A model generated the notes under the pieces. That model was not told the origin of the DNA and searched no databases. It saw nothing but the letters and a program-made list of their open reading frames with translations. Of a stretch of 64,000 nt of DNA, positions 1-64,000 are shown piece after piece. The stretch lies in assembly GCA_964548665.1 (NCBI GenBank), contig CAZJQL010000001.1:5462-69461 (forward strand), written 5' to 3'. Origin of the DNA: an uncultured Methanosarcinales archaeon. Lineage in GTDB: Archaea > Nanobdellota > Nanobdellia > Woesearchaeales > 21-14-0-10-32-9. A program made the position numbers and the translations under genes. How positions within the stretch are numbered: the first letter of the stretch is position 1; each line of letters begins with the position of its first letter.

Positions 1-1
1 C

Positions 2-316
2 ATCAGTAATTGTGTGATTAATCTTTCTCCTGATAAATCAAAAGTATTCAAAGAGTCACACAGAGTACTTAGGAATGGAGGGAAGATGTTTATCTCTGAC
101 ATGGTATTGTTAAAAGAATTATCTGAAATACATAAGAATGATCAGGATTTAATTTCAAGCTGTGTAGGTGGAGCTATTCTAAAAAAAGAATATCTTAAAC
201 TTATAAAAGAAGCAGGATTTGAAGTCAAAATATTGTCTGAAGACAAAGAAATAAGCGATAGACAATACAAAGGATTTCCAGTCGAGAGTATGAAAGTTGT
301 AGCTCACAAGAAATGA
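2..316 (+). CDS. SAM-dependent methyltransferase, C-terminal fragment (ArsM-like); ORF runs off the 5' window edge
   Basis: Open frame from position 2. The C-terminal region ([13 protein letters not shown]...) resembles arsenite/UbiE-type methyltransferase C-termini. Context: thioredoxin plus ArsP permease downstream. Confidence 0.55.
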
Positions 317-322
317 GGAGGA

Positions 323-562
323 TTGAGATTTATGAAAATCGAAATATTAGGAACGGGATGTCCAAAATGCAAGATGCTTGAAGAGAACACAAAGAAAGCA
401 TTGGCAGAATCAGGAAAAAAAGCAGACATAATCAAAGTGACAGAAATAGACAAGATCATTGAATACGGTGTGATGTCAACACCAGCCATTGTGATTGACG
501 GCGAAGTGAAGGCATACGGCAAAGTATCAACAACTGAAGAAATAAAGAAGTGGTTGAAATGA
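323..562 (+). CDS. small thioredoxin-fold redox-active disulfide protein (CPKC motif)
   Basis: 79 aa with the GTGCPKC motif typical of 'redox-active disulfide protein 2' in arsenic/metal operons. SD-like GAGGAGG upstream. Confidence 0.7.
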   Translation: MRFMKIEILGTGCPKCKMLEENTKKALAESGKKADIIKVTEIDKIIEYGVMSTPAIVIDGEVKAYGKVSTTEEIKKWLK

Positions 563-1020
563 GGAGATCATTAGTAATTATATCAATGGTTTTGCTTGCA
601 GTATTTATTGCAGGCTGCACAGGTCAGGCACAAACAGCAAGCACTACAGGAGACATCATAGCGAATACTGCAACAGCTGATGTTGAGAAAATTGAAGTAT
701 ACCATTTTCATGGAACAAACCAATGCTACTCATGCATCACCGTAGGTGATTATGCTGAAGAAACAATCAACACATATTTTGCTGAAGAACTAAAATCAGG
801 AAAGATAGTTTTTGGCCACATTAATGGAGAACTTGCAGAAAATAGAGAACTTGTCATGAAATATGGCGCAACAGGATCTTCACTATGGATTGGCACATAT
901 GCGAAAGATGGTAAGTTTTCAGCTGAACAAAATGTCAATGTGTGGTATAAGATAAACAATAAAGAAGATTATATGACTTACCTTAAAGGTGTCATAAACC
1001 AGAAACTTGTAGGTAACTAA
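550..1020 (+). CDS. secreted/lipoprotein with CxxC motif, function unknown
   Basis: N-terminal hydrophobic signal plus AGC lipobox-like site; CYSC motif; translationally overlaps the upstream gene. Confidence 0.45.
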   Translation: MVEMRRSLVIISMVLLAVFIAGCTGQAQTASTTGDIIANTATADVEKIEVYHFHGTNQCYSCITVGDYAEETINTYFAEELKSGKIVFGHINGELAENRELVMKYGATGSSLWIGTYAKDGKFSAEQNVNVWYKINNKEDYMTYLKGVINQKLVGN

Positions 1021-1021
1021 A

Positions 1022-1738
1022 ATGGATTTAATGGCATTCATGGAAGCAATGGGAACAAGCAACATTCCTCTGCTTGCAGCATTTTTCATAGGGTTGATGA
1101 CTGCTATAAGTCCCTGCCCATTAGCAACTAATATCACAGCAATAGCTTACGCTTCCAAAAAAATAGATAACAGCAAACATACAACCATTGTGAGTTTGCT
1201 TTATACTCTTGGAAGAATGTTCACATACGTTGCAATAGCATCACTTATTGTCTGGTTTGGCGTGAATGTCCAATCAATATCCTTATTTCTGCAAAAATAT
1301 GGAGAAAGAATTCTCGGACCAGTACTTATAATTATCGGAGTAATAATGCTCGATATCATTAAGATTAATCTATTCAAGTCGAATGCAAAACTTGACTCGT
1401 TAAAAGAGAAGCTTGCAAAGAAAGGATTTCTCGGAGCATTCCTTTTAGGCGTGATTTTTGCTTTAGCATTCTGCCCTTTTAGCGGAGTATTATTTTTTGG
1501 AATGCTCATACCATTGGCAATTAATGCAGGAGATGGACTATTAATTCCATCAGTATTTGCCTTAGCAACAGGTCTTCCAGTCATCATATTATCTCTTATC
1601 TTAGTTTATAGTGTTTCAAAACTTGGAACAATAATGAACAAGATCCAGACCTTTGAAAAATGGATGAGAAAAATAGTCGCAGTGACCTTCATAATTGTAG
1701 GAATTTATTATACAGGAATATTCCTGTTCGGATGGTGA
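1022..1738 (+). CDS. CcdA/DsbD-like integral membrane thiol-disulfide transporter
   Basis: Multi-TM protein with conserved Cys in TM segments (SPCPLATN; AFCPFSG), as in the CcdA/DsbD transmembrane domain. Confidence 0.5.
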   Translation: MDLMAFMEAMGTSNIPLLAAFFIGLMTAISPCPLATNITAIAYASKKIDNSKHTTIVSLLYTLGRMFTYVAIASLIVWFGVNVQSISLFLQKYGERILGPVLIIIGVIMLDIIKINLFKSNAKLDSLKEKLAKKGFLGAFLLGVIFALAFCPFSGVLFFGMLIPLAINAGDGLLIPSVFALATGLPVIILSLILVYSVSKLGTIMNKIQTFEKWMRKIVAVTFIIVGIYYTGIFLFGW

Positions 1739-1744
1739 TTAAAT

Positions 1745-2860
1745 ATGGAAAAGAAAGACTGGACAATACTATCAATAATAATCGCTGTATTTTCAATATT
1801 TTATTTCATACCTTACAATAGCACATGGTTTAATAATTCAGTAATCAGCGGAGTAAACCTTCTTAATGATTATGCAAAACAGCATGTACTAACTTGTCTT
1901 ATCCCTGCATTATTCATTGCAGGAGCGATTATTGTATTCATTCAAAAAGACAAAGTTCTGAAATTTCTTGGACCTGGCGCTAAAAAATATGTATCATATA
2001 GTATTGCATCAGTTTCAGGAGCAATTCTCGCTGTCTGTTCATGCACTATACTTCCATTATTTGCAGGAATAAGGAAAAGAGGAGCAGGACTCGGTCCAGC
2101 AATCACTTTCTTGTTTGCAGGGCCAGCAATCAATATCGCTGCAATATTTCTCACGATGAGTGTGTTAGGATATGAGATGGGGCTTGCACGAATGATAGCT
2201 GCAATAACAATATCTATTCTTGTCGGCGTTACTATGGCTCTTATTTTCCGAGAACAAGTAGAAAAAGGAACATTCTTATCAGAAGAGGCAGATAAATTAA
2301 AACTCTCAAATCTTGTAATAGTAACATTCTTTATTATGATGATTGGTGTTTTGGTAGTTAATGGACTTCAAATTGATAAATTACTCAAATACTCATTAAT
2401 GGGATTATTAACTCTATCAACAGTTATCCTCGTATGGCTTAAATTCGGCAAGGAATTAATCGGCAAATGGATGGAAGAAACATGGACATTCTCAAAAACA
2501 ATACTTCCTTTATTGTTTGCAGGAGTGTTTGTTGCAGGATTCATAATGCCATTACTTCCAGAAACATTGATTACAAATCTTGTCGGACAAAATACGATCT
2601 TAGGAAACCTCATCGCATCAATATTTGGAGCATTCATGTACTTTTCAACATTGACAGAGATTCCTATTGTTCAGGCATTGATTGCTAAGGGAATGGCTTC
2701 AGGACCAGCTCTTGCATTGCTATTAGCAGGACCTTCATTAAGTCTGCCAAATATGCTCGTAATAAGAAAAGTATTGGGGACATCAAAAACAGCAGTATAT
2801 GTCGGACTCGTAATAGTTTATTCGACGGTTGTAGGATTGATATTTGGGATGATTGTCTGA
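1745..2860 (+). CDS. arsP: ArsP-like permease (DUF318/YraQ family)
   Basis: 371 aa, polytopic; VCSCTILP motif matches the TPFcSCS-type cysteine pair of ArsP/DUF318 permeases. Confidence 0.6.
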   Translation: MEKKDWTILSIIIAVFSIFYFIPYNSTWFNNSVISGVNLLNDYAKQHVLTCLIPALFIAGAIIVFIQKDKVLKFLGPGAKKYVSYSIASVSGAILAVCSCTILPLFAGIRKRGAGLGPAITFLFAGPAINIAAIFLTMSVLGYEMGLARMIAAITISILVGVTMALIFREQVEKGTFLSEEADKLKLSNLVIVTFFIMMIGVLVVNGLQIDKLLKYSLMGLLTLSTVILVWLKFGKELIGKWMEETWTFSKTILPLLFAGVFVAGFIMPLLPETLITNLVGQNTILGNLIASIFGAFMYFSTLTEIPIVQALIAKGMASGPALALLLAGPSLSLPNMLVIRKVLGTSKTAVYVGLVIVYSTVVGLIFGMIV

Positions 2861-2978
2861 TATTCACGAATCTAGCCATTGCAAAGGCTACGTTGTTCTA
2901 CGAGGGTGTTTAAATAGGTATTTGAGCATCCATCGACGTGAACATAGGAGGTAATACCAAATGGCAAAGAAAGCAGAC
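2861..2978 (+). promoter_or_regulatory. promoter/leader module copy A: TATA box (tttaaata, 2909-2916) flanked by an imperfect inverted repeat (cgaggg...ccatcg), GGAGGT SD, first 6 codons MAKKAD
   Basis: About 92% identical to 12997-13114 over 118 bp. TATA-to-ATG spacing is 52 bp in both copies. Confidence 0.55.
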
Positions 2979-3116
2979 GCTTCTATACAAGTGAATCATC
3001 TTGCATATCAAAATCATTCTCTTGCTGAAATATTCAAAGAGTTTGGAAAGCAAATTTTGGAAATGAGTATAAATAAAGAAAATCTCAATCTTGTCCTTTT
3101 CATATCAAGAAAATAA
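2961..3116 (+). CDS. small ORF (51 aa) driven by repeat copy A; possibly a gene remnant
   Basis: ATG with strong SD. Shares only MAKKAD with the 13097 gene. Convergent on the groL 3' end. Confidence 0.25.
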   Translation: MAKKADASIQVNHLAYQNHSLAEIFKEFGKQILEMSINKENLNLVLFISRK

Positions 3117-3174
3117 TCCTTAAAAAATTGGTTTATTGAAAAGATTAAATCTAAATTAAAAAATAAATAAAAAA

Positions 3175-4788
<1,614 letters not shown>

Positions 4789-4799
4789 TTTGCTTCACC

Positions 4800-5072
4800 T
4801 CACTCAATTTTTGCGAGAATATCTTTATAGTCTACAAAAATGTGTTTCTTGCCGTCAATTTCAATATCTTCAGAACTGTATCCGCCATATAGCACCTTGT
4901 CTCCTGGCTTTAAAGGCAACTCTTTTCCATCTTTAAAATGTCCCGCAGCTATTACTTCTCCCTCTTTTCGTTCTTCTTTTGCAGATTCTGGAATATAGAT
5001 TCCTCCTGCTGTTTTTTCTTCTTTCTTGTGCTGCTTGATAAGCACTCTTTCACCTAATGGTTTGATTTTCAT
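4800..5072 (-). CDS. groS: GroES co-chaperonin (Hsp10)
   Basis: 90 aa; KPLGERVLIK...GGIYIP mobile-loop and fold signature; immediately upstream of groL. Confidence 0.88.
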   Translation of the reverse strand: MKIKPLGERVLIKQHKKEEKTAGGIYIPESAKEERKEGEVIAAGHFKDGKELPLKPGDKVLYGGYSSEDIEIDGKKHIFVDYKDILAKIE

Positions 5073-5089
5073 TTTTCATACCTCCTGTT

Positions 5090-5455
5090 TCAATTTTGAA
5101 TTTCAATTTTTCGATTAAAAGCAGTTCTTAGCTCTTTTAGTTTTTTAATAGGCATATTGTTGAATGTTTTTAGCATTGCTTTTTCTAATTTTGGATGTTG
5201 GGCTCTACCCAAATAAGATAGTGCATAAAGTCCTACACTTACTGAACAGATTAAATAAAATACTGTGAATAATTTTGTAATATTATTTGTTGGATGTAAA
5301 TCACCGTAACCTACAGTGGTCATTATGGTTGTTGAAAAATATAATGAATCTACAACGCTCCAATTTTCATAGTGATGATAAAATATTGTTCCTGTTCCAA
5401 TCAAGGTTAATACTATTATAAATGAAATTCCTAACTTGTTCATATTAACTCTCAC
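5090..5455 (-). CDS. minimal 2TM potassium channel (pore-only)
   Basis: 121 aa; TM1 - pore helix - TTVGYGD selectivity filter - TM2; no extra domains. Confidence 0.75.
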   Translation of the reverse strand: MRVNMNKLGISFIIVLTLIGTGTIFYHHYENWSVVDSLYFSTTIMTTVGYGDLHPTNNITKLFTVFYLICSVSVGLYALSYLGRAQHPKLEKAMLKTFNNMPIKKLKELRTAFNRKIEIQN

Positions 5456-5486
5456 CTTTTGATTATATTAAAATATTAAAAAAATA

Positions 5487-5609
5487 ATACAATCAGACCA
5501 TAAAGTCTGTGTTAAATACATGCAGCTGTCTTTCGTCTATTTCCCGTGGAGATAGTTCGTCTACTTCTTCTGATGTTAGTAGACGACCATCTTTGTCTTC
5601 AAACATCAT
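5487..5609 (-). CDS. small ORF (40 aa), acidic, hypothetical
   Basis: ATGATG preceded by GGAGGTG SD between hsp20 and the K+ channel gene; not in the ORF track (<60 aa). Confidence 0.2.
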
Positions 5610-5633
5610 AGACTTCACCTCCTACTTTTTTGT

Positions 5634-6131
5634 TTATTTCACATCAATCAGCTTTCTTTTTGATTCTTCTATCTTTAGTTTAGGTATTGTGACTTTCAGA
5701 ACGCCGTCTTTGTATTCTGCATTTGCTTTGTCAGCATTGACGTTGCTTGGCAGGCTGAAGTGCCTATAAAATCCAGAGTAGTTTCTTTCAAACCTGTACA
5801 TCCCTTTTTTCTTGTCTTCATGCTTTACTTCGGCTTTTGTTTCGGCTTTAATCTCTATTCCATCTTTATCTACATGGACTTGGATGTCTTTTCTATCAAT
5901 TCCAGGTATCTCAACTTCGGCAATAACTTCTTTATCTGTTTCATAAATATCAGAAAGCGGTTGTTTATATGAACTTGTTACTAGTTCTCCTTTTTTACCT
6001 GCACTTGGACCTTCTAGCAACATTTGATTTCTATCAATAAATGGATCGTTTGCAAAAAAATTCTCAAACATATTATCCATTTGTTCTTGCATTCTTCTCA
6101 TTTCGTCAAAAATAGTGTATCTTTGTCTCAT
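5634..6131 (-). CDS. small heat-shock protein Hsp20/alpha-crystallin family
   Basis: 165 aa; alpha-crystallin domain with the GVLKVTIPK motif. Confidence 0.88.
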   Translation of the reverse strand: MRQRYTIFDEMRRMQEQMDNMFENFFANDPFIDRNQMLLEGPSAGKKGELVTSSYKQPLSDIYETDKEVIAEVEIPGIDRKDIQVHVDKDGIEIKAETKAEVKHEDKKKGMYRFERNYSGFYRHFSLPSNVNADKANAEYKDGVLKVTIPKLKIEESKRKLIDVK

Positions 6132-6306
6132 TTTCTGGCACCTCCAGGTTTTAATTTAATTTGCCCTTGTTGATTTAAGGTAGACGATGGAAAAGTTTAA
6201 CTAATATTTAAAATTTACGAATTTTAATTAGTTTTAATTATTTAGATTTAAATGATGTCATTAATTTTTAGTAATATTTAAATATAACAACAATAATCTA
6301 ATCAGC

Positions 6307-6714
6307 ATGGCACAACAAATAATCCTTAGAGAACTACAAAAACCACAAGAAATCAATTTATCGCAAGATATAGACTGGCTTGGAGAAAGCTTTGGATTCT
6401 CAGCAAGTAGAGATACAGATAGGATAACCGCTAAACTACTCCAAAACCTCTTAGAAGACATAGGTAGAGATGGATCAACAAGTACAGAAAAATTATCAAA
6501 CAATATGGACATAGAAATTCAAAGAGTGAACTATCATCTAAGAACACTTGTTAATTCAGGATTTATCTGCAGGGAAAAACGCCTAATAGTTTTAAGACAG
6601 GGGAGTGTAAAAGCAGCTGTTGAAGAAATGCGAAAAGACGCAAACAGGATGTTTGATAATCTCTCTGTAATTGCTGAAGAAATAGACAAAAATTTAGGTT
6701 TAAAAAACCGTTAA
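6307..6714 (+). CDS. winged-HTH transcriptional regulator (possible stress/heat-shock regulator)
   Basis: 135 aa with a wHTH-like segment (VNYHLRTLVNSGFI). Divergent from hsp20 across an AT-rich 175-bp intergenic region. Confidence 0.4.
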   Translation: MAQQIILRELQKPQEINLSQDIDWLGESFGFSASRDTDRITAKLLQNLLEDIGRDGSTSTEKLSNNMDIEIQRVNYHLRTLVNSGFICREKRLIVLRQGSVKAAVEEMRKDANRMFDNLSVIAEEIDKNLGLKNR

Positions 6715-6772
6715 AAATTTCTCTCCAAAGCAAAGAACAACACGATACTTAGGAGAATGCGAGGTGTGAAGA

Positions 6773-7759
6773 ATGAACAAAGAAATTCAGGAATTGAATG
6801 CTGTTGCAGAGAAATACTCTGAGAAAATAAATAAAGTGCATTCTGAAATAAGCAAAGTAATCGTGGGGCAAGATGAAACAGTAGAAAAATTACTAATTGC
6901 ATTAATATCCAATGGCCATGTTCTTATTGAAGGAGTCCCAGGGCTAGCAAAAACGTTAATGGTAAAAACACTCTCAGAATGCCTAGATTGCGGATTTGTT
7001 AGACTTCAATTCACACCAGATCTTTTGCCAGCAGATATCACAGGAACAAAAATTTATGACCATAAAAATAGTATCTTTAAAACGGTGCAAGGACCGATAT
7101 TTACAAACTTTGTATTGACAGATGAAATAAACAGGGCACCACCAAAAGTACAGTCAGCACTCCTTGAAGCAATGCAGGAAAAGCAAGTAAGCATACAAGG
7201 AGAAACAATACAACTCCCAAAACCATTCATGGTCTTAGCAACACAAAACCCAATCGAAAGTGAAGGAACCTATAAGCTCCCAGAAGCACAAGTAGATAGA
7301 TTCATGTTCAAACTCTTAATAAAATATCCAGAAAAAAATGATGAAATAGAAATTATCGAGAGATTCACAGAAGGGATGATAATAAACGTATCAAAAATAC
7401 TTTCATCAAAACAAATTATAGAGATGCAGGAATTCAATCAAAAGATCTATGCTGATAAGAAAATTAAGGAATATGTTGCTGAGATAGTTGATGCAACAAG
7501 ACATCCAGAAAAATATAAACTAGATATTAATGGCTACATAGAATACGGAGCATCACCAAGAGCATCACTTTGGCTTATTCTTGCATCAAAAGCCCACGCA
7601 ATGATCAATGGCAGGGGATATGTAAAGCCAGAAGATGTAAAAGCTATAGCACATGATGTGTTGAGGCACAGAGTTTTGTTAACCTATGAAGCTGAGGCAG
7701 AACAAAAAACAAGCGATGAAATCATAACTAAGATACTTAATAAGATCAAAGTTCCATAA
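6773..7759 (+). CDS. moxR: MoxR-family AAA+ ATPase
   Basis: Walker A GVPGLAKT, Walker B VLTDEINRA, sensor motifs; 328 aa, typical MoxR size. Confidence 0.9.
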   Translation: MNKEIQELNAVAEKYSEKINKVHSEISKVIVGQDETVEKLLIALISNGHVLIEGVPGLAKTLMVKTLSECLDCGFVRLQFTPDLLPADITGTKIYDHKNSIFKTVQGPIFTNFVLTDEINRAPPKVQSALLEAMQEKQVSIQGETIQLPKPFMVLATQNPIESEGTYKLPEAQVDRFMFKLLIKYPEKNDEIEIIERFTEGMIINVSKILSSKQIIEMQEFNQKIYADKKIKEYVAEIVDATRHPEKYKLDINGYIEYGASPRASLWLILASKAHAMINGRGYVKPEDVKAIAHDVLRHRVLLTYEAEAEQKTSDEIITKILNKIKVP

Positions 7760-7760
7760 G

Positions 7761-8138
7761 GTGGTTTTTATGGATGAAGAGAAAATGCACGAAGCGCAGT
7801 TTATGCAGCTTGTGATGAGCATGCAAAGCTCTGCGTGGATGATGCTGGGAAAAACAATCAATCCTATCTCAGGGACAATAGAAAAAAATCTTGAAGTGGC
7901 AAAATCAATCATTGACACTTTGCAGATGTTAAAAGCAAAGACCAAAGGCAACCTTTCAAAAACAGAAGATGCCTTCTTGTCAAATACAATACAACAACTG
8001 CAAATAAATTTTGTTGAAGAAATGAATAATTCTGAGAAAGAAAGACCAAAAGAAGAGCAAAAACAAGATGTGGTTGAACAGAATAAAAAAGAGCAAAAAA
8101 AATCCGAAGAATCATCACAAACAATAGCTTCAAAATAA
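7761..8138 (+). CDS. hypothetical protein in MoxR operon (K/E/Q-rich C-terminus)
   Basis: Translationally coupled to moxR (2-bp gap). Confidence 0.4.
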   Translation: MVFMDEEKMHEAQFMQLVMSMQSSAWMMLGKTINPISGTIEKNLEVAKSIIDTLQMLKAKTKGNLSKTEDAFLSNTIQQLQINFVEEMNNSEKERPKEEQKQDVVEQNKKEQKKSEESSQTIASK

Positions 8139-9029
8139 GTGATTACTATGCTAGAAACAAAAGAGGTGCTAAGACAGGTTAAAAAGATAGAGATAGCTAC
8201 AAAACACTTAGTTGATGGAATTATTGCTGGAAACTATCATTCAATTTTCAGAGGGCAAGGGATAGAATTCTCAGAAATAAGGGATTACAAGCCAGGCGAT
8301 GATATTAGAGCAATAGATTGGAAGGTTACAGCAAGATTTAATCACCCATATATCAAAGAATTTATTGAGGAGAGGGATTTGCAGGCATACTTTGTGTTTG
8401 ATTATTCTGCATCAGGGAGCTTTGGAAATCTAGTTGAGAAGCGAAGAAAGGCAATAGAGCTAACGGCAACACTAATGTTCTCAGCAATAAGGAATAATGA
8501 CAATGTAGGATTATTCATATTTACAGATGGCGTTGAGAAGTTTATTCCAGCAAGAAAAGGAAGAAAGCATGTTCTTAAACTTATTAGCAGTTTAGTAATG
8601 CACGAAACTAAATCCAAAAATACTAATTTAAAAAATACGCTTTCAGTTGTGTCAAACATTGTCAAGAAGAGAAGCATAATGTTTATCATCTCAGATTTTT
8701 ATGGGCAGGAGTTTTCCAAAGAATTAAACATGCTTAAAAACAGGCACGATGTTATAGCAATACGAGTAAATGACTCAAGAGAAACAAATCTTCCTAATAT
8801 TGGGCTTATACAGCTCGAAGACGAAGAAACAGGAGAGCAGATCCTAATTGACACATCAGACAAAGAATTCAGAGAAAACTATTCAAAAATATTGAGAATT
8901 GAGAACCAGAGGCTCAACTCAATGTTTAAAAAATACGAGGTAGACTCAGTAAGCATAATTACAGATGAGCCTTATGAAATTCCTCTGAGAAGATTCTTTA
9001 GAACAAGACAGAAAAGGATGGTGACATAA
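8139..9029 (+). CDS. DUF58 protein (MoxR-associated, vWA-like)
   Basis: 296 aa; DUF58 signature region (DIRAIDWKVTAR...); canonical MoxR partner. Confidence 0.8.
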   Translation: MITMLETKEVLRQVKKIEIATKHLVDGIIAGNYHSIFRGQGIEFSEIRDYKPGDDIRAIDWKVTARFNHPYIKEFIEERDLQAYFVFDYSASGSFGNLVEKRRKAIELTATLMFSAIRNNDNVGLFIFTDGVEKFIPARKGRKHVLKLISSLVMHETKSKNTNLKNTLSVVSNIVKKRSIMFIISDFYGQEFSKELNMLKNRHDVIAIRVNDSRETNLPNIGLIQLEDEETGEQILIDTSDKEFRENYSKILRIENQRLNSMFKKYEVDSVSIITDEPYEIPLRRFFRTRQKRMVT

Positions 9030-9031
9030 AA

Positions 9032-9982
9032 ATGGCTGGATTTGAAACACCATCAATACTTTTATTCTTGATAACAATCCCTTTATTGTTCTACATTTAC
9101 AAGAAGATTATTGCCAAGAAAAAGAAAGATGCAATCACATTCAGCAACATTGGATTCATAAAATCCGCTCTTGGTGATAAGAAAAAATCAAAAAGAAATG
9201 ACTTGCTATTCTTCTTATGTCTTCTAATAATAACATTAATGATTATTGGTTTTGCAAATCCACACATCCCTCTTAAACAGACTAGAGAAGGTGTTAATGT
9301 GATTTTAGTTCTTGACGTCTCTGGTAGTATGCAGGCAACAGATTATCAGCCTACAAGGCTTGAAGCTATGAAAAAATCTGCAGAAATACTAATCAAAGAT
9401 CTTAAAGAAAAAGATCATGTGGGTATAGTGACTTTTGAGTCTGGAGCAACTACTGCAGCATATCTAAGCCCGTACAAAGATAAAGTTATTGAAAAACTTC
9501 GAAGCATTTCTCCGCATCAAGGACAGACAGCAATAGGCGATGGGCTTGCAATGGGTGTGGATATGGCGACAAGCATTCCGAATAAGAAAAAAGTCATAAT
9601 CCTGCTCAGTGATGGAGTAAACAATGCAGGAGTAATAAGCCCTCAAGAAGCGATTGCATTTGCAAAAACAAACAACATACAAGTTCATACCATTGGAATG
9701 GGTTCAGAGGGACAAGTAATATTAGGATATGATTGGTTTGGAAGACCTCAATACGCAGAATTCGATGCGGAAACACTCAAAACAATAGCTAAAGAGACTG
9801 GTGGAAAATATTTTCAATCAGTAAATGATAAAACACTTGAAAATATCTATAAAAACTTAAGCAAAGAGATAAAAAGAGAGAAAGAAGAAACAAATATCAA
9901 AGAATATTTCTTCTTAGCAGCACTGATAACATTCATAATCTATCTATACTTAAGATATGGTGATAAGAGGATAATACAATGA
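9032..9982 (+). CDS. von Willebrand factor A domain membrane protein (BatA-like)
   Basis: N-terminal TM helices; vWA MIDAS motif LVLDVSGSM; follows DUF58. Confidence 0.8.
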   Translation: MAGFETPSILLFLITIPLLFYIYKKIIAKKKKDAITFSNIGFIKSALGDKKKSKRNDLLFFLCLLIITLMIIGFANPHIPLKQTREGVNVILVLDVSGSMQATDYQPTRLEAMKKSAEILIKDLKEKDHVGIVTFESGATTAAYLSPYKDKVIEKLRSISPHQGQTAIGDGLAMGVDMATSIPNKKKVIILLSDGVNNAGVISPQEAIAFAKTNNIQVHTIGMGSEGQVILGYDWFGRPQYAEFDAETLKTIAKETGGKYFQSVNDKTLENIYKNLSKEIKREKEETNIKEYFFLAALITFIIYLYLRYGDKRIIQ

Positions 9983-11523
9983 AAAAAATAATCCTACTAC
10001 TAATGGGACTCCTTTTATTAATGCCACTCGTGCATGCTGAAGATATTACCTTATCATTAGACCAAAAAGAATACTATTTCAAAACAGGGGAAAATGCAAT
10101 CATAAACATTCACGCAGAAAACACATACAAGGAAACAATCAATGGAATGCTAAGCTACACAATCACCCAGTTAATAAATCAAGGGAATTTCCAGATGTCG
10201 AGTTCAAACACCAAATCTACCAATTTTCAGATAAAAGAAGGAAAAACAGATAATCAATTAAATTTTGGGACATCAGAAACACCTATATTATTGACAGTTG
10301 GACTCTCATTTCAGTACAATAAGGATGAATCAAGAGTGGTGCAATTAGAAGACATAAAAATACATTTTGTAAGCGAAGAATCACAAAAACAAAACACCCA
10401 AAAAACTGTTTCTAGCAGTTCACAAAAGACAAGCGCCACACAACAAAACGATCCATTTACACAACAAGAACAACGAATGCAACAAATGATAAATCAAATG
10501 TTTGGAGAAGAACCGCAACAACAGCAACAACAATCAGCAACACAGAAACTCCAAAATAACCAATTATCTCAGGACAGTTCAGCATTAAAACAGCAGATGC
10601 AAAAACAATTCCAAGAACAGCAGGCATTAAAAGAAGAATTCCAAAAACAACTATCACAAAATCAAGAATTCCAAAAAGAACATCAAGAACTATTAAGTCA
10701 AGGATATAACATCACAAGCGGAAGTCTAAACCCTATTGCAAATGACACAGGGACATTCGAATTAAATTACCAAAAAAACAACGGAGAACGAGCAACACTT
10801 AAAGGAGAAATGAACAATGGACAAATGCAACATCTTGAAAAAGATACTCCTCAAACAAGACAAGAACTATTAAACCAACTTCAACAAAATAAACAATTCC
10901 AAGAATACCAAAAGCAACTAGAACAGCAAGGATTCTCACAACAAAATACTGAATTCAAAACAACACAAAACCAAACAGATATTCAAGTAAATTATCTAAA
11001 CAAGAAAAATGAAACAGCACAAATAAGTGCTGAGATAATAAACAAAACAATAGAAAAAGTCGAATTAACAAAAAATATTGAAACTAAAAAGAAAAACTAT
11101 TGGTGGATTATCCCTGCATTAATTATTCTTGCAATATTAGTATATTTAGCTTATAAAAAGTTGAACAAAAAGAATAATAATACAAATCACCAAGCTATTC
11201 AAACTGAAGAAAAACCCTTTGATTACAAGAAAGAATCTAAGAAACTATTAGAAGAATCAAAGAAATCATTTGAGGTAAAAGAATACAAAGATGCATACGG
11301 AAAAGCAGGACAAGCACTAAGACTATATTTAAGCTATGAGAATAATCTAAAGAAAGAAATAACTAATGATGAAATAATCATTCACTTAAAAAAACAAAAA
11401 AAAGAATACCAAAAAATAAAAGAATGCTTCGATCTATGTTCGCTAGTAGAATTTGCAAAGTATGAAGCGAATAAAAAAGATTTTTATAAAATAATAACCG
11501 AGATAGAAAAAATAATTGAATGA
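9979..11523 (+). CDS. secreted Q-rich, coiled-coil membrane-anchored protein (BatD-like position in the Bat/MoxR operon)
   Basis: Signal peptide, poly-Q/QQ-rich low-complexity core, TM near residue 370, C-terminal helical/TPR-like tail. Confidence 0.45.
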   Translation: MKKIILLLMGLLLLMPLVHAEDITLSLDQKEYYFKTGENAIINIHAENTYKETINGMLSYTITQLINQGNFQMSSSNTKSTNFQIKEGKTDNQLNFGTSETPILLTVGLSFQYNKDESRVVQLEDIKIHFVSEESQKQNTQKTVSSSSQKTSATQQNDPFTQQEQRMQQMINQMFGEEPQQQQQQSATQKLQNNQLSQDSSALKQQMQKQFQEQQALKEEFQKQLSQNQEFQKEHQELLSQGYNITSGSLNPIANDTGTFELNYQKNNGERATLKGEMNNGQMQHLEKDTPQTRQELLNQLQQNKQFQEYQKQLEQQGFSQQNTEFKTTQNQTDIQVNYLNKKNETAQISAEIINKTIEKVELTKNIETKKKNYWWIIPALIILAILVYLAYKKLNKKNNNTNHQAIQTEEKPFDYKKESKKLLEESKKSFEVKEYKDAYGKAGQALRLYLSYENNLKKEITNDEIIIHLKKQKKEYQKIKECFDLCSLVEFAKYEANKKDFYKIITEIEKIIE

Positions 11524-11708
11524 TTTAATCAAGTAATTAAACAGTTGTAAATTTTAGTAAGATGATTTTAGAGAAACGCATTAAAAAGACTCTAAAGACT
11601 TTTTATCTTTTGTTATCGTAAAGTATTCTTTACAAAAAGAATATATGAACTGTTTACAAAATAAATTTCAGCACATTTAAATATTAACTATTGATTTAAT
11701 CTATCATA

Positions 11709-12938
11709 ATGTTTAATAAGTATTTTAAGAATCTAAGTGTTGAAAAGAAGAATGCCTTGTGGCTCATTATCTTGTTTGGTGTAATCAGTCTTCTAGGGGA
11801 TATTATTTACGAGGGTGCAAGAAGCGTTAATGGTCCCTACTTGAACACATTGGGAGCAAATGCAGCAATCGTCGGCTTGGTTGTAGGTATTGGAGAATTG
11901 CTTGGTTATGCTATACGATTGCTCTCAGGATACTTCTCTGATAAGACTAAAGCGCATTGGTTCTTTACAATATTCGGATATGGCTTGCTTATTTCAGTTC
12001 CACTTCTTGCCTTGTCAAGCTATTGGCAATTTGCAACTATCTTCATAATTTTGGAGAGGATAGGCAAGGGTTTAAGAAGTCCTGCAAAAGACACAATACT
12101 TTCTCATGCTACAAAACAAGTAGGGACGGGAATAGGATTTGGAATAGCAGAATTCTTAGATCAGATCGGTGCAACAATCGGACCACTTATTTTCACATTC
12201 TTTTTTGTCAGTTTAGGATCTGCCCAAAAAACAGTCTCTGATTATCAGCACGGATATGCATTGTTCTGGTTGCCTTTTATCATATTAATGATGGTCTTAT
12301 TTTTTGCATACTTTAAAGTCAAAAATCCAGAAGCACTGGAAAAAGAGGACAAGATAAAAGAATCAAAAGGAATTCCAAAAATATTCTGGACTTATGCAAT
12401 ATTCTCGTTTGTTACAACTATTGGATTCATTAATTTTGCAATAGTAGGATATCATATGAAAGTGAATGGATTATTTTCAGATGCACAAATACCTCTGTTA
12501 TATGCGTTTGCAATGATGGTCGATGCAATTTTTGGTCTAATTGTAGGAAGACTTTATGATAAGATCAAAACAAAGCACAATCACGACCATTCAGGATTAT
12601 TATTGTTAATAGGACTTCCAATAGTTACTGCCCTTATCTTGCCAATGATTTTCTCGTTCACCCTTTCAATGATCCTAATCGGTGTATTCTTGTGGGGTGT
12701 CGTGATGGGCTCACACGAAACCATAATGAAAGCAGCAATCGCAGACATCACTGCAATCAACAAAAGAGGAACAGCCTACGGGGCATTTAATGTAATCTAC
12801 GGAATTGCATTGTTCATTGGAAGCGTGCTTTCAGGATTCTTATATGAGATATCGATTAATTTGATGATAACTGTACTCATGTGCATGCAAGTAATAGCAA
12901 TGATCATATTCTTTAAACTAAAAAAAGATTTGAACTAA
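11709..12938 (+). CDS. MFS transporter
   Basis: 409 aa, about 12 TM, MFS-type loop motifs. Confidence 0.7.
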   Translation: MFNKYFKNLSVEKKNALWLIILFGVISLLGDIIYEGARSVNGPYLNTLGANAAIVGLVVGIGELLGYAIRLLSGYFSDKTKAHWFFTIFGYGLLISVPLLALSSYWQFATIFIILERIGKGLRSPAKDTILSHATKQVGTGIGFGIAEFLDQIGATIGPLIFTFFFVSLGSAQKTVSDYQHGYALFWLPFIILMMVLFFAYFKVKNPEALEKEDKIKESKGIPKIFWTYAIFSFVTTIGFINFAIVGYHMKVNGLFSDAQIPLLYAFAMMVDAIFGLIVGRLYDKIKTKHNHDHSGLLLLIGLPIVTALILPMIFSFTLSMILIGVFLWGVVMGSHETIMKAAIADITAINKRGTAYGAFNVIYGIALFIGSVLSGFLYEISINLMITVLMCMQVIAMIIFFKLKKDLN

Positions 12939-12996
12939 AATTTATCTCTTATTTTGAATCCGCTCTGATTATTCATTTTAAATGATCATCTATTGC

Positions 12997-13114
12997 TATT
13001 CACGAATTTAACCATTCCAATCGCTACGTTGTTCTACGAGGGTGTTTATATAGGTATTTGAGCATCCCTCGACGTGAACATAGGAGGTAAACCACAATGG
13101 CAAAGAAAGCAGAC
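12997..13114 (+). promoter_or_regulatory. promoter/leader module copy B: TATA box tttatata (13045-13052), perfect 6-bp inverted repeat cgaggg(13037-42)/ccctcg(13066-71), SD, MAKKAD
   Basis: Direct repeat of 2861-2978. Confidence 0.55.
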
Positions 13115-13345
13115 AAATCGTTTTACACGTTAGCACAAAAAGTGCTCCAGGAACAAAACAAACCAATGCATTACGCAGACATAACAAAGGAGATCTTAAA
13201 GATCAAGGAAACCAAAGGCAAGACGCCAGAGCGAACAGTAATGGCAGTAATACTAAGAGACAAGCACAATATCTTTACAAGTGTAGGCGAGGGTATCTTT
13301 GGATTAAGCTCGTTTCAAAGTAGCCCAAAAGCTACCAAAGCTTAG
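13097..13345 (+). CDS. HARE-HTH domain protein (RpoE-delta/restriction-associated wHTH)
   Basis: 82 aa; the pattern A..VL......PMHY.DI...IL......GKTPE.TV.AVILRD...F..VGEGIFGL matches the HARE-HTH fold. Confidence 0.6.
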   Translation: MAKKADKSFYTLAQKVLQEQNKPMHYADITKEILKIKETKGKTPERTVMAVILRDKHNIFTSVGEGIFGLSSFQSSPKATKA

Positions 13346-13635
13346 AGAATTACGCTTGCCGCAACTATTCCTTTTTTGCTAAGGTGTGCAGAGAGCATTG
13401 AGTTAAACATTTTATTATGGCTAGAATATCTCAGATGTAAGAGTTCATGAACGATTACTTTGGATCTTGTCTGATAATTCTTATTGAGTAATGCGTATGA
13501 GAATGTGACTCTTCCCTTAGATGAACAGCTCGCCCATTTTCTACTCATTGCCCGTACATGAATTTCTTTAGGCTTCACCCCTATATCTTCTGCCCAATGC
13601 ATCACTTCTCTTTTGAAATCATTGACTGGAATCAT
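13342..13635 (-). CDS. DUF45/YgjP-like zinc metallohydrolase (short form), last gene of the Type I R-M operon
   Basis: SRKWASCSS...VIVHELLHL...HNKMF matches the DUF45 C-terminal catalytic half (HExxH). Start codon lies 2 bp past the hsdR stop. Confidence 0.65.
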   Translation of the reverse strand: MIPVNDFKREVMHWAEDIGVKPKEIHVRAMSRKWASCSSKGRVTFSYALLNKNYQTRSKVIVHELLHLRYSSHNKMFNSMLSAHLSKKGIVAASVIL

Positions 13636-16553
13636 TCGTTTGCACCTTTAAGCATCGTTGTTATCTTAGTGGTCAATTCGACAGTCTTTTTAACGGTTGT
13701 CCCTGATTTTACGAAAACTTTCTGGAGCTCTTGCTTTAATTTCCGCTCATGATCTTCACTTTTCTTCCAATGAGGATATTTTTCGAAAATATTTTTCATA
13801 CTGTTGGCTTTTTCTTCAGCATCACTTAAGCCTTCATCTTTTAATAGCCAATAGACTGAGAAGACGTCAGTGGACATCTTCATTTTCTTTTGTTCTTTTT
13901 TAGCGTGGTTTATCTCGGTAACGAGTTCTTTTAATTCATCAAGTGTTTCTTCAGTATCTTTTTGTCTTTGTTTGTAAAGCATAGAGATTAGCTCTGCTTT
14001 TTGGCCTATTGATACAAGGTATGGATTACTGCTTGCGCCATGCTCGATAGATATTCCGATGCTTCTTAAGAGATTGAATATTTTCTCTGTATCGGAAGAT
14101 TTGTTCTCATCAAGCTTCTTTAAAGTGGTCTCGTTTATCTCGTAAATTTCCAGAGTGGACTTTATCTTTCCGCTGTGGGTGTGTTCTTGGACAAGCTTCG
14201 CTGTTTTTCTTGTGAATTCTTTGTCAACAGATATTCCTGGTTCGTATGCTTCTCTTAATATCTTGAACATTCTTGCTAAGGTGTCAAATTCTTCAATGTA
14301 TGGTCTTAGGAATGCGTCTGGTGATAATATCTCATAGATGTCTGACATCTCTTTGAAGAATTGATAGAAGTCTTGTCTTTTTGTTTCGTCTTTGAAATAA
14401 TCGAGTACTGCTTCAACTGCTTTATCTTTGGTTTTTCCTTTCAGCAGCTTAAGATAATCTTTTCTTGCAGTAGTTATGAGTTCTTCAAATCGTTTCTTTA
14501 AGACTTCAAGATCTTTGACTACTTCAGTCACATCTCCAGAATCAAATGCGAGGGCTTTCTCAAGCTTGTCGAAAATTCCGACGAAGTCAAGAACAAATCC
14601 TGAAGGCTTCTTTCTGCCCTCTTCATCCTCATATGGTCTGTTGACTCTTGCAATTGCCTGCAATAAAACGTGATCTCTCATAGGCTTATCAAGATACATA
14701 CAGTAAAGGATCGGAGCATCAAATCCAGTCAATAATTTCTCAGTAACAATTAATATCTTCGGCTGTTTGTTAGGGCTTCTGAATGCTTTTCTTATTCTCT
14801 TTTCTTTTTCCGTTGTGATATAATATTTCGCTAAGTTTTCCTGGTCGTTATGTGCTGGACTGTAAACAACTTCTGAATATTCTTTTGGAAGATATTTGTC
14901 GATTTCTTCTTTGTATAATGCACACGCCTCTCTATCTACCGCAACGATAAAAGCTTTGTAGCCCATTGGCTCTACATTATTCTTGAAATGGTCTACTATG
15001 AATTTAGTGACTTTCTTTACTCTCTGCTTATTCTTCAGCATATTTTTGAGAGTGACTGCTTTTTCTAGGACCTTGTTTAATGATTCTATGTCACTTATTC
15101 CTTCTGCTTCTGCGAGGTTTAGGAATTCTTTTTCAAGAATTTCTTTCTCAGGTCTTATCTCATTAGGAGCTAATGTATAGTGGAGTTTGACTGTTGTTCC
15201 GTCTTCTATTGATTCTGCAATTCCATATTTGTCAAGATATCCTTTTGGAGGATCATCTCTTCCAAAGACCACAAATGTGCCTTTTCCATGAGAAGTCTTG
15301 TCAATTGGCGTTCCTGTAAATCCGAGATATGTTGCATTAGGTAAAGCTCCCATCAAGTAATTTCCTAAGTCTCCACCTGTTGTCCTATGTGCTTCGTCTA
15401 CAAGGACAATTATGTTTTTTCTGGTATTGATGTTTGCAGGTAATCCTTCAAACTTGTGAATCATAGAAATGATTAATCCTCTTGCGTCTCTTTCCAATAG
15501 ATCTTTCAGATGCTTTTTTGTTTCAGCAACTTCGATATGCTCAATGCCGACTGCAGTAAGATTTCCAAATAGTTGTGTCTCTAACTCATTTCTGTCGACA
15601 AGCATAATTACAGTTGGATTCTCGAAGAGCGGGTTTGCAAGGATTCTCTGGGCTGCAACAATCATGGTGAATGTTTTTCCGCTTCCTTGAGTGTGCCAAA
15701 CCAATGCCCTATTTTTCTTTTTGCTTGAAGCTCTCTCCACAAGCTTTTCAACTGCTCGCATTTGATGAGGTCTTAAGACGACCTTTTGCAGTTCATCATC
15801 TTGCCTTGTAAATAGTATGAAATGCAATAATGTTTTTACAAGCCTTTCCTTATCAAAGAAAGTCTTGACCATCTCTTCATAGTTCTTTGCAAGAGTGTCG
15901 GTCTTCCAATTGAAGACAGATTTCATTGACAACGACCATGTCGATGAATATAAGAAATGAATAATGTTTGTTGCAGTGTAGACTTGAAATAAGGTCATCG
16001 CTTCAGGAGTCTCTTTATGATATCTTCTGACCTGGTCTAATGCTTCTGCAATGATGGAGTCCCTGTTTACTGATCTTCCAATAAATTTAGCGACTGATTT
16101 TGTTTCGACAAAAAGGATAGGGACTCCGTTAATCAAAAACGCTACATCGTAACGATTTGTGTTTGTGCCGTTTGTATATGAGAATTCATCAGTAACTTGG
16201 AAAATGTTTCTTTTCGGGTTCTCATCGACGATTATGACATTTCTTTCTCTCTTTTCATTTTGAACAAATACTGTTTTTAATCCTCTTAAGTATTCCCACG
16301 CTTGAAGATTTCCCTCAATTCTTGCAGGCAATCGCTCAATCTTTTTGATGAGCTCTTCAATCATTATAGAGTCAATAAAATCAGAATTTAGCTTTCCGAC
16401 TTGTTCAGTAAAAACTTCCTTGAATAAAAGCCCAGTCTTTCCACCCCTAAGCCTAATTGCATCCTCTGGCTTGACATATTCCCATCCAATTTCACACGCA
16501 TATTGGATAAGTGTATTTTGGACTGCAGCTCTTTCGTTTCCCAATTTATTCAT
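13632..16553 (-). CDS. hsdR: Type I restriction enzyme R subunit
   Basis: 973 aa; N-terminal nuclease region, SF2 helicase motifs TQGSGKT and DEAHRT, C-terminal helical domain. Confidence 0.9.
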   Translation of the reverse strand: MNKLGNERAAVQNTLIQYACEIGWEYVKPEDAIRLRGGKTGLLFKEVFTEQVGKLNSDFIDSIMIEELIKKIERLPARIEGNLQAWEYLRGLKTVFVQNEKRERNVIIVDENPKRNIFQVTDEFSYTNGTNTNRYDVAFLINGVPILFVETKSVAKFIGRSVNRDSIIAEALDQVRRYHKETPEAMTLFQVYTATNIIHFLYSSTWSLSMKSVFNWKTDTLAKNYEEMVKTFFDKERLVKTLLHFILFTRQDDELQKVVLRPHQMRAVEKLVERASSKKKNRALVWHTQGSGKTFTMIVAAQRILANPLFENPTVIMLVDRNELETQLFGNLTAVGIEHIEVAETKKHLKDLLERDARGLIISMIHKFEGLPANINTRKNIIVLVDEAHRTTGGDLGNYLMGALPNATYLGFTGTPIDKTSHGKGTFVVFGRDDPPKGYLDKYGIAESIEDGTTVKLHYTLAPNEIRPEKEILEKEFLNLAEAEGISDIESLNKVLEKAVTLKNMLKNKQRVKKVTKFIVDHFKNNVEPMGYKAFIVAVDREACALYKEEIDKYLPKEYSEVVYSPAHNDQENLAKYYITTEKEKRIRKAFRSPNKQPKILIVTEKLLTGFDAPILYCMYLDKPMRDHVLLQAIARVNRPYEDEEGRKKPSGFVLDFVGIFDKLEKALAFDSGDVTEVVKDLEVLKKRFEELITTARKDYLKLLKGKTKDKAVEAVLDYFKDETKRQDFYQFFKEMSDIYEILSPDAFLRPYIEEFDTLARMFKILREAYEPGISVDKEFTRKTAKLVQEHTHSGKIKSTLEIYEINETTLKKLDENKSSDTEKIFNLLRSIGISIEHGASSNPYLVSIGQKAELISMLYKQRQKDTEETLDELKELVTEINHAKKEQKKMKMSTDVFSVYWLLKDEGLSDAEEKANSMKNIFEKYPHWKKSEDHERKLKQELQKVFVKSGTTVKKTVELTTKITTMLKGANE

Positions 16554-17083
16554 TTCAAATCCCCTAATAATTTCTCCATCTCAAAAATGAAGTTTTTAGC
16601 TCTCTTCAAAGAAGTAATTGCTTTAGAATGCTTCTCGACAGCAGTTGTTTCATACTGAAGAATGCCTCTTTTATTCCTTTCCTGATCGAATTCCTCAATT
16701 AACGTATCTGCCTTGATTCCAGGAAGGGCTTCATTCTGCGCTTCTTCGTACTCTTCCAATAATCTCTTCTTAAGTTTATTTCTTACATGAACAATAAGCG
16801 CATCAGCTGTAACTTTGTGAGGTATCTTATCCCCTACTTTGTAGCCTATCTTGAATAAGACTGCATTGGCCATATAAAACATCGAGTAATATGATGTGAC
16901 AATAATCCACAAATCTGATTTCTTGTTCTTCGCTAGAAATTCAGCAATCTCAATGCTATCATTGGAATTATTCAATAAGACTGTGATAATTTCTTCCCTG
17001 AATTGATGCTTTTTTAGCATACCTGATTGCAAGTATTCTCGGACATTAGCTTCTGCTTCCTTTATTCTTTTATCATCAAGCAT
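16550..17083 (-). CDS. HEPN-domain protein (putative toxin/RNase) paired with MNT
   Basis: 177 aa; all-alpha HEPN-like core (YYSMFYMANAVLFKIGYKVGDKIPH...). 8-bp overlap with the upstream MNT and 4-bp overlap with hsdR. Confidence 0.55.
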   Translation of the reverse strand: MLDDKRIKEAEANVREYLQSGMLKKHQFREEIITVLLNNSNDSIEIAEFLAKNKKSDLWIIVTSYYSMFYMANAVLFKIGYKVGDKIPHKVTADALIVHVRNKLKKRLLEEYEEAQNEALPGIKADTLIEEFDQERNKRGILQYETTAVEKHSKAITSLKRAKNFIFEMEKLLGDLK

Positions 17084-17642
17084 TGTTCATCAACCTATAA
17101 TAATCCTCTACTCCAAAAAGCACAATATTATGTTTAACTGCTTCAGACACGACGGTAAATTCCTTTGATTTTAGCATTGATTCAAAATTCTCATAAGTAA
17201 TATGAGTTAAGTGAATATTAAGAGGAAGCAAATTAACCTGAGTCTCAATCTTTTTAGAATTACTCGATATAAGCAATAAATCAATATCTGAACCTTTGGT
17301 CTGTTGACCCTTAGAATAAGAACCAAATAATAGCAGAATAAACTGCTCATTAACCTTAGCTAACCGATTATATAATACAAGGAAATTCTTGTCTTTTAAG
17401 AGCTCTTGAAGCCTCGTAAATTCGACTTGAAATACAGAATCATTGAACTTATGATTAAAAGAGCAAATAGTGGTGTTCCCCTGTTTTTTAAGACTAACCA
17501 CGCCTTCTTTCGCAAGATCTTTAAGACTCGTATAAGCGGATTTATAATTGATTTGCCTCTGAATTCCAATCTGCCTAATGCTAAATACTTTCTCCTGATT
17601 CTCGATAAGCAACTTCAATATATTCAAACGTTCATTATCCAT
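17076..17642 (-). CDS. minimal nucleotidyltransferase (MNT) with N-terminal wHTH
   Basis: LLLFGSYSKGQQTKGSDIDLLLI is the pol-beta-type NTase GS...DxD motif; N-terminal wHTH. Confidence 0.7.
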   Translation of the reverse strand: MDNERLNILKLLIENQEKVFSIRQIGIQRQINYKSAYTSLKDLAKEGVVSLKKQGNTTICSFNHKFNDSVFQVEFTRLQELLKDKNFLVLYNRLAKVNEQFILLLFGSYSKGQQTKGSDIDLLLISSNSKKIETQVNLLPLNIHLTHITYENFESMLKSKEFTVVSEAVKHNIVLFGVEDYYRLMNNA

Positions 17643-17682
17643 TGTAACCCATACAACTATGGTTTAAACCCATATATAAACT

Positions 17683-18219
17683 TTACTGTTTACTTTCGTG
17701 ATGTTCTTCCTTTTTCTTCCGCTTAAGCTTCTTAACAATCCAATCAATCACATTCTTCTTAATATCGAAATTAAAGACAGAAGCACTGATTAAATCTCCA
17801 ATAATGATAAAGATAAGAAATATATTGACGATAAAAACAACTTGATAATTGAAATAAAGCTTATTGTAAATAGCTACATAATTATTGTTCACAGTATCAA
17901 ATTTCTGATTGAGAATAGCAACATCATACCTTGAAATGTTAATCTCCTGCTTAAGATCTTCAATATCTTTTTTAGTTACGTTCTCAGTTATGAGACGAGT
18001 ATATTCAGCCCTGCACTGCTGTACATTCTGATCTAATTGACTATTTTGTTGCTTAAGGCCACTAATTTCAGAATCCTTCTGACCAACTTGAGTAATATAA
18101 GGAGCACACTGAGAATCAGTAGCTATCTTAGACAAAGAAGTAAAGACAGGAATCATAGCTAAGATGAACATCAAAGCCAAAAAGCCACCGACAATAACAG
18201 CAACAGGTCCTTCAGCCAT
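17683..18219 (-). CDS. membrane protein: TM - coiled coil - TM, basic tail; unknown function, inside the R-M operon
   Basis: 178 aa; N-terminal TM (AVIVGGFLALMFILAMIPVF), about 90-aa Q/N-rich coiled coil, second TM, KR-rich C-terminus; 1-bp spacing to hsdS. Confidence 0.45.
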   Translation of the reverse strand: MAEGPVAVIVGGFLALMFILAMIPVFTSLSKIATDSQCAPYITQVGQKDSEISGLKQQNSQLDQNVQQCRAEYTRLITENVTKKDIEDLKQEINISRYDVAILNQKFDTVNNNYVAIYNKLYFNYQVVFIVNIFLIFIIIGDLISASVFNFDIKKNVIDWIVKKLKRKKKEEHHESKQ

Positions 18220-18220
18220 C

Positions 18221-19516
18221 TTAAACCACCAAATCCTTCACTCTGACTTTAGCAGTCATAAGATCACGAAGCATAGAATTAAAGAACTCCTCAAGAGAAG
18301 CTTTCTTACGTTCCTCTGCTATGATCTTATCATCTAAAGCAGATAGAATATCTGATATTTGAATTTGAATATTTTTTTGTGGAACACCAATTTCAATATT
18401 ATCAATCAAATCTTTATTCAATCCACTTCTGTCTTCATCTCCTGTAATATTTCTAATTTTATCATAAATATTAGACAAGGCATAATGTAAATACATATAA
18501 TCTACTGATTCATTTGGGATAATGCAAACAACAGATTGATTAGATGTGCAAGGTATCTCCAGTGGTGCTGTTGTTCCTCTTGTTTTTCCTCTGCCAGCTA
18601 ATGCAATAACCACTGATTTAGGAGGTAACCATTTGGCATTTGAATTTTCCAATCCTTTTTTTGAAATAAAAGTATTCATTGATGCAATCTTTCTGCCTTG
18701 AACTTCTCCTGATTTCATCCAGGGGATCTCGGCAGGTTCCCAATACTCTTTTATTTCAGTTTTGGGAGTGCCACCTGCTATTAATTTGGAAAAATTCTTG
18801 ATTTTAAGAATTTTCCATTCGGCAGGAATTTTACCGATATCTGTATCTCGAAGCGTTACAGATTCAGCTTCTTCAGGAGTGGCCATTCCATAAGTGAACA
18901 AATGCTTCATCATGGATTTCTTCAATTCAGACAGTGAACTAATCACAGAATCCGTTTTCTCTTTTGATTCAAGTATGGCTAACAATACTGACGCTATTTT
19001 CTTCTGCTCGTCAATTTGAGGCAATATTGTAAGAAAGTTCTCAACAATTCCTTTGTTAATATTTTTCTGTGTACTCTGAATATTATGCATTGCTAACTGA
19101 GGAGCTAAATATTTCAATACAAAAGCACCAAACTCTACATTTAATTTTTCGTTTGGAATTATAGCGAGAATTGCCTGATTTGTTGCTACAGGAATTTTAT
19201 TTATTGCAGTCTCTCCAATTGTCGCATACATACTTAACAATAATGAATTTGGCGGAACTATCCAAGCACTTGATTCGTCTAATCCCTTTTTTGTGATAGT
19301 TTCTTTTGTTTTATACAAATAAATTCCGCAAGAGGTCATATCCTCTATAAGAACAAAAGGAATATCTCCATTAAAGTATTCCTTATTGCCTCGTTTAGGT
19401 GTTCCACCTGACCGCATCTTAATGGCTAAATCCTTTATTCTAATAAGATTCCAGCTTTCAGGTATCTCTCCCATTTCTGTTTGTTTTGTTCTTTCAAGGA
19501 CAGTTATATTTTTCAT
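18221..19516 (-). CDS. hsdS: Type I R-M specificity subunit
   Basis: 431 aa; two TRDs separated and followed by conserved coiled-coil repeats (LP..DEQKKIA; AEERKK...LL). Confidence 0.85.
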   Translation of the reverse strand: MKNITVLERTKQTEMGEIPESWNLIRIKDLAIKMRSGGTPKRGNKEYFNGDIPFVLIEDMTSCGIYLYKTKETITKKGLDESSAWIVPPNSLLLSMYATIGETAINKIPVATNQAILAIIPNEKLNVEFGAFVLKYLAPQLAMHNIQSTQKNINKGIVENFLTILPQIDEQKKIASVLLAILESKEKTDSVISSLSELKKSMMKHLFTYGMATPEEAESVTLRDTDIGKIPAEWKILKIKNFSKLIAGGTPKTEIKEYWEPAEIPWMKSGEVQGRKIASMNTFISKKGLENSNAKWLPPKSVVIALAGRGKTRGTTAPLEIPCTSNQSVVCIIPNESVDYMYLHYALSNIYDKIRNITGDEDRSGLNKDLIDNIEIGVPQKNIQIQISDILSALDDKIIAEERKKASLEEFFNSMLRDLMTAKVRVKDLVV

Positions 19517-21267
19517 TTTGATTCCTCTAATAAGCTGATGGGTTTCTTTTGATATTTTTCTGCTTTCTTCAAGAATAGTTTTGCTTTGGAAGGCTCGTGC
19601 AATGGTTTAATTGCTGCAGCTTTTATTCTCCATGCATCGCTGTTCTTCTCATTAAATCTGATCACTGCGTCGGCATCTTCTATTGCTTTATTCCATTGAT
19701 GCGTATCCAGGAAAGCTCTTGCTCTGTCCAATAAGAATTCTTCTTTTCTCCAGAGTCTTAATGCCTTATCAAAGTAATTCAATGCTTCTTTTGGTTTCTT
19801 TTTAGCTAATAGCACAACTCCTTTTTTATTTAGTACATAAGCATTTTTTGGAAAGAAGGTGTAGGCCAAATCAATAATTTCTTCTGCTGTTTGTATATTA
19901 CCAGAGTTTAAGAAAACAACAGTCTTATTTGACCAACCTAATGAGAAATTCTTGTCTTTTTCTATTGTTTTCTCAAAACACTCCAGAGCTAAATTAAGAT
20001 ATTTTTCTGTATTTTGATATTTTGAATTCTTCTCGTAAATAACTCCCTTGTTGTTTATTGAATTGACATTATCTGGCTCTTTTTTCAGCAGTTCTTCATT
20101 TAGTTTAAAGGCGTTTTTGAGGTCGATAAGTTCAATGTAAACATCTACTTTTAGGCTCTGTAGAACTGCTGATTTATTTACGTGCTCTTCTTTCTCATCA
20201 AGGAATTTCAAAGCTTCTTCTGATCTATCTAATGCTTTTAGTATCTCTGTCTTTGTTTGAATAGCGACAATAAAGATAGGATCAACTTCTAAAGCCTTTT
20301 CTACATAAGGCAGTGCTTCTTCAGGTTCACCTTGCCTATTTAGATTATGAGCCTTATTGTTTAATGCAAATTTATGTTTGGCATCAATTTCAAGAACAGC
20401 ATCATAGCAGACGGTCGACTCGTCAACCTTATCTATTCTTTCAAGAATAAATCCTTTGTTCAATAGTGCTTCTGTATTTTTAGGTGTTATCTCAAGTGAT
20501 TTATCCAAAAACATTAATGCATCGTCTTCTTTTTGTAATGCGAAGAAGAACATGCTCATTTTGGAGTAAACTAAAGCCTTGAGATTTATCTCAGTATCTT
20601 TCATATTGATTAATGCATTCTTGAGCTCTTCAGCAACTTCATGAGGATTATTCAGATTAATAGTTTTTGTAGTATTGAATTGGAATTGAATACCAAATCT
20701 TTTTCCTAAATCAGTAGACTGTTGAATTGCTGTTTCTGGTTTCTTTATATCGATTAATGGCGGAACTTCCTCGTCAGGAAAATACGCTTTGCATATGTCT
20801 GGAATCTCAAAAAGAAGATCTAAGAACTTTGTTCCTGTCCAATCGTTTATTTCGCACCTGTTCTTTTTATTCCAATTATCCATATCATCTTTGCAGTCAG
20901 GGGTTGAATCGGAATTCGATAGTATAAAGAATCTTTTTATTCCTTGATCTTGGGCTTTTTGAACTTCTGTAGAAAATTGTTTAAAATTAACTCCTGCTTT
21001 TTGTCTCTTGCATTGAAACCAGCATTTCTCACGTTTTTCTTCTTTGGCAATTTTTACAATAAACTCGGCTTCTAAGTCTCTGCCACCATCTCCTCCTTTT
21101 CCTCGAGTAATTGGATTAATAAAGTTATTTCTCTTGATGATATCATAGCAAAGATTCTGGAAATCGTCAGGAGATAATTCATTGAGAAGTTTCTTCCATT
21201 CTTCTCTTTTTTTAATCTCTTTTTGCTTCATATTAACATAACCTCTCCACCCAGAATTTAGCTTCAC
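19513..21267 (-). CDS. Mrr_cat-type PD-(D/E)xK nuclease domain fused to a C-terminal TPR-repeat array
   Basis: N-terminal roughly 170 aa: RGKGGDGGRDLEAE...WFQCKRQ matches the Mrr catalytic core. The rest is about 400 aa of TPR-like repeats. Confidence 0.6.
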   Translation of the reverse strand: MKLNSGWRGYVNMKQKEIKKREEWKKLLNELSPDDFQNLCYDIIKRNNFINPITRGKGGDGGRDLEAEFIVKIAKEEKREKCWFQCKRQKAGVNFKQFSTEVQKAQDQGIKRFFILSNSDSTPDCKDDMDNWNKKNRCEINDWTGTKFLDLLFEIPDICKAYFPDEEVPPLIDIKKPETAIQQSTDLGKRFGIQFQFNTTKTINLNNPHEVAEELKNALINMKDTEINLKALVYSKMSMFFFALQKEDDALMFLDKSLEITPKNTEALLNKGFILERIDKVDESTVCYDAVLEIDAKHKFALNNKAHNLNRQGEPEEALPYVEKALEVDPIFIVAIQTKTEILKALDRSEEALKFLDEKEEHVNKSAVLQSLKVDVYIELIDLKNAFKLNEELLKKEPDNVNSINNKGVIYEKNSKYQNTEKYLNLALECFEKTIEKDKNFSLGWSNKTVVFLNSGNIQTAEEIIDLAYTFFPKNAYVLNKKGVVLLAKKKPKEALNYFDKALRLWRKEEFLLDRARAFLDTHQWNKAIEDADAVIRFNEKNSDAWRIKAAAIKPLHEPSKAKLFLKKAEKYQKKPISLLEESK

Positions 21268-22159
21268 TTATTAGTTGTTTTGAGATTTCTTCAGAATTAT
21301 CAAAATAAGACGATAAAGCTGTTGTAATATTGCTTAACATGGAATCAGTTGCCAAATCTTTTAATGAAGGATTCTTTAAGGTATCTTCTATTTTTTGTTG
21401 ATTATCATGTATTTTTTTAAGATCTTTATCATTCATAAATCGTGATGCCAGAAATCCTATGTCTCCTGCAATGATAGGATCGACAATAGAAATCTGGCTT
21501 AAGGCTAATGCTTCTGAAATAGTCTGTATTGAGAATATATCCTCTATTTCCAGAACTTCTCCTATCGTTTTGTAGTTAGTTTCATAATCATAATCCTTTT
21601 TCCAATAGATATTCTTTAGGTCAATAACTGCAAGAAGACTTATTATGCATTTAGCGTTTTGATATTTCGAATATATCTCTTTTTCAAACCACTCCTCAAG
21701 ATCTTTTCGTGTGCTTAGATTTTTCGGCACTTTAGATGGCGGAATTATGCTTAATGCTCCACCAAGATTCTTAGATCCATAATTTTTCTCTATTTCTGTC
21801 TTTATGAATTTGAAATTCTTGCCATCAACTTTCTGATTGGCATATTGAAAAATGATTATAGGAAGAGGTTTTGAATATTTTTTAACTAAATTCTCTTTAG
21901 ATATTCCTTTTCTTTTTAAGGAAGTTATGACATAGCTATAATCTTTTTCAGTCTTCTCTTTGTCACTCAATGCTTCCTCTATTTTTTTATTCTTCGTCTC
22001 TACATCTTGTTTAAGATTCCTATTTTCTTCAATTAATAAGTCAATAAAACTCTGGTTTTGTATTTCTTGTTTTTTCTTTTTACTAAAAATTGAGATAATC
22101 TTATCTAGGACTTTACTTACAAACCACCCTATTATTGATTCTAACCACATCCTATTCAA
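21233..22159 (-). CDS. hypothetical protein: N-terminal TM helix, coiled coil, unknown C-terminal domain; between hsdM and the Mrr-TPR gene
   Basis: 308 aa; overlaps hsdM by 8 bp and the downstream gene by 35 bp (operonic). Confidence 0.4.
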   Translation of the reverse strand: MNRMWLESIIGWFVSKVLDKIISIFSKKKKQEIQNQSFIDLLIEENRNLKQDVETKNKKIEEALSDKEKTEKDYSYVITSLKRKGISKENLVKKYSKPLPIIIFQYANQKVDGKNFKFIKTEIEKNYGSKNLGGALSIIPPSKVPKNLSTRKDLEEWFEKEIYSKYQNAKCIISLLAVIDLKNIYWKKDYDYETNYKTIGEVLEIEDIFSIQTISEALALSQISIVDPIIAGDIGFLASRFMNDKDLKKIHDNQQKIEDTLKNPSLKDLATDSMLSNITTALSSYFDNSEEISKQLISEAKFWVERLC

Positions 22160-23669
22160 ACCCCATCTGCTCTAGGATTTTCTTGAGTTTTTCGTCAGCT
22201 TGTTTTCTTTCTTCTTCTGCTTCTCTTAACTGAACATATGCATCTTCAAGATCAAGTGTTTCATCAGTGCCATTCTGTGCAACGTATCGTGATGGAGAAA
22301 GGTTGTAGTCGTTCTTTGTTATTTCTTCAGCAGTCACTATTTTGCTTACTCCTTCCTCTTCTTTCCATTTCAAGTAGATTGATGCAATCTTGTCTACTGC
22401 TGAATCTGGCATGAAATTCTTTGGCCTTCCTTTCTCAAATAGCTTAGAGCCATTAATCAATAGAACTTTATTCTTGTGTTTCTTATCTTTATTTATGATA
22501 AGAATTATTCCTGGAGCAGTTGTATTATAGAATAGGTTTTCAGGCAATAATAGAACGGCTTCAATTATATCTGCTTCTATGAACTTCTTTCTTATGTCTC
22601 TTTCTCTGTTTGATCCTGCATTTCCTGAGCCACGAGATACTGCCCCTGTGTCTAAGACTACTGCTATTCTTCCTTTATTCTTTAGGGAAGCGAGCATATG
22701 TTGGACCCAACCCCAGTCTGCACTTGACGTTGTTGGATATCCGTAAATGAATCTTCCATATGCATCATTTTCGTAAGTGCTTTGAGGAAAACTGTCTTGA
22801 TTCCACATTGGATTAGCAACGACAATATCGAATTTACGCAAGTGACTGTCTGCTGTTGTGAATGCTGGCCTATTCATTGTGTCGCCAAGAGCTATATCTG
22901 CTTCCATATCGTGAATAAATGCATTCATTTTAGCCATAGCATAAGTTGTATGTAGGCTTTCTTGACCAAAGAATTTCAATGGTTTTACTTTTGTGTTGTC
23001 TCCATGTTTCTCTCTGAATCTCAAGAAACTCTTAATCAATAGTCCGCCTGATCCTAAGCAGGGATCGTATATTTCCTCTCCTTCTTTTGGGTCGAGAATG
23101 TGTGCCATAAGTATTCCTACTTCTTTTGGCGTATAGAATTCTCCTGCACTTTGCCCTGATCCTTCTGCGAATTTTCTTAAGAGGTACTCGTATGCTCTTC
23201 CTATTAAGTCTGGCTCAACATCTTTCTGACCAAGCCTATGTTTGTTTAATGTATCAATTAATGCTTTGATTTTATCGTCTGTGATTATTCTTTGGCCTGC
23301 AGCTGTTGCGTTGAAATCAACTATGTCTATGACTCCTTGCAGTTTAGGGTTTTCTCTTGCTATTGCTCTGACTGCGTCAGTAAGGTATTCTCCGAGTCTT
23401 GTGCTTTGTTTTATTATGTTTGACCATCTTGCATTTTCAGGAAGATAGAATCTTACGAGTGTGTGATCTTCTTCAACGAATTCTTTTGCAGTCTTTATGT
23501 CTTCATATTCTTCTGATAATTTTTGTATTTCATCGTCGAATACATCGCCAAGTCTTTTCAAGAATATAAGTGGTAAGATATAGTCTTTGTATTTTGGTGC
23601 GTCTATTTCCCCTCTGATTTTACACGCTGCTTCCCAGAGCCATCCTTCGAGTGTTTTGATATCTAGCAT
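22152..23669 (-). CDS. hsdM: Type I R-M N6-adenine DNA methyltransferase subunit
   Basis: 505 aa; HsdM N-terminal domain, SAM-binding motif I, catalytic NPMW (motif IV). Confidence 0.9.
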   Translation of the reverse strand: MLDIKTLEGWLWEAACKIRGEIDAPKYKDYILPLIFLKRLGDVFDDEIQKLSEEYEDIKTAKEFVEEDHTLVRFYLPENARWSNIIKQSTRLGEYLTDAVRAIARENPKLQGVIDIVDFNATAAGQRIITDDKIKALIDTLNKHRLGQKDVEPDLIGRAYEYLLRKFAEGSGQSAGEFYTPKEVGILMAHILDPKEGEEIYDPCLGSGGLLIKSFLRFREKHGDNTKVKPLKFFGQESLHTTYAMAKMNAFIHDMEADIALGDTMNRPAFTTADSHLRKFDIVVANPMWNQDSFPQSTYENDAYGRFIYGYPTTSSADWGWVQHMLASLKNKGRIAVVLDTGAVSRGSGNAGSNRERDIRKKFIEADIIEAVLLLPENLFYNTTAPGIILIINKDKKHKNKVLLINGSKLFEKGRPKNFMPDSAVDKIASIYLKWKEEEGVSKIVTAEEITKNDYNLSPSRYVAQNGTDETLDLEDAYVQLREAEEERKQADEKLKKILEQMGFE

Positions 23670-23681
23670 TTTGATTTACCC

Positions 23682-23819
23682 CTATTTCTTTTTGCGAAGA
23701 TCTTCTTCCATGAGTTTTTCGAATTGTCTTGAAACTATCCATCCTTCTTTTTTACAGAGCTCTCTGTATTTCTCATATAATTCAGAGTTTACCTTCAACG
23801 TGATGTTCTTTGTACTCAT
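23682..23819 (-). CDS. ribbon-helix-helix (CopG/Arc-like) small DNA-binding protein, first gene of the R-M operon (candidate controller)
   Basis: 45 aa MSTKNITLKVNSELYEKYRELCKKEGWIVSRQFEKLMEEDLRKKK: beta-strand then two helices. GAGGGGG SD. Ends 12 bp before the hsdM ATG. Not in the ORF track. Confidence 0.5.
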   Translation of the reverse strand: MSTKNITLKVNSELYEKYRELCKKEGWIVSRQFEKLMEEDLRKKK

Positions 23820-23968
23820 AAAACAACCCCCTCACTGGACATTTACACGCACATACTTATAAATGTTGCTATCGTGTAGAACACATTTCAGAATAAGTCA
23901 GGATTTACTTACCAAAAAGTGTCAATATTTAAGAAAATTTATAGAAGTCATAAGCAAAACATAGGACT

Positions 23969-24460
23969 TTATTCTCTTTTAGGTCCTTTCATTATTGCAT
24001 TACACCCATCACAAACTGGGGCTTGCTTAATTGCTACACTGACTGGAATCAGTTCTCTTTTATTACACCTAACGCATAGGCGATTAATAAGCGATGGATC
24101 TGGAGATCTGCTTTTAGGGAATACCTCATTCATTAATTCAAACGCTTTATCTTTGAAGAATGCATTAAAGCTTGTATGTATGGTTTTTTGTGTTTTATAA
24201 TTGCTCATTGAATCGGTTAGGTTCAAACACATTGGCTTTTTCTCGGCATAGAGTTCTGGCCAGTTCTCACGAAATTTGACATCATCTTCAGCATAAAAGA
24301 CACGAATTAAATCGCTCTCTTTCAATTTTATCGCAGTAGTTTCATCAGTTTTTGATAAATCAATGATTTGCAAGACTGCAATCTCTTTGAATATATTCAA
24401 AACATATCTTATGTGTTCTTCGTTCTTCCCGCCAATAATGGTTATTTTCTCGCTTAACAT
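23969..24460 (-). CDS. hypothetical protein with C-terminal CxxC...CxxC zinc ribbon
   Basis: 163 aa; C-terminal CVRCN...CDGCN; 1-bp gap to the ligase gene. Confidence 0.4.
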   Translation of the reverse strand: MLSEKITIIGGKNEEHIRYVLNIFKEIAVLQIIDLSKTDETTAIKLKESDLIRVFYAEDDVKFRENWPELYAEKKPMCLNLTDSMSNYKTQKTIHTSFNAFFKDKAFELMNEVFPKSRSPDPSLINRLCVRCNKRELIPVSVAIKQAPVCDGCNAIMKGPKRE

Positions 24461-24461
24461 T

Positions 24462-25259
24462 TTATTTGTCCTCCCTCACTCTTATTATTCTCGGAAATCT
24501 TAGTTTCTCAAAATCTCCTTTATTGAAAGATAGCTCAATTGTTGAGCCTATAGAATAATCTGCAGAGCTCATCACAGTCCCTGTTTTCTCGTTTTCTGAA
24601 ATATACTTGTAAACCCATGCTTTGTTGTCTTTTGTCTGTTTTTTCTCTATGATCTTGACGTCAATTGTTCGAATGGGTTTCATTTTAATCCAATTGAAGC
24701 GAGAATTTGGCTTGTAGCTTTCAAGATTCTTTATTACAATACCTTCAAATCCCGATTCTATAAGTTTCTTGTAAAGTCTTTCAACGTCGACGATTGTATT
24801 TGTAAATGTGTTTGGAACAATGTTTAAGCTATCATTCTCCTGGACAAAGAAATTGATGTGCTGTCTTCTTGTTACATAATCGGATTCAATCAAGCTGTTG
24901 CTATCAACTTCTAAGATGTCAAAAACAAAGAAGACAAATCTTTCATCGGAAAACAATTCTTTGGCAATTGCACGATGAGAACCTACAACTTTTCCTTTCT
25001 TTAATACGGCCATTTCACCATCAAGAATAATTCTTTCTGGAAGTATCCCCTTTCTAAGATCTTCTGCAATGGACTTATATCTGCTTGAATAATCCTTGCC
25101 ATTACGTGTAATGAGCTTTATTTCTGTTCCATTCTTTTCAAGAAGAATCCTTACCCCATCTATCTTAGGCTCTAAAGCAACAGCATCATTATTGTAGATA
25201 AAAGTTTCCACCTCTCCCTCTCCAACAAGCTGTGGCTTAAAGCTCGTCACATTTATCAT
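24462..25259 (-). CDS. minimal ATP-dependent DNA ligase (NTase + compact OB, 265 aa)
   Basis: Motif I EPKIDGVR, III LDGEMAV, IV EGIVIK, V WIKMKP, VI RFPRIIRVREDK; no DNA-binding N-terminal domain. Confidence 0.8.
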   Translation of the reverse strand: MINVTSFKPQLVGEGEVETFIYNNDAVALEPKIDGVRILLEKNGTEIKLITRNGKDYSSRYKSIAEDLRKGILPERIILDGEMAVLKKGKVVGSHRAIAKELFSDERFVFFVFDILEVDSNSLIESDYVTRRQHINFFVQENDSLNIVPNTFTNTIVDVERLYKKLIESGFEGIVIKNLESYKPNSRFNWIKMKPIRTIDVKIIEKKQTKDNKAWVYKYISENEKTGTVMSSADYSIGSTIELSFNKGDFEKLRFPRIIRVREDK

Positions 25260-25596
25260 CCTTCCTTACCTCCGACAAATCTGCATTTAATCTCTTGATG
25301 ACCCAACATCCTTGACCTTTAGAACTATGAGAACTCTTGAAGTATACCGCGAGAAGAGGAACAATATTGAACTCAATAGCCTTCTCAATTATTCCATGAA
25401 GGCCAGTCATTCTATAAACTACTTCTCGAGTACTTTTGACTTCCACCAAGAAAACCTCTTTTTTAGAGAATAATACTGCATCGCAGACAGAATATTGCCT
25501 TCTACCAGAAGCTGCAACTCTTTCTGTATGATATCCTTTATCTTTCATCATGTTGCAGAAGTCCCGTTCATATTGGAGATGACTTTTCAATCTCAT
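25237..25596 (-). CDS. hjc: Holliday junction resolvase Hjc (archaeal PD-(D/E)xK)
   Basis: 119 aa; GYHTERVAASG...CDAVLF...LVEVKST matches the Hjc E-D-E-K catalytic arrangement. Confidence 0.75.
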   Translation of the reverse strand: MRLKSHLQYERDFCNMMKDKGYHTERVAASGRRQYSVCDAVLFSKKEVFLVEVKSTREVVYRMTGLHGIIEKAIEFNIVPLLAVYFKSSHSSKGQGCWVIKRLNADLSEVRKDDKCDEL

Positions 25597-27115
25597 CAGA
25601 GATCACCTCCAATTCTTGCTCTGCAATCTCGCCAATCAGTTTAGCAATAGAAGATTTTCCGAGAACAACATCTTCGTGGCCTTTGTATTTTTCAAAGAGT
25701 TCTGTAAATCTTCTGAGTCTATCAAGCTCTAAATCCTTGTCAAACTTTATTCCTGCCTTATTGCAGAATGCTCTAAGAATATCAACTTTCTTCATCCATA
25801 AACAAAGAACACCTGCATGTTTTGCCCATTCGAAAAGCTGTTGTCCATTTGGATGATTCATAATCAAAACAGGCATTAATCTATGAGTTCCTGGAATAGG
25901 TTTCATGTCAAGAGATCTTCCATGAGACAAGCATCCAATCATAGAAGTGATGTATTTCTTTCCTGCACTTCCGAGATATTTTCCTTTCTTATCCCTCTTG
26001 ATTGAAACAGCAAATCCAAATATAGGAACTTTCAGCAATTGATCATAACAGAAAATCAAATAGTCTATTGGCTCAGAATCAAACCTCCAAACATCAACAA
26101 GCCTCTGCTCTTTCTCATTAGTATATCTCTTAATGTCGTTTGGATTAAACCAAGAAGGAATCCTCTTTGGAAAGTCCTTATTGAGTCGAATCTGCAGATT
26201 ATATCTCGAGATGAGATACATTACAAAGTAGAATATGGCTTGTTCTTCGAATCCATTTCCGAGAGTGGTCACATCCAATATACTTTTTACAACTTCTTCC
26301 TTATGCAGTTTAGGAGCCTGTTCGAGAACATAACTTTCAGGCATTGTTCTGTTGAAATAGTATCTTCTCTGCTTGAATGATACAACCTTAATCCAGCCGA
26401 CGCTGATAAACCTTACATCAAACCAACTTTTTATATCGCCATTAGTTACTTTGAATCGGTCCTTCATCATGTCAATATTATAGATATCATTGGACTGAGA
26501 AATGAGCAGGAAAGCACTTCTTACCTCTTTAGGCATAAGCTTCAAGATCTTATTATAGATGGCCAAATCATCTTTTCCGTAGACGTAGCCTGGTTTTCTG
26601 CCATGAATCATAGCATTGCCTGGCATCATAAAAGGACTTCTTTTGATGAGCTGCAACCTGATAAGATCATTCAGGCAGAAGTAAACATGATCATAATTCC
26701 CGTATTCCTTATAATACTCTTTTTCCCTCAATAAATAGAGAACTTCAGCAGTCGTATAGCCTTCTTCTGAAGACATCAACGCATCAAAGATTTCTTTTTT
26801 AATGCCTTGCAAGAACTCTTTCTCATCAGTTTTGCTATTTAGCTTCTGAATCTTCTGGTTGATATCATCCTGGCTCATGCCGTAAACAAAGACAGAACTG
26901 CACTTCCTGGCACTGCTCTGAGCCTTTTTCCTGCTCTTGATGATAAGATTGCCCTGCATGATCTGACGCAGGTAAGAAGAGATGTGGCAGTACCTGATGC
27001 CTCTGTCTTTGAAGGCGTCAAAAATCTCTTTTGTAGTAACTGCCCGTCTTTCCGTTATGAACTTATAAATCTGGAAAGTGATACTATTTTTGTCAAAAGT
27101 GATTTTATCGGCCAA
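25568..27115 (-). CDS. hypothetical 515-aa protein with two N-terminal winged-helix-like domains; candidate replication/initiator-type protein of unknown family
   Basis: No Walker A/B seen. 29-bp overlap with hjc (operonic). Confidence 0.35.
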   Translation of the reverse strand: MADKITFDKNSITFQIYKFITERRAVTTKEIFDAFKDRGIRYCHISSYLRQIMQGNLIIKSRKKAQSSARKCSSVFVYGMSQDDINQKIQKLNSKTDEKEFLQGIKKEIFDALMSSEEGYTTAEVLYLLREKEYYKEYGNYDHVYFCLNDLIRLQLIKRSPFMMPGNAMIHGRKPGYVYGKDDLAIYNKILKLMPKEVRSAFLLISQSNDIYNIDMMKDRFKVTNGDIKSWFDVRFISVGWIKVVSFKQRRYYFNRTMPESYVLEQAPKLHKEEVVKSILDVTTLGNGFEEQAIFYFVMYLISRYNLQIRLNKDFPKRIPSWFNPNDIKRYTNEKEQRLVDVWRFDSEPIDYLIFCYDQLLKVPIFGFAVSIKRDKKGKYLGSAGKKYITSMIGCLSHGRSLDMKPIPGTHRLMPVLIMNHPNGQQLFEWAKHAGVLCLWMKKVDILRAFCNKAGIKFDKDLELDRLRRFTELFEKYKGHEDVVLGKSSIAKLIGEIAEQELEVISDEIEKSSPI

Positions 27116-27244
27116 CGTCTATACCTCCAGAATTAGTAAGGAATAACCAATATAAAGCCCTAATTGGTAAGAAATATAGTAAGCTTAGTAAGAAAAGAAT
27201 AGAAAAAGAATTATAACAGGAAAACGCCCTAAATACCGAAGTAT

Positions 27245-27982
27245 TTAATCGTTATCGACTCTTGGTGCTAATATGAATTGTAGGCTTAACTTATCTTTTT
27301 CTAGGTATTCCAGAATTAAAGGATAGTCGTTGCTGAATTTTATTGTTGCTTTTGTTGCTAATTTTGATCCTTGCATCATTTTTTTTAGGTATTCTATTGA
27401 GTATTTGGATTTTTGTGTTGCTTCTGTTTCTATTTTCACTTGTTCATCTGGTTTTATTATTACTTCTGCTCTGTTTAGATCGCCTATCGAGGATATTATT
27501 AAAGATTCTTTGTCTGATTGTAGTATTACGCTTTCACCTACTATGTCCATGTCTTCTATTGCTTCGTTTAGAGTTGAGGACAATAGTTCTATTTTTGCTT
27601 TGGTTGTTAGTTGGGGTATTCTTTGTTGTCTTTCCTCTAAGTCTATTAGTGGAAGATAGAATGTTCTTGTTGTTTTTTCTTTCATAACTATTTTTAATTT
27701 ATTTTCTGTTTTTTCTATTGTGAGTTTGTCTGTAGGTTTTGTTCTTCTTAGTACTTGTTTTAGGTTATCTAGGTTTATTGCTATTGTTGTGTCTTCTTTT
27801 AATTCATATTCTGAGAACATTGTTGCTGGCATTTTGAATATTACCATTGCAACATTTGCAGGATCCATTGCGATTATTTCTATTTGATCTGGCGTTATTT
27901 TGAATTTTGTTTCTTTTACTAATTCGGAGATTATTGCTATGCTTTCTTTTAGAAATTTTGGTTCTGATAGGGTTAATTTCAT
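27245..27982 (-). CDS. pcn: PCNA sliding clamp
   Basis: 245 aa, two-domain PCNA pattern; N-terminal MKLTLSEPKFLKESIAIISELVKETKFKITPDQIEI. Confidence 0.8.
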   Translation of the reverse strand: MKLTLSEPKFLKESIAIISELVKETKFKITPDQIEIIAMDPANVAMVIFKMPATMFSEYELKEDTTIAINLDNLKQVLRRTKPTDKLTIEKTENKLKIVMKEKTTRTFYLPLIDLEERQQRIPQLTTKAKIELLSSTLNEAIEDMDIVGESVILQSDKESLIISSIGDLNRAEVIIKPDEQVKIETEATQKSKYSIEYLKKMMQGSKLATKATIKFSNDYPLILEYLEKDKLSLQFILAPRVDND

Positions 27983-28043
27983 TTATATCCTCCCTTTTTC
28001 TCTTGAAAAGGAACTTTATTTATATAGTTTTCTTTGATTTCGT

Positions 28044-30830
28044 TTAAAAACCCATCGAGCTGAATAAGTCGGGTTCTGTTTGAAAAGGATCTGCGTCATA
28101 CATTATTTTTAGTGCGGTTCTTTGTTTTTCAGTTATTTTTCTTTTTTCAGTTTCGCTTAGCTTGGTGTATTGTTGTCTGAAGTCATCTATGCCCAATATT
28201 TTTCCTTCAAAAAAGCTTTTGAAAGCTTGTTTTATGAGAGGAATTTTTGGTTTTTGTATGTTTTGGTAGATTTCATATTCTCTGTCGGCAAATATGACTC
28301 CTGCAAACCAATCTTTGTAAGCTACCGCGTTTACTTTTCCAAAATTTATTGCTTCAGAGACAGGATTATTTTCTGATATTATAAATGTGTTTGCTCTGAT
28401 TGCAGGGTTTGCTTTATTTATTTCTTTTAGTTTTTCTTTTAGCTGTTTGCTTTTTTCTGGTATTATTACATTTAAGTTTATTCCGTGCGGTGATTTGATG
28501 AAATAGAATTTTGCTCCATATTGCATAGAAAATATTATGTTTGCTTGATTAAATTCTTCATCTGAAAGAAAATCTATTATGTTTTCTTCTAGTTTCAATC
28601 CGGTTAACTGAGAAGAATTATAGCTTGGTTTTTGTTTGAATATTTTTTGAGCATCTTCTGACGAGAATTTCCAAAAGTTGTATATTTTGTCCAAGTCATA
28701 ATTTTCCCCGAATCTTAGATTTTTAGCTTCCATGTATGTTCTTGCTTTATCTACAGGTATTTGAAGATGATACTCTAGTATTGATAGCAAACTTTCTTTT
28801 ATTAGTAAATTAGTTTCTTTTTTCGATGATTCAAAAATATATTTAGCTACAGCGTTATTTTCTATGGTTTCCCCGAATACATCTAGGATTATTGTAGGAT
28901 ATTGTAAAATTCCTTGTATTTTTCCAGGCTTATAATCTGAATATTTGAAAAGAGAGTTTGTTGTTTCTGTTATTGTTTTTCTATTTTTTAGTCTTTCCAT
29001 GAATCTTTTAAAATTTTGTTCGTGTCTTTTTGAGTATGTTCCTGTCATAATCTCGTAATTTCTATCTCCTGCTTCGTAATGAAGCATGACCGGGTCTGTG
29101 TTAAACACCGTATTTAATGGTTTGTTGACGAGCATGGCTTCCAGAATTGAGTTTCTTAAAAGCAAGTTTGTAGCTTCAGAGCTTTTCTCACCATCTTCCA
29201 AGGTATAATTACAAACTTCTATGAAATTTTCAAATTTGCCTGATTTTATTTTATCATTTATTTCTTGATAAGATAATGATTTTTTGAATCCTGCCAATGT
29301 TGATAATTTAGAGTCTCCGAGAAGAGTTATTCTGTTTTTTGAATAACAATAAGTATCTAGTATTTCTTGCGCGGTTCTTGACCATATTCTCTGAGATTTT
29401 TTTATGCCGTGTTTTATTTTAAAATCATGCAGATCATTTGTTGAGTTTGAATTTTTTTCTTTGTCGAATTTGGTTAGATGTTCTAAATCGTAATCTAAAA
29501 TGTTGTGGCCTAGTATGAATCTGTATTTTTGTGAGTCTTGATTTAATCTCATGACTAACTCAACTTCGTTTTCAACAAAGACAAATTCTATGTTTTTTTC
29601 TGAGAATCTTTGAATTGCTTTTTCTTTCCAAGATTCATTTCTCCATGCTTCTTTAGACACATATAGTTTTTTTTCATTTTTTGAGTCTAGAACAGCCATG
29701 TATATTCTTCCTGACGGAATGTTATTATTATAATCTATAACTTCTAAGTCTATAGAACAGCAGTTTTCCATGAAAACCGAATGTATTTCTTCTAATTTTT
29801 TTTCTATAGAGTCGAACATTATAGGATTTTTTCTCATATTTATTTGTTGAACTAGTTCTTTTTCTGAGTCAAAAACTGTAAATATTGGAAATTTGTTTCT
29901 TAATTGATTTGTTGGGCTATTTAATGTAAATGGATCTTGAAGTGCTTGTCTTGGAAGGAGAGCGGGTTTTCCTGTTTGCGTAGATATTTTTAATATATTG
30001 TATTTTTTTAATTCTTGTTGAACTTCCACTTCATCAGTTGCAGACATCAATATTTTGTATTGCTTGACTTTTCTCTTGTCTAGAGTTTCTACCACCGTAA
30101 ATTTGTCCACTTTTCTTGGAAATGGAAAATTCTCTAATTCTTTTATTAAACGTTCTAAGTCTTTAGCATTTTGTATTTGTTCTGATTCATATCTTTGAAG
30201 TCTAAATTCGTTTAAATCCAAAAACTTCATGTTTTTGTTTTCTGTTCTTATTTCTATTATGTGTCCATCATCTTTCTTCTTTAGACTTATATCCTCTTCA
30301 GGAATAAAACTTGATAAAACAGTTACGTAATTATTATACGCGAGTTTAGCTTCTTCTTCATCTTTGAAAACTATTGATCTTGCTAATGCACTTTTTTCTG
30401 TGTTTGTTATGAATAAAGGATTTTTTTTGGGACCGAATGTGAAGTCTAATTTTTTTCTTAGAGCTCTGTCTTTCATTCTGGCACGTATAATGTAACTATT
30501 ATTTTCATCTATGTTTTCTAATAATTGAAAGTCATTATTTGTTAAAAAATATATTTTGTCTTCTGCAAACACAATTTCTTTTTCTGGAAAAGTTTTTCCC
30601 CCGCCATATCTGTTAACCGAGAAATTGACTTCAGGATATTCTTTTTCTAATTTTTTTATTGTTTCTTGAAGCGAACCGTGTTTTTTTGGTATGAATTCTC
30701 TTGAAGGAACTTCATGGTCGCTAGCCATCTCTGTTTCTAGAAATTGTTTAGTTTCTGTATCTACGTATTCTACAATTACTTTGTTTCCACTAAGTCCTTT
30801 TGGTTTGACTTGGTAAAATAGCTTAACCAT
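28044..30830 (-). CDS. family B DNA polymerase homologue with apparently inactivated polymerase active site (exonuclease motifs retained)
   Basis: Exo I SIDLEV, Exo II GHNILDYDLEHL. Motif A-like ILQYPTII (D>Q), motif B-like YNSS, motif C-like MQYGAKF (DTD lost). Spacing follows canonical PolB order. Confidence 0.55.
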   Translation of the reverse strand: MVKLFYQVKPKGLSGNKVIVEYVDTETKQFLETEMASDHEVPSREFIPKKHGSLQETIKKLEKEYPEVNFSVNRYGGGKTFPEKEIVFAEDKIYFLTNNDFQLLENIDENNSYIIRARMKDRALRKKLDFTFGPKKNPLFITNTEKSALARSIVFKDEEEAKLAYNNYVTVLSSFIPEEDISLKKKDDGHIIEIRTENKNMKFLDLNEFRLQRYESEQIQNAKDLERLIKELENFPFPRKVDKFTVVETLDKRKVKQYKILMSATDEVEVQQELKKYNILKISTQTGKPALLPRQALQDPFTLNSPTNQLRNKFPIFTVFDSEKELVQQINMRKNPIMFDSIEKKLEEIHSVFMENCCSIDLEVIDYNNNIPSGRIYMAVLDSKNEKKLYVSKEAWRNESWKEKAIQRFSEKNIEFVFVENEVELVMRLNQDSQKYRFILGHNILDYDLEHLTKFDKEKNSNSTNDLHDFKIKHGIKKSQRIWSRTAQEILDTYCYSKNRITLLGDSKLSTLAGFKKSLSYQEINDKIKSGKFENFIEVCNYTLEDGEKSSEATNLLLRNSILEAMLVNKPLNTVFNTDPVMLHYEAGDRNYEIMTGTYSKRHEQNFKRFMERLKNRKTITETTNSLFKYSDYKPGKIQGILQYPTIILDVFGETIENNAVAKYIFESSKKETNLLIKESLLSILEYHLQIPVDKARTYMEAKNLRFGENYDLDKIYNFWKFSSEDAQKIFKQKPSYNSSQLTGLKLEENIIDFLSDEEFNQANIIFSMQYGAKFYFIKSPHGINLNVIIPEKSKQLKEKLKEINKANPAIRANTFIISENNPVSEAINFGKVNAVAYKDWFAGVIFADREYEIYQNIQKPKIPLIKQAFKSFFEGKILGIDDFRQQYTKLSETEKRKITEKQRTALKIMYDADPFQTEPDLFSSMGF

Positions 30831-30918
30831 AAACTTGGTTAATTATAATCATAATAAAAATATTTAGTTTTTTCACTGGCGAATGAATACATAGAACGCC
30901 TATGATTGAATAAGATGT

Positions 30919-32235
30919 TTAAACATAAATTTTTGAGAAATTTCTTAGTATGTGTATTTTATTTGGAGAATAACCCATTTCTATTGCCAGACTTTTCTGT
31001 GCTTCAAGCATATCTACTGTTCCGTGTGTTGGAATTATGTGCTCAGGCCTTATTAATTTTATGACTTCTCTATGATCTTCTCTGCACGCGTGGCCTGAAA
31101 CGTGCAAGTCTGTGAAGATTCTTACTTTTTTTTGTTTGAGGTCTTCTTCTAATTTTGCTCTATTAACAAAATTTTCTTCTACAGGAATTATTTTGCAAGA
31201 AAATAGAACTAAATCTTCTTGTTCAAAAGGAAATATTTTGTTTTTTGCCAATCTTGACAAAACTGCTTTAGGCTCTCCTTGGTGTCCTGTAACTATGAAA
31301 AGTTTATCCTTTGTTTTGGTTGTTTTTTTGAAGTATTTCTCTATTGTTGATCCAAATCTTACAAATTCAGCTTTTTTCGAAAAATCAGCTATTCCTGCCA
31401 TTTGTGCTGCATCGAGATATTTTGCAAGAGATCTTCCGACAAATACAGGAGTTCTTTTTAGGGATTTTGATAATTCTACAATTGTGTTTATTCTTGCTAT
31501 GTGGCTAGAAAAAGTTGTAACAATTATATTTTTGCCTTCTGATGATGTTCCTAAAAGTACATCTCTGAGCATCTCTCTAGCTATGCTTTCTGAAGGTGTT
31601 TTTCTGGGATCTAAAGCATACAATGAGTCCACTATAAGTGCTTTTACGTTTTTCAAATTTTTCATAGCTTCATAATTTGGTTTTTCTCCTAACAAAGGGT
31701 TGTTATCTAGTTTAAAGTCATTGGCATAAACTACAGATCCTTCTGGCGTATGAACTACAACCATGACTGTGTGTGGTGTGCTATGAGTCACATGTATAAA
31801 TTCTATACCCATATTTTCTGAAACTTTGAATTTACAGTTTTCTGAATGCGAAATAAGTTGAGAATCTATGCTCTTTTTTTTGTCCTTCAATAGCGCTCGT
31901 AGCACTTCTATTGTGAATTTTGTTCCATGAATTGGTGCTTTTAATTTACTTGTAAAGAACGGAACTGCTCCAACATGATCTAAGTGTGCATGACTAATAC
32001 AAATAGCCTTTAAATACTTTAACTCATCTTGAATTGCGTGTAAATCTGGGACTGCTTGTTCTCTTATAAGAAGTTCCTCAGAAAGCGCGAAATGCGTATC
32101 TTCATCTTCGGTCAGTCTGACATAATTTTCCATCATTAAGCCAAAGTCTAGCATAACTGCTTCTTCTTTCCATTTAACGATAGTGCAGTTTCTGCCTATT
32201 TCGCTAAATCCGCCCACAGGAATTATTTCTATCAT
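30919..32235 (-). CDS. beta-CASP metallo-beta-lactamase RNase (RNase J-like)
   Basis: HAHLDHVGAVP motif II; beta-CASP motifs; 438 aa. Confidence 0.75.
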   Translation of the reverse strand: MIEIIPVGGFSEIGRNCTIVKWKEEAVMLDFGLMMENYVRLTEDEDTHFALSEELLIREQAVPDLHAIQDELKYLKAICISHAHLDHVGAVPFFTSKLKAPIHGTKFTIEVLRALLKDKKKSIDSQLISHSENCKFKVSENMGIEFIHVTHSTPHTVMVVVHTPEGSVVYANDFKLDNNPLLGEKPNYEAMKNLKNVKALIVDSLYALDPRKTPSESIAREMLRDVLLGTSSEGKNIIVTTFSSHIARINTIVELSKSLKRTPVFVGRSLAKYLDAAQMAGIADFSKKAEFVRFGSTIEKYFKKTTKTKDKLFIVTGHQGEPKAVLSRLAKNKIFPFEQEDLVLFSCKIIPVEENFVNRAKLEEDLKQKKVRIFTDLHVSGHACREDHREVIKLIRPEHIIPTHGTVDMLEAQKSLAIEMGYSPNKIHILRNFSKIYV

Positions 32236-32257
32236 TTAGTTTATAGAACAATCATTA

Positions 32258-33085
32258 TTATTTATAGCTTTGCAAATATTCTTCTTTTAGATTTTTAAAA
32301 GTGAAGTAAAAATTTGTTCCGACTGAAGGAGTAGATTCAAAAGATAAGTTTCCTCCAAGCAATCTGGACAAGTCTCTTGATATTTTTAAGCCTATTCCTT
32401 TAGAAGTTATTCTATCGGGATTTTCTTTCAGCAAATAATCTTCTTGTTTAAGTTTTTGTTGTATTTCTTCACTAATTCCTAGTCCGTTGTCTTTTACAAA
32501 TCCTTGATATAAGATTCCTTCAGATGTATAAAGCATTTTTATTCCTAATTCTATTTTGTCTTTTGTAAAATCATTTGCATTTGCTGCTAAATTATAGAAT
32601 AGTCTCATCAGTTTTGTTTTGTCGGTATATATTAAATCATGTTCTTTCCCATAATTTTCGGAAGGTAGATGTGTTTTTATTATATTTACAAATTTTTTTG
32701 AACTTGAAGATGCATTATTTATACCAACATATTCTGAGACTTCATCAACGACATCATTTAGGTGTGTTTGCGATATTTTAAGTTTATTTTTGCCTTCTGC
32801 AGATTCTGCCATCTCTGCAAAATCTTGAGTCATAAAATCTAAATACCGTGCCGCTTTCATAATTATTGCAGAGTATTTTATTATTTCTTCAGAACTCACA
32901 GTTTCACCATTTTTTAAAGCAAATCCTGTTTCTTGTATAATTTCTGCAAAGTTTTGTATCGGCATCAGAGGTTTTCTTAAATCATGTAACAAATCTGAGA
33001 CGTCTTGCAAAGAAACACAGGATTTTAAGAGACTTAATACTTCAGAATCAGCTTTTTTCATATCATTATTAGCTCCGACAACCAT
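32258..33085 (-). CDS. sensorless histidine kinase (HisKA + HATPase_c)
   Basis: H-box LHDLRKPL, N-box NLAANANDF, G-boxes DNGLGI/GIGLKI; no TM or sensor domain; no REC gene nearby. Confidence 0.7.
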   Translation of the reverse strand: MVVGANNDMKKADSEVLSLLKSCVSLQDVSDLLHDLRKPLMPIQNFAEIIQETGFALKNGETVSSEEIIKYSAIIMKAARYLDFMTQDFAEMAESAEGKNKLKISQTHLNDVVDEVSEYVGINNASSSSKKFVNIIKTHLPSENYGKEHDLIYTDKTKLMRLFYNLAANANDFTKDKIELGIKMLYTSEGILYQGFVKDNGLGISEEIQQKLKQEDYLLKENPDRITSKGIGLKISRDLSRLLGGNLSFESTPSVGTNFYFTFKNLKEEYLQSYK

Positions 33086-33156
33086 GTTTCTGAGAATTTA
33101 AGTTCATTTATAAATTTTCCGATAGTTATCACTTTTGAGTAATAAATAAAATAAGT

Positions 33157-33332
33157 GCGGAGGGGGGGATTCGAACCCACGAACCCACTAAGGGACTAGA
33201 TTCCTCAAATCTTGCTTTAAAGCAATAGATTTCATTAGTGGAAAAGCCGGCGATGCAGTAATCACAGCCGGTTAGCTCATCACTCAAATTTCTTGAGTCT
33301 AGCGCATTTGACCAGGCTTTGCTACCTCCGCG
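33157..33332 (-). tRNA. intron-containing class II tRNA, probably tRNA-Leu(CAA); about 90-nt intron next to the anticodon loop
   Basis: 7-bp acceptor stem GCGGAGG/CCUCCGC, discriminator A, T-loop GGUUCGAAUCC, D-loop AGCCUGGUC. Anticodon stem halves CUAGA...UCUAG are split by about 90 nt. 15-nt variable arm CCC-UUAGU-GGG. CCA not encoded. Confidence 0.6.
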
Positions 33333-33365
33333 TAAAACAAAGAAAAAGAGCTTTGTTTAAATTGT

Positions 33366-33773
33366 TTACTGAGAATTTAGTTCTTCTAGTTTTTTTTCTA
33401 ACTTATCTAAAGTGTACTGAAGCCTATCAACATCAGTTATTTTTTTAGTTTTAACATCTTTAGTATGCAAGGTGGAACTTATTTTTTTTCTTTCTTCTTC
33501 ATGTTGTTTTTCCTTTAAAGAAAATGCATATTCATCTTCAATCTCTGCTCTCAAATCAGGATCAGCCATTAAAGGTTCTAACCTTCTAACGAGCTCCTCT
33601 AATTCTTGCAACATATTTTTCAAATCTAAAGTGAGTTCTTTTTTTCTATCCCTCATATTATAAAAATCTTCCATTTTAGTCAGAAGAAGGGCACTATCTC
33701 TAGCAACAGTCATCATCCTTATTCTGAGATTTTTAACATCCGATATTCTTGAAAAATATTCCATTTTAATCAA
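33366..33773 (-). CDS. coiled-coil protein, unknown
   Basis: 135 aa; heptad-rich; 4-bp overlap with the upstream gene. Confidence 0.35.
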   Translation of the reverse strand: MIKMEYFSRISDVKNLRIRMMTVARDSALLLTKMEDFYNMRDRKKELTLDLKNMLQELEELVRRLEPLMADPDLRAEIEDEYAFSLKEKQHEEERKKISSTLHTKDVKTKKITDVDRLQYTLDKLEKKLEELNSQ

Positions 33774-33985
33774 TTTGATTTTAAATAATCTTCTACTTGA
33801 TCTATGCCAGCGTTAACTCTTTGAATACTAGCATCAAATTCATCTAAATCTTGGTGTTCTTGAACTTCTATTTGCCTTATTTCTTTAAGTTTATTTTTTG
33901 CTTCCTCTGTTTTTTGTCGTATCTGAACCAAAAGCTCCCTTATTTCTTCGTGTTGATCTACTTTGACATATATTGAGTTGTCCAT
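33770..33985 (-). CDS. small coiled-coil protein, unknown
   Basis: 71 aa; single long helix predicted. Confidence 0.3.
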   Translation of the reverse strand: MDNSIYVKVDQHEEIRELLVQIRQKTEEAKNKLKEIRQIEVQEHQDLDEFDASIQRVNAGIDQVEDYLKSN

Positions 33986-34998
33986 TATTGTTCACCTTCT
34001 TCAAATATTTTCTTATCAATCTTCAATATGTTTTCTTTTATAAAATCTAGATTTTGACTTAGTTCGTCTGTAAGCTCCTGCATGCTTTCGATTCTTTGCA
34101 TTAGCTTAACATCTATGTCCAACATTGTTTCTACTTCTTCTTTTATCAAATCAGAAACAATAATCATATTTTTGTATTTTCTTTTGTCTATGAAAATATC
34201 TCCTTTTTTATCCACTTCGTTAGGCAACCCGTACTTCTGACTTTTTATTTCAGCTAAAGAAGGAGTTTCAGATTTGCTTTTTGCTTTCAAATATTCTCCA
34301 AATGTTTTATTATTTTTTTGTCTTTCTTTTTCTAAATCCAGAGAAGGTTTTACCTCAAATTTTGGAAGAGCTTCTTCTTTTTTCGGTAAATCTTTTTTCG
34401 CAGAAGCAACTTCTTGTTTTTCTTTTTTAGAATCTTTGGATAAATCCGATAAAGGCATTTCATCTTTGGGAGATTTAGTTAATTCTTTGTCATCTAAATC
34501 CAGATTTGAGAAATCTTCAGTTTCTAATTCTTCAGGAATTAATTCTTGTTTTTTAGAAGATTGATTGGTTTGAATACTTGAACTTTTATCTGACTCCACT
34601 TTAGAATCTGACTTTTTAATACCTTTAGAATCAGCAGTTAACTCACCCACATTTATCACCATTCCTTCGAAGGCATCATTTTTATCTTCATCTTTGTTCT
34701 GCTGAGATAAATCTAATTTGGCTTTAGGAATATTTGCTGTTTGTGACTGTGGCACTTTTAAAGATTTATCAGGACCATCCTTTACTTGAACAAATTCGCT
34801 CAGTCCTAAATCGAAGTTTAAATCTTCTTCATTAAAGTCAGGTATTTCGAAGCTATTTTGCTCATCTTTTATTTTTGTTGAAGGAAGAGTAGAAACGTTC
34901 TGCTTGTTTTGGGCTTGTTGCTGAGTTGCTGTTTGAGAACCAACCCCTGTTTTAGCAGGAACAGAATTGTCTTTTTTTAAAAATCCGAAAAGCCCCAT
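33985..34998 (-). CDS. acidic/K-rich low-complexity protein with conserved C-terminal helical domain
   Basis: 337 aa; disordered D/E/K/S-rich middle; operonic with the two coiled-coil genes. Confidence 0.35.
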   Translation of the reverse strand: MGLFGFLKKDNSVPAKTGVGSQTATQQQAQNKQNVSTLPSTKIKDEQNSFEIPDFNEEDLNFDLGLSEFVQVKDGPDKSLKVPQSQTANIPKAKLDLSQQNKDEDKNDAFEGMVINVGELTADSKGIKKSDSKVESDKSSSIQTNQSSKKQELIPEELETEDFSNLDLDDKELTKSPKDEMPLSDLSKDSKKEKQEVASAKKDLPKKEEALPKFEVKPSLDLEKERQKNNKTFGEYLKAKSKSETPSLAEIKSQKYGLPNEVDKKGDIFIDKRKYKNMIIVSDLIKEEVETMLDIDVKLMQRIESMQELTDELSQNLDFIKENILKIDKKIFEEGEQ

Positions 34999-35138
34999 AT
35001 ATTACCCCTTTTTTAAAGCACGTTAACTCTGCTTTAGAGATAAAATTATGTGTTGAGTATTAAAACTTTTTTCATCACTTTAAAATAGAAAAAACAGTTT
35101 TATTAGAGCGATAGAATAAAATTTTAGTTTTCGAACAA

Positions 35139-36428
35139 CTAAATATCAAACACATCTAACAACTTAGGAGCATAAGTTTGGCCTTTAATGCTTTTTTTGG
35201 CCCAATCATTCAAAGCATATACTGATTCTTCATCGCCGTGTTGAAAAAAAACAGTTTTAGGATTTATTTCTGAGACAAGTTTTTTTATAAAGTCAGAATC
35301 TGTGTGGCCTGAAAAATCATATTTTTCAACTTCACATTTAACTATTGTTTTCCAGCCATCAATATATACAAAACCTTCTTCCAATAATTGTCGTCCGTTG
35401 GTTCTTTTACATTGAAATCCCATGAGCGTTATTTTGTTTTTAGGATCATGCCACAATTCTTTCAAATAATCGAGAACAGGCCCTCCTTGAAGCATTCCGG
35501 AAGTCGTTATAAATATACCTTTATTTTTTATGGCATCCTTTCTTCTTTTTGGACTACTTATCCATTCTACCCTATTATTGAAAAAATCTGCCAATTCTTC
35601 TTTATTACGAACATATTTACTTGCAGTTTCTATTATTTTTCTTGTTATAGTTTTAGCCATACCGTCCACATATATTTTACAGGGAATTTTTTCTCTGGCA
35701 AGCAATAGTATTGCTTCTTGAGCTCTTCCTAAAGCAAATACAGGTACAAGAACAGATCCCCCTTGAGCTATGGTTTTTTTGACAGAAGCAACAAATTTTT
35801 TGGTTAAAATTTTTCTATCAGGCAACGTTCTATTTCCATAAGTTGACTCTGTGATCAATACATCTATGGGCTTACGCTTCATCTCATTTGTAATTATGGC
35901 TTCATACATGAGTTCGGTTTCTCGGTTGTTATAATCTGCTGTATAAAGAACTCTTTTGCCTTCGACTTCTATAAGAATCATTGCGCTTCCGGGTATGTGT
36001 CCTGCATTTATGTACATGAATCTTATATCTTCGTGTTTATACCATTTATCAAATTGAACATATTTTGTTTCTTGAGATATTTCTAAAAGATCTGCCTTAT
36101 TATATGCTGGGTGTAAATGTTTTATTCTTGCTATTTTATAAGAATCTTTCAGCAAGACTTTTGTAAGGGCAAACGTTTGTCTTGTGCAAAATATTGGACA
36201 ATTAAGCTTCTCATGCTCTAAAAAAGGCAATCCTCCTGAATGATCTAGATGTGCGTGACTAAGAAAGACTCCTTTTATTTTTTTTATATCTCCAAGACCT
36301 TCAGGAGTTTGAAAACCGTCTTCCTTGAACTTTATTCCTGCATCAAGTATGTATTTTTTTCCTTTTGTTGTTATGCTTATACAGCTTCTTCCTATCTCTC
36401 TCGCGGCACCGTGAAATTGTATTTTCAT
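35139..36428 (-). CDS. beta-CASP metallo-beta-lactamase (aCPSF2-like RNase without KH domains)
   Basis: HAHLDHSGGLP; beta-CASP motifs; 429 aa. Confidence 0.75.
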   Translation of the reverse strand: MKIQFHGAAREIGRSCISITTKGKKYILDAGIKFKEDGFQTPEGLGDIKKIKGVFLSHAHLDHSGGLPFLEHEKLNCPIFCTRQTFALTKVLLKDSYKIARIKHLHPAYNKADLLEISQETKYVQFDKWYKHEDIRFMYINAGHIPGSAMILIEVEGKRVLYTADYNNRETELMYEAIITNEMKRKPIDVLITESTYGNRTLPDRKILTKKFVASVKKTIAQGGSVLVPVFALGRAQEAILLLAREKIPCKIYVDGMAKTITRKIIETASKYVRNKEELADFFNNRVEWISSPKRRKDAIKNKGIFITTSGMLQGGPVLDYLKELWHDPKNKITLMGFQCKRTNGRQLLEEGFVYIDGWKTIVKCEVEKYDFSGHTDSDFIKKLVSEINPKTVFFQHGDEESVYALNDWAKKSIKGQTYAPKLLDVFDI

Positions 36429-36552
36429 ATAATTAAAATTAACATTTAATTATTTAATTGTATCGTTTGTGAATTTATATGATAATTATTCGCAAATATT
36501 ACGATTTGCAACAGTCATCTTTCGATTTTTGAAGAGAATCTGTTAAATTTAC

Positions 36553-38241
36553 ATGATTAATTCTACAGAAATGACCAAAAAAGATTTTATATCGAGAAAT
36601 ACAATTACTTGGTTTTTAGTTTTATCATCAATAATGCTTTTCGATGTTATTTTTATTCAAGTCGTTTGGAGTGATGAATTACAAGAAAACACAGCTATGC
36701 TTAATTTAAACAACAACACAATGAATACAACTTTCATTACAAACAGCACAATTTTTGAAACAGAAAATAAAACAAGAATAGATGTTGCGGGAGAATTTCT
36801 TTTTTTAGACATAAATGATTTCAACAAATCATCCTTTTTGATGGTTAAAAATCTTAATTATTCTAAATACTTGAATTTTACTGTTTTGACAACAATTAAT
36901 TTTGAGCTGAATGAAAGCATCAACAACACAAATAGTTCCAAGCATTGGAAAATAAACAAATCCATAAATTCTTACTCTAAAACTTTTGGAGAAGTTAACA
37001 TGAGCGATAATTTCATTTCATTTTGCGTTTTAATAGAATTGTTGAATGCTGAAGACACAAATATTTCAAATAATCATTTATGTTTTTTGAATGATTCTTA
37101 TTTAAGCAACTCATTTGAAAAAGCAAATGCCTCAGAAAATGTTACAATGATTTATTTTGATGAAAATTTTACTTCTGATTTTAATTTTATTAATTTGAAT
37201 AGCTCTATAAACAATACAAACAACACAAATAATACTAATAACATGAACATTCAAATAAATCCAAATAATATCTCGGCATTCATAAATGATACAAACATTC
37301 AAGAACGCATTCAAACAACTAATGATTCTAATACTTCACAAACATTAAACAAAAATGTTTGTTCATTGAGTTTCGAAACAGACAAATTCATTTATGAAAC
37401 CGGAGAATCCATATTTTTTAAAATAAATGCAAGTAAAGAAGCTTTTCAAAAAGGAATTTATTATTGGATTGAGATTTCTGATGAAACTGTAGTAAAGGCC
37501 AAATTAGAGACAAAAATAGATAGCGCTAAAAAATTTACACCGAAAACAAGCAATAACGAATTATATTTTTTGAAAGGCTACGTTAATGGTTGTAATTCAA
37601 CTCAAGAAAATGTAGTTTTTTTTGTTGGATCTACTGAAGAACAAAAACTGCAGGAAGAAAAAACACAAAATAACTCAATAATTTCAAAAAATTCTTTCAT
37701 AAATATAAAGGAAGCTTATTTTGTAGAACAAACATTCATCATAAAAATTGATGGTTATAGAAACACAACCAATAAAAGAGTTGTTTATGTAATTCTTGAC
37801 GGAGAAAATATAAAAAAAGAAGAGCAGAAATTTAATGCTAGTAATAAAAATTCTTTTTTTTCTTTTGAAAAATATTTTAATCTTTCTTATGTTAATAAAA
37901 CATCGGAATTTAGCGTAAAAATAGAAGGCATAGATGCTCAGTCCGTAATTGAATCTTATTATTTAGAGATAGGAGATGTCTCAACGAGCGAATTTAATAA
38001 AATTGAAGACTCAAATAAAACTTATGAGGAGACAAATAGAATTTATGAAAAATTACTTGATTCGGGTAATTTTTCTGATTTGACAAATATTAACAAAACA
38101 AAAAATGAAGCAGGTTCAATAGTTGTTAAACAAGGTCAGGAACTGAATTACACCCCCGTTTATGCAGTCATTGTGAGTCTGGGAGCGTATATTATATACG
38201 TGTTTGTCAGGCATTTGATTAAAAAACGCAAAATTATATAA
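36553..38241 (+). CDS. N-rich secreted surface glycoprotein with C-terminal TM anchor
   Basis: 562 aa; dozens of N-x-S/T sequons; NNTNNTNNTNN repeat; C-terminal TM plus KKRK tail. Confidence 0.55.
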   Translation: MINSTEMTKKDFISRNTITWFLVLSSIMLFDVIFIQVVWSDELQENTAMLNLNNNTMNTTFITNSTIFETENKTRIDVAGEFLFLDINDFNKSSFLMVKNLNYSKYLNFTVLTTINFELNESINNTNSSKHWKINKSINSYSKTFGEVNMSDNFISFCVLIELLNAEDTNISNNHLCFLNDSYLSNSFEKANASENVTMIYFDENFTSDFNFINLNSSINNTNNTNNTNNMNIQINPNNISAFINDTNIQERIQTTNDSNTSQTLNKNVCSLSFETDKFIYETGESIFFKINASKEAFQKGIYYWIEISDETVVKAKLETKIDSAKKFTPKTSNNELYFLKGYVNGCNSTQENVVFFVGSTEEQKLQEEKTQNNSIISKNSFINIKEAYFVEQTFIIKIDGYRNTTNKRVVYVILDGENIKKEEQKFNASNKNSFFSFEKYFNLSYVNKTSEFSVKIEGIDAQSVIESYYLEIGDVSTSEFNKIEDSNKTYEETNRIYEKLLDSGNFSDLTNINKTKNEAGSIVVKQGQELNYTPVYAVIVSLGAYIIYVFVRHLIKKRKII

Positions 38242-38263
38242 GGAAACGTTTATTCTTGGAAGC

Positions 38264-38869
38264 ATGGTTAAAGAAATAACGTCCAAAGAAATAAAAGAAC
38301 ATGTAGAGAAAGGATATATTCGTGCTAATATTTTGTTTGAAATAGTGGGAAATCCTGAAGAACATGTTTCTAAAACTATGGATGCTTTAATTAAGCATTT
38401 GGAACAACAAAAAGACATAATTTTCATAAACAAAGAAGTTGGAGAACCTGAAGAAACTAAAGATGGTTTATTTGGTAGCTATTGTGAAGCAGATCTTTTG
38501 TTAAAGAATTTTGGCAAACTAACCTGGGTAATATTTAATTTTATGCCTGCCTCTGTAGAAATAATAGACCCTGCAAAATTGACATTGAAGGACAAAGAGC
38601 TTACAGATTTGACAAATGATGTTCTCGCGTTTTTACACGAAACTAACACGAGAGTTATTCAAACAAATTCTTTAAATCAAGGCATGCTGAGAAGCATAAA
38701 TGCTTTGGTTAGAAATTCAATACTTTTGACATTGTTAAATGGATCAAAAACTGCTGAAGAAATATCTAAAATGGCAGGAATTACAACCAAAGATCTTGAA
38801 CCAGTATTTGAAGCAATGATTAAAGAAAAGACCCTTATTAAAAAAGAAGATAAATATTCTAGAGCTTGA
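38264..38869 (+). CDS. hypothetical protein with C-terminal wHTH; candidate ScpA-like kleisin by synteny
   Basis: 201 aa directly upstream of scpB; C-terminal winged-helix-like segment. Confidence 0.3.
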   Translation: MVKEITSKEIKEHVEKGYIRANILFEIVGNPEEHVSKTMDALIKHLEQQKDIIFINKEVGEPEETKDGLFGSYCEADLLLKNFGKLTWVIFNFMPASVEIIDPAKLTLKDKELTDLTNDVLAFLHETNTRVIQTNSLNQGMLRSINALVRNSILLTLLNGSKTAEEISKMAGITTKDLEPVFEAMIKEKTLIKKEDKYSRA

Positions 38870-38912
38870 TTGTTTCAAAACATTTAAAAACAGGGTTTGT
38901 CTTTCTTGTTAT

Positions 38913-39737
38913 ATGAAAGATTGGCAAAAGGTCGAGGCTGTTTTATTTGCTTCTGGAAAGTATTTGACTGAAGATCAGATATCTGATTTGACCGGCGTTG
39001 TAAAAAAAAGTTTGAAAAAAGCATTATCTGATTTAGAAAAACATTATTCTTCTATTGATTCTAGTTTGAAAGTGTTCAGCGAATCAGGCGCTTGGAAATT
39101 GAATGTGAAGGATGAATTCTCCGATATTGTTAAGAAGATTGTTTCGGAAGCAGAGATGCCCAGACCTGTTATGGAGACGCTCGCAATAATTGCATATAAA
39201 AATCCGGTTCTTCAGTCAGAGGTTATTGATACCAGAGGATCTGGAGCTTATGAGCACATTGGTTTGCTTGAAGATAAAGGTTTTGTTGTTAAAGAAAAGC
39301 ATGGAAGAACTTTCAAATTAAAGGTTACTGATAAGTTTTATGAGTACTTTGATGTTGATGGAGATTCAAAATTGTCAGAACTCTTTAAAGGCGTTAAGAA
39401 GCCTGAAACTCTTGGAACCCTTGAAGTTTACACAGAACAAAAAACCGAGGAGAGGGATGATTTTTCAGATAGACTTATTGAAAGAATGAAAAAACTGGAC
39501 TCAAAGCCTGAAGAAACAAAAAACAATCAGGACTTTTTAAAAGACATTGATTCTAAAATAGAGAGTGCTAAAAGCAGAATAGATCTTGAAGAGAATGAAC
39601 TTAAAGAGTTCAGAAGTAAAGAAGATGATGCTCCTGAAGAAGAAAATGTCGAAAAAATTCTAGAAAAAGTGAATAAAGAAATAGATGAGTTGTCTCAAAA
39701 TGATGAGGAAGTAGAGGACTCAAGAGATAAGGCCTAA
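38913..39737 (+). CDS. scpB: segregation and condensation protein B with acidic C-terminal extension
   Basis: VEAVLFASGKYLTEDQISDLTG and ETLAIIAYKNPVLQSEVIDTRG are the two ScpB wH signatures. Confidence 0.8.
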   Translation: MKDWQKVEAVLFASGKYLTEDQISDLTGVVKKSLKKALSDLEKHYSSIDSSLKVFSESGAWKLNVKDEFSDIVKKIVSEAEMPRPVMETLAIIAYKNPVLQSEVIDTRGSGAYEHIGLLEDKGFVVKEKHGRTFKLKVTDKFYEYFDVDGDSKLSELFKGVKKPETLGTLEVYTEQKTEERDDFSDRLIERMKKLDSKPEETKNNQDFLKDIDSKIESAKSRIDLEENELKEFRSKEDDAPEEENVEKILEKVNKEIDELSQNDEEVEDSRDKA

Positions 39738-40589
39738 GTTTTTTCTTATTCTGCAAGCCTTGCAGACTTGTTCTGCACAAGGATCTCCGCAATTTGCACA
39801 AAAATTTGTTTTTTCAGATATTTTTTCTGTTTTCTTTTCAGATAAATATTTTAGAAGTATATTTTTTTTGGTGCCTGGTCTTTGTGATTCTAATCTGTTA
39901 AGTTCGTCTCTCACATGAGCCCTGAATGAGTCTTTTGAGTAAGGACATTCTGTAAAAGGAACATTGAAATTATTTATTAGAGCATAAATCATAACTTCTT
40001 TTTCTTTTAAAAAATATAGAGGCTTTATTTTCTGAGTGAATCCCTCCTTTTTTTGTGTTTTAGGACCTTGTCGTTCATATAGTGTTGTTTGTGCTTTTAA
40101 TAAGTTCATCATTACTGCTTGAGCTTCATCATCTAAGTTATGTCCTGTCGCTATAACATCATAGTCTAGAGTGTGCTTATTCAATAAAGATCTTCTAAAT
40201 GTTCCACAAACAGTGCACGCAGGGTTTCCTAGTTTTATTATAGCGTCAAGTCTTTTTCCAACTTCTTTTTTGAAGGATTTTATGTTTAGTTTTATATTAT
40301 TTTTTTTACAGAATTTTTTTAGAAATAATAGGGTTGTATCCCTATAATTTTTTATTCCTTCGTCTATTGCTAGGGCCTCAACATTATATCCGAATTTGTG
40401 CAATAGATGTAATAAAACTATTGAGTCTTTTCCTCCGGAAACTGCAACACAAATTCTGTCAGATTTTTTAAGTAATTTGTATTTGTTTATCGTGTCTTTT
40501 ACTGTTTTTTCGAAATATTTGTTGAAATGATTTTTACAATATCTTGGGTTATCATGTATTGCTTTTTCTCCACAAGAATCGCATTTCAT
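39720..40589 (-). CDS. ncsA: tRNA thiolation PP-loop ATPase NcsA/TtuA-like
   Basis: N-terminal CxxC...CxxH zinc finger, PP-loop SGGKDS, C-terminal CxxC...CxxC. Confidence 0.8.
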   Translation of the reverse strand: MKCDSCGEKAIHDNPRYCKNHFNKYFEKTVKDTINKYKLLKKSDRICVAVSGGKDSIVLLHLLHKFGYNVEALAIDEGIKNYRDTTLLFLKKFCKKNNIKLNIKSFKKEVGKRLDAIIKLGNPACTVCGTFRRSLLNKHTLDYDVIATGHNLDDEAQAVMMNLLKAQTTLYERQGPKTQKKEGFTQKIKPLYFLKEKEVMIYALINNFNVPFTECPYSKDSFRAHVRDELNRLESQRPGTKKNILLKYLSEKKTEKISEKTNFCANCGDPCAEQVCKACRIRKNLGLIS

Positions 40590-40590
40590 T

Positions 40591-40785
40591 TTATCCTCCA
40601 GAAATTATGCTGATTATTTTTATTCTGTCAGAATCAGTTAATTTTTCTTCTAGAGTTATTAGTTCCTCGTTTTTCAGCATAAGAACCTCTTCTGAGTTGA
40701 CATTTAATTTTTTCAACAAATCCAAACCTGAACCTTGGAATTTTAGGTTTAGTTTTTTATTTTCTTTTTCTATGAATATTTCCAT
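40591..40785 (-). CDS. small archaeal ubiquitin-like modifier/sulfur carrier (SAMP/TtuB-like, C-terminal GG)
   Basis: 64 aa ending ...ISGG; immediately downstream of ncsA (1-bp gap). Confidence 0.7.
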   Translation of the reverse strand: MEIFIEKENKKLNLKFQGSGLDLLKKLNVNSEEVLMLKNEELITLEEKLTDSDRIKIISIISGG

Positions 40786-40855
40786 TGTGTTGGTATTTCT
40801 TGCTTATTTATAATATCTGCGAATAAATATAATAAGAAACTATATAAAGAAGAAA

Positions 40856-41731
40856 TTGGCATTTATTCTCATGGTTTTAGAATCTTTACTTTCTCCGGTG
40901 AGCGCTGAAAATAAAAGCTATAAAGCTTTATTATATGGTTTTTCTCTGGCGATCATTTGTGGTTTTTTGAGCTTGTTTTTGTTAGGAGAAAATGCTAGTA
41001 TGCTTTTGGTTTTTTTCGTTGCATTAGGTGCAACTCCTTTCATATATAATTTACTTAGATATGAGGAGAATAAAGATTTGGAGGAACAGGACGAATTTGC
41101 ACTTCTTAAACAGCACATGAAGGCATTATCTGTTTTTGGTTATTTTTTTGTTGGAACTTTGCTTGCATTTTTGCTTTTGTATGTTGTTCTTCCTCCGGCG
41201 CTTAGCAATATTCTTTTTGATAGCCAGTTTGAGAGTTTGACTGCAATTAGAGGCGCAGTTATTGAAGCGCCAGTCGAGACGGGTTGGGAGGATTTTACAA
41301 GTATTTTTTTGAATAATGTCCGAGTTATGGTGTTGGCAATATTATTTTCTTTTATGTTTGGAGCAGGAGCAATATTTATTTTGACTTGGAATTCTTCAGT
41401 TATAGCTGTTGCAATAGGCAATTATATTAGAGATAAGTTAGCGTTAGTTGCAGGAGCGGTAGGATTTGAAAGTGTATCTAATTATTTTTCAATAATAAGC
41501 ATAGGTTTGTTGAGATATGTTATTCATGGTGTGCCTGAAATTTTAGCTTATTTTTTTGCGGCATTGGCAGGAGGAATTATAAGTGTTGCTGTAATAAAAA
41601 AAGATTATACTTCTAGCAAGTTTGAACACATCTTGATAGATGCGGCCAATCTTTTAGCTATTGCTTTAGGTCTTGTTTTTTTGGCAGCAATTTTAGAAGT
41701 CTGGATCACTCCAGTGATTTTTCCTTTTTGA
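40856..41731 (+). CDS. SpoIIM-like/DUF95 integral membrane protein
   Basis: 291 aa, multi-TM, DUF95-like topology. Confidence 0.5.
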   Translation: MAFILMVLESLLSPVSAENKSYKALLYGFSLAIICGFLSLFLLGENASMLLVFFVALGATPFIYNLLRYEENKDLEEQDEFALLKQHMKALSVFGYFFVGTLLAFLLLYVVLPPALSNILFDSQFESLTAIRGAVIEAPVETGWEDFTSIFLNNVRVMVLAILFSFMFGAGAIFILTWNSSVIAVAIGNYIRDKLALVAGAVGFESVSNYFSIISIGLLRYVIHGVPEILAYFFAALAGGIISVAVIKKDYTSSKFEHILIDAANLLAIALGLVFLAAILEVWITPVIFPF

Positions 41732-41734
41732 GGT

Positions 41735-42385
41735 TCACTCTAGAACTTTAAGTTTGCCTGCTCTGAGTTCAAAAATTTCTCCTTCATTCAAGAGGGCAGT
41801 TATGTATTTTTCTGTATCTTTTATTTTTGATTGTTTTATTACTTCATTTATATCTGCACCTGAGCCTGCATCTAGTTTTTTTATTAGAGTTATAATGTTG
41901 TGTGCGTAATTGTCGATTGGTTCTTCTTCGTATTTTTTCTCTTTTGTTGGTTCATAGCTTTGTGTGGCTGATTGTTCTGTTTCTTTTTTGATTATTTTTT
42001 GAGAATCTGTGAGCATGTTTAGCTCTTGTTTTCGGTAATCGATCCAGCGTTTATCTTCTATTTTTCTTATTATTTCTGGAGCTATGTATCTTTGAGAATT
42101 GTATTCTCTGGGCCTTCCTATTACTAAGATTATGTCTCCTACCGAGATATTTGATGCTGATGTGGAGTCATTGAACAGCATCATGGATATTTGACCTGAG
42201 CCGTCATCTATTAGTATAGAATTATCTTCTCTTGATACTACAATCGCTATTATGTTAACTCGAGATATTTGTTGGTTTCCTAGTTCTATGTAATTAGGAT
42301 CCCAGCCTGTTTTTTGTATATAATTACCTGAAAGAATTTGATTTATTGTACATTTATATGCTGTTTGTCTTTTTATTTCCGGCAT
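41735..42385 (-). CDS. OB-fold ssDNA-binding protein with C-terminal winged helix (RPA32-like)
   Basis: N-terminal OB (VNIIAIVV...GDIILVIGRP), acidic linker, C-terminal wH. Confidence 0.45.
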   Translation of the reverse strand: MPEIKRQTAYKCTINQILSGNYIQKTGWDPNYIELGNQQISRVNIIAIVVSREDNSILIDDGSGQISMMLFNDSTSASNISVGDIILVIGRPREYNSQRYIAPEIIRKIEDKRWIDYRKQELNMLTDSQKIIKKETEQSATQSYEPTKEKKYEEEPIDNYAHNIITLIKKLDAGSGADINEVIKQSKIKDTEKYITALLNEGEIFELRAGKLKVLE

Positions 42386-42482
42386 TTTAGTGTGGAGATG
42401 AATGTTGATTTAAAAGTTTTTTATAAATATTTATTTTCAATATAGAAGTTAATCATCTGAAAAAAAAAGAAAAAGAAGAAAT

Positions 42483-42719
42483 TTACTTTCTTCCTCTAGC
42501 CATCTTTGCTCTTGAAACGTCTCCTGCTTTATCGACAAAATACAAGTATCCTGCTTCTTTTTTGACGCCTACTTTAGCAACTTTTTCTGGTTTTGATTTC
42601 TTTCCTTTCTTTCCGCCGCCTCTAGCCATCATTGCTCTAGAAACGTCTCCTGCTTTATCAACAAAGTAAAGAAAACCTTTAACCTTCTTTACGCCTACTT
42701 TAGCAACTTTTTGAGCCAT
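42483..42719 (-). CDS. small basic protein made of two tandem about 38-aa repeats (KVGVKK..GYLYFVDKAGDVSRA.MARG); likely nucleic-acid binding
   Basis: The internal nucleotide direct repeat of about 114 bp is obvious; repeat copies about 80% identical at protein level. Confidence 0.55.
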   Translation of the reverse strand: MAQKVAKVGVKKVKGFLYFVDKAGDVSRAMMARGGGKKGKKSKPEKVAKVGVKKEAGYLYFVDKAGDVSRAKMARGRK

Positions 42720-42783
42720 GTTCTTTACACCCCCTATTACTAGGTATTATTCTATAGAGAATCCTGCAAAGCCTAATATATAA

Positions 42784-43122
42784 ATGTTTTGTTTTTCTCC
42801 TCGAGAAAAGCATTTTAATAAACTTTTTAATCGTCGCCAGACTCCTTTCAACATGGTTTTCGTTAAACTTATGGGAGCTCTTGATTTAATAACAGGGATA
42901 ACAATAATCCTTTTTCATTATGATCTTATCGGATTACGTTTGTTTCTAACATTCACACTTTATCTTTTATTAAAAGGATTTATGTTCAAAGGGGATTTAG
43001 CTAGCATGGTTGATTTTGCAGTCGGAGCATACATGCTACTTATGCTAATACTTCCAATAACCATATTAACTTATATTTGCGCAATATATCTTTTCCAAAA
43101 AAGCATCTCTTCACTTATTTGA
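42784..43122 (+). CDS. small membrane protein, hypothetical (true start possibly the internal Met MVFVKL)
   Basis: 3 predicted TM. Confidence 0.35.
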   Translation: MFCFSPREKHFNKLFNRRQTPFNMVFVKLMGALDLITGITIILFHYDLIGLRLFLTFTLYLLLKGFMFKGDLASMVDFAVGAYMLLMLILPITILTYICAIYLFQKSISSLI

Positions 43123-43130
43123 GTAAGTGA

Positions 43131-43868
43131 TTAAAGAAATTTGTCTGTAATGAATTTTTTAACAACCCAAACCAACATTAAAGATATGGCCGCAATTATT
43201 ACGTACGCATATATATTCATGGCTCTTACCATGAAAAATGCTATCAGACTGAAAAAGAAGTAGAACACCCAAATTTTTCTGGAGTACAAAAGAACATTTA
43301 TTCCGTTTGTTTTTGGCAAAGGAAGAGAGGTAAATATCAATATCCAACTTACTGCAATTATGAAATCGAATATTAGCGTGCTTTTTGTTAAAAAATAAAT
43401 TGGTTGTAGTATGACTATTAATAATAAAAGCATCATCATGGGTCCTGCCAAACCAACCCACATAAGATCTTTTATGCTGACATATGGTCTAAATCTTCCC
43501 AATCTGTGTTTCATATTTTCTTTTAATTCTACAGAACCTAAATATAGAAAAGGAATTAATCCGAAAGACAGAAATGTTAGAAATATTCCTATTGCTGGGC
43601 CAAATTGCCACAACGTGTACTTGCATTCATAACCCAAGTATTCTGCCATAAATTTTTGTCCCATAATAAATAGAGCATAAATTATGAGAAATATGACTGA
43701 GAATAAAATGAAATTTACTAAACCTGCTGTTGCATCAAAAGAATCTGTGCCCCACCTTCTAAAAGAGAGTATAAACCCGCTAAATACAACTATAAATAAG
43801 AAATTTTTAAGCTCCTCTCCTGAAAAATTAAAAGAGTTTTTTAAAGCATATTTTATTATATTCATCAT
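43131..43868 (-). CDS. polytopic membrane protein, hypothetical
   Basis: 245 aa, about 7 TM. Confidence 0.4.
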   Translation of the reverse strand: MMNIIKYALKNSFNFSGEELKNFLFIVVFSGFILSFRRWGTDSFDATAGLVNFILFSVIFLIIYALFIMGQKFMAEYLGYECKYTLWQFGPAIGIFLTFLSFGLIPFLYLGSVELKENMKHRLGRFRPYVSIKDLMWVGLAGPMMMLLLLIVILQPIYFLTKSTLIFDFIIAVSWILIFTSLPLPKTNGINVLLYSRKIWVFYFFFSLIAFFMVRAMNIYAYVIIAAISLMLVWVVKKFITDKFL

Positions 43869-43904
43869 CTTATAATTTAAGTACTTCTTTAAAAATTTGA
43901 TGTT

Positions 43905-44588
43905 TTAATAAACGTTCGATGCGATAAGACTTTCTAGGTGTTTGCGTATACCTTCTACGTGTCCTGCTCCTACTATCACTAGTATTTTTGCATCAGGCGT
44001 TGTTTTAATGATTGAGTATATTTTTTTCGCCATGTATCTGTTTCTGTCATCGAGCAAAACTTTGTACAATCCTGAATATCTGTGTTTCATTTGTTCTAGA
44101 ATTTTGTTTATTAGTTCTTGCGGAGGAACTTTGCTTATGTCTATTTTGATTTTTTGTTTTGAAAAAGGAGATAAAAGAATGTCAAAGAGTATTTTCATTT
44201 TTTCTGAGAATTTAACTTTTTTGCTCATGTTGCTCAGAGTTATTGCTGCATCTTGATCTATTAATTCTAGACGAATGTTGTTGTTTTTTGCTAAAGTAAA
44301 ACCTAGCAACATATCTTCTCCAGGATTCATCCCCACCAAATTTCCTAATTTTTTTTGTAGTGCTCTCCCTATTACTGCAAATAAGTACCCTGTTATCCCT
44401 ATTTTTTTTATTGCAGTAATTTTTAGTTTCTGGGTTTCTTTATGCGTGAGCGCATATAATCTTTGTTTGTCTAATTCTATTGCTATTATTGATGGTTTGT
44501 ATTCTGTGAATGCTTGTTTTATTTTTTGTTTGGATTCTGGAGATACGTGGCTTGTTCCAATTATCTCATAATTTTTTGAGCTTATCAT
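43905..44588 (-). CDS. TraB/PrgY-family protein
   Basis: IGTSHVS (GTxH) and VIVGAGHVEG motifs. Confidence 0.65.
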   Translation of the reverse strand: MISSKNYEIIGTSHVSPESKQKIKQAFTEYKPSIIAIELDKQRLYALTHKETQKLKITAIKKIGITGYLFAVIGRALQKKLGNLVGMNPGEDMLLGFTLAKNNNIRLELIDQDAAITLSNMSKKVKFSEKMKILFDILLSPFSKQKIKIDISKVPPQELINKILEQMKHRYSGLYKVLLDDRNRYMAKKIYSIIKTTPDAKILVIVGAGHVEGIRKHLESLIASNVY

Positions 44589-44625
44589 TTGATAAAGAAA
44601 AAGATTGTAATTAAAAAAGTTTTAG

Positions 44626-45426
44626 TTATGCTTTCACTTTCAAGTTCTTCCATGCTAATTCAAATAACTGTGATAGTGCTTGTGCAAAGAATTCTGTGTT
44701 TACCCATACTCCTATGTCGTATGTTGGATGTACCTCTTGGTCGTGTGCAAGCATAAACATCACTGATTGTCCATCTATAACGAAGAATCTTGCGTTAAGT
44801 CCTAAGTCTTGTATGTCTGCTACTTTTCTTAGTTCTTTTATTTCTTCTGTTTCTTTTTTAATGGTGGCAGCTATTTTTATTTTTACTCCTCTTTCTTTTG
44901 CTTTTTTTAGAGATTTTATTAGAAACTCTGCCTTTCTTTTTAGACCTTCTTCGGTTGTTGCAATTATAACAGATTCTTGAGCATCTCTTAGCATCATATT
45001 TATATGGTCATATAAATTTTCTCTGCCTTTAACAAAACCTGATCTGTCTGCAGGATCTACCATATCTATTCCTTTTGAATGAAGTGTTACTAAATCATTT
45101 AGAACGTCTGAGTCTTTTAGTTCTTCTAGCATGCTTATTGTTTTGTCGGCATCATCTTTTATGTTTCTTTTTACTCTTTCTACGACTTCTTTTGGTGGTA
45201 CTGCTATGTATTTGATTGGTTTGCCTATTTTCATTACTACGAATCCTTTTTTTTCTAGTGATTCTAGTACGTCGTAGGATCTGCTTCTTGGGACGTTGGC
45301 TATGTCGCTTAGTTCTCCGGCAGTGCTTACTCCTCTAGAAAGTAAAGCAGTCCAAATCTTTGCTTCATAACTATTTATTCCAAAATCTTTGAGTTTTCCT
45401 AAAAAATCTTTTTGTACTATCATCAT
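44626..45426 (-). CDS. TrmB-family transcriptional regulator
   Basis: N-terminal wHTH YEAKIWTALLSRGVSTAGELSDIANVPRSRSYDVLESLEKKGFV plus C-terminal effector domain. Confidence 0.75.
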   Translation of the reverse strand: MMIVQKDFLGKLKDFGINSYEAKIWTALLSRGVSTAGELSDIANVPRSRSYDVLESLEKKGFVVMKIGKPIKYIAVPPKEVVERVKRNIKDDADKTISMLEELKDSDVLNDLVTLHSKGIDMVDPADRSGFVKGRENLYDHINMMLRDAQESVIIATTEEGLKRKAEFLIKSLKKAKERGVKIKIAATIKKETEEIKELRKVADIQDLGLNARFFVIDGQSVMFMLAHDQEVHPTYDIGVWVNTEFFAQALSQLFELAWKNLKVKA

Positions 45427-45516
45427 ATCACCTTAAGTGTAATCAGATAGAGAAATGAATATTTATTTATAAAGTTTGCTATGTGTTACTATTATAAAGT
45501 AAAAAAAATGAAAGAA

Positions 45517-45849
45517 TCATTGTTTTGTGACTTTTTGCTTAGACGATTCGACTACTTTCGATTTTTTAACAATTTTCGTCTTTTTAGGCTTTTCAGAACC
45601 GTTTTTTGCCTTCTTATCAACAATCTCTAAATTCAACGAAGCGAATGCTTTTTTTACATCATCATGAGAAGCTCCTTTAGTTAATTTAAGAACTTTATCA
45701 GTAGGCTCAATATGCTTAACATTACAAGGTTTTCTTCTGGTTTGACCATCAATTAAAACCATAGAATCGTCCAATCTATCAACCACAACACAATATTTGT
45801 TTGCATCTCTGCCTGCTATTTTTAAACACAATCTTCCTATTTCGTACAT
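45517..45849 (-). CDS. rpl14e: ribosomal protein eL14
   Basis: KOW motif EIGRLCLKIAGRDANKYCVVV. Confidence 0.8.
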   Translation of the reverse strand: MYEIGRLCLKIAGRDANKYCVVVDRLDDSMVLIDGQTRRKPCNVKHIEPTDKVLKLTKGASHDDVKKAFASLNLEIVDKKAKNGSEKPKKTKIVKKSKVVESSKQKVTKQ

Positions 45850-45916
45850 TTCACTTTCCTCCTATTTCAAAACCAATCCTGTTAGAACTCCATACATGTC
45901 GCCACATATAGTAGGA

Positions 45917-46189
45917 TTAAAGCTTTGCTTGTCTTGCTCTTTTCTTGAGTTCTTCTCTCGATGCCTCTGAAGATAATACGCCTCCAAAAGGTCTTTGCGG
46001 CCTCTTTGCAGTTTTAGGCATATTCTTCATCTTAGTTGGAAGAGCTCTTGGAACTCCTTTAAGAGTTTGACCTGTAACTGAACAAACACCAACTTTAGGT
46101 TTTCTTCTGACATAAACCTTTTTAGTGCCCGTAACTGTTCTGACTTGTTTTTGTCTGAACGTATTTGATTTAATTTTATGATTTACCAT
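45917..46189 (-). CDS. rpl34e: ribosomal protein eL34 (ORF-track start at 46213 is probably upstream of the true Met)
   Basis: R..RT.TG...V..RKPK...C..TG..L.G pattern. Confidence 0.75.
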   Translation of the reverse strand: MVNHKIKSNTFRQKQVRTVTGTKKVYVRRKPKVGVCSVTGQTLKGVPRALPTKMKNMPKTAKRPQRPFGGVLSSEASREELKKRARQAKL

Positions 46190-46310
46190 AATACAACAGG
46201 AAAGAAGTTTCATTTATAAATGTTATTCTTTGATCATATAAACAAATAGACCTGAATTGTCTCAAGAAATAACAAAAAAATATTAAAAAGAACTAAAGTA
46301 AAAATACGAT

Positions 46311-47477
46311 ATGACTAAAAACATAAAGCTCATTTATGTAATTTCTGCTTTAATGTGGGGTCGTTTCTTTGTACCTGTTTTAGCTCTTTTTTATATAGCT
46401 TCTCAGGTTTCTCTAAAAGAATTTGGAATAATCCTGGGTGTTTTTTCAGCAACAATTATGTTGCTTGAGATACCATCAGGCATTTTGGCAGATAGAATTG
46501 GAAAGAAAAAAACTCTTCTCATTTCCAGATTTTTGTATCTGATAGAAGTAGTTTTGCTCGCATTTACAAACGGATTTTTAATTTTTTTAATTGCAAAGAT
46601 TTTGAGTGGTATCGCAGTAAGTCTTACTAGTGGAACAAGTCAAGCTTTGCTTTATGATTCAGTTAAAAAATATGGACAAGAGCATGAATTCAAAAAAATA
46701 TTTGGAATACAAAAACTCATTTCATACACATCTATGGGTTTTGTTTTTGTGATTGGTTCGTATCTTTTCTCAATAAATTCCAAGCTTCCGGCAATCGCGT
46801 CTCTTCCTTTGCTCTTTCTTGGCTTTATCTTGACTTTTTTTATTGAAGAACCGCATCCTTCAGAAAATAAAAATACTCATATTTTTGAATATTTTAAAAA
46901 AGGAGTTGACTTATTTAGAACTCACCCTCAACTTCTCATACTTTTACTTATCAGCATTCCATCTTTTGTTATCAATGAGGTTATTTTAACAAATTCATCA
47001 GTCTATTTTATTACCATATCAGTTCCGGTTGCTGCAATAGGTTCGATAAATTTTTTTATAAATATTTTCGCTGCACAAAGTTCTAAGCATTCAGAAAATA
47101 TTCTAAGTTTTTTTAACAACAACATTGTTTTTTTGGTTCTTTTTTCTATTTTGATTTGCTTACTTTTAGGATTTTCAATACCTTACTTGGGCGTTTTATT
47201 TTTCTTCATCGTGGCAGGAATTGTTGCTTTATTAGACATATTTTTAGAGGATTCCTTTAATAAAAAAATAGTTTCGAAATACAGAGCCACCAGCCTCAGC
47301 ATAAAAAATATGATCATAAATCTTGGTCTGTTTTTTGGATATATGATATTCGGTTTTTCTTCAATCAATTCACTTGAAACTGGATTTTTTATATTAGCCA
47401 TAATATCTTTTGTTTTTGTATGTGCAGTCTATTTTTTTAACTTTCATCTAAGAAAAAAAGAAAGAGTGTTCAGATAA
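46311..47477 (+). CDS. MFS transporter
   Basis: 388 aa, 12 TM, GILADRIGKKK loop motif. Confidence 0.7.
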   Translation: MTKNIKLIYVISALMWGRFFVPVLALFYIASQVSLKEFGIILGVFSATIMLLEIPSGILADRIGKKKTLLISRFLYLIEVVLLAFTNGFLIFLIAKILSGIAVSLTSGTSQALLYDSVKKYGQEHEFKKIFGIQKLISYTSMGFVFVIGSYLFSINSKLPAIASLPLLFLGFILTFFIEEPHPSENKNTHIFEYFKKGVDLFRTHPQLLILLLISIPSFVINEVILTNSSVYFITISVPVAAIGSINFFINIFAAQSSKHSENILSFFNNNIVFLVLFSILICLLLGFSIPYLGVLFFFIVAGIVALLDIFLEDSFNKKIVSKYRATSLSIKNMIINLGLFFGYMIFGFSSINSLETGFFILAIISFVFVCAVYFFNFHLRKKERVFR

Positions 47478-47907
47478 ACTTTTTTAATATTTTAGGCAAC
47501 ATTAACTTGAGATCTCTTGATAGAAAGTTTTTATTTCCTTCTAGTTCAGAAAGAGAAAAGAATTTTGATTTTTTTTCATCAAATATGTCCTCATTCGGAC
47601 TAAGTTTTCCTTCCACATAAACAATAAATTTGTGTGCAATTATTTCTTTTCCCTTCGGATGAATAAATTTGACTTTACCAAAGTAAGTTAACTCTGAAAT
47701 CTTTTCTATTCCTTTTACTTCTTCCTTGAGCTCTCGTAATGCTGCAATCTTAAGTTCTTCTACAGCAGGATGTGAAACATCTCTACACTCCTCAGAATCT
47801 ATTTTTCCGCCAGGAGTTTCAAACCAAGAATGTTTTTTTCTCCACAGAAGGTAAATTTGGTGGTTAGAATTAAAAACGAAACATCCTGAAATTATTTTTT
47901 TATTCAT
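47470..47907 (-). CDS. NUDIX hydrolase (start moved to internal Met to avoid 98-bp overlap)
   Basis: Nudix box GGKIDSEE...ELKIAALRELKEEVG. Confidence 0.75.
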   Translation of the reverse strand: MNKKIISGCFVFNSNHQIYLLWRKKHSWFETPGGKIDSEECRDVSHPAVEELKIAALRELKEEVKGIEKISELTYFGKVKFIHPKGKEIIAHKFIVYVEGKLSPNEDIFDEKKSKFFSLSELEGNKNFLSRDLKLMLPKILKKFI

Positions 47908-47908
47908 T

Positions 47909-49231
47909 TTAATAAGGTTCTGTAGTGCATCTGAAACCCCAAGAATTTGCACTCCAATGTGGACTTCCTCCAAAATCTGCAGAGTATATTCCTCCATCCA
48001 GACCATTTATGAAATGTCCTCCCCTTAATAGGGCCTTACCTGTAGTGGCGACCGAATATATTCTTCCTACGCCTTGATTTGCATTATAAGCAACAAATGG
48101 TCCGAGCTCGTATTTTTTATCTAAAGAAGAACTTCTGGTGTAACTCGAACGCCATTGACATGCAGACATTCCATCGTTTTCATGAAAACTAAACCAGCCT
48201 GTTCCTGAACATGAATTTCCATCAAGTGACACATAAGGAGATCCTGCTTCCGGTAAATCTGTCCATTCCTTTGCATTTCCCGCAAAATCCCAAATTTCTC
48301 CTCCGTTGCTTAAATATAACGTTCTTCTGTTTATTCCAGTCAAATCGCTTGTGCTGTCTTTTAGTTGCCCACTATCACTATTGCCCCTATATATTTTTCC
48401 AACACCTTTTAGTCCTGAATCCCAATTATAAAGAACTGATTCCATATTTCTTGCAATCGTTAACCATTCTAGATTCGTAATTAAATCATAACCAGCAGCA
48501 TCACAGGCATAGTAAGCATCATAATAAGATATACTGACCCAAGGAAGTCCTGAAGATACACTTATAGGCAAACTTCCATTTCTTCTTGCTTCATAAGTCA
48601 TTACACAAAAATCAGGAACTTCTAGATAAGTACTTCCTGGAACATATGTAAATCCTTGAGGACAATAAATGTGACCATCATAGTTTTCTATTGTTTGCAA
48701 AAACTCATTATATGACTGCTTGGTTGTTGTTTCATATTCCTCGAAATTTTCAACTTTTTGAGAAACACCTGCACTTACAACTTTAGCATAAGCGTCTGAT
48801 CCTGTGGGCGAGTAATACTTGAATGAAACATCTAATTGTTCATTTTTTCCAGCAGATAATTCTCCCGCACATTTTATTGCAAAACTTTCTCCATCAGAAA
48901 CAACACTATCCGTTGTTTCGCAAGATATGTTTTCACCTGTAGATTTTACCGTAGCTGTCGCACCAGTTATTGCAACATCTGTTCCGAGAGTATTTTTAAA
49001 TTTGAAATTTTGAGTTTTGTCAGTTACAACGACTGATTCGCAACCAAAACCTTGTTCAGACGTGCATTTTTTTACGCCAGGCATACTTAGTACTCCAAAA
49101 TGGCTCAATGCGCCTACTAAAACTAGAACTACAAGAAACGCCCAACCATATGTTGTTAGAAACTCTAGTGCGCCTTGTGCTCTTCTATTCATACTGTTTC
49201 TCAGCCCACCTAGTATAAAAAGCTTTCTCAA
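47909..49231 (-). CDS. archaeal type IV pilin-like signal peptide fused to FGE-sulfatase (SUMF1-like) domain
   Basis: N-terminal RRAQGALEFLTTYGWAFLVVLVLV (class III signal). C-terminal ...LRGGHF...SWGFRC is the FGE-sulfatase signature. Confidence 0.55.
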   Translation of the reverse strand: MRKLFILGGLRNSMNRRAQGALEFLTTYGWAFLVVLVLVGALSHFGVLSMPGVKKCTSEQGFGCESVVVTDKTQNFKFKNTLGTDVAITGATATVKSTGENISCETTDSVVSDGESFAIKCAGELSAGKNEQLDVSFKYYSPTGSDAYAKVVSAGVSQKVENFEEYETTTKQSYNEFLQTIENYDGHIYCPQGFTYVPGSTYLEVPDFCVMTYEARRNGSLPISVSSGLPWVSISYYDAYYACDAAGYDLITNLEWLTIARNMESVLYNWDSGLKGVGKIYRGNSDSGQLKDSTSDLTGINRRTLYLSNGGEIWDFAGNAKEWTDLPEAGSPYVSLDGNSCSGTGWFSFHENDGMSACQWRSSYTRSSSLDKKYELGPFVAYNANQGVGRIYSVATTGKALLRGGHFINGLDGGIYSADFGGSPHWSANSWGFRCTTEPY

Positions 49232-49273
49232 AAATAAAACGAGACTTATTAAAAATTATTTAAAAAAAAGTTT

Positions 49274-50059
49274 TTATGCAATGTCTAGAATTTTTCTTAC
49301 AATTATGTTTATGATTATGCTTAAAATTATGTAAACTCCCAGCCATCCTGGTTTCCATCCTAATAAACTGATTTCTCCCAGAGGCCTTACAGAAGCGTAC
49401 CCTACACTTATTTTTAATAATTGACTATCTTTATACTCAGATACAGGAGCCAAATATTTTTTGTTTGAAGTTATTAGTATTTCTTTTGTTTGTTTGAATG
49501 TATCTCCTTCTATTAAAATAGTATACGTTCCTTCCTGAGGTGCAGAAAGCGCCCATTGTATTTCTGTTCCTTTATTTGAAGAAACGGAGTATGACTCATT
49601 TTTCTGACCCATCATAGCAGGCACGCTGGAAAGCTTTATTTCACTTATATTTCCAGAATAATTTGGAGAAATTAAGGCAGTGACATAAAATTCTTGTTCA
49701 GGCATTATTGGCTGATATGAAAGAGAGGCAGTCATCCAAGAAAACAATAAAATTAAAGGTATAAATGTATAAATCATCGATTTGAATGATTGTTTCATCA
49801 TTTCAGAATTCATTTCGAGCATTTGTTTTGTAAGCTCGTTTATTTTTTTTGGATTGTCTTTGTATTTTTTTTGTTTATCTCTTAACTCTTTTAGTTGCTT
49901 TTTTATTTCTTTTAGCCTTTTCTGATCCGTGGTATATTTATAAATTATCGTTGTTAAAATAGTTATTACAATAGCTAAAATCAAAATTATTAGCAAATAA
50001 TCTAAACTCATAAAAGAATCATACAAAGTCGTAAATATGTTTGCCATTTTATTTTTCAC
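49274..50059 (-). CDS. DUF106 (archaeal YidC/Oxa1/EMC3-like insertase) with about 130-aa C-terminal extension
   Basis: TM1 - coiled coil (KRLKEIKKQLKELRDK...MMKQSFKSM) - TM2; adjacent to secY as usual. Confidence 0.65.
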   Translation of the reverse strand: MKNKMANIFTTLYDSFMSLDYLLIILILAIVITILTTIIYKYTTDQKRLKEIKKQLKELRDKQKKYKDNPKKINELTKQMLEMNSEMMKQSFKSMIYTFIPLILLFSWMTASLSYQPIMPEQEFYVTALISPNYSGNISEIKLSSVPAMMGQKNESYSVSSNKGTEIQWALSAPQEGTYTILIEGDTFKQTKEILITSNKKYLAPVSEYKDSQLLKISVGYASVRPLGEISLLGWKPGWLGVYIILSIIINIIVRKILDIA

Positions 50060-50134
50060 ACTTTTTGCTTTTTATCGATGTCTATAATGCCCACGCATTT
50101 ATCACAATAAAAACATGTCGTCAACACATTAACA

Positions 50135-51517
50135 CTAATTCATCGAAATAAACTTTCTCATCATAGGATTCATGTCATACATGTGTTGTTTTGCTATATC
50201 TTCATATAATTTATATATAATCATGACTGTAAGAAGCAAACCTGTTCCTGAACCTATTGCCCCAGTTAATCCAGCAATACTTGCTAGAAGCCCTATTGCA
50301 ATTCCTCCCATAACAGTTAGAGGTAAGATGTATCTGTTCAATAATCTTTCTAAAACTCTTTGATCACGTCTAAATCCTGGAATTTGAAGACCTGATGCAA
50401 CCATTTGTTTTGCTTGACTTGCAGCATCAAGCCCTGATGTTTGTACCCAGAATATACTAAAAACTGTAGCACCTATAACATAAACTATTATGAATGTTAG
50501 CGCTTGGCCAACCATTATCCAATTAAGAGATCCTACTATTGTGGCCTGCAAGATATCAGGTTGGTTCAACCAAAATACAAAACCAGAAACTGGTGTTTGT
50601 CCTGCAAATGTTCCTAAAATAGGATTTCCCATATTTTGCAACAATCTTGCAAAAAGCTGTAAATTAGCGATAAGTGCAGACACTAAAATTATTGGTAAAA
50701 CATTTGCATATAAAAAATTAAGAGGCCATCTTATTCCTTGTCCTGATATTCTTCCGAAGCTTAAAGGTATTTCTACTTTCATTGCTTGAACATAGACAAC
50801 AAATAAGAAGACTGCAATTGTTGCTAAAACCTTAGCTAAATTTAAGCCTATGGTTAGCATATCTGTTTGTCCTGATTGTAAAAACAGCATTTGTATTATT
50901 ACTGGAATTGCTCCGGTCGCTATTTCTGGATTAAGAGGGCTTGGCAATGGGCTTAATAATTGTATGAATATTTGTTGACTTATTCCTGCCGCAATAAATA
51001 GACTTACACCTGACCCGAAACCATATTTGCTTATGATTTCATCCATAAGCATTATGAAGATACCGCCAATTATCAATTGAACGACTAATATTAGCGGACT
51101 GAATCCTGCTTGTGGAGATAGGCCGCCCATATATACGAAAATGAATGCCTCAATTATTACAAATGCAAATGCAAATAATTTTTGTAAGCCTTGGAATCTT
51201 CTTTTGCCTTCTTGAGTTGTAAGATCCATATTTAATATTCCTGAGCCTTGAAGAAGCTGTAAAACTATGGATCCTGTTACAATAGGACCAATACCTAAAC
51301 TTATTATGCTTCCAAAACTGGCTCCGAGTATTGTACTTAGAAAAGTAAATTGTTCTAATGCATTTTGACCTAAACCATATAATGGTATTAATCCTAAAAG
51401 AAAATATAATGATAGAATTACTCCCGTCCATTTGAGTTTTTGTGTAAAAGAAAGTTTTTTCTGTCCTGATGGCTTTACTTCAGGTATGTTTTCTATTATT
51501 TTGTCTAATAAACTCAT
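50135..51517 (-). CDS. secY: preprotein translocase SecY
   Basis: 460 aa, 10 TM, SecY signatures. Confidence 0.9.
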   Translation of the reverse strand: MSLLDKIIENIPEVKPSGQKKLSFTQKLKWTGVILSLYFLLGLIPLYGLGQNALEQFTFLSTILGASFGSIISLGIGPIVTGSIVLQLLQGSGILNMDLTTQEGKRRFQGLQKLFAFAFVIIEAFIFVYMGGLSPQAGFSPLILVVQLIIGGIFIMLMDEIISKYGFGSGVSLFIAAGISQQIFIQLLSPLPSPLNPEIATGAIPVIIQMLFLQSGQTDMLTIGLNLAKVLATIAVFLFVVYVQAMKVEIPLSFGRISGQGIRWPLNFLYANVLPIILVSALIANLQLFARLLQNMGNPILGTFAGQTPVSGFVFWLNQPDILQATIVGSLNWIMVGQALTFIIVYVIGATVFSIFWVQTSGLDAASQAKQMVASGLQIPGFRRDQRVLERLLNRYILPLTVMGGIAIGLLASIAGLTGAIGSGTGLLLTVMIIYKLYEDIAKQHMYDMNPMMRKFISMN

Positions 51518-51525
51518 TTTTCAGC

Positions 51526-52005
51526 TCACGCTTCCTGTGAAGCTTTTTCTTGTTTGTTTTTTAGCAGTATGATTTTTCCACCTGCTTCTGAAACTTTTCT
51601 TATTGCTGATTCTGATGCCTGCTCCACAGTTATTTCGAGTTTAGATAAAACATTACCTGCCCCCAACAATTTGTGTATCTTCAAAGAAGACAAGTTTATT
51701 GAAATCAATTCTTTTTGTTTAGTTGCTTTTCCTTGTTTGATAAGAGTTCCTATCATTGCTTCTAAATGAGCTAAATTGATTGTATTTATTTTTGTTGTCT
51801 TTTGACTCTGTGAAACAAATCCTCTTTTTCCAAAGTAGTTAGGATCTTCCCAGTATCTTGTTTTCTTGGCGTCGCCTTTTTTTCCGGTTCCCGCATTTCC
51901 TCTTCCTCCTCTGTGGCCTGCGCCTCTATGTTTTTTCTTCGCGCCCCAGCCATGAGTCCAAGATCCTCTTTGTCTACTGTTTTTCTTTCTTTTGTTATGA
52001 GTCAT
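51526..52005 (-). CDS. rpl15: ribosomal protein uL15
   Basis: G/R/K-rich N-terminus GRGNAGTGKKG. Confidence 0.85.
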   Translation of the reverse strand: MTHNKRKKNSRQRGSWTHGWGAKKKHRGAGHRGGRGNAGTGKKGDAKKTRYWEDPNYFGKRGFVSQSQKTTKINTINLAHLEAMIGTLIKQGKATKQKELISINLSSLKIHKLLGAGNVLSKLEITVEQASESAIRKVSEAGGKIILLKNKQEKASQEA

Positions 52006-52015
52006 TGATAATCAC

Positions 52016-52387
52016 TTACATCATTTTTTTTATTAAATCATTTATTTTCTCTCCTCTGTAACCGAGAGCTCCTTTTTCAGAGAATGATTTTTTTATTCCT
52101 TTTCTTTCAAATCCTCCTTTTGGCGGATGCATTGAATAAAACTTGTTTTCGGTCGGTCTTTTTTCATTAAGCTCTTTTAATGTTTCTTCTGAAATTTCTC
52201 CATAAGTTATGTAATCTTTACATTTTTGTAACATTCCTTTTGTTACAGGATTATCTTCCACTATTGCTAAAGATAATTTTTTTTGAAGATTTAGCATTCT
52301 TAGAGTATCTCTTATATCTGTATTCATACCAATTAATCCTCTAAGCAAAATAACTGCTATTTTTTTTCCTTGTTTTTTTTCTGCCAT
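52016..52387 (-). CDS. rpl30: ribosomal protein uL30
   Basis: Position and sequence in the archaeal spc cluster. Confidence 0.8.
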   Translation of the reverse strand: MAEKKQGKKIAVILLRGLIGMNTDIRDTLRMLNLQKKLSLAIVEDNPVTKGMLQKCKDYITYGEISEETLKELNEKRPTENKFYSMHPPKGGFERKGIKKSFSEKGALGYRGEKINDLIKKMM

Positions 52388-52388
52388 T

Positions 52389-53198
52389 TTATGCTACCTT
52401 CAATCTTCCTTCTTTTAAAGATAATGATTCTACATCTTTAGCTCTTACTTTTGTAGTTGATAACATTTTAAGTGCTTGCTCACAAGCTTTTATTAAATTA
52501 ATTTTGTTTTTTGTTTGACCTTGTGTTTTTGACCAAACATCTTTTATTCCTGCAAGCGCAAGTATTTTTGCACATTCTTTTTCTACACACAGCCCTTTAC
52601 CTTTAGGTGCAGGCATAAGCTTTATCTCTACAGATCCACATTTTCCTTCTACTGTGAATGGTATTGAGTTAGGTTCCTTAGAGTTAGATTCCCAACTTCC
52701 GCTACCTCTTGTTATTTTAAATAAATTTAATTTAGCGTTTTTTAACGCTTTTTCTCTGGCAGGAACAGTTTCTTTACTTTTTCCTAAGCCCATTCCAACA
52801 TAACCATCTTTATTTCCTATAACTGCAAGTGTTGTGAATTTTGGTTTATTTCCTTCTCTTGTTTTTTTCTGAGTTTGTCTAAATACTCTTCTTTGGCCCC
52901 CACCGAATTTACCTTTTGCTTGACCTATTAGCAATAGTTCCGATTGCATGTCTGGCAATAAAGAATCTATTATTTCTGGTTCCAGCACAGTTAAGCCATT
53001 ATCTAAAATATAATCTATATCTTTTATTTCTCCTGATTGAACTTTTCTTCCTAAATCTGTCTTAGGAACCCAGCTTGAAGGTATTTTTATTTCTATTTTT
53101 GTTGATTCTTCATCAATAGGTTCAAGCACAACTACTTCTTCTTCCTCTATTTTTGCTTGTTTTTTGGTTATTTTTTTGGTTGTTTTTTTTGCTGGCAT
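52389..53198 (-). CDS. rps5: ribosomal protein uS5
   Basis: dsRBD plus S5 C-terminal domain; K/E-rich N-terminal extension. Confidence 0.85.
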   Translation of the reverse strand: MPAKKTTKKITKKQAKIEEEEVVVLEPIDEESTKIEIKIPSSWVPKTDLGRKVQSGEIKDIDYILDNGLTVLEPEIIDSLLPDMQSELLLIGQAKGKFGGGQRRVFRQTQKKTREGNKPKFTTLAVIGNKDGYVGMGLGKSKETVPAREKALKNAKLNLFKITRGSGSWESNSKEPNSIPFTVEGKCGSVEIKLMPAPKGKGLCVEKECAKILALAGIKDVWSKTQGQTKNKINLIKACEQALKMLSTTKVRAKDVESLSLKEGRLKVA

Positions 53199-53207
53199 GA
53201 TTATCCC

Positions 53208-53723
53208 TTAATTTCCTTTAATTTGTTTTTTGAGTTTTTCGAAATCTTGTGTTATTGATTTGTGCTTATCTAAAAATGTGGAAATGTGTTCTCCTTTTAA
53301 TCTTTGCTCTGATGGGAATATGCTTTCATTTACAGGAATATTTAATCCTGCATCTTTTGCTCCTTTTAGAGCAGCAAATATTTTAGAGCCTTTTAGTGGA
53401 GTCACTAAGCCTAAATCCAATATTGCTTCATTTATTTTGAGCTGTGACGCTTTTTTTGCAAGCAACATTCCTGCAAGGTATGCTGCTGGAAGATTTTTAA
53501 AAGAATGCTTCCAATCCATTTTAGACAGTTCCTTTGATCTTACAGTTGTAATTATTTTGTCGCCATCAGGCGCATATTGTGCAACCTGCAAGATTATTTG
53601 GGTGTTGGTTTTTCTTATAATTAATCTTGGCTTTTTGCTTTTTAATAAAACAAGTCTTTTTTTATAATTAGTTTTGCCTTCTCTTTTTCTTCTGAATCTT
53701 ACAGTATATCTTGTTGTTGCCAT
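53208..53723 (-). CDS. rpl18: ribosomal protein uL18
   Basis: RFRRKREGKTNY N-terminus. Confidence 0.85.
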   Translation of the reverse strand: MATTRYTVRFRRKREGKTNYKKRLVLLKSKKPRLIIRKTNTQIILQVAQYAPDGDKIITTVRSKELSKMDWKHSFKNLPAAYLAGMLLAKKASQLKINEAILDLGLVTPLKGSKIFAALKGAKDAGLNIPVNESIFPSEQRLKGEHISTFLDKHKSITQDFEKLKKQIKGN

Positions 53724-54259
53724 TATTTATCACTTTTTGATTTTGATACTTTTTTTGTTACTTTTTTTGTTGTCTGTTTTGGTGATTGAGCCAATTTATT
53801 TTCCTTATTTTCTTCTTCTTTTTGAAACAACTTATTGTCTTCTAAGTAAATTTTTATGTGTCTTGTACTTCTAAAAAATCCGCCCTTACACTTTAAATAT
53901 AATTTTCTGTATGTGTCATTGGATATTAGTTTCTTTTCTCTGAATTCTGCAATCAGATTTCTTTGACTTCTAATTTTATTCATCCATGATTCTTTTCTTG
54001 GAAGTCTAGCTGTGCTTTTTCCTTGTCTTGAACCTTTTCCTTTTCTTTGACCTTTTGATTTTTGAGATTTTATTTTTCTTGCTCTGCCTCTTGAAACTCC
54101 TTTTTCTTGGATTTTAACAATAGCCCCTTCATCTGCAAGTTTTCTTATATCTGATTTTGTTATTGCGGATTTTATGTCTGCTAATCTCTGATTATCGAAC
54201 TTTATTCTCTTTTCTGAGACATTAAAAACTTGAGACGCTAATCTTTTTTGGATTTTCAT
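53723..54259 (-). CDS. rpl19e: ribosomal protein eL19
   Basis: LASQVFNVSEKRIKFD N-terminus. Confidence 0.85.
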   Translation of the reverse strand: MKIQKRLASQVFNVSEKRIKFDNQRLADIKSAITKSDIRKLADEGAIVKIQEKGVSRGRARKIKSQKSKGQRKGKGSRQGKSTARLPRKESWMNKIRSQRNLIAEFREKKLISNDTYRKLYLKCKGGFFRSTRHIKIYLEDNKLFQKEEENKENKLAQSPKQTTKKVTKKVSKSKSDK

Positions 54260-54266
54260 TTTTCAT

Positions 54267-54800
54267 TTACCTGCTTTTTGTTAGGAGCTTATCTTTTTCA
54301 GCCTTTTCGACTTTCTTTTTTTCTTCTTCATTTATTTCTGGCTGTTGAGCTTCTTTTTCTTTATTATCCTCTGATTTTTTTTCTTCTAATTTTGCTTTTT
54401 GAACTTTATCCGCTTTTTTCTTTGCTAATTGCTTTTTACTTTCGAAAAAATCTTTTGCTTTCTCTTCGTATTTCTTTACATTCAAATTAAATAGCTTTAT
54501 TTTTAATGAGGATGCTTCTTTTATGAGCTCTAATTTTTTTTGCTTGCCCATTCTTGCAAGAACAACACACTCAGCCTTAGGATTGATTTTCTTCAATTCA
54601 GCAAGATTGTGAACCAAAATTATCTTGAGACCATCTGCTGTGTTTCTTTGGGATGCTTTTAATCCGTAACCTGGTCTTACATTTGCAGAGTGCCCTTTTC
54701 TATTAAGTCTTTTTTTATTTGTAATTCCATCTGGCTTTCTCCAAGACAGAGGCAATCTTGCTTTTTTGTGTGTATCTTTTCTTTTGAATGTTTTTTTCAT
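54267..54800 (-). CDS. rpl32e: ribosomal protein eL32 with K/E-rich C-terminal tail
   Basis: WRKPDGITNKKRL...NVRPGYG. Confidence 0.8.
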   Translation of the reverse strand: MKKTFKRKDTHKKARLPLSWRKPDGITNKKRLNRKGHSANVRPGYGLKASQRNTADGLKIILVHNLAELKKINPKAECVVLARMGKQKKLELIKEASSLKIKLFNLNVKKYEEKAKDFFESKKQLAKKKADKVQKAKLEEKKSEDNKEKEAQQPEINEEEKKKVEKAEKDKLLTKSR

Positions 54801-54833
54801 TAAATATCACTCATGTTCTATTTTATTTTATAA

Positions 54834-55400
54834 TCAAACCTTTTTTCCATCTTTTTCAATAATATAAATTCCGTCCTGGAATATTCTTTTATCGAATCCT
54901 GGTCTTCTAGTCAGTTTTTCTATTGAAGCGGCAGTTTGACCTGCTATTTCCTTATCATGTGATTGTACAGTTATAATATCTCCTGAAATTTTTACATCTG
55001 CACCTTGTTTTATTTTCAATGTTCTAGGAACTTTTTCTCCTACAAAATTTTTCAATTCGAATGTGTCTCCTTTCATAGCTACAGTCATAGGAAAGTGACC
55101 TGAACAAATTTTCAGAGAATAAGAAAATCCTTCAGTAACTCCCTTAACCATGTTTTTCAAGTGAGCTTTTGTTGTAAATATTTTATTTTTCTCGTTTCTT
55201 GACATTTTTTTATATTCAAGAACTATTTTTTTATCTTGAACAGTTATTTTTATATCTGAATCAGGCAGCATTCTTGTGATTTGTCCTTTTGGTCCTTTTA
55301 CAGTCATTGTTTTTTTATCTACTGTTAATTCGCAACCTGACAATAAATCTACAGTTTCCATTAATTTATCTTGTGTCATTTTATATCCCTTAGTAAGCAT
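54834..55400 (-). CDS. rpl6: ribosomal protein uL6
   Basis: Two-domain L6 pattern. Confidence 0.8.
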   Translation of the reverse strand: MLTKGYKMTQDKLMETVDLLSGCELTVDKKTMTVKGPKGQITRMLPDSDIKITVQDKKIVLEYKKMSRNEKNKIFTTKAHLKNMVKGVTEGFSYSLKICSGHFPMTVAMKGDTFELKNFVGEKVPRTLKIKQGADVKISGDIITVQSHDKEIAGQTAASIEKLTRRPGFDKRIFQDGIYIIEKDGKKV

Positions 55401-55782
55401 AGCTTATTAGTGTTCCTCCAAGGTTTTTTTCTTTTGCTTCTTTGTTAGTCATTAATCCTTGGTTTGTTGAAACAACAAGTATTCCGAAATCCATCGCTGG
55501 AAGGTATCTCTTTTCGTATTTTTCATAATCTTTAACTTGTATTCTAAATCTTGGTTTAATTACGCCGCACTTATTCAATGATCCTATTAAATTTATTTTC
55601 AAAAGGTTACCTTTTCCATCTTCTATTTGTTCATGACTTCCAACGTAGCCTTCTTGTTGCATTATTTTAAGCACTTCCCTTATAATTTTTGAATTACTAT
55701 TTGAAACAACTTCTTTTTTTCCTAATTTCTCATAATTGTTTATATGAGATAATACGCTTGCCAATGAATCGTTTAATGTCAT
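55390..55782 (-). CDS. rps8: ribosomal protein uS8
   Basis: MTLNDSLASVLSHINN. Confidence 0.85.
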   Translation of the reverse strand: MTLNDSLASVLSHINNYEKLGKKEVVSNSNSKIIREVLKIMQQEGYVGSHEQIEDGKGNLLKINLIGSLNKCGVIKPRFRIQVKDYEKYEKRYLPAMDFGILVVSTNQGLMTNKEAKEKNLGGTLISYAY

Positions 55783-55800
55783 TTTTTTCCTCTCATTTGT

Positions 55801-56031
55801 TTATGAATATTTTTTGAATCCTAAATCTATAGCATTATCTCTAAAACAGTGTCTGCAGAGATGAATACCATATTTTGATATGTGTGATCCCGTTCTTCCA
55901 CAAGTTCTACACTTTTTTGTGGATTCTCCGTGTTTTCTGTTTTTAGGAGTGTTATATTTTTTGAATTTTGCTAATTTAGCTGGTTTTTCTTCTATTTGAC
56001 TTAAAGTCTTAGCATAGTGTGATGTAGTCAT
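55801..56031 (-). CDS. rps14: ribosomal protein uS14 (zinc-binding type Z)
   Basis: CRTCGRTGSHISKYGIHLCRHCFR. Confidence 0.85.
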   Translation of the reverse strand: MTTSHYAKTLSQIEEKPAKLAKFKKYNTPKNRKHGESTKKCRTCGRTGSHISKYGIHLCRHCFRDNAIDLGFKKYS

Positions 56032-56543
56032 TCTTCTTCACCCACTCTTATTGAGTATTTTTTTTTCATAAATTCTATGGCTTCTTCTTTTGAAATTCTA
56101 TGATTACTTGGTATTTTTGAAGGCCTTATTTGCCTGTTTTTTACTCTGAATCCCGCTCTTTTCAGAGTTATTGATGCTTGTAAACCCATCATTCCTATTT
56201 CAGTATCGTATTTTGCATCTTTAATGTCGACGTATTCAGGTATTCCGAAACTTATGTTTCCATGTTCATCGAAACACTCTTCAGCAAGAACATTATCTTT
56301 AGCATATAATATTCTTGGAATCAAATTTTCTGCATCGTCATGTCTGAGAGTGATTTTACAGCCAATTGGCAATCCAGGTCTTAGACCCCATCCTTGAATT
56401 CTCTTATTAGTTATTGTTTTTACAGGAGCTATTCCCGTCAAGTTTTTTAATAATTTTAATCCTTTTTCCAAAACTTTTTGGTCTTTTCCTGCACCTACAT
56501 TCAAGGTAACTTTTTCTATTTTGATTTCTTTCATGCTGTTCAT
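56028..56543 (-). CDS. rpl5: ribosomal protein uL5
   Basis: VTLNVGAGK...GLRPGLPIGCKITLR. Confidence 0.85.
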   Translation of the reverse strand: MNSMKEIKIEKVTLNVGAGKDQKVLEKGLKLLKNLTGIAPVKTITNKRIQGWGLRPGLPIGCKITLRHDDAENLIPRILYAKDNVLAEECFDEHGNISFGIPEYVDIKDAKYDTEIGMMGLQASITLKRAGFRVKNRQIRPSKIPSNHRISKEEAIEFMKKKYSIRVGEEE

Positions 56544-56545
56544 TT

Positions 56546-57244
56546 TTAATCAAGCTCTATGATTGGTTTTTCTTTTCCTATTATAATGGAATATTCTTTG
56601 TTTGTTTCAAAGGATTCTGTTTTTGTTTTTATTCTAACGATATTTTGAGTTATTTCTTCAACAATTCCTGTTTTTCCTGAGTGTTTACCCGTATATATTA
56701 ATGCAAACATCCCTTTCTGAACAGATAAATGATTCAATATTTTTTTAGTTGTCAAATCATACACCACACTATCTCCTGTTTTGTATGTTTTTGCTTCTTT
56801 TTGATCAACAAGTATATTCTGTGATTGCATCGTGTTTAATTGAACTTTTCCACCAGTTATTGTAGATTTTCCTGTGATTTTTAGCAATAGTTTGTTTTTG
56901 TCTGATTCGGAAATTTCTTTTGCAAGAAGTTTCCCTTTTTTGTCTATAATTATTCTAAACGTTTTTTTCATACTTGGAACAGACACAACATCTAAAAAGC
57001 CTGTGTGAGCTTTATGATCTCTTTTTCTTTTTCCATTTACCAAAACTTCTTGAGTTGTGAGTAAATTTTTTGTCTCTTTGAGAGTTTTAGTCAAGCCAGA
57101 CATTTCTTTTAGGAATGAATTTAATGATATTGATAAATCTAATTTATGTGCGCCAGGTTTAGGTCTTGAAATAAAAACAGTGTCCTTTCTCAAAATCCTC
57201 CATGTTTTTGGAGCAGCTATTCTTTTTATATGATTTTTAGCCAT
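56546..57244 (-). CDS. rps4e: ribosomal protein eS4
   Basis: MAKNHIKRIAAPKTW. Confidence 0.85.
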   Translation of the reverse strand: MAKNHIKRIAAPKTWRILRKDTVFISRPKPGAHKLDLSISLNSFLKEMSGLTKTLKETKNLLTTQEVLVNGKRKRDHKAHTGFLDVVSVPSMKKTFRIIIDKKGKLLAKEISESDKNKLLLKITGKSTITGGKVQLNTMQSQNILVDQKEAKTYKTGDSVVYDLTTKKILNHLSVQKGMFALIYTGKHSGKTGIVEEITQNIVRIKTKTESFETNKEYSIIIGKEKPIIELD

Positions 57245-57245
57245 T

Positions 57246-57659
57246 TTAATTTGCCTCTGTTTTCTTATTCTCCTTAGATGTTTTCGGAGTCAGATTGGAT
57301 TTTCTTTTTTTGTCTGATAAATTTAATTCTATTATTTGAACATTCGAAGGAGTTATTGGAGCTTTCGTTTTGGAACCATCTCTTTTAGTCATCTCTAATT
57401 TGGAAACATATATTTTGGTGTTCTTAACATCCACTTTTTCTACAGTTCCTGTTTTAGATTTAAATGATCCTCTTAAAACTTTTACTTTATCTCCAACTCT
57501 TACTCTAGTATTTCTTTTTCCATGCTTGGCTCTTAACTCTTTAGATAAGTTTACAGACAGGAATTTAGATTTTACGTTCAGAGTTGCATTATGAATATAC
57601 TTCCTTTGCTTTCTTGGTTGAACGCTTGATTTCCATGTTTTTGAAAATTTGGTTTTCAT
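57246..57659 (-). CDS. rpl24: ribosomal protein uL24
   Basis: KOW VRVGDKVKVLRGSFKSKTGTV. Confidence 0.85.
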   Translation of the reverse strand: MKTKFSKTWKSSVQPRKQRKYIHNATLNVKSKFLSVNLSKELRAKHGKRNTRVRVGDKVKVLRGSFKSKTGTVEKVDVKNTKIYVSKLEMTKRDGSKTKAPITPSNVQIIELNLSDKKRKSNLTPKTSKENKKTEAN

Positions 57660-57690
57660 TTTTTTCCTCTTAATACATTATAATTTATAA

Positions 57691-58092
57691 TCACACGATC
57701 ATACTTGCTACTTTTGCTATACCTGGCCATCTTTCACATGCTTCTTTGGCAATAGGCCCTTTGAATATAGTTCCTTTCGGATTTCCCTTATCATCTTTAA
57801 GCACGACAGCAGCATTATCTTCGAACTTTATTCTTGTTCCATCAAGTCGTTTGTATTCTTTTTTCTGTCTTACTATGATTGCCCAGACAACTGTTTTTCT
57901 CATATCTGGTTTTCCTTTGACTACTGATGCTTGAACAAGATCTCCTACTCTTGCTGAAGGCATTTTTCCTTTTAGTGTTTTATGTCCTTTAACTGAAAAT
58001 ATCTTCAACACTTTTGCTCCACTATTATCACAGGTTTCTACCCTTGCTCCGTGTGGAAGTGATTTTGGAATTGTTGCTTTGATTGATTTCAT
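57691..58092 (-). CDS. rpl14: ribosomal protein uL14
   Basis: GARVETCDNSGAKVLKI. Confidence 0.88.
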   Translation of the reverse strand: MKSIKATIPKSLPHGARVETCDNSGAKVLKIFSVKGHKTLKGKMPSARVGDLVQASVVKGKPDMRKTVVWAIIVRQKKEYKRLDGTRIKFEDNAAVVLKDDKGNPKGTIFKGPIAKEACERWPGIAKVASMIV

Positions 58093-58103
58093 TTTTCATA
58101 CCT

Positions 58104-58385
58104 TCAATTTAAGTTTTGATTGTGTTTCTTTATTATTTCAGTAACGATGAAATTTTTTGTTTTTGATATAGGTCTTGTTTCTTCTATTTTAACTATATCT
58201 CCTTTTTCAGCATTTATTGATTCCGGATTGTGTGCTTTAACTTTTGTTCTTCTTTTTTCATATCTTTCATACTTAGGAATGTATTTAGTTCTGTCCCATT
58301 GCACTGTAACAGTCTTACTCATTTTGTCACTTATGACTTCTCCTATGAATTTTCTTCCTCTCGTTGAAATTTTTGTTTCAGTCAT
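58104..58385 (-). CDS. rps17: ribosomal protein uS17
   Basis: OB-fold S17 pattern. Confidence 0.8.
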   Translation of the reverse strand: MTETKISTRGRKFIGEVISDKMSKTVTVQWDRTKYIPKYERYEKRRTKVKAHNPESINAEKGDIVKIEETRPISKTKNFIVTEIIKKHNQNLN

Positions 58386-58386
58386 T

Positions 58387-58632
58387 TTATTTCTCCTTGA
58401 TTTTGATTCTTTCTTCCGGCCTTTTTGTTATTTTATTTCCATCAATTTTTTGATTGTTTAATTCGAATTGCTTGTCTTTTTTGAATATCATCATTTCTTT
58501 GTTTTTTGTTTGAATTGTGAATGTGTTTTTTGTTTCATCAATAATTAAACCTGTTATTTGTTCTTGTTGTTTATTTTTTGAGCTTATTATTTTGACTTGT
58601 TTTCCGATGAATTCTTGTTGATGTTTGTTCAT
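58387..58632 (-). CDS. rnp1: RNase P protein subunit Rpp29/Pop4
   Basis: Sm-like barrel FIGKQVKIISSKNK...GLIIDETKNTF; canonical position between uS17 and SUI1. Confidence 0.65.
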   Translation of the reverse strand: MNKHQQEFIGKQVKIISSKNKQQEQITGLIIDETKNTFTIQTKNKEMMIFKKDKQFELNNQKIDGNKITKRPEERIKIKEK

Positions 58633-58633
58633 T

Positions 58634-58939
58634 TTATGATTCTATGGAATCAGGACTGAATCCTTGTTTTACAAGTTCTTTTCTCATTTCTTTTGTGTGA
58701 TCCCCTTGAAGTTCAATCATTCCATCCTTTGATGTTCCGCCACACGCAAATCTGCTCTTCAGCTTCTTGGTGAGCTCCTTGATATCCACTTCATGTTTAT
58801 TAATGCCTTCAACAACCGTGTATTTTTTTCCGAATTTCTTCTTGACAAGTTTAACGATTATTTTTTGTCCTTCTTTTGCAATGTTTTCCCAGACGCCCAA
58901 TTCTTTTGGAAGACCGGTGATAGGATCTATTTCTGGCAT
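58634..58939 (-). CDS. translation initiation factor SUI1 (aIF1)
   Basis: SRFACGGT SUI1 signature. Confidence 0.8.
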   Translation of the reverse strand: MPEIDPITGLPKELGVWENIAKEGQKIIVKLVKKKFGKKYTVVEGINKHEVDIKELTKKLKSRFACGGTSKDGMIELQGDHTKEMRKELVKQGFSPDSIES

Positions 58940-58943
58940 TTAG

Positions 58944-59144
58944 CTATTTTTCCTCCACATTTTTTTGATTTTTTATTGTTAATATTTGAGCAATAGTTCT
59001 TTTTATTTGTTTAATCTGTCCTGGACTTTTTGGAGCTGTACCTGTGCTTGCCTGTCCTTTTAATTTTATTAATTCTGAATTTAACTCTGAAAGTTTTTTC
59101 TCTATTTCTTCAGATTTTAATTTTCTCAAATCTTTTATTTTCAT
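58944..59144 (-). CDS. rpl29: ribosomal protein uL29
   Basis: LRKLKSEEIEKKLSELNSEL. Confidence 0.8.
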   Translation of the reverse strand: MKIKDLRKLKSEEIEKKLSELNSELIKLKGQASTGTAPKSPGQIKQIKRTIAQILTIKNQKNVEEK

Positions 59145-59923
59145 TCTTCATCCTTCTTTTCTTGTTTTGTGACTTTCTTCACAGCTTTTTTGGTTGCTGA
59201 TTTTTTTGCAACTTTCTTTTTAGGCGATTTTTCTTTTGACTCTTCTTGTGCAGATTCTTCAACACTCATAGAGTCTAAATTTTTTTGTTCCTGCTGAGCA
59301 CCAACATTTGGTGGTATTGATTGTGTTTGATCTAAAATTTTTACTTTATCTGGCAAAACTGTTGTCCCCGGCATAATTTTTACCTGAACACCGATTATAC
59401 CTGTTTTAGTTTTAGCAACCTGTTTTGCTTCATCTACCCCAGTTATGCTTACATCTCCACATTTTTTTAAGTAACCTTGATAAAATCTCCAAGTTTTTGC
59501 TCTCGAACTAGGTATTTTTCCTGAAATTAAAACTTCTATTCCTAAAGCTCCTGAATCCATTACTGTTCCTAACGCCTTGTGTCCCACTCCCTTGAATCTC
59601 GCGGTGCCGAACTTCTCGAGCGAGTTAGCAATCATTTCAGCAGTTACTGCAGCATTACCTCTCGGATCTTGTAATTCTTCTATTTCTATTTGAGGATTCT
59701 CAAGATTGAATTTTTCCTTTAATACCCTGGTTAATCTTGCAATATTGCTTCCGCCTTTTCCAACAACCAAACCAGGTCTTGATGCCACAACAATTATTTT
59801 TTCTCCCAGAGGAGTTCTTTGCAATTTTACATCACTCAGTCCTACTCTACTTAATTCTTTGAACAAGTAATCTTTAACTAGGAATTCTTTGATGTTTTGC
59901 GATACAAATTTTCTCTCAATCAT
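59141..59923 (-). CDS. rps3: ribosomal protein uS3 (KH domain, K-rich C-terminus)
   Basis: KH GKGGSNI motif. Confidence 0.88.
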   Translation of the reverse strand: MIERKFVSQNIKEFLVKDYLFKELSRVGLSDVKLQRTPLGEKIIVVASRPGLVVGKGGSNIARLTRVLKEKFNLENPQIEIEELQDPRGNAAVTAEMIANSLEKFGTARFKGVGHKALGTVMDSGALGIEVLISGKIPSSRAKTWRFYQGYLKKCGDVSITGVDEAKQVAKTKTGIIGVQVKIMPGTTVLPDKVKILDQTQSIPPNVGAQQEQKNLDSMSVEESAQEESKEKSPKKKVAKKSATKKAVKKVTKQEKKDEE

Positions 59924-60453
59924 TTTTTATCCTCTGGATTAGTTTCTTTTTTTGTTTGAACAGTTTTAGATCCTTTGTTCTCTGTACTCTTTATTGGCTT
60001 TGGTTTTACTTCTTTTTTCTCTAATTCTTCAACAGCTATTTCCAAGTGAGTTCTTTTGAATTTTCTTCTCCTTTGTCTGCCTTGATGAAATGTATTTGAT
60101 GATTTGTTAACTACTAAATGAACTATTTTTAGCTCTTCTGACAAACCTTTTGCCTGAGCGTTAGCTTCAACTTGTTTGATTATTTTTATGAAAGCCTCTG
60201 ATGCTTTTTGGGGAAATCTTCCTTGTCCTATTGCAGTTCCTTTTCTGTGTCCAACACCATCTGTGAATCTTTTGAAAGGTATTGCTTGTTTTTTCTCTAG
60301 GACTCTTTCAAGTATTTGCTTGGCTTTTTTAGTGGTTTTTCCTCTGATGAAATTAGCGATTTCTAAAGATGTTTTGGTTGATACTTCTACATCTTTTGAT
60401 ATAGCTCTAGCCATATTTTCCTTGAATTGCTGTAATGCATATTTGGTTTTCAT
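59920..60453 (-). CDS. rpl22: ribosomal protein uL22
   Basis: Position plus sequence. Confidence 0.8.
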   Translation of the reverse strand: MKTKYALQQFKENMARAISKDVEVSTKTSLEIANFIRGKTTKKAKQILERVLEKKQAIPFKRFTDGVGHRKGTAIGQGRFPQKASEAFIKIIKQVEANAQAKGLSEELKIVHLVVNKSSNTFHQGRQRRRKFKRTHLEIAVEELEKKEVKPKPIKSTENKGSKTVQTKKETNPEDKK

Positions 60454-60478
60454 CTGCTTTCACTTCAAATTATTCTAA

Positions 60479-60859
60479 TTATTTAACTGAAACATTGGAG
60501 GATGATTTTGTCGATCCTACTCCTGGCGAACTGTGTTGTACTTTTCTTCTTGATAAAGCAAGCTCTCCGAGGTAGCAACCGATTGATTCCTCTTGTATAA
60601 TTACTGATTGAAATTCTTTTCCAGTATGTATTTTTATGGTTTTTCCGACCATTGAAGGAAGAACTATCATGTCTCTCAAATGCGTTTTGACATTATCTCC
60701 TACCTTCATATCTTCGATAAATTTTTTCTCAACATCTGAAAGTCCTCTTTTGAGCTTTCTTCTCTGCCTTGATGGAAGTAACTCTGAAAGATCTTTTATT
60801 GAAAGAGCTTTTAGTTCTTCCAATGTTTTTCCCCTGTATGTGAATATTTTTTTTGCCAT
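60479..60859 (-). CDS. rps19: ribosomal protein uS19
   Basis: HLRDMIVLPSMVGKTIKIHTGKEF. Confidence 0.85.
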   Translation of the reverse strand: MAKKIFTYRGKTLEELKALSIKDLSELLPSRQRRKLKRGLSDVEKKFIEDMKVGDNVKTHLRDMIVLPSMVGKTIKIHTGKEFQSVIIQEESIGCYLGELALSRRKVQHSSPGVGSTKSSSNVSVK

Positions 60860-60874
60860 GTTAACTTACCTTGA

Positions 60875-61573
60875 TTATTTGTTTCTTCTTCCCGATCTTC
60901 TTGGTCTTATCATTCCTACTTTTCTACCTGGTGGCGCATTTTTAGGAGCAGGTCTTGCTTTTGATTTTCTTAAAGATCTCTTGTTACCAAATGGATGCGC
61001 TACTGCGTTCATTGCAGATCCAGATACAATCGGATAGTATTTGTTTTTTGATTTTGATATGTGGTGTTTCTTTCCTGCTTTAAGTAATGGTTTTTCTGGT
61101 CTTCCTCCACCAGCAACAATTCCAATCATAGCTCTGCATTCAGGATGAAATAATCTTTGTTTTTTTGATGGTAAAAGAACAGTTATTGCCTTGTCTGTTT
61201 TTGATATTAATTTAGCAGAAGTTCCTGATCCTCTTACAAATTTTCCTCCATCACCTGGAATTGCCTCTATGCTAAATATATCAGTTCCTTCAGGGATGTC
61301 TTTCAAAGGAAGAATTGTTCCTGTTTGAACTGCTTGATTTAAAACTACTGTATCTCCTATTGCAACACCTTCAGGAGCGATGAGTAAACTTGTTGTTTTG
61401 TCATCGTATTCTGCTTCGATTAGAGGAGCTGTGTGACCGGCACATCTAACAAGATTCTTAACAACGTATTGATTCTTACTGAGCATTTTGACTTCGCCTT
61501 TGTATCTGAAATCTGGAGCTCTGAATCTACCTGATCCTTTTCCTCTTCTTTGTTGAATAAGATTTTTTCCCAT
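60875..61573 (-). CDS. rpl2: ribosomal protein uL2
   Basis: GGGRPEKP...HISK; RRSGRRNK C-terminus. Confidence 0.9.
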   Translation of the reverse strand: MGKNLIQQRRGKGSGRFRAPDFRYKGEVKMLSKNQYVVKNLVRCAGHTAPLIEAEYDDKTTSLLIAPEGVAIGDTVVLNQAVQTGTILPLKDIPEGTDIFSIEAIPGDGGKFVRGSGTSAKLISKTDKAITVLLPSKKQRLFHPECRAMIGIVAGGGRPEKPLLKAGKKHHISKSKNKYYPIVSGSAMNAVAHPFGNKRSLRKSKARPAPKNAPPGRKVGMIRPRRSGRRNK

Positions 61574-61600
61574 TTATTACACCTTATGAACTTTACATAT

Positions 61601-61855
61601 CTACATTAAACCTAATTTTGTTGCTACATCGATAGCAGGAGTTTCTTGTGAAAATTTTATGTATGCTTTTTTTCTTCCTTTTGTATCCATCAATGTTTTC
61701 ACGTTAGAGACTTTTGCTTGGAATTCTTTTTCGATTGCTTGTTTTATTTGAATTTTATCTGCTCTTGGGTCAACAACAAAAACTAATTTGTTCTCAGATT
61801 CCATTAATCTTATGCTTTTTTCTGTGGCTAATGGATATAATATTACTTTGTTCAT
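61601..61855 (-). CDS. rpl23: ribosomal protein uL23
   Basis: Pattern plus position. Confidence 0.85.
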   Translation of the reverse strand: MNKVILYPLATEKSIRLMESENKLVFVVDPRADKIQIKQAIEKEFQAKVSNVKTLMDTKGRKKAYIKFSQETPAIDVATKLGLM

Positions 61856-62799
61856 TGTTCATCCCCTTTCGCCTTAGATTTTTTTGAAGTCGCATTTTTA
61901 GTCGTTGTTTTTTTGACTGCGGTTTTGGTTTGTTTAACTTTTTTTTCTTGAGAATCTGCTTTTATTTTTTTTACAGATTCTCCCTTAAAATCTTTAGTGA
62001 ATAGTTTGTTTTCTGAAATTTTCTTTATTGCAGATTCAGTATATAATGTCAATCTTCCTGGTTGAGCTCCAGGTGCAAGTAATTCAACATTTAAAGCTTC
62101 AGGAGTCACCACATCAAATCCTGTAAAATTATTTGCTGATTTTTGCAAATTACAAGATTCTGAAACAACAAAAAGAATTCCTGTTTTTGTTTTGTATTTT
62201 CTTCCTCTTGTTTTTCCTTTACCAGCTCTTATTTTTCTTTCTTCAGTTCTTTTTATTTCTTCTGAAAATCCTGTTTTTTGAAGAATTTTTCTTAATTCTG
62301 ATGTTTTTGATATTTTTTGAAAGTCATCTGATAAAATGAAAGGGTATGCTTCTGGAATTCTATGCCCTCTTTCCGCCACAAGTTTCTTTGACATAGTGGA
62401 GGATAAAGCTGATCTTATTGATTTTCTATTTTCCGTTTCATTTATTTTTTGTTCCCAAACCTTAGATGCTTTTGGTGGATGTGCTCTTCTTCCACCCACT
62501 GTTTGTGGTGCAAATGCCCCTACAAAATAAAATCTCGTTCCGCTCCTATTAAGTATTTTTCTAGGAGTTCTTGATTGACCTATTCCGTATGTTCCTTTAT
62601 AATCTCTTCTTCTCTTTGAAACAAAAGCAGAATATCTTTTACCTGCTTCAGGATGTGAACCGTATTGTTGTCTTTTATTTGCTTGTATTGCAAGCACTGC
62701 TCTTTTAATCAAGTCACTTCTCACAGGTTCATGGAATTGTTCTGGCAAATCTATTGTGCCTTTTTCTGCTCCATCCTTGTTCATTATTTTGAGTTTCAT
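61852..62799 (-). CDS. rpl4: ribosomal protein uL4 with about 60-aa K-rich C-terminal extension
   Basis: L4 core plus KKTTTKNATSKKSKAKG tail. Confidence 0.85.
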   Translation of the reverse strand: MKLKIMNKDGAEKGTIDLPEQFHEPVRSDLIKRAVLAIQANKRQQYGSHPEAGKRYSAFVSKRRRDYKGTYGIGQSRTPRKILNRSGTRFYFVGAFAPQTVGGRRAHPPKASKVWEQKINETENRKSIRSALSSTMSKKLVAERGHRIPEAYPFILSDDFQKISKTSELRKILQKTGFSEEIKRTEERKIRAGKGKTRGRKYKTKTGILFVVSESCNLQKSANNFTGFDVVTPEALNVELLAPGAQPGRLTLYTESAIKKISENKLFTKDFKGESVKKIKADSQEKKVKQTKTAVKKTTTKNATSKKSKAKGDEQ

Positions 62800-62802
62800 T
62801 GT

Positions 62803-63801
62803 TTATCTTCCTTGTTGTGATTCTGTATTGATGTATTTTATTGATTCAGATGTTTGTGATGTCTTCTTCTTGAGTCTTATTGGTTCTGAAAGAAGAACTA
62901 ATCTTTTTTTAGGACCCTGTATTGATCCTTTTATTAGAACATATGATGATTTTACCAAGCCATAGTTTACAAGTCCTCCTTTAGGATTTACTTCCTCTGG
63001 CTTGTCGCTTATTTTTATGATGTTGTTATTATATTGTGTTCTTTGATGGTAACCCATTTGACCTGCATGAGCAACTCTGTACATAACGTGTCCTTGTCCT
63101 GACCAACCACCTAATGAGCCTACAGATCTTACTCCTTTTTCAGATTTATGATTTTTTAAGCCTATTCCAAATCTTTTTACAGGTCCTTGGAATCCTTTTC
63201 CTTTGGTTACTCCATGAGAATCAACAAATTGTCCTTCTTTGAAAACTTGAGAAATTGTTATTAGTTTATCAACATGATTTTTTACAAATTCCAGCTTTTC
63301 TTGTATATTTCCTCCAAGTTCTACTTCGAATAAATCAGGAGTTTTTTTAAGGTCTATTGTTTTCGGAGTTGTATAAACTTGAATAGTTAAATCAGAATAT
63401 TTTGATAAATCAAGTTTTGATAGTTCTTCTGTGTTTTTTATTTTTGAAGAATCTTTTGGAGTGTTAGTTTTTCTGGATAAATCTTTATCAACTTTAAAAT
63501 TTATTTGGTGCTTGACTATAGTTCCTGTTCCTTCTTTAGAATATAATCTTATGCTAGCTATTTTTACAGGAGGACATTCTAGAATTGTTACTGCTTCAAA
63601 CGCATCTATTCCTGAAGTTCTTTTATTTTTATCTGTTCCTGTTATTAATATGTGCGTCATTCCTGCTTTGTATGTTGGAAATGATAATAATTTTGCTTCT
63701 TTTAATTTAGGAACAGATCTTATTCTAGCAACAGTGTTTTTGGCTCTTTTTCTAGGCCAGACACCCATGCTTCCGAATCTTGGTCTTTTTGGTTTTGGCA
63801 T
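62803..63801 (-). CDS. rpl3: ribosomal protein uL3
   Basis: MPKPKRPRFGSMGVWPRKRA. Confidence 0.9.
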   Translation of the reverse strand: MPKPKRPRFGSMGVWPRKRAKNTVARIRSVPKLKEAKLLSFPTYKAGMTHILITGTDKNKRTSGIDAFEAVTILECPPVKIASIRLYSKEGTGTIVKHQINFKVDKDLSRKTNTPKDSSKIKNTEELSKLDLSKYSDLTIQVYTTPKTIDLKKTPDLFEVELGGNIQEKLEFVKNHVDKLITISQVFKEGQFVDSHGVTKGKGFQGPVKRFGIGLKNHKSEKGVRSVGSLGGWSGQGHVMYRVAHAGQMGYHQRTQYNNNIIKISDKPEEVNPKGGLVNYGLVKSSYVLIKGSIQGPKKRLVLLSEPIRLKKKTSQTSESIKYINTESQQGR

Positions 63802-64000
63802 TATTTATACCTTTGTATAACTCTTTTGATTGGTTCACGTAGGGCTACGTAAACTTTTTTTATAAACGCCTATTGTTGAAACCTTTTTTCAGAAAACATC
63901 ATCTGTTTGTCAAAAAAGGCCTCTTTTCAGGCGCAGTTTTTGCGTTGAAATCGTCTAAAACTTCAACTATTACTTTGAGAGGAATACATTTCGATTTAAA

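Follow-up and report, generated by a model that had tools for sequence, protein, structure and literature searches.

A crowded archaeal Type I restriction-modification operon that probably takes in other defense modules at two internal junctions

The chromosome of an uncultured archaeon carries a complete and probably active Type I restriction-modification (R-M) operon, and we think it likely that the two internal junctions of this operon take in other defense modules, with several mostly independent defense layers residing at one locus. RHH, hsdM, hsdS, hsdR and a gene for a YgjP-like peptidase would form the backbone, and the hsdM|hsdS and hsdS|hsdR junctions would act as landing sites at which four modules have been gathered: p308, Mrr_cat-TPR, p178, and a wHTH-MNT/HEPN pair. 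In the window, by which we mean the whole stretch of 64,000 nucleotides that was analyzed, all ten genes lie on the minus strand; two of the inserted genes separate hsdM from hsdS, and the other three separate hsdS from hsdR. In gene order, with the promoter-like elements, the features are as follows.

23856..23863, minus strand: TATA-like element TTTATAAG, putative main promoter P1, 44 nt upstream of the RHH start codon
23682..23819, minus strand: RHH, 45-aa ribbon-helix-helix-like protein, putative operon controller/repressor
22152..23669, minus strand: hsdM, Type I methyltransferase subunit, 505 aa
21233..22150, minus strand: p308, 305 aa from ATG (308 aa from TTG at 22159)
19513..21231, minus strand: Mrr_cat-TPR, 572 aa from ATG, with a PD-(D/E)xK head, a TPR array, and a C-terminal PISLLE tail
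18221..19516, minus strand: hsdS, specificity subunit, 431 aa, two target-recognition domains
17683..18219, minus strand: p178, small two-pass membrane protein
17643..17682, minus strand: 40-bp intergenic gap between p178 and MNT, putative internal promoter/operator P2
17076..17642, minus strand: wHTH-MNT, 188 aa, predicted N-terminal winged-helix region plus minimal nucleotidyltransferase
16550..17083, minus strand: HEPN-like protein, 177 aa, partner of MNT, whose gene it overlaps by 8 nt
13632..16553, minus strand: hsdR, restriction/translocase subunit, 973 aa
13342..13635, minus strand: YgjP-like protein (former DUF45), 97-aa short zinc-peptidase module with an HELLH motif

These ten open reading frames, all of which are full length, lie where a preliminary description of the DNA had placed them. 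That description also had adjacent genes overlapping or separated by 1 to 12 bp throughout, which is true of most junctions, but p178 and MNT are 40 bp apart. The overlaps of 8 and 35 bp that it gave at p308 and Mrr_cat-TPR exist only if translation is taken to begin at TTG and GTG; the public gene calls (P0001, 305 aa, for p308 and P0012, 572 aa, for Mrr_cat-TPR) use in-frame ATG codons instead, which leaves a 1-nt gap at both. Nine consecutive same-strand junctions measure 40 nt or less, and the packing of the genes exceeds chance expectation. Runs of six or more T are absent from the 10.5 kb of the operon's sense strand, against 9.1 expected from the window's other genes. Because the junctions are tight and oligo-T runs are absent, the inserted genes are very probably cotranscribed with the Type I operon.

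The core genes carry the features expected of a Type I system. HsdM has both domains that mark a Type I methyltransferase subunit, N6_Mtase (PF02384; 3.7e-96) and HsdM_N (PF12161; 4.1e-25), along with motif I (DPCLGSG) and motif IV (NPMW). Methylase_S (PF01420; 1.5e-46) matched HsdS in two stretches, corresponding to two target-recognition domains, and PADLOC's Specificity_I also matched the protein (4.6e-79). HsdR joins an N-terminal PD-(D/E)xK nuclease to an SF2 translocase (HSDR_N, 2.1e-24; SWI2_SNF2, 7.2e-61; T1R_D3), scored 477 bits against a cutoff of 284 with TIGR00348 (1e-142), and contains D136...E150xK152, GSGKT, and DEAH. At the two ends of the operon, the RHH protein has a weak match to Pfam RepB-RCR_reg (0.0049) and homologs directly upstream of hsdM in two related loci (L010 and L019), and the YgjP-like protein matched PF01863 (5.8e-21), with HExxH at residue 63. 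Since a homolog of the latter follows hsdR in every related locus with downstream sequence, we take the predicted peptidase gene to be the conserved final gene in operons of this Type I family. It is conceivable that insertions broke the operon and left a decaying, inactive locus whose arrangement has no function, and the separation of hsdM from hsdS could indeed upset subunit stoichiometry. We consider this very improbable, however, as catalytic motifs are intact in full-length genes, the junctions are tight with no premature oligo-T runs, and the same split layout with intact genes recurs in many relatives.

Of 36 homologous loci that contain hsdM and hsdR, drawn from bacteria and archaea, half (18) are compact, and the other 18 carry cargo of varied kinds at the same two junctions, hsdM|hsdS and hsdS|hsdR. 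Among the 37 loci, the window operon has the largest load (five genes in four modules) and the largest distance from hsdM to hsdR (5.6 kb). The 77 insert open reading frames of the relatives include SLFN_AlbA_2/HATPase_c_4 in 13, MNT in 5, Fic in 3, and HepT, GmrSD, and SIR2_2 in 2 each, with AAA_13, RhuM, Mrr_cat with Mrr_N, and PDDEXK_3 among the further families. One MNT-HepT pair lies between hsdS and hsdR in L017, and L034 has two such pairs; L017 also encodes a Kiwa-like pair, a KwaB-like protein with a 4TM protein beside it. Judged by these families, the cargo of the relatives is typical defense material, unrelated and interchangeable between loci.

Three of the four kinds of module in the window are not confined to this setting: MNT/HEPN-type pairs, Mrr-TPR, and p308 also occur free-standing or in other contexts (we sampled eight contexts for Mrr-TPR, six for p178, and five for p308). 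The preliminary description favored a single transcription unit over a set of separate cassettes. Its single unit agrees with the very probable cotranscription, but its case against cassettes does not survive the comparison, given the even split between compact and cargo-bearing relatives, the free-standing homologs, and a TATA-like element before MNT. It had also proposed that relatives lacking the inserts, together with inserts from ordinary housekeeping families, would overturn its reading; such relatives do exist, but the inserts are not housekeeping families.

Genes embedded in Type I R-M operons have been published before (Makarova 2013, PMC3632139; Payne 2024, 10.1101/2024.01.29.577857; TgvAB, PMC11411939), and the Mrr and MNT/HEPN proteins match PADLOC candidate families; the suggestion that the Mrr-TPR and the two membrane/coiled-coil proteins have no described counterpart passes over this work. 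The guilt-by-embedding approach of Payne et al. 2024 (10.1101/2024.01.29.577857) covered Type I R-M, BREX, DISARM, and Hma, and the window shows the arrangement it relies on, namely, non-core genes on the same strand nested between core genes, with matches to the candidates PDC-M05 and PDC-M58A. It differs from those systems in that five genes in four modules share one operon, the host is an archaeon, and p178 and p308 have no PADLOC model.

HEPN-MNT has been described as an abundant predicted toxin-antitoxin system, and the pair in the window has a promoter-like element of its own. The hsdM backbone, moreover, is clearly horizontally mobile, given its identity of 60 to 79% to 80 loci across many bacterial and archaeal phyla. 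These points would suit a scenario in which the MNT/HEPN pair, and possibly other inserts, are addiction or mobile modules that hitchhike in a mobile R-M operon and add no virus resistance. This selfish or stabilizing role strikes us as improbable. Embedded genes often defend in experiments (PMC11411939; 10.1101/2024.01.29.577857), the cargo of relatives belongs mostly to defense-tied families, the gene composition of the inserts resembles that of the host, and a search of the locus found no integrase, transposase, tRNA, or flanking repeat.

The two proteins of this pair differ in how well they match known families. MNT matched Polbeta (6.3e-8), NTP_transf_2 (8.8e-8), and, over its full length (residues 4 to 180), PDC-M05A (7.6e-14). 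Its active site, GSx10DxD (GSYSKGQQTKGSDID at residue 107), falls within the GSx(9-13)DxD pattern of MntA, and MntA is also its best PDB match (5yep, E = 0.012); with the NCBIfam MntA model it scored 27 bits against a cutoff of 60. The winged helix is predicted from a reading of the N-terminal sequence. The HEPN protein has a weak match to Pfam HEPN (PF05168; E = 0.0019, below the gathering score; profile positions 4 to 113 of 117) and a match to PDC-M05B (7.7e-8) at residues 115 to 172. The adjacent genes thus match both models of PADLOC candidate PDC-M05, with the models applied without a curated cutoff, and this candidate traces to the list in Payne et al. 2024 of cassettes embedded in defense systems. 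We found no Rx4-6H motif anywhere in the HEPN protein, which has RNKRGILQY at that place, and no match to PF01934 (HepT). Because the HEPN protein lacks the catalytic His, MNT/HEPN may not be a toxin-antitoxin pair.

Several named systems were considered for the pair and rejected. The model for Hailong HalB (NF051895) scored 27 bits, where the cutoff is 190, over the 32-residue active-site motif only. A PrrC/RloC anticodon nuclease does not fit, since neither the HEPN (177 aa) nor the MNT protein (188 aa) has an ATPase domain and Rx4-6H is absent. The type VII toxin-antitoxin system MntA-HepT (Shewanella SO_3165/3166, PDB 5yep) resembles the pair in that a GSx10DxD MNT comes first and the overlapping gene after it encodes a HEPN-fold protein, but on the toxin side the window offers only the weak PF05168 match in place of HepT (PF01934), again without Rx4-6H, and its MNT carries an extra N-terminal region predicted to be a winged helix.

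The pair sits between hsdS and hsdR, which we take to be the position of prrC in the E. coli prr locus, a correspondence that had been pointed out earlier. PrrC, a HEPN-family protein encoded between hsdS and hsdR of EcoprrI (Type IC), sets a precedent for an integrated, R-M-dependent system, in which the Type I enzyme would have some or all of the embedded proteins as its accessory subunits or guards. Under such an arrangement, p178 could, for example, tether the complex to the membrane or gate it there, HsdM/HsdS could be under surveillance by Mrr-TPR, and a block of restriction could lead MNT/HEPN to induce dormancy. The prrC-like position, the tight or overlapping junctions, and the oligo-T depletion all speak for integration, which we nevertheless regard as an unlikely alternative. 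PrrC is a single protein that combines an ABC-type ATPase with a catalytic HEPN and is held inactive by the R-M complex, whereas the window has a separate wHTH-MNT partner and its own promoter-like element; with neither Rx4-6H nor a PrrC-type ATPase domain in the HEPN protein, the R-M-guarded abortive infection read from the position of the pair finds no direct support. Half of the homologous operons, furthermore, do without an insert and the rest carry unrelated cargo, and Mrr-TPR, p308, and MNT/HEPN-type pairs all occur with no Type I genes nearby.

Mrr_cat-TPR bears on the same question. It combines Mrr_cat (PF04471; 3.3e-8) with matches to many TPR families and belongs to a conserved archaeal family with more than 100 full-length archaeal homologs. 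An alignment of 25 sequences has D52 and K75 invariant and Q or E at position 73, in keeping with D...(E/Q)xK, and the head matches PDC-M58A. The protein has in common with E. coli Mrr, a Type IV modification-dependent endonuclease, the PD-(D/E)xK core of Mrr_cat, but the winged-helix DNA-binding domain Mrr_N of that enzyme gave no match here, and an array of TPR repeats (~370 aa) and a conserved PISLLE tail stand in its stead. Four of eight contexts place Mrr-TPR between hsdM and hsdS (L094, L095, and L092 besides the window), and it is stand-alone in the other four (homologs in L090, L091, L096-98, and L099). Its presence in the identical slot of two different Type I families (L094, L095) could indicate a functional dependence on HsdM or HsdS, as an integrated system would have it. 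We propose instead that Mrr_cat-TPR is self-contained and probably works alone as a nuclease in restriction or sensing, with the TPR array and C-terminal tail probably regulating the PD-(D/E)xK head. TgvAB, a GmrSD-like Type IV system in the VPI-2 Type I operon of Vibrio cholerae, is independent of HsdR restriction activity (PMC11411939), and the C. jejuni Rlo genes are likewise embedded in a Type I locus (Miller et al. 2005, cited in PMC11411939); by analogy, Mrr-TPR may add a further nuclease-based restriction activity to the operon that surrounds it, although it is a single gene and its predicted nuclease belongs to another family, Mrr_cat fused to TPR rather than DUF262/DUF1524.

The case for integration also draws on p178. 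The two-pass topology proposed for it earlier agrees with the two strong transmembrane helices predicted in all seven family copies, and the protein runs from a short acidic N terminus through TM1, a coiled coil of ~100 aa with two invariant cysteines (C38 and C69), and TM2 to a basic C-terminal tail. The family numbers 5 proteins in 5.8e9 and has no match among PADLOC models. All six of its contexts are inside Type I operons, with none other found so far; each of them shows the gene translationally coupled to hsd genes, and two (L019 and L088) have a 20-nt overlap between its end and the hsdR start. With this exclusive context and the hsdR overlap, p178 resembles a dedicated subunit more closely than it does free cargo. 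It may serve an archaeal Type I R-M lineage as a dedicated membrane component that links the restriction complex to the cell envelope, for instance for sensing or positioning at the site of viral DNA entry, or as a membrane effector that fires when restriction fails, and Mrr-TPR could be a second dedicated partner; we consider this unlikely. Most of p178 is predicted to be extracytoplasmic, and only the basic tail of ~30 aa could reach the enzyme. As a dedicated component, p178 would expose a coiled-coil hairpin with its cysteines on the outside and keep the basic tail in the cytoplasm.

In the other uncharacterized insert, p308, an amphipathic helix at the N terminus is accompanied by a coiled coil and by a C-terminal region that is globular and conserved; the AF2 model of the protein is of low confidence. 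No match was found in Pfam, PADLOC, or NCBIfam; a word-index search returned 6 related proteins and a profile search 111 representative clusters. The preliminary description called it a transmembrane protein, a label that suits its family, in which 36 of 55 members have an N-terminal transmembrane helix, but not p308 itself, which has no hydrophobic segment above the standard threshold. Homologs elsewhere lie outside Type I loci, in unrelated defense-like contexts (five sampled). The family is rare and, by prediction, mostly membrane anchored, and p308 is embedded cargo and a candidate defense module.

Only two archaeal TATA-like motifs occur on the minus strand of 13300-24000, and both sit in the operon's only two gaps of more than 12 bp. 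One is the element upstream of RHH; the other, TTTATATA at 17673-17680, lies 38 nt before the MNT ATG, in the gap that also holds a near-palindrome (ATGGGTTTAAACCAT) and a direct repeat (TATGGGTT). By their motifs, P1 and P2 are putative promoters. Returning to the reading that we prefer, in which the operon has gathered separate modules, wHTH-MNT/HEPN would bring its own promoter/operator, with autoregulation via the winged helix being probable. Transcription would proceed from the promoter upstream of RHH and from a second one before MNT, the latter also driving hsdR. The modules would be expressed together with the R-M genes from these two promoters and would therefore provide several mostly independent defense layers from one locus.

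Because the nesting of defense genes in Type I operons is already documented, the window operon is a crowded example of it. To that record it adds three inserted proteins without prior study, one of which, p178, has been found so far only inside Type I operons.

The host is an archaeon, and ten consecutive ORFs occupy positions 13342-23819 of the minus strand, which bears out the gene chain of the preliminary description.

Genes of the Type I operon, in gene order
23682-23819, minus strand: ribbon-helix-helix-like (RHH-like) protein, 45 aa; weak RepB-RCR_reg match
22152-23669, minus strand: hsdM, 505 aa; N6_Mtase (3.7e-96) and HsdM_N
21233-22150, minus strand: p308, 305 aa from its ATG; no match in Pfam, PADLOC or NCBIfam
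19513-21231, minus strand: Mrr_cat-TPR, 572 aa from its ATG; Mrr_cat (3.3e-8) and many TPR families
18221-19516, minus strand: hsdS, 431 aa; two Methylase_S stretches
17683-18219, minus strand: p178, 178 aa; nothing above noise in Pfam, PADLOC or NCBIfam
17076-17642, minus strand: wHTH-MNT, 188 aa; Polbeta/NTP_transf_2, and PADLOC model PDC-M05A (7.6e-14)
16550-17083, minus strand: HEPN-like protein, 177 aa; Pfam HEPN at only 0.0019, PADLOC model PDC-M05B at 7.7e-8
13632-16553, minus strand: hsdR, 973 aa; HSDR_N, SWI2_SNF2 and T1R_D3; TIGR00348 (1e-142)
13342-13635, minus strand: YgjP-like protein, 97 aa; PF01863 (5.8e-21), HELLH motif

The catalytic motifs of HsdR, HsdM, MNT, the Mrr head and the YgjP-like peptidase are intact. 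Among the five inserts, MNT, HEPN and Mrr found matching models, but p308 and p178 did not, and p308, which had been labeled a membrane protein, needed correction because its window copy has no segment above the TM threshold. Homologs of the RHH gene lie immediately 5' of hsdM in two of the compared loci, L010 and L019, and a YgjP-like module stands 3' of hsdR wherever downstream sequence is available (the window and 34 related loci). The HExxH-bearing YgjP-like (DUF45) protein of the window is 97 aa long and aligns with no more than the C-terminal half of its Pfam model.

Hjc, PCNA and an ATP-dependent ligase adjoin the operon, and a ribosomal-protein/SecY operon that includes S4e spans 50-64 kb. 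Directly 5' of the operon, a compact replication/repair cluster with two large unknowns (23969-30830, minus strand) encodes a 163-aa unknown, a minimal ATP-dependent DNA ligase (265 aa), an Hjc-like resolvase, a 515-aa protein without a Pfam match, PCNA, and a 928-aa protein without a Pfam match. Further out are two beta-CASP/metallo-beta-lactamase RNase J-like paralogs (438 and 429 aa) around a small histidine-kinase-like protein (30919-36428, minus strand) and, 5' of an MFS transporter, DUF58, BatA/VWA and a 514-aa unknown of the aerotolerance Bat type (8139-11523, plus strand). No Rfam family or tRNA was detected in the window.

The chain could be a single purpose-built unit, as originally proposed, or a defence island nested within a co-transcribed Type I operon. 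In gene order the junctions measure +12, +1, +1, -4, +1, +40, -8, -4 and -4 nt. Spacing of 1-12 bp throughout, as first described, thus fails at one junction, the 40-bp gap before MNT, while the others are tight; the reported overlaps of 8 and 35 depend on start-codon choice, since upstream TTG and GTG starts turn the second and third junctions into -8 and -35. The gap (17643-17682) contains TTTATATA 38 nt 5' of the MNT ATG, a near-palindrome, ATGGGTTTAAACCAT, and a two-copy direct repeat, TATGGGTT, and it resembles a promoter plus operator for wHTH-MNT.

We relied on counts of TATA motifs and oligo-T runs in place of a scan for sigma-70 promoters and intrinsic terminators, which are bacterial signals and inapplicable to an archaeon. 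Archaeal TATA-like motifs occur at only two places on the operon sense strand, in the 40-bp gap and 44 nt 5' of the RHH gene; the typical position of these motifs elsewhere in the window is about 30 nt ahead of start codons. Oligo-T serves as the archaeal termination signal, and the sense strand contains no runs of T6 or longer over 10.5 kb, versus 9.1 predicted from the window's other genes, and 12 T5 runs (13342-23819, minus strand), versus about 25 expected. This depletion may reflect selection against oligo-T termination in a long operon, or it may reflect an origin in foreign DNA. From these sequence signals we infer that transcription starts at two promoters and reads through the operon; the second promoter, ahead of MNT, would serve MNT, HEPN, hsdR and the YgjP gene.

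We searched with HsdM, taking one genome per species, and recovered 80 loci at 60-79% identity. Since loci at this identity are spread over many bacterial and archaeal phyla, the backbone is horizontally mobile. Of the loci, 36 contain hsdM together with hsdR. Half of these (18/36) are compact, with hsdS alone between the two genes; the other 18 carry varied extra DNA at the hsdM-hsdS junction, the hsdS-hsdR junction or both, a synteny pattern that speaks against the single unit of the preliminary description. The window's load between hsdM and hsdR, 5.6 kb, is the largest among the 37. A Pfam scan of 77 insert ORFs identified Schlafen/AlbA_2 with HATPase_c_4 in 13, MNT in 5, Fic in 3, and HepT, GmrSD and SIR2_2 in 2 each, as well as DUF3800, YhcG PDDEXK, AAA_13, RhuM, Mrr_cat with Mrr_N, and PDDEXK_3. 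Locus L017 has an MNT-HepT pair at its hsdS-hsdR junction, and locus L034 has two such pairs. These inserts in relatives indicate that the two junctions are general landing sites for swappable defence cargo.

The hsdM-hsdS junction of L017, a homologous archaeal Type I operon, has a Kiwa-like pair (11722-13195), consisting of a 4TM protein (169 aa) and a KwaB-like protein (320 aa), and two further homologous archaeal Type I operons contain small membrane proteins unrelated to p178: a 1TM coiled-coil and a 3TM protein in L032 (4492-5279) and a C-terminally anchored 187-aa protein in L037 (2917-3480).

The MNT/HEPN pair matches PADLOC candidate PDC-M05, which was defined from a cassette embedded in defence systems by Payne et al. 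2024 (10.1101/2024.01.29.577857), whose catalogue of 17,432 genes nested within BREX, DISARM and Type I R-M systems is the source of the PDC candidates. We read the extra N-terminal region of MNT, which matched no domain model, as a putative winged helix. The HEPN protein has RNKRGILQY in the position of the Rx4-6H motif, and comparison with PDB sequences gave nothing significant; its lack of the catalytic His qualifies the reading of the pair as a true RNase toxin-antitoxin, which it may be. EcoprrI is a Type I locus with an embedded PrrC, but we rejected that identity for the window's pair, which has neither an ATPase domain nor the Rx4-6H motif. Hailong (HalB) was likewise rejected after family-model and motif checks.

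Mrr_cat-TPR belongs to a well-conserved family with more than 100 full-length archaeal homologs (33-83% identity), found in DPANN lineages, Methanococcoides and Methanobacterium. When 25 sequences were aligned, D52 and K75 did not vary, position 73 was Q or E, and a C-terminal PISLLE tail proved conserved as well. In the window, this tail (KPISLLE, 19513-19540) lies beside the TPR array. TPR arrays typically bind short C-terminal peptides, and the proximity suggests autoinhibition or head-to-tail assembly. The gene sits at the hsdM-hsdS junction in four of eight distinct contexts (the window, L094 at 83% identity, L092, and L095, a different Type I family ordered hsdR-hsdM-X-hsdS) and is free-standing in the other four (L090, L091, L099 and a Methanobacterium locus near Shedu- and Kiwa-type genes). 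A metagenome scan with Mrr_cat-TPR yielded just 4 loci, and no real homologs of either Mrr_cat-TPR or p178 turned up in plasmid and viral collections.

The nearest syntenic relative, L094 (228-6982; hsdM 74% and Mrr_cat-TPR 83% versus the window), runs hsdM, Mrr_cat-TPR, hsdS, a DUF8426/Mrr_cat protein, DUF4145 (a HEPN subfamily) and, at the contig end, wHTH-MNT (34%), making it a second operon with both Mrr_cat-TPR and, 3' of hsdS, wHTH-MNT. In L090, a small RHH-like ORF (7708-7857) just 5' of the free-standing gene bears a weak likeness to the window's RHH protein (E = 0.002).

The p178 family comprises 5 proteins among 5.8 billion, and further copies occur in L019, L010 and L092. With the L092 copy left out, seven copies were aligned, and every one has two strong TM helices, two invariant Cys in a coiled-coil loop of about 100 aa, and a very basic C-terminal tail; the positive-inside rule predicts that the loop lies outside the cell and both termini inside, and the AF2 model is all-helical with low confidence. 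Each of the six known contexts is inside a Type I operon. The gene lies between hsdS and hsdR in the window, L019, L010, L089 and L088, where it is the sole embedded gene, and between hsdM and Mrr_cat-TPR in L092; in L019 and L088 the end of the gene and the start of hsdR share 20 nt. The p308 family is rare (about 110 sequence clusters, the majority with an N-terminal membrane anchor), and neither its profile against PDB sequences nor Pfam scans of 55 members revealed a known domain. The window is the only case seen of p308 ahead of Mrr_cat-TPR.

In archaea the operon probably began as RHH-hsdM-hsdS-p178-hsdR-YgjP, the order seen in L019 and in L088, which has no detectable RHH. Mrr_cat-TPR would have entered next at the hsdM-hsdS junction, as in L094, followed by p308 in front of it, and the MNT/HEPN cassette, with its own putative promoter, would have landed between p178 and hsdR. 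Insert and backbone showed no clear difference in composition, and a search for flanking repeats or att sites found only short, chance-level repeats.

Makarova et al. 2013 (PMC3632139) had pointed out that R-M loci can contain extra co-expressed genes, and TgvAB, encoded within a Type I operon of V. cholerae, does not depend on HsdR restriction activity (PMC11411939, which also cites the C. jejuni Rlo genes). With these published embedded genes as precedent, the window is a case of a kind already described. The evidence gives no support to a purpose-built unit with an R-M-guarded abortive layer and fits better with a co-transcribed Type I operon in which a defence island is nested. Of remaining interest are the uncharacterised archaeal candidates, above all p178, so far confined to Type I operons.

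Antiviral defence has been explored far less in archaea than in bacteria. The locus shows that defence genes are embedded in archaeal operons in the same manner, with two junctions in common in a Type I family shared with bacteria, and it offers three candidates for defence: the Mrr_cat-TPR nuclease, p308 and p178. Should p178 indeed partner with the restriction enzyme, Type I systems would gain an accessory subunit of a new type.

Follow-up and report, generated by a model that had tools for sequence, protein, structure and literature searches.

The interval between hsdS and hsdR of a type I restriction-modification (R-M) operon from an uncultured archaeon, most likely a Woesearchaeota-like member of the DPANN, holds two independent passenger modules nested in the one operon, and not a single system. 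One module is a self-contained 1.14-kb cassette with a gene for a minimal nucleotidyltransferase carrying a winged-helix-like N-terminus (wHTH-MNT) and a gene for a HEPN-domain protein; the other is a gene for a two-TM membrane protein, here called MEM, which belongs to type I R-M operons as a true accessory gene and not to the cassette. The MNT/HEPN pair is of an ordinary, already catalogued candidate defence type, and the MEM family, for which neither a prior description nor a family model was found, is the modestly novel part. The first-pass annotation had taken the HEPN/MNT pair to be undescribed within hsdS-hsdR spacers of archaea, a novelty that cannot be upheld because such pairs near R-M operons are already described: a 2013 study reported that PF05168-type HEPN genes cluster with R-M operons (PMC3710099), and PDC-M05 (nucleotidyltransferase plus HEPN) is one of the PDC candidates, a set drawn from genes that sit within BREX, DISARM and type I R-M systems (bioRxiv 10.1101/2024.01.29.577857). 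PDC-M05 is reported to be enriched in archaea, and is a candidate without experimental validation or demonstrated antiviral activity (PMC12988326).

The window (the whole stretch of 64,000 nucleotides that was analysed) contains the operon in the gene order hsdM, 308-aa gene, Mrr-TPR, hsdS, MEM, MNT, HEPN, hsdR and YgjP (Table 1). The three open reading frames of the first-pass annotation (HEPN, MNT and MEM) were confirmed in position, length and strand, as were the 8-nt overlap of the MNT and HEPN genes (ATGCTTGA) and the single base between the hsdS stop codon and the MEM start codon; the HEPN stop codon in turn overlaps the hsdR start (ATGA, minus strand). In comparisons with homologues, in which synonymous sites are saturated, pN was 0.07-0.18 for the MNT/HEPN pair and approximately 0.3 for MEM. 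All three genes are under purifying selection and their origin as chance ORFs is excluded; the pN values also refute the idea that the pair is a decayed pseudogene remnant. In locus L001 hsdM and hsdS are direct neighbours, and no match to either of the two genes embedded between them in the window is present anywhere in that locus; the YgjP-like fragment that follows hsdR is kept at the equivalent place in L001, L008 and L100.

Table 1. Features of the type I R-M operon and its passenger modules, in window coordinates
Feature	Coordinates	Strand	Description	Match
YgjP-like fragment	13342..13635	-	metallopeptidase fragment, 97 aa, directly after hsdR	
hsdR	13632..16553	-	type I restriction subunit, 973 aa	TIGR00348, 1e-142
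HEPN	16550..17083	-	HEPN-domain protein, 177 aa	PF05168/UPF0332-like, PADLOC PDC-M05B-like
MNT	17076..17642	-	minimal nucleotidyltransferase, 188 aa	PADLOC PDC-M05A-like
Promoter and operator	17643..17682	-	the cassette's own, conserved upstream of MNT in unrelated genomic contexts	
MEM	17683..18219	-	two-TM membrane protein, 178 aa, small unannotated family	
hsdS	18221..19516	-	type I specificity subunit	Methylase_S, 1.5e-46
Mrr_cat-TPR	19513-21267	-	Mrr_cat nuclease-TPR protein, 584 aa, embedded between hsdM and hsdS	
308-aa gene	21233-22159	-	308-aa protein, embedded between hsdM and hsdS	no family match
Both embedded genes	19513..22159	-	308-aa and Mrr_cat-TPR genes together	
hsdM	22152..23669	-	type I methyltransferase, heads the operon	

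The MNT protein matches the Polbeta/NTP_transf_2 domain models at approximately 1e-7 and the PADLOC profile PDC-M05A (PDLC04368) over the full length at 7.6e-14 (residues 4-180 on profile positions 14-193 of 201). Its catalytic motif, GS-x10-DID, is intact, FGSYSKGQQTKGSDIDL aligning with MntA (5yep), and the nucleotidyltransferase motif G[SG]-x9-13-D-x-[DE] is present in 119 of 120 homologues; the cut-off of the NCBIfam MntA_antitoxin equivalog (60 bits) was not reached (27.1 bits). For the extra N-terminal wHTH that had been assigned to MNT, the N-terminus gave matches below threshold only, most of them to winged-helix/HTH families (HVO_A0114 at 0.0039, WH_eIF2D, ArsR HTH_5 and TrmB), and the conserved palindromic operator next to the gene lends the domain indirect support. 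The N-terminal region of about 75 aa is probably a winged-helix domain.

The HEPN protein scored 18.8 bits against Pfam HEPN (PF05168), below the gathering threshold of 22; a precomputed PF05168 match is present in several of its close homologues. The PADLOC profile PDC-M05B (PDLC04374) matched at 7.7e-8, over residues 115-172 only. When the structure model (pLDDT 80, pTM 0.78) was searched with Foldseek, the top PDB matches were HEPN proteins (2hsb, 1wol, 1ufb, sacsin and HepT), with target-normalised TM-scores of 0.67-0.79. The Rx4-6H motif, for which the first-pass annotation had proposed an alignment check, is absent: 118 of 120 family members carry ERx[KR]RxxxQY instead, and in the alignment of the 120 members no conserved His follows either Arg of this motif at a distance of 4-6 residues. 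In the window protein the motif reads E135-R136-x-K138-R139-x3-Q143-Y144. The charged residues E135, R136, K138, R139, H89, K90 and D94 are invariant, H89 lying outside the motif, and so is Tyr144; the motif region (residues 122-146) was modelled at pLDDT below 50. With the canonical catalytic His missing, any catalysis by this protein would have to rely on R136/R139 together with H89 or another residue, and its RNase toxicity is putative.

The toxin-antitoxin-like gene geometry pointed out in the first-pass annotation is conserved, MNT lying directly upstream of HEPN, mostly with a short overlap, in 78 of 79 DPANN loci. HEPN identity is 51-89% across Woese-, Pace-, Nano-, Aenigm- and Parvarchaeota MAGs (three of the MAGs contain two copies of the cassette each), and no viral contig was found to carry the cassette. 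None of the 79 related DPANN loci has hsdR or hsdS nearby or an intact MEM gene beside the pair, and the most recurrent neighbour family occurs in at most 7 of them. A TATA box (TTTATATA, 17680-17673) is followed by the half-sites TATGG-N-CCATA-N-TATGG (17674-17649). Among the loci listed, conservation extends over the 45 nt that precede MNT, and the sequence beyond those 45 nt and past the stop codon is unrelated, with the exception of locus L014. The strict operator pattern was found upstream of MNT in 36 of 73 loci and only 39 times in 1.7 Mb, with a single occurrence in the window. In L014 the last ~60 nt of a MEM gene survive immediately upstream of the cassette, which dates the MEM/cassette junction before the divergence of that genome from the genome of the window.

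MEM has hydrophobic segments at residues ~5-30 (TM1) and ~122-150 (TM2), joined by a loop of ~95 aa that contains 11 Q and 10 N and followed by a 22-residue tail with 7 K and 1 R. The earlier description of the protein as TM, coiled coil, TM and KR-rich tail thus stands with respect to the TM segments, the Q/N-rich loop and the basic tail; instead of one long coil, AlphaFold gives a helical hairpin (H39-79 and H83-149, at a low confidence of pLDDT 60). Two TM segments were found in 44 of 45 family members. The inter-TM loop measures 83-111 aa; across the 45 members its net charge has a median of -2, whereas the tail, with 26% K/R, has a median of +5. The motif Y73-x2-L76-x3-N-[IV]-T82-K83-x-D85, in which L76 and D85 are invariant and Y73, T82 and K83 nearly so, lies at the predicted hairpin tip. 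With hydropathy and the positive-inside rule as the sole basis, the topology is predicted to be N-in/C-in, placing the conserved hairpin outside and the basic tail in the cytoplasm. The best-conserved residues would then lie on the predicted extracellular side, away from the cytoplasmic Hsd subunits, an arrangement that sits awkwardly with direct MEM-Hsd contact. Foldseek and PHROGs returned generic coiled-coil matches only, and no defence model was matched. Two TM segments and a basic tail are holin-like traits; identification of MEM as a holin was rejected on the loop length, the lack of a PHROGs holin match and the lack of any viral contig with MEM or any endolysin neighbour. A PrrC/RloC anticodon nuclease was likewise rejected, as domain searches gave coiled-coil noise only and neither an ABC-type ATPase nor a HEPN nuclease.

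The MEM family is small: five homologues were obtained by word-indexed search, and an exhaustive HMM search gave ~62 representatives among 1.84 billion. Neighbourhood analysis, suggested in the first-pass annotation as a check, demonstrated a true R-M linkage, since 12 of the 14 informative distinct loci have MEM within a type I R-M operon. Its position varies: directly between hsdS and hsdR (window, L001-L003, L005 and L091), between them but separated from one of the two by a small ORF (L008 and L100), upstream of hsdR (L004), after hsdM (L010 and L094), or between hsdR and hsdM in an operon of the EcoEI_R_C type (L092). This occurrence with at least two HsdR types and in at least three positions suggests that MEM was kept or recruited more than once and is not a single frozen accident. 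The start and stop codons of MEM overlap or nearly abut those of hsd genes, and its identity between loci changes in step with that of hsdR/hsdM (50% vs 70-73%, 34% vs 31-40%, and 30% vs 30-32%). Outside R-M operons MEM was seen in two lineages (L007/L009 and L095/L096); the family has no recurrent non-R-M neighbourhood, and the MNT/HEPN pair is absent beside MEM from every other MEM locus examined.

We propose, as the probable explanation, that a mobile MNT/HEPN cassette and an R-M-linked MEM gene have come to share one operon. The cassette, of the PDC-M05 or type VII toxin-antitoxin kind and driven by its own promoter, would have been inserted between MEM and hsdR. Its wHTH domain may repress that promoter at the TATGG/CCATA sites, and MNT may nucleotidylylate the HEPN partner, most likely at Tyr144 next to the Arg-rich motif, and thereby hold it inactive; once released, the HEPN protein might harm RNA or translation. 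In PADLOC PDC-M05 the two-gene architecture is the same and the adjacent genes match the M05A (including the N-terminal domain) and M05B profiles, although the M05B match covers the C-terminal ~58 residues only and the present DPANN subfamily is divergent. In the type VII HepT/MntA modules (Shewanella SO_3166/SO_3165; HEPN-MNT of Aphanizomenon and Legionella) MNT is likewise upstream of HEPN with overlapping genes, the nucleotidyltransferase motif can be aligned, and the HEPN fold is held in common (Foldseek 6m6u, 8xeh and 8xdj). The conserved Tyr beside the Arg motif of the window HEPN may correspond to the region in which HepT is AMPylated (mechanism in PMC7641770; prediction of Anantharaman et al. 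2013), HepT Y104 and Y144 being candidate equivalents only. Unlike HepT, the window HEPN lacks the Rx4-6H His, has ERxKRxxxQY and His89 elsewhere, and is ~45 residues longer; unlike MntA, the window MNT has the extra wHTH-like domain and scores far below the NCBIfam MntA cut-off. The best structural matches belong to the HEPN-T class (PF05168; AF0298 2hsb, ST0689 1wol and TT1696 1ufb; Anantharaman et al. 2013), from which the window protein differs in having Q or Y, not D, at the position of the lost His and a sub-threshold Pfam score.

For MEM, the most likely role, held at low confidence, would be that of a link between the R-M complex and the membrane, with MEM acting as a tether or sensor where DNA enters or as a PrrC-like guard with a membrane output; tether, sensor or guard is a guess, and the Abi-type effector or anchor of the first-pass annotation would be further candidate roles. 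It is unlikely, though conceivable, that MEM is a dedicated membrane component of some archaeal type I R-M systems whose hairpin senses or contacts the envelope at foreign-DNA entry sites while the tail recruits or gates the Hsd complex, or which permeabilises the membrane once R-M is disabled, as a membrane-acting analogue of PrrC. With PrrC of EcoprrI, the anticodon nuclease of a type Ic R-M locus, MEM has in common the genetic logic of an accessory gene found almost only in type I R-M operons, and often located between hsdS and hsdR; the two proteins are unrelated in sequence and domains, PrrC being a cytoplasmic ATPase-nuclease and MEM a 2-TM helical hairpin with no enzymatic domain. Kiwa (KwaA/KwaB) provides a conceptual analogy only, as a membrane component coupled genetically to DNA-targeting defence (PMC11785009); KwaA, which has no homology to MEM, is described in that paper as forming tetramers bound to KwaB dimers.

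That HEPN, MNT and MEM constitute one three-gene system, with MEM as effector or anchor for the toxin-antitoxin pair, is very improbable. In the window the three genes lie side by side in one orientation, and the MEM/cassette junction is older than the split from L014, yet at no other locus examined does MEM accompany the pair, and in 79 of 79 genome loci the pair lacks an intact MEM beside it. The pair also has a promoter of its own, located in the 40-nt spacer that follows MEM; the distribution data effectively refute such a system. A rather unlikely reading of the pair takes it as a conserved two-subunit nucleotidyltransferase of DPANN archaea, with an inert HEPN protein as the substrate-binding or regulatory subunit and an incidental R-M location. 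The 118 of 120 members that lack a His at the Rx4-6H position would fit this, as would the unusually high conservation seen in HEPN identity and pN, the absence from viral contigs, the unusually conserved DPANN-specific MNT-HEPN fusion in a housekeeping context (Makarova et al. 2019, PMC6393860) and the described exaptation by which HEPN came to serve nucleotidyltransferases as a substrate-binding domain (Anantharaman et al. 2013, PMC3710099). However, the contexts of the pair are variable, three MAGs have it twice, a compact promoter-operator moves with it as in autoregulated toxin-antitoxin modules, and it matches the embedding-derived candidate PDC-M05 and sits in an R-M operon here; the many invariant charged residues of HEPN, moreover, point to an active site rather than a passive domain.

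On another reading, MEM is a protein of the envelope or of housekeeping, such as a coiled coil at the cell surface, and hitch-hikes in R-M operons with no functional link to restriction. The two lineages outside R-M operons, the conserved residues in a predicted extracellular hairpin and the failure to match any defence model are in its favour, but we find it improbable in view of the R-M location at 12 of the 14 informative loci, with at least two HsdR types and at least three positions, the tight coupling of the coding sequence to hsdS and hsdR, and the lack of another recurrent neighbourhood.

Type I R-M operons now serve as "bait" for new defence genes (guilt-by-embedding), and more than half of the embedded genes are without an assigned role (bioRxiv 10.1101/2024.01.29.577857). 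The window provides a clean natural case of a PDC-M05-type cassette within an R-M operon, with a portable promoter/operator as a testable regulatory element, and MEM represents a rare membrane-protein family that is nearly confined to the type I R-M operons of small archaea. R-M and CRISPR systems are reported to be under-represented in DPANN archaea (PMC12988326). Should MEM connect restriction with the membrane, it would be relevant to the way in which R-M enzymes encounter incoming DNA, a matter that is poorly understood, above all in DPANN.

On the minus strand of the window, a long run of co-oriented genes extends from hsdM through a YgjP-like fragment, and between hsdS and hsdR lie the genes for a two-TM membrane protein (MEM), a minimal nucleotidyltransferase (MNT) and its HEPN partner (MNT and HEPN together are called the pair or cassette). 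The first-pass annotation, which had reported a HEPN/MNT pair and a membrane protein in this spacer, is confirmed in its observation and partly right in its interpretation. Its coordinates and junctions were correct, i.e. MNT and HEPN overlap by 8 nt and a single base separates MEM from hsdS; the hsdR start is overlapped by the HEPN stop codon in the form ATGA. The window contains neither tRNAs nor Rfam families, and the pair and MEM are each present only once. The 308-aa and Mrr_cat-TPR proteins have no counterpart anywhere in L001, a homologous locus in which hsdM adjoins hsdS.

Genes and sites of the R-M array and its surroundings (window coordinates)
Feature	Position	Strand	Remarks
928-aa unknown, PCNA, 515-aa unknown, Hjc-like resolvase, 265-aa small ATP-dependent DNA ligase, 163-aa unknown	23969-30830	-	5' of the R-M operon
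hsdM	22152-23669	-	
308-aa protein	21233-22159	-	no family match; lies, like the next gene, in the hsdM-hsdS interval
584-aa Mrr_cat nuclease-TPR fusion	19513-21267	-	weak PADLOC PDC-M58A match (8.5e-9)
hsdS	18221-19516	-	
MEM, 178-aa membrane protein	17683-18219	-	
Conserved block 5' of MNT	17643-17682	-	archaeal TATA box, then three half-sites TATGG/CCATA/TATGG
MNT, 188-aa nucleotidyltransferase	17076-17642	-	
HEPN protein, 177 aa	16550-17083	-	
hsdR	13632-16553	-	
YgjP-like metallopeptidase fragment, 97 aa	13342-13635	-	directly 3' of hsdR; same 97-aa form in L001
82-aa HARE-HTH protein	13097-13345	+	convergent; abuts the YgjP-like fragment
514-aa protein	9979-11523	+	signal-like N-terminus, long Q-rich low-complexity region, C-terminal TM; unrelated to the finding

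In L001, too, an Hjc gene adjoins the R-M operon, as do integrase genes, and the R-M region may lie in or beside an integrated element.

Searches of Pfam, NCBIfam, PADLOC and PHROGs gave MEM no significant match beyond coiled-coil noise, and a PHROGs search with 45 members gave the same noise only (tape-measure, spanin and SbcC families). The family is rare: a word-indexed search of 5.8 billion proteins returned 5 homologues, and an exhaustive profile search across 1.84 billion representatives yielded 62 members, nearly all of 160-190 aa and matching end to end. Both hydrophobic segments are present in 44 of the 45 members, separated by a loop of 83-111 aa (median net charge -2) and followed by a tail with 26% K/R and a median net charge of +5; from this charge pattern and the positive-inside rule, an N-in/C-in topology with the loop outside is predicted. 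In the AlphaFold model (pLDDT 60, low confidence) the loop folds into a helical hairpin that turns at residues 80-82, and Foldseek matched this low-confidence model to generic helical hairpins only (MacA, EmrA, YscO, HP0958). The best-conserved residues cluster at the turn (L76 and D85, 45/45; T82, 44/45; K83 and Y73, 43/45 each), and Cys38, just after TM1, is kept in 37 of 45. With pN of about 0.3 against pS of 0.7-0.8 and a dN/dS of about 0.18 (L001 vs L002), MEM is under purifying selection.

The neighbourhood check placed MEM in type I R-M operons at 12 of 14 informative distinct loci. The order in L001 is hsdM-hsdS-MEM-hsdR-YgjP, with overlapping coding sequences, a MEM of 50% identity and no HEPN/MNT. 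The hsdS-MEM-hsdR adjacency recurs at L002, L003, L005 and L091, and MEM-hsdR is found at L004; L008 and L100 carry hsdM, hsdS, MEM, hsdR and YgjP along with further embedded genes, L010/L011 and L094 show hsdM-MEM, and at L092 an EcoEI_R_C-type hsdR is followed by a 136-aa gene, MEM and hsdM. These operons include at least two HsdR types with MEM in several positions. Two MEM lineages (L007/L009 and L095/L096) lie outside R-M operons. No constant partner emerged when the 135/136-aa, 243/246-aa and 160-aa neighbours were compared, as none are related to each other; only the hsd genes are constant, and MEM identity drops in step with hsdR and hsdM identity. Scans of viral contigs found neither MEM nor the cassette. 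Among the other genes embedded in MEM-bearing R-M operons, DUF3800 occurs twice (L008:5781-6512 and L094:2495-3238, 44% mutual identity); L008 additionally carries PRiA4_ORF3 and SLFN_AlbA_2-HATPase-wHTH genes, while PIN_12 and AAA_15/AAA_21 genes are embedded in L010 and DUF6414 in L100.

In the pair, MNT matches Polbeta and NTP_transf_2 at about 1e-7, and the PADLOC profile PDC-M05A matches it end to end, including the N-terminal domain, at 7.6e-14; among PDB sequences the antitoxin MntA (5yep) matches it best, and the two align at the catalytic GS-x10-DxD motif; residues of about 1-75 give sub-threshold matches only, mostly to winged-helix or HTH families. HEPN matches PDC-M05B at 7.7e-8 and scores just below threshold in Pfam HEPN. 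The top PDB neighbours of its AlphaFold model (pLDDT 80, pTM 0.78, with the motif region 122-146 as the one poorly modelled part) are HEPN proteins (AF0298, ST0689, TT1696, sacsin HEPN and HepT). A profile of the HEPN alignment matched no PDB sequences other than 9xbd/9xbc, and those at about 1e-3, which is insufficient to establish which motif positions correspond. The Rx4-6H motif, for which the first-pass annotation had proposed a check, is absent in its strict form: 118 of the 120 best matches carry ERx[KR]RxxxQY, with no conserved His after either Arg. Across 21 aligned members, E135, R136, K138, R139 and Y144 of this helix are invariant and H89 is the sole invariant His. Since the canonical signature is missing, RNase activity of HEPN is possible but draws no support from it.

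PDC-M05, an NTase plus HEPN candidate, is archaea-enriched (59% of detected instances) and experimentally unvalidated (PMC12988326), and the PDC set that includes it was compiled from genes found inside BREX, DISARM and type I R-M systems (bioRxiv 10.1101/2024.01.29.577857). The nesting of HEPN/MNT in an R-M operon, which the first-pass annotation had taken to be undescribed, is therefore not new; the pair is a member of a catalogued, unvalidated candidate class without the canonical motif.

More than 860 HEPN and 320 MNT homologues were found, and those with source names all come from DPANN lineages. The taxonomy of the closest homologues of the pair provisionally places the window in the DPANN/Woesearchaeota, although genes of this kind may have been acquired horizontally. 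Relatives were confirmed at 182 places in species-representative genomes, from which 79 loci were kept. MNT lies directly 5' of HEPN in 78 of the 79, hsdR or hsdS is within 8 kb in none, an hsdM-like methyltransferase is near in only five, and any other gene family is shared by seven loci at most; the 139 genes next to the pair include no Pfam family more than three times. With neighbours so variable and hsdR/hsdS near none of the 79, the pair is a two-gene unit that stands on its own, and nesting in an R-M operon, as in the window, is the exception. Three MAGs carry two copies each.

About 45 nt 5' of the MNT start are kept in every locus listed, with the consensus GAAA..TTTATATATGG-N5-AACCATAATAnTATGGTTnAAn-ATG; beyond this block, and likewise 3' of the HEPN stop codon, the sequences are unrelated among loci. 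The strict half-site pattern stands 5' of MNT in 36 of 73 loci; the 1.7 Mb of locus sequence contains just 39 instances in all, and the window a single one (17674-17649). Because the conserved TATA and half-site block travels with the cassette, the cassette brings its own promoter, and the half-sites would be the obvious choice of operator for the N-terminal domain of MNT. The 40-45 nt block is near nucleotide-identical across DPANN phyla (loci L012-L090), and the cassette ends are sharp, at about -45 on one side and at the stop codon on the other. HEPN genes frequently terminate in AAATGA or a similar ATGA (window 16550-16553; L013, L015, L027, L028, L033), with the next gene starting at the overlapping ATG in the window and, it seems, at several further loci; an in-line cassette would keep translational coupling through this end.

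A single three-gene system was rejected on distribution, as MEM stands without the pair at all its other loci and the pair without intact MEM in 79 of 79 genome loci. One Woesearchaeota contig (L014, 2877-4038) matches window 17742-16581 at 80% nt identity over 1162 nt, spanning the last ~60 nt of MEM plus the cassette, with the other MEM sequence replaced by unrelated DNA. Since L014 keeps the MEM 3' end and the cassette, their junction predates the split of the window and L014 genomes. The unrelated replacement adjoins a glutamine-synthetase-like ORF, and the locus looks like a remnant of the MEM-cassette junction. The simplest history would be an ancestral hsdS-MEM-hsdR order, as in L001, into which the cassette was inserted later, its native AAATGA end now giving hsdR its overlapping start context.

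In the proposed HepT/MntA scheme, MNT would nucleotidylylate a Tyr beside the Arg motif of HEPN (candidate Y144), the modified HEPN would be held inactive, and the probable wHTH domain of MNT would autoregulate the cassette promoter. The pair architecture and the intact NTase site are read from the sequences; we infer the remainder. Both genes (pN 0.07-0.18 with saturated synonymous sites; dN/dS about 0.05 for the one estimable pair) are under strong purifying selection, which rules out a decayed remnant. A serious rival to a toxin-antitoxin role is that so highly conserved a DPANN pair is a working two-subunit nucleotidyltransferase, and a DPANN MNT-HEPN fusion protein has been reported to be unusually conserved and to lie in a housekeeping context (PMC6393860).

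As for MEM, its almost exclusive presence in such operons and the tight coupling of its coding sequence to theirs speak for a function dependent on the R-M complex, as PrrC depends on EcoprrI, although a plain envelope protein hitch-hiking in R-M operons is a possible reading. The predicted topology leaves no more than a short basic tail in the cytoplasm and places the conserved hairpin outside. We therefore suggest, with low confidence, that MEM links restriction to the membrane or envelope, acting as a tether or sensor at the DNA entry site; alternatively, it could be a guard that exerts its effect on the membrane. MEM represents an apparently undescribed family that is linked to type I R-M operons, and within the finding it is what merits following up.

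Follow-up and report, generated by a model that had tools for sequence, protein, structure and literature searches.

What does a nuclease fused to a long repeat solenoid do in the middle of a Type I R-M operon? This question is raised by a gene, here termed Mrr-TPR, in the window, which is the whole 64,000-nucleotide stretch of archaeal DNA that was analysed. The product combines an Mrr-type nuclease domain with an array of TPRs, and the gene is flanked by hsd genes.

The Mrr-TPR gene and its operon

The sequence-only reading had described an open reading frame at 19513-21267. This frame exists on the minus strand, where the longest version starts from a GTG at 21267 and encodes 584 aa. The ATG at 21231, giving a protein of 572 aa, is the likely true start, as homologues begin at this ATG, an identical database protein has 572 aa and the ATG lies 1 nt past the TAA stop of the upstream ORF.

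The hsdM, hsdS and hsdR genes are located on the same strand around Mrr-TPR, and the junctions are either overlapping or 1 nt apart (Table 1). The TGA stop of Mrr-TPR and the ATG of hsdS overlap as ATGA. A position between hsdS and hsdM had been proposed from the sequence and was found to hold for the order of the genes, but Mrr-TPR directly adjoins only hsdS, and an ORFan of 308 aa intervenes toward hsdM. This ORFan was not conserved at other Mrr-TPR loci. A relative of the 178-aa protein encoded downstream of hsdS was detected between hsdM and Mrr-TPR in locus L047. The nucleotidyltransferase/HEPN pair matched Pfam, PADLOC PDC-M05A/B and NCBIfam MntA-like models. For the YgjP-like gene, the PF01863 match was limited to profile positions 115-194, and the pairing of such a gene with hsdR recurred in locus L107. 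A ligase/Hjc/PCNA cluster was observed ~3 kb from the Mrr-TPR gene. A sigma-70 promoter scan was set aside, sigma-70 being uninformative for an archaeon.

Table 1. Features of the R-M operon and of the Mrr-TPR gene in the window
Feature	Position	Strand	Evidence or remark
hsdM, Type I methyltransferase, first operon gene	22152..23669	(-)	N6_Mtase 3.7e-96, HsdM_N, TIGR00497
308-aa ORFan between hsdM and Mrr-TPR	21233..22159	(-)	tightly coupled to both
Mrr-TPR gene	19513..21231	(-)	572 aa plus stop; P0153 100% identical, 572 aa
Mrr_cat PD-(D/E)xK nuclease domain	20782..21186	(-)	residues 16-150; Pfam PF04471
Catalytic core D48-G-G-R51-D52 ... Q73-C-K75	21007..21090	(-)	alignment of 99 relatives
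Conserved linker, 64 aa, YFPDEEVPP..., two helices	20590..20781	(-)	residues 151-214
Ten TPR hairpins	19555..20589	(-)	residues 215-559; TPR-type models, AF2, Foldseek
Conserved C-terminal tail, 13 aa, near-invariant P-I-S-L-L-E motif	19516..19554	(-)	
hsdS	18221..19516	(-)	Methylase_S 1.5e-46
178-aa protein, both ends hydrophobic, central coiled-coil match, inside operon	17683..18219	(-)	
Nucleotidyltransferase (17076-17642) and HEPN (16550-17083), between hsdS and hsdR	16550..17642	(-)	
hsdR, Type I restriction subunit	13632..16553	(-)	TIGR00348 1e-142
Short YgjP-like metallopeptidase gene, 97 aa, after hsdR	13342..13635	(-)	PF01863 5.8e-21

Nuclease domain, TPR solenoid and predicted structure

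The motifs GGDGGRD, EAEF and WFQCKRQ (residues 46-52, 54-57 and 71-77 in the 572-aa numbering) had been interpreted as an Mrr_cat core, and this interpretation was upheld by a Pfam match above the cut-off and by catalytic residues that are intact and invariant. The PF04471 (Mrr_cat) profile matched residues 28-151 of the 584-aa ORF (E 3.3e-8; 34.1 bits against a gathering cut-off of 21) over profile positions 1-114 of 115, and was also matched by 49/49 more distant relatives. Residues D48, R51, D52 and K75 were invariant in 99/99 relatives, while position 73 was occupied by Q in 76/99 and by E in 23/99. The catalytic residues were also invariant among the 21 representatives of the family at 50% identity. 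The nuclease domain is mildly basic, with a pI of 8.7.

The claim that there is no N-terminal reader also stood. Mrr_cat begins at residue 16 of 572, leaving only ~15 residues ahead of the domain, and neither a winged-helix reader (Mrr_N) nor any other domain was detected there with Pfam. Searches of Mrr-TPR with Pfam, NCBIfam and PADLOC detected no NTPase family, and the Walker A pattern ([AG]xxxxGK[ST]) was absent from its sequence. PDB sequence searches for relatives of the nuclease were empty both for the N-terminal 201 aa and for a profile built from 49 sequences.

Approximately 20 TPR-type models matched Mrr-TPR across residues 213-551, and the protein belongs to the TPR superfamily, in which tandem 34-residue helix-turn-helix repeats build a solenoid. 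A solenoid of ~400 aa had been anticipated; the solenoid was recovered, but at a length of ~345 aa (residues 215-559, ten hairpins). In an alignment of 99 sequences, the TPR domain was conserved to the same degree as the nuclease domain, and several of its A helices had conserved Asn residues at positions 5/6. With 56 K+R versus 56 D+E and a pI of 7.1, the TPR domain is neutral in charge. In the tail, S566, L567 and L568 were each identical in 98/99 sequences and E569 in 93/99. When neighbouring proteins were searched for an SLLE-like C-terminal motif, only the Mrr-TPR proteins were found to carry it within their loci.

A single-sequence AF2 prediction was unusable (pLDDT 37) and was replaced by a run with the 99-sequence alignment, which produced a model with a pLDDT of 91.8 and a pTM of 0.90. 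The N-terminal order of this model was alpha-beta-beta-beta-alpha-beta (H21-34, E37-45, E51-61, E64-75, H87-95, E100-105), with nuclease core segments modelled at a pLDDT of 78-93, and this order fits a restriction-endonuclease fold. Fold searches were performed with the whole, uncropped model and, among the matches listed, detected TPR proteins only, which leaves the nuclease fold putative.

The top Foldseek match was the TPR superhelix of OGT (1w3b), and OGT-like matches to the TPR domain were obtained at 17-19% identity. IFIT1/5 were among the other Foldseek matches. The solenoid resembles superhelical repeats of the OGT and importin-alpha type, and its Asn residues at positions 5/6 resemble the asparagine ladder of OGT, which binds extended peptides. 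In contrast to OGT, the Asn array of Mrr-TPR is partial and a glycosyltransferase domain is absent. Tail residues 561-570 were modelled at a pLDDT of ~92, and DSSP assigned a lone beta-bridge to tail residue 566 and another to the conserved D370.

Distribution of the family and genomic neighbourhoods

A word-indexed search with the N-terminus yielded only 3 fragments, and the family was revealed by an exhaustive profile search. It counts ~212 hits and comprises ~110 clusters at 90% identity, with lengths of 566-585 aa, and all members have PF04471 plus TPRs. Thus, a search of databases for the same domain order, as had been suggested, recovered a conserved, fixed-length archaeal family. All named sources are archaeal (DPANN, Altiarchaeales, Methanobacterium, Methanosarcinales and Heimdallarchaeota). 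Mrr-TPR is a real, conserved, uncharacterised archaeal protein family.

The distribution of this family is sporadic and patchy over unrelated archaeal phyla, with full-length loci found 5 times among 185,579 species-representative genomes, and decayed (pseudogenised) copies were present in loci L001 and L002. A scan of viral contigs detected no full-length homologue. The earlier proviso that Mrr-TPR might be a widespread housekeeping TPR protein was excluded, as the family is sporadic, includes decayed copies and is found in R-M operons, defence islands and mobile elements.

R-M or DNA-methyltransferase genes adjoin Mrr-TPR in 16 of the 27 loci. In six of these loci (the window, L003, L004, L034, L040 and L107), Mrr-TPR is located immediately 5' of hsdS in a Type I operon, while other DNA methyltransferases are adjacent in L002, L038, L046, L111 and L112. 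A remnant of Mrr-TPR was found between the mod and res genes of a Type III system. Mrr-TPR proteins were 50-60% identical between loci whose HsdM proteins were 24-28% identical and whose HsdR proteins were 21% identical. All-versus-all clustering of the neighbouring proteins of the 27 loci detected HsdM, HsdS, HsdR, mod-type and C5 methyltransferases and TraG-like genes as the only recurrent neighbours, and no conserved partner gene emerged from this clustering beyond the R-M genes. Intact copies with no R-M genes nearby were present in L007 and in the Methanobacterium loci L104 and L110. Other surroundings included Shedu/Kiwa, OLD-like ATPases and rolling-circle Rep genes, and the elements that bear some of the loci carry rolling-circle Rep or TraG/VirB4-like genes.

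Placement inside R-M operons recurs and is tied to one position, which favours a functional link between Mrr-TPR and R-M. Furthermore, the strictly kept place 5' of hsdS suggests something beyond passive hitch-hiking. Joint action with the R-M complex, or the sensing of anti-restriction proteins, had been suggested from the sequence and would be one form of such a link. However, the TPR domain is conserved to the same degree as the nuclease across R-M systems of unrelated families and types and even where R-M is absent, which argues against a specific physical partnership. To our knowledge, this fixed position across unrelated Type I families is undescribed so far for the Mrr-TPR family.

Known systems and candidate functions

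Comparison with known systems indicated several partial likenesses. Avs2/3/4 proteins also combine, in a single polypeptide, an Mrr-type PD-(D/E)xK effector at the N-terminus with a TPR sensor at the C-terminus, and Mrr-like dsDNA nucleases are present in most Avs2 members (PMC13601566). A parallel with STAND and Avs proteins had been drawn from the sequence and proved apt, the closest out-of-family relatives of the Mrr-TPR nuclease being fused to nSTAND3 or to NACHT plus SduA_C. Assignment of Mrr-TPR to the STAND/Avs proteins was nevertheless rejected because the NTPase and the Walker A motif are absent, with only the 64-aa linker between the nuclease and the TPRs. Mrr-TPR differs further from Avs in being half the size, in having a highly conserved TPR domain of fixed length and in belonging to an archaeal family embedded in R-M operons. 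Classical Mrr, the E. coli Type IV enzyme with Mrr_N and Mrr_cat, has the Mrr_cat domain with its D...D...(Q/E)xK core in common with Mrr-TPR and is likewise encoded close to a Type I hsd locus, as E. coli mrr adjoins hsdR, but it has an N-terminal winged-helix DNA reader where Mrr-TPR has a C-terminal TPR solenoid instead. A sensor is fused to an effector in DSR2 as well, an NTPase-less single-protein sensor-effector consisting of SIR2 plus HEAT-like repeats, but sequence and architectural homology to Mrr-TPR is lacking. Upx is an NTPase-less defence protein that is activated when a phage protein binds to it directly (PMC13601566), and its large sensor is fused directly to a PD-(D/E)xK nuclease effector with no NTPase switch; again there is no sequence or architectural homology, the nuclease of Upx being C-terminal and its sensor not TPR.

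Genes embedded in Type I R-M, BREX and DISARM systems are often defence systems, and this 'guilt by embedding' has been set out previously (bioRxiv 10.1101/2024.01.29.577857; TgvAB, PMC11411939). PrrC, TgvAB and the PDC candidates of Payne et al. resemble Mrr-TPR in being embedded in hsd operons but are unrelated to it in domain content. The PADLOC profile PDC-M58A weakly matched the nuclease domain only (33.5 bits, E 8.5e-9, residues 30-140), and nothing beyond this partial, domain-level match was found for Mrr-TPR in PADLOC. The PDC-M58 cassette is defined as two genes (FAM_02995>>FAM_00930), and membership was rejected because PADLOC detected no B component among Mrr-TPR, the 308-aa ORFan, the 178-aa protein, the nucleotidyltransferase and HEPN.

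The best explanation, to which we assign an even chance of being correct, is that Mrr-TPR functions as an autonomous TPR-gated sensor-nuclease for defence and is an embedded passenger of R-M operons. An active Mrr-type PD-(D/E)xK DNA nuclease would be the effector and the OGT-like ten-repeat TPR superhelix the sensor or regulator, the two being rigidly joined via the conserved linker. In the resting protein, the nuclease would be kept inactive. An extended peptide, most probably the C-terminal tail of Mrr-TPR itself, may occupy the concave, Asn-lined groove of the superhelix, which would amount to autoinhibition in cis or to head-to-tail assembly in trans; docking of the tail in the groove and occlusion of the active site are suggested by the DSSP and pLDDT summaries of the model. 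A conserved protein ligand, derived from the invader or the host, could then shift this state and license DNA cleavage, the outcome being degradation of invader DNA or abortive infection. Mrr-TPR would have no obligate partner but would travel preferentially in R-M operons, typically translationally coupled directly 5' of hsdS, a position that could provide co-expression with the methyltransferase and a second layer of defence. Against this explanation, many pathogen-sensing repeat domains diversify, whereas the TPR domain of Mrr-TPR is strongly conserved, which could equally be a sign of a conserved host partner. A bolder version, which we regard as doubtful, holds that the PISLLE peptide is a pseudo-ligand in the groove and is displaced by a conserved viral protein, possibly an anti-restriction factor directed at the R-M system around the gene, which switches on the DNase. 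Mrr-TPR would then represent the first NTPase-free class of TPR-gated nuclease immune sensors, specific to archaea and especially to DPANN, and its position between hsdM and hsdS would have been selected as a back-up for Type I restriction.

The position of the gene also bears on an unlikely alternative in which Mrr-TPR guards the R-M system in the manner of PrrC, the TPR domain docking on the methyltransferase complex or on a viral anti-restriction protein that attacks this complex and the nuclease being freed once restriction is disabled. The translationally coupled place of Mrr-TPR between hsdM and hsdS, the same position in six loci with at least two Type I families, and the remnant between Type III mod and res are all consistent with a guard, and PrrC itself is found almost exclusively within Type I R-M (bioRxiv 10.1101/2024.01.29.577857). 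However, the TPR domain is 50-60% identical where HsdM and HsdR are only 21-28% identical and is conserved beside Type I, Type III, N6_N4 and C5 methyltransferases, so that a single docking surface on all of these partners is unlikely. The intact copies with no R-M nearby (L104, L110 and L007) and the lack of a neighbouring protein with an SLLE-like motif for the groove also argue against a guard.

Membership in Mrr_cat is what would be expected if Mrr-TPR were instead a Type IV-like, modification-dependent or DNA-directed restriction enzyme in which the TPRs replace the winged helix for oligomerisation or nucleic-acid engagement, placed beside R-M as in an immigration-control region. The proximity of E. 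coli mrr to hsdR, the mildly basic nuclease domain and the presence of the RNA-binding TPR proteins IFIT1/5 among the Foldseek matches point in the same direction, and Type IV systems such as TgvAB do occur inside Type I operons (PMC11411939). We consider this improbable, as no DNA-reading domain is recognisable in Mrr-TPR, the TPR domain is charge-neutral and has an OGT-like array of Asn residues of the kind that usually binds peptides, and the nearest relatives of the nuclease are STAND effector modules rather than classical Mrr. A function outside defence, either as a TPR scaffold for housekeeping or regulation that carries a nuclease for DNA repair or recombination, or as a selfish addiction or mobility gene of the mobile elements on which it travels, would accord with the loci on elements with Rep or TraG/VirB4-like genes and with the proximity of the window gene to the ligase/Hjc/PCNA cluster. 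This appears very improbable for a family with so few full-length loci among the species-representative genomes, patchy over unrelated phyla and with pseudogenised copies, whose sole recurrent neighbours are R-M genes and which has no full-length copy on the viral contigs.

Antiviral immunity in archaea, above all in DPANN, is far less charted than that in bacteria. If Mrr-TPR does act as a sensor-nuclease in defence, the effector-plus-repeat-sensor logic of Avs and NLR-like proteins can work without an NTPase switch, which would be replaced by a small, rigid, highly conserved TPR solenoid and an intrinsic tail peptide. That the gene stays directly 5' of hsdS although the Type I families are unrelated makes guilt by embedding concrete and testable here, and is relevant to the way in which second-line defences are recruited into R-M operons. 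As a putative ligand-gated DNase of 572 aa, Mrr-TPR may also lend itself to structural work and to biotechnology.

Gene model and operon context

The open reading frame at 19513..21267 (minus strand) claimed by the sequence-only reading was present and encoded 584 aa when counted from a GTG codon. The true start is likely the ATG at 21231, which gives a 572-aa protein, whose numbering is used here. Homologues begin at the equivalent Met, an identical database protein (P0153) has 572 aa, and this ATG lies 1 nt past the TAA of the upstream ORF and is preceded by a GGAGAGG-like stretch. Pfam analysis detected Mrr_cat (PF04471) at the N terminus (E = 3.3e-8; 34.1 bits against a gathering score of 21) and about 20 TPR-type models across residues 213 to 551 of the 584-aa ORF, equivalent to about 201 to 539 of the 572-aa protein. 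The protein therefore belongs to Mrr_cat and to the TPR superfamily, and the motif quoted previously was found as G46-G-D48-G-G-R51-D52, E54-A-E-F57 and W71-F-Q73-C-K75-R-Q77. Pfam, NCBIfam and PADLOC detected no other domain, and a search for a Walker A motif was negative, indicating that Mrr-TPR lacks a winged-helix reader, in line with the sequence-only reading, and also lacks an NTPase. Classical Mrr was ruled out by the lack of Mrr_N, an Avs/STAND protein by the lack of an NTPase and PDC-M58 because only the A component matched, at the domain level, and the B gene was missing.

Mrr-TPR was located in a tightly packed minus-strand operon. The proposed placement between hsdS and hsdM held, although a 308-aa ORFan separates hsdM from Mrr-TPR.

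Genes of the Mrr-TPR operon in order of transcription
Gene	Coordinates	Strand	Position and features
hsdM	22152-23669	-	First
308-aa ORFan	21233-22159	-	Second, between hsdM and Mrr-TPR
Mrr-TPR	19513..21231	-	Third
hsdS	18221-19516	-	Fourth; start overlaps Mrr-TPR stop codon as ATGA
178-aa protein	17683-18219	-	Fifth; hydrophobic ends, central coiled-coil match
Nucleotidyltransferase (188 aa)/HEPN (177 aa) pair	16550-17642	-	Between hsdS and hsdR; genes overlap
hsdR	13632-16553	-	After nucleotidyltransferase/HEPN pair
Short YgjP-like gene	13342-13635	-	Last, directly past hsdR

The ORFan shares 8 nt with the end of hsdM, and 1 nt separates its stop from the Mrr-TPR ATG. Pfam and PADLOC gave no significant family match for it, NCBIfam gave a single weak match to YabA that was far below threshold, and none of the other 26 loci compared contained a relative. 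The nucleotidyltransferase/HEPN pair matched the PADLOC candidate PDC-M05A/B and, at weak sub-threshold NCBIfam levels, MntA and HalB, and homologues of both genes were also detected near the Mrr-TPR gene of locus L109. A 25%-identical relative of the 178-aa protein was present between hsdM and Mrr-TPR in L047 (536-1051), a metagenomic locus with an N-terminal Mrr-TPR fragment sharing 77% identity with that of the window. The 178-aa protein may represent another mobile passenger of such operons.

Other features of the region were recorded. The YgjP-like (DUF45) metallopeptidase has 97 aa, matches profile positions 115 to 194 of 207 and is either a truncated or a minimal form; a 195-aa YgjP-like gene also directly follows hsdR in the Altiarchaeales locus L107 (13994-14581). 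Directly upstream of the operon, window positions 23969-30830 (minus strand) encode a short (265-aa) ATP-dependent DNA ligase, an Hjc-like resolvase, PCNA and 515-aa and 928-aa proteins without assignment, a cluster which may represent a replicative element that has integrated and that either carries or borders the defence operon. Two paralogous beta-CASP/RNase J-like metallo-beta-lactamase genes (30919-32235 and 35139-36428, minus strand) lie <5 kb apart with a histidine-kinase-like gene between them.

Predicted structure and conservation

AlphaFold2 modelling of the Mrr-TPR sequence alone was useless (pLDDT, 37), while a 99-sequence family alignment produced a model with a mean pLDDT of 91.8 and a pTM of 0.90, the high pTM indicating a fixed relative orientation of the two modelled domains. 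The predicted order of N-terminal elements (H21-34, E37-45, E51-61, E64-75, H87-95, E100-105, H111-123, E127-132) fits the alpha-beta-beta-beta-alpha-beta core typical of PD-(D/E)xK enzymes, with D52 at the beginning of the second strand and Q73-x-K75 at the end of the third. D48, R51, D52, K75 and S105 were invariant in 99/99 sequences, and position 73 was Q in 76 and E in 23. The invariance of these residues indicated that the nuclease is under selection to stay active.

In the model, the nuclease domain is followed by a 64-residue linker of two helices, ten helical hairpins (residues 215 to 559), in agreement with the long TPR solenoid described previously, and a 13-residue tail. Conservation of the TPR domain matches that of the nuclease (mean information per column of 2.77 versus 2.69 bits), and the domain is charge-neutral (pI 7.1). 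Nearly invariant Asn residues were detected in the TPR A helices (N216, N252, N291/N292, N296, N378, N393, N402 and N435), occupying TPR positions 5/6 (NNK[GA]) in several repeats. This array resembles the asparagine ladder of OGT and importin-alpha, which binds extended peptides. The C-terminal S566-L-L-E569 was retained in 93 to 98 of the 99 sequences, often as the very C terminus; tail residues 561 to 570 were modelled with a pLDDT of about 92 and an isolated beta-bridge at 566, and a second isolated bridge was present at the conserved D370 within the TPR. Conservation of the SLLE tail and these modelled bridges suggested that the tail may dock in the TPR groove.

Distribution and genomic neighbourhoods of the family

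A word-indexed search with the Mrr-TPR N terminus retrieved only three fragments, while an exhaustive profile search of 1.84 billion representatives detected 596 relatives of the nuclease domain, among which about 21 representatives at 50% identity (565 to 590 aa) were alignable end to end. Using the alignment of these 21 as the query, about 110 clusters at 90% identity (566 to 585 aa, with PF04471 and TPR families) were detected in a 5.8-billion-protein collection. All named sources were archaeal (Methanobacterium, Altiarchaeales, Woesearchaeota, Nanoarchaeota, 'Methanococcoides sp. SA1' and uncultured archaeon). Only 5 of 185,579 species-representative genomes encoded the full-length protein (uncultured archaeon, Woesearchaeota, Nanoarchaeota, Heimdallarchaeota and Methanosarcinales), and none was present in the viral contigs scanned. 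Full-text literature searching found no published description of the architecture, and database annotation was generic, with Methanobacterium members labelled 'restriction endonuclease' or 'DUF3808'.

The best match beyond the family was P0014 (1020 aa; E = 6e-33), in which Mrr_cat is fused to nSTAND3, and P0143 (669 aa) combines Mrr_cat, NACHT and a Shedu C-terminal domain (SduA_C). P0266 (1017 aa), from a Methanobacteriota MAG, has Mrr_cat, about 20 TPRs, a Zn-ribbon and HhH and is distinct from Mrr-TPR. In >100 bacterial representatives of about 300 aa, Mrr_cat is accompanied by an unannotated C-terminal region. These architectures indicated that this Mrr_cat clade is a modular effector head of conflict systems, in support of the analogy to Avs drawn in the sequence-only reading.

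A total of 27 related loci were gathered and annotated. R-M genes were detected within a few kb of Mrr-TPR in 16 of these. In every locus with both a Type I system and a visible downstream gene (the window, L003, L004, L034, L040 and L107), hsdS directly followed Mrr-TPR on its 3' side, with at most 26 nt of spacing or overlap between the two genes. Upstream, hsdM was directly adjacent in L003, L004 and L039, was separated by one small gene in the window and L047 and by four other embedded genes, including an AAA_15 ATPase and a HEPN protein, in L107. Other arrangements were hsdR, DUF3800, a 139-aa gene and then Mrr-TPR (L005/L037), an adjoining N6_N4 methyltransferase (L111 and, with a 4-nt overlap, L038), an adjoining HsdM-like methyltransferase beside Type III and Vsr/C5 systems (L112), a C5 methyltransferase at 1.5 kb (L046) and Type I debris (L109). 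A 173-aa in-frame, internally deleted remnant, which keeps the nuclease only as far as the QCK motif (its N-terminal half) and then runs straight into the final TPR and PISLLE tail, was located between Type III mod and res on a large (541-760 kb) archaeal contig (L002, 10001-10522, equivalent to L050, 8001-8483). L001 contained a frameshifted, truncated pseudogene; this contig, which may be a chimeric assembly, changes abruptly at 11456-12712 to histidinol dehydrogenase ORFs with translations that appear GC-rich by eye. The R-M-free loci included a Methanobacterium locus with Shedu SduA_C and KwaA within 7 kb, L044/L045 (rolling-circle Rep and an OLD-like ATPase nearby), L041 (NERD), L042 (HNH), L110 (ORFans) and L007 (purD).

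All-against-all clustering of neighbours across the 27 loci detected no conserved partner gene; the only recurrent families were HsdM (8 loci), HsdS (6), mod-type methyltransferases (5) and, in 3 loci each, two HsdR families, C5 methyltransferases and TraG/VirB4-like proteins. Mrr-TPR was 50 to 60% identical between loci whose HsdM and HsdR were only 24 to 28% and about 21% identical, respectively (window versus L003, 59%; L003 versus L107, 60% despite an HsdM identity of 25%), and its relatedness did not follow R-M grouping. This mismatch indicated that the gene has moved between unrelated Type I families, still landing between hsdM and hsdS. Separately, a TraG/VirB4-like P-loop gene and associated genes were common to three loci of DPANN-type archaea (L003, 16613-20831; L004, 6200-12168; L046, 1-4736), which suggests that conjugative-like integrated elements carry the R-M/Mrr-TPR cassette.

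Proposed function

We infer that Mrr-TPR is a repeat-sensor and nuclease defence protein embedded in R-M operons. The favoured reading, in which our confidence is evenly balanced, is an autonomous single-protein sensor-nuclease that may work like effector-sensor fusions of the Avs, Upx or DSR2 type. The Mrr-type DNase would be the effector. An extended peptide, in the resting state plausibly the protein's own PISLLE tail, would be bound by the rigid TPR superhelix, and a protein ligand would alter this state so that cleavage is licensed. Embedded in R-M operons, the gene would provide a second line of defence. Such embedding fits the 'guilt by embedding' concept (bioRxiv 10.1101/2024.01.29.577857) and the location of TgvAB inside a Type I operon of Vibrio (PMC11411939), and the proposed role is consistent with Upx, an NTPase-less nuclease sensor (PMC13601566).

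The fixed position of the gene could also reflect a guard of the PrrC type, which would monitor the R-M complex or an anti-restriction protein by physical contact, but this is unlikely, as the TPR is conserved across unrelated R-M systems and loci without R-M exist. A Type IV-like DNA-directed restriction enzyme, for which Mrr ancestry and the immigration-control-region precedent argue, is similarly improbable given a neutral, peptide-type TPR and the lack of any DNA reader. The sporadic distribution of the family and the existence of pseudogenes make a non-defence role very improbable and disfavour the widespread housekeeping TPR protein previously raised as an alternative. For specialists, Mrr-TPR would be noteworthy for the lack of an NTPase, the invariant tail, the restriction of the family to archaea and DPANN and its position-specific embedding across unrelated Type I families.
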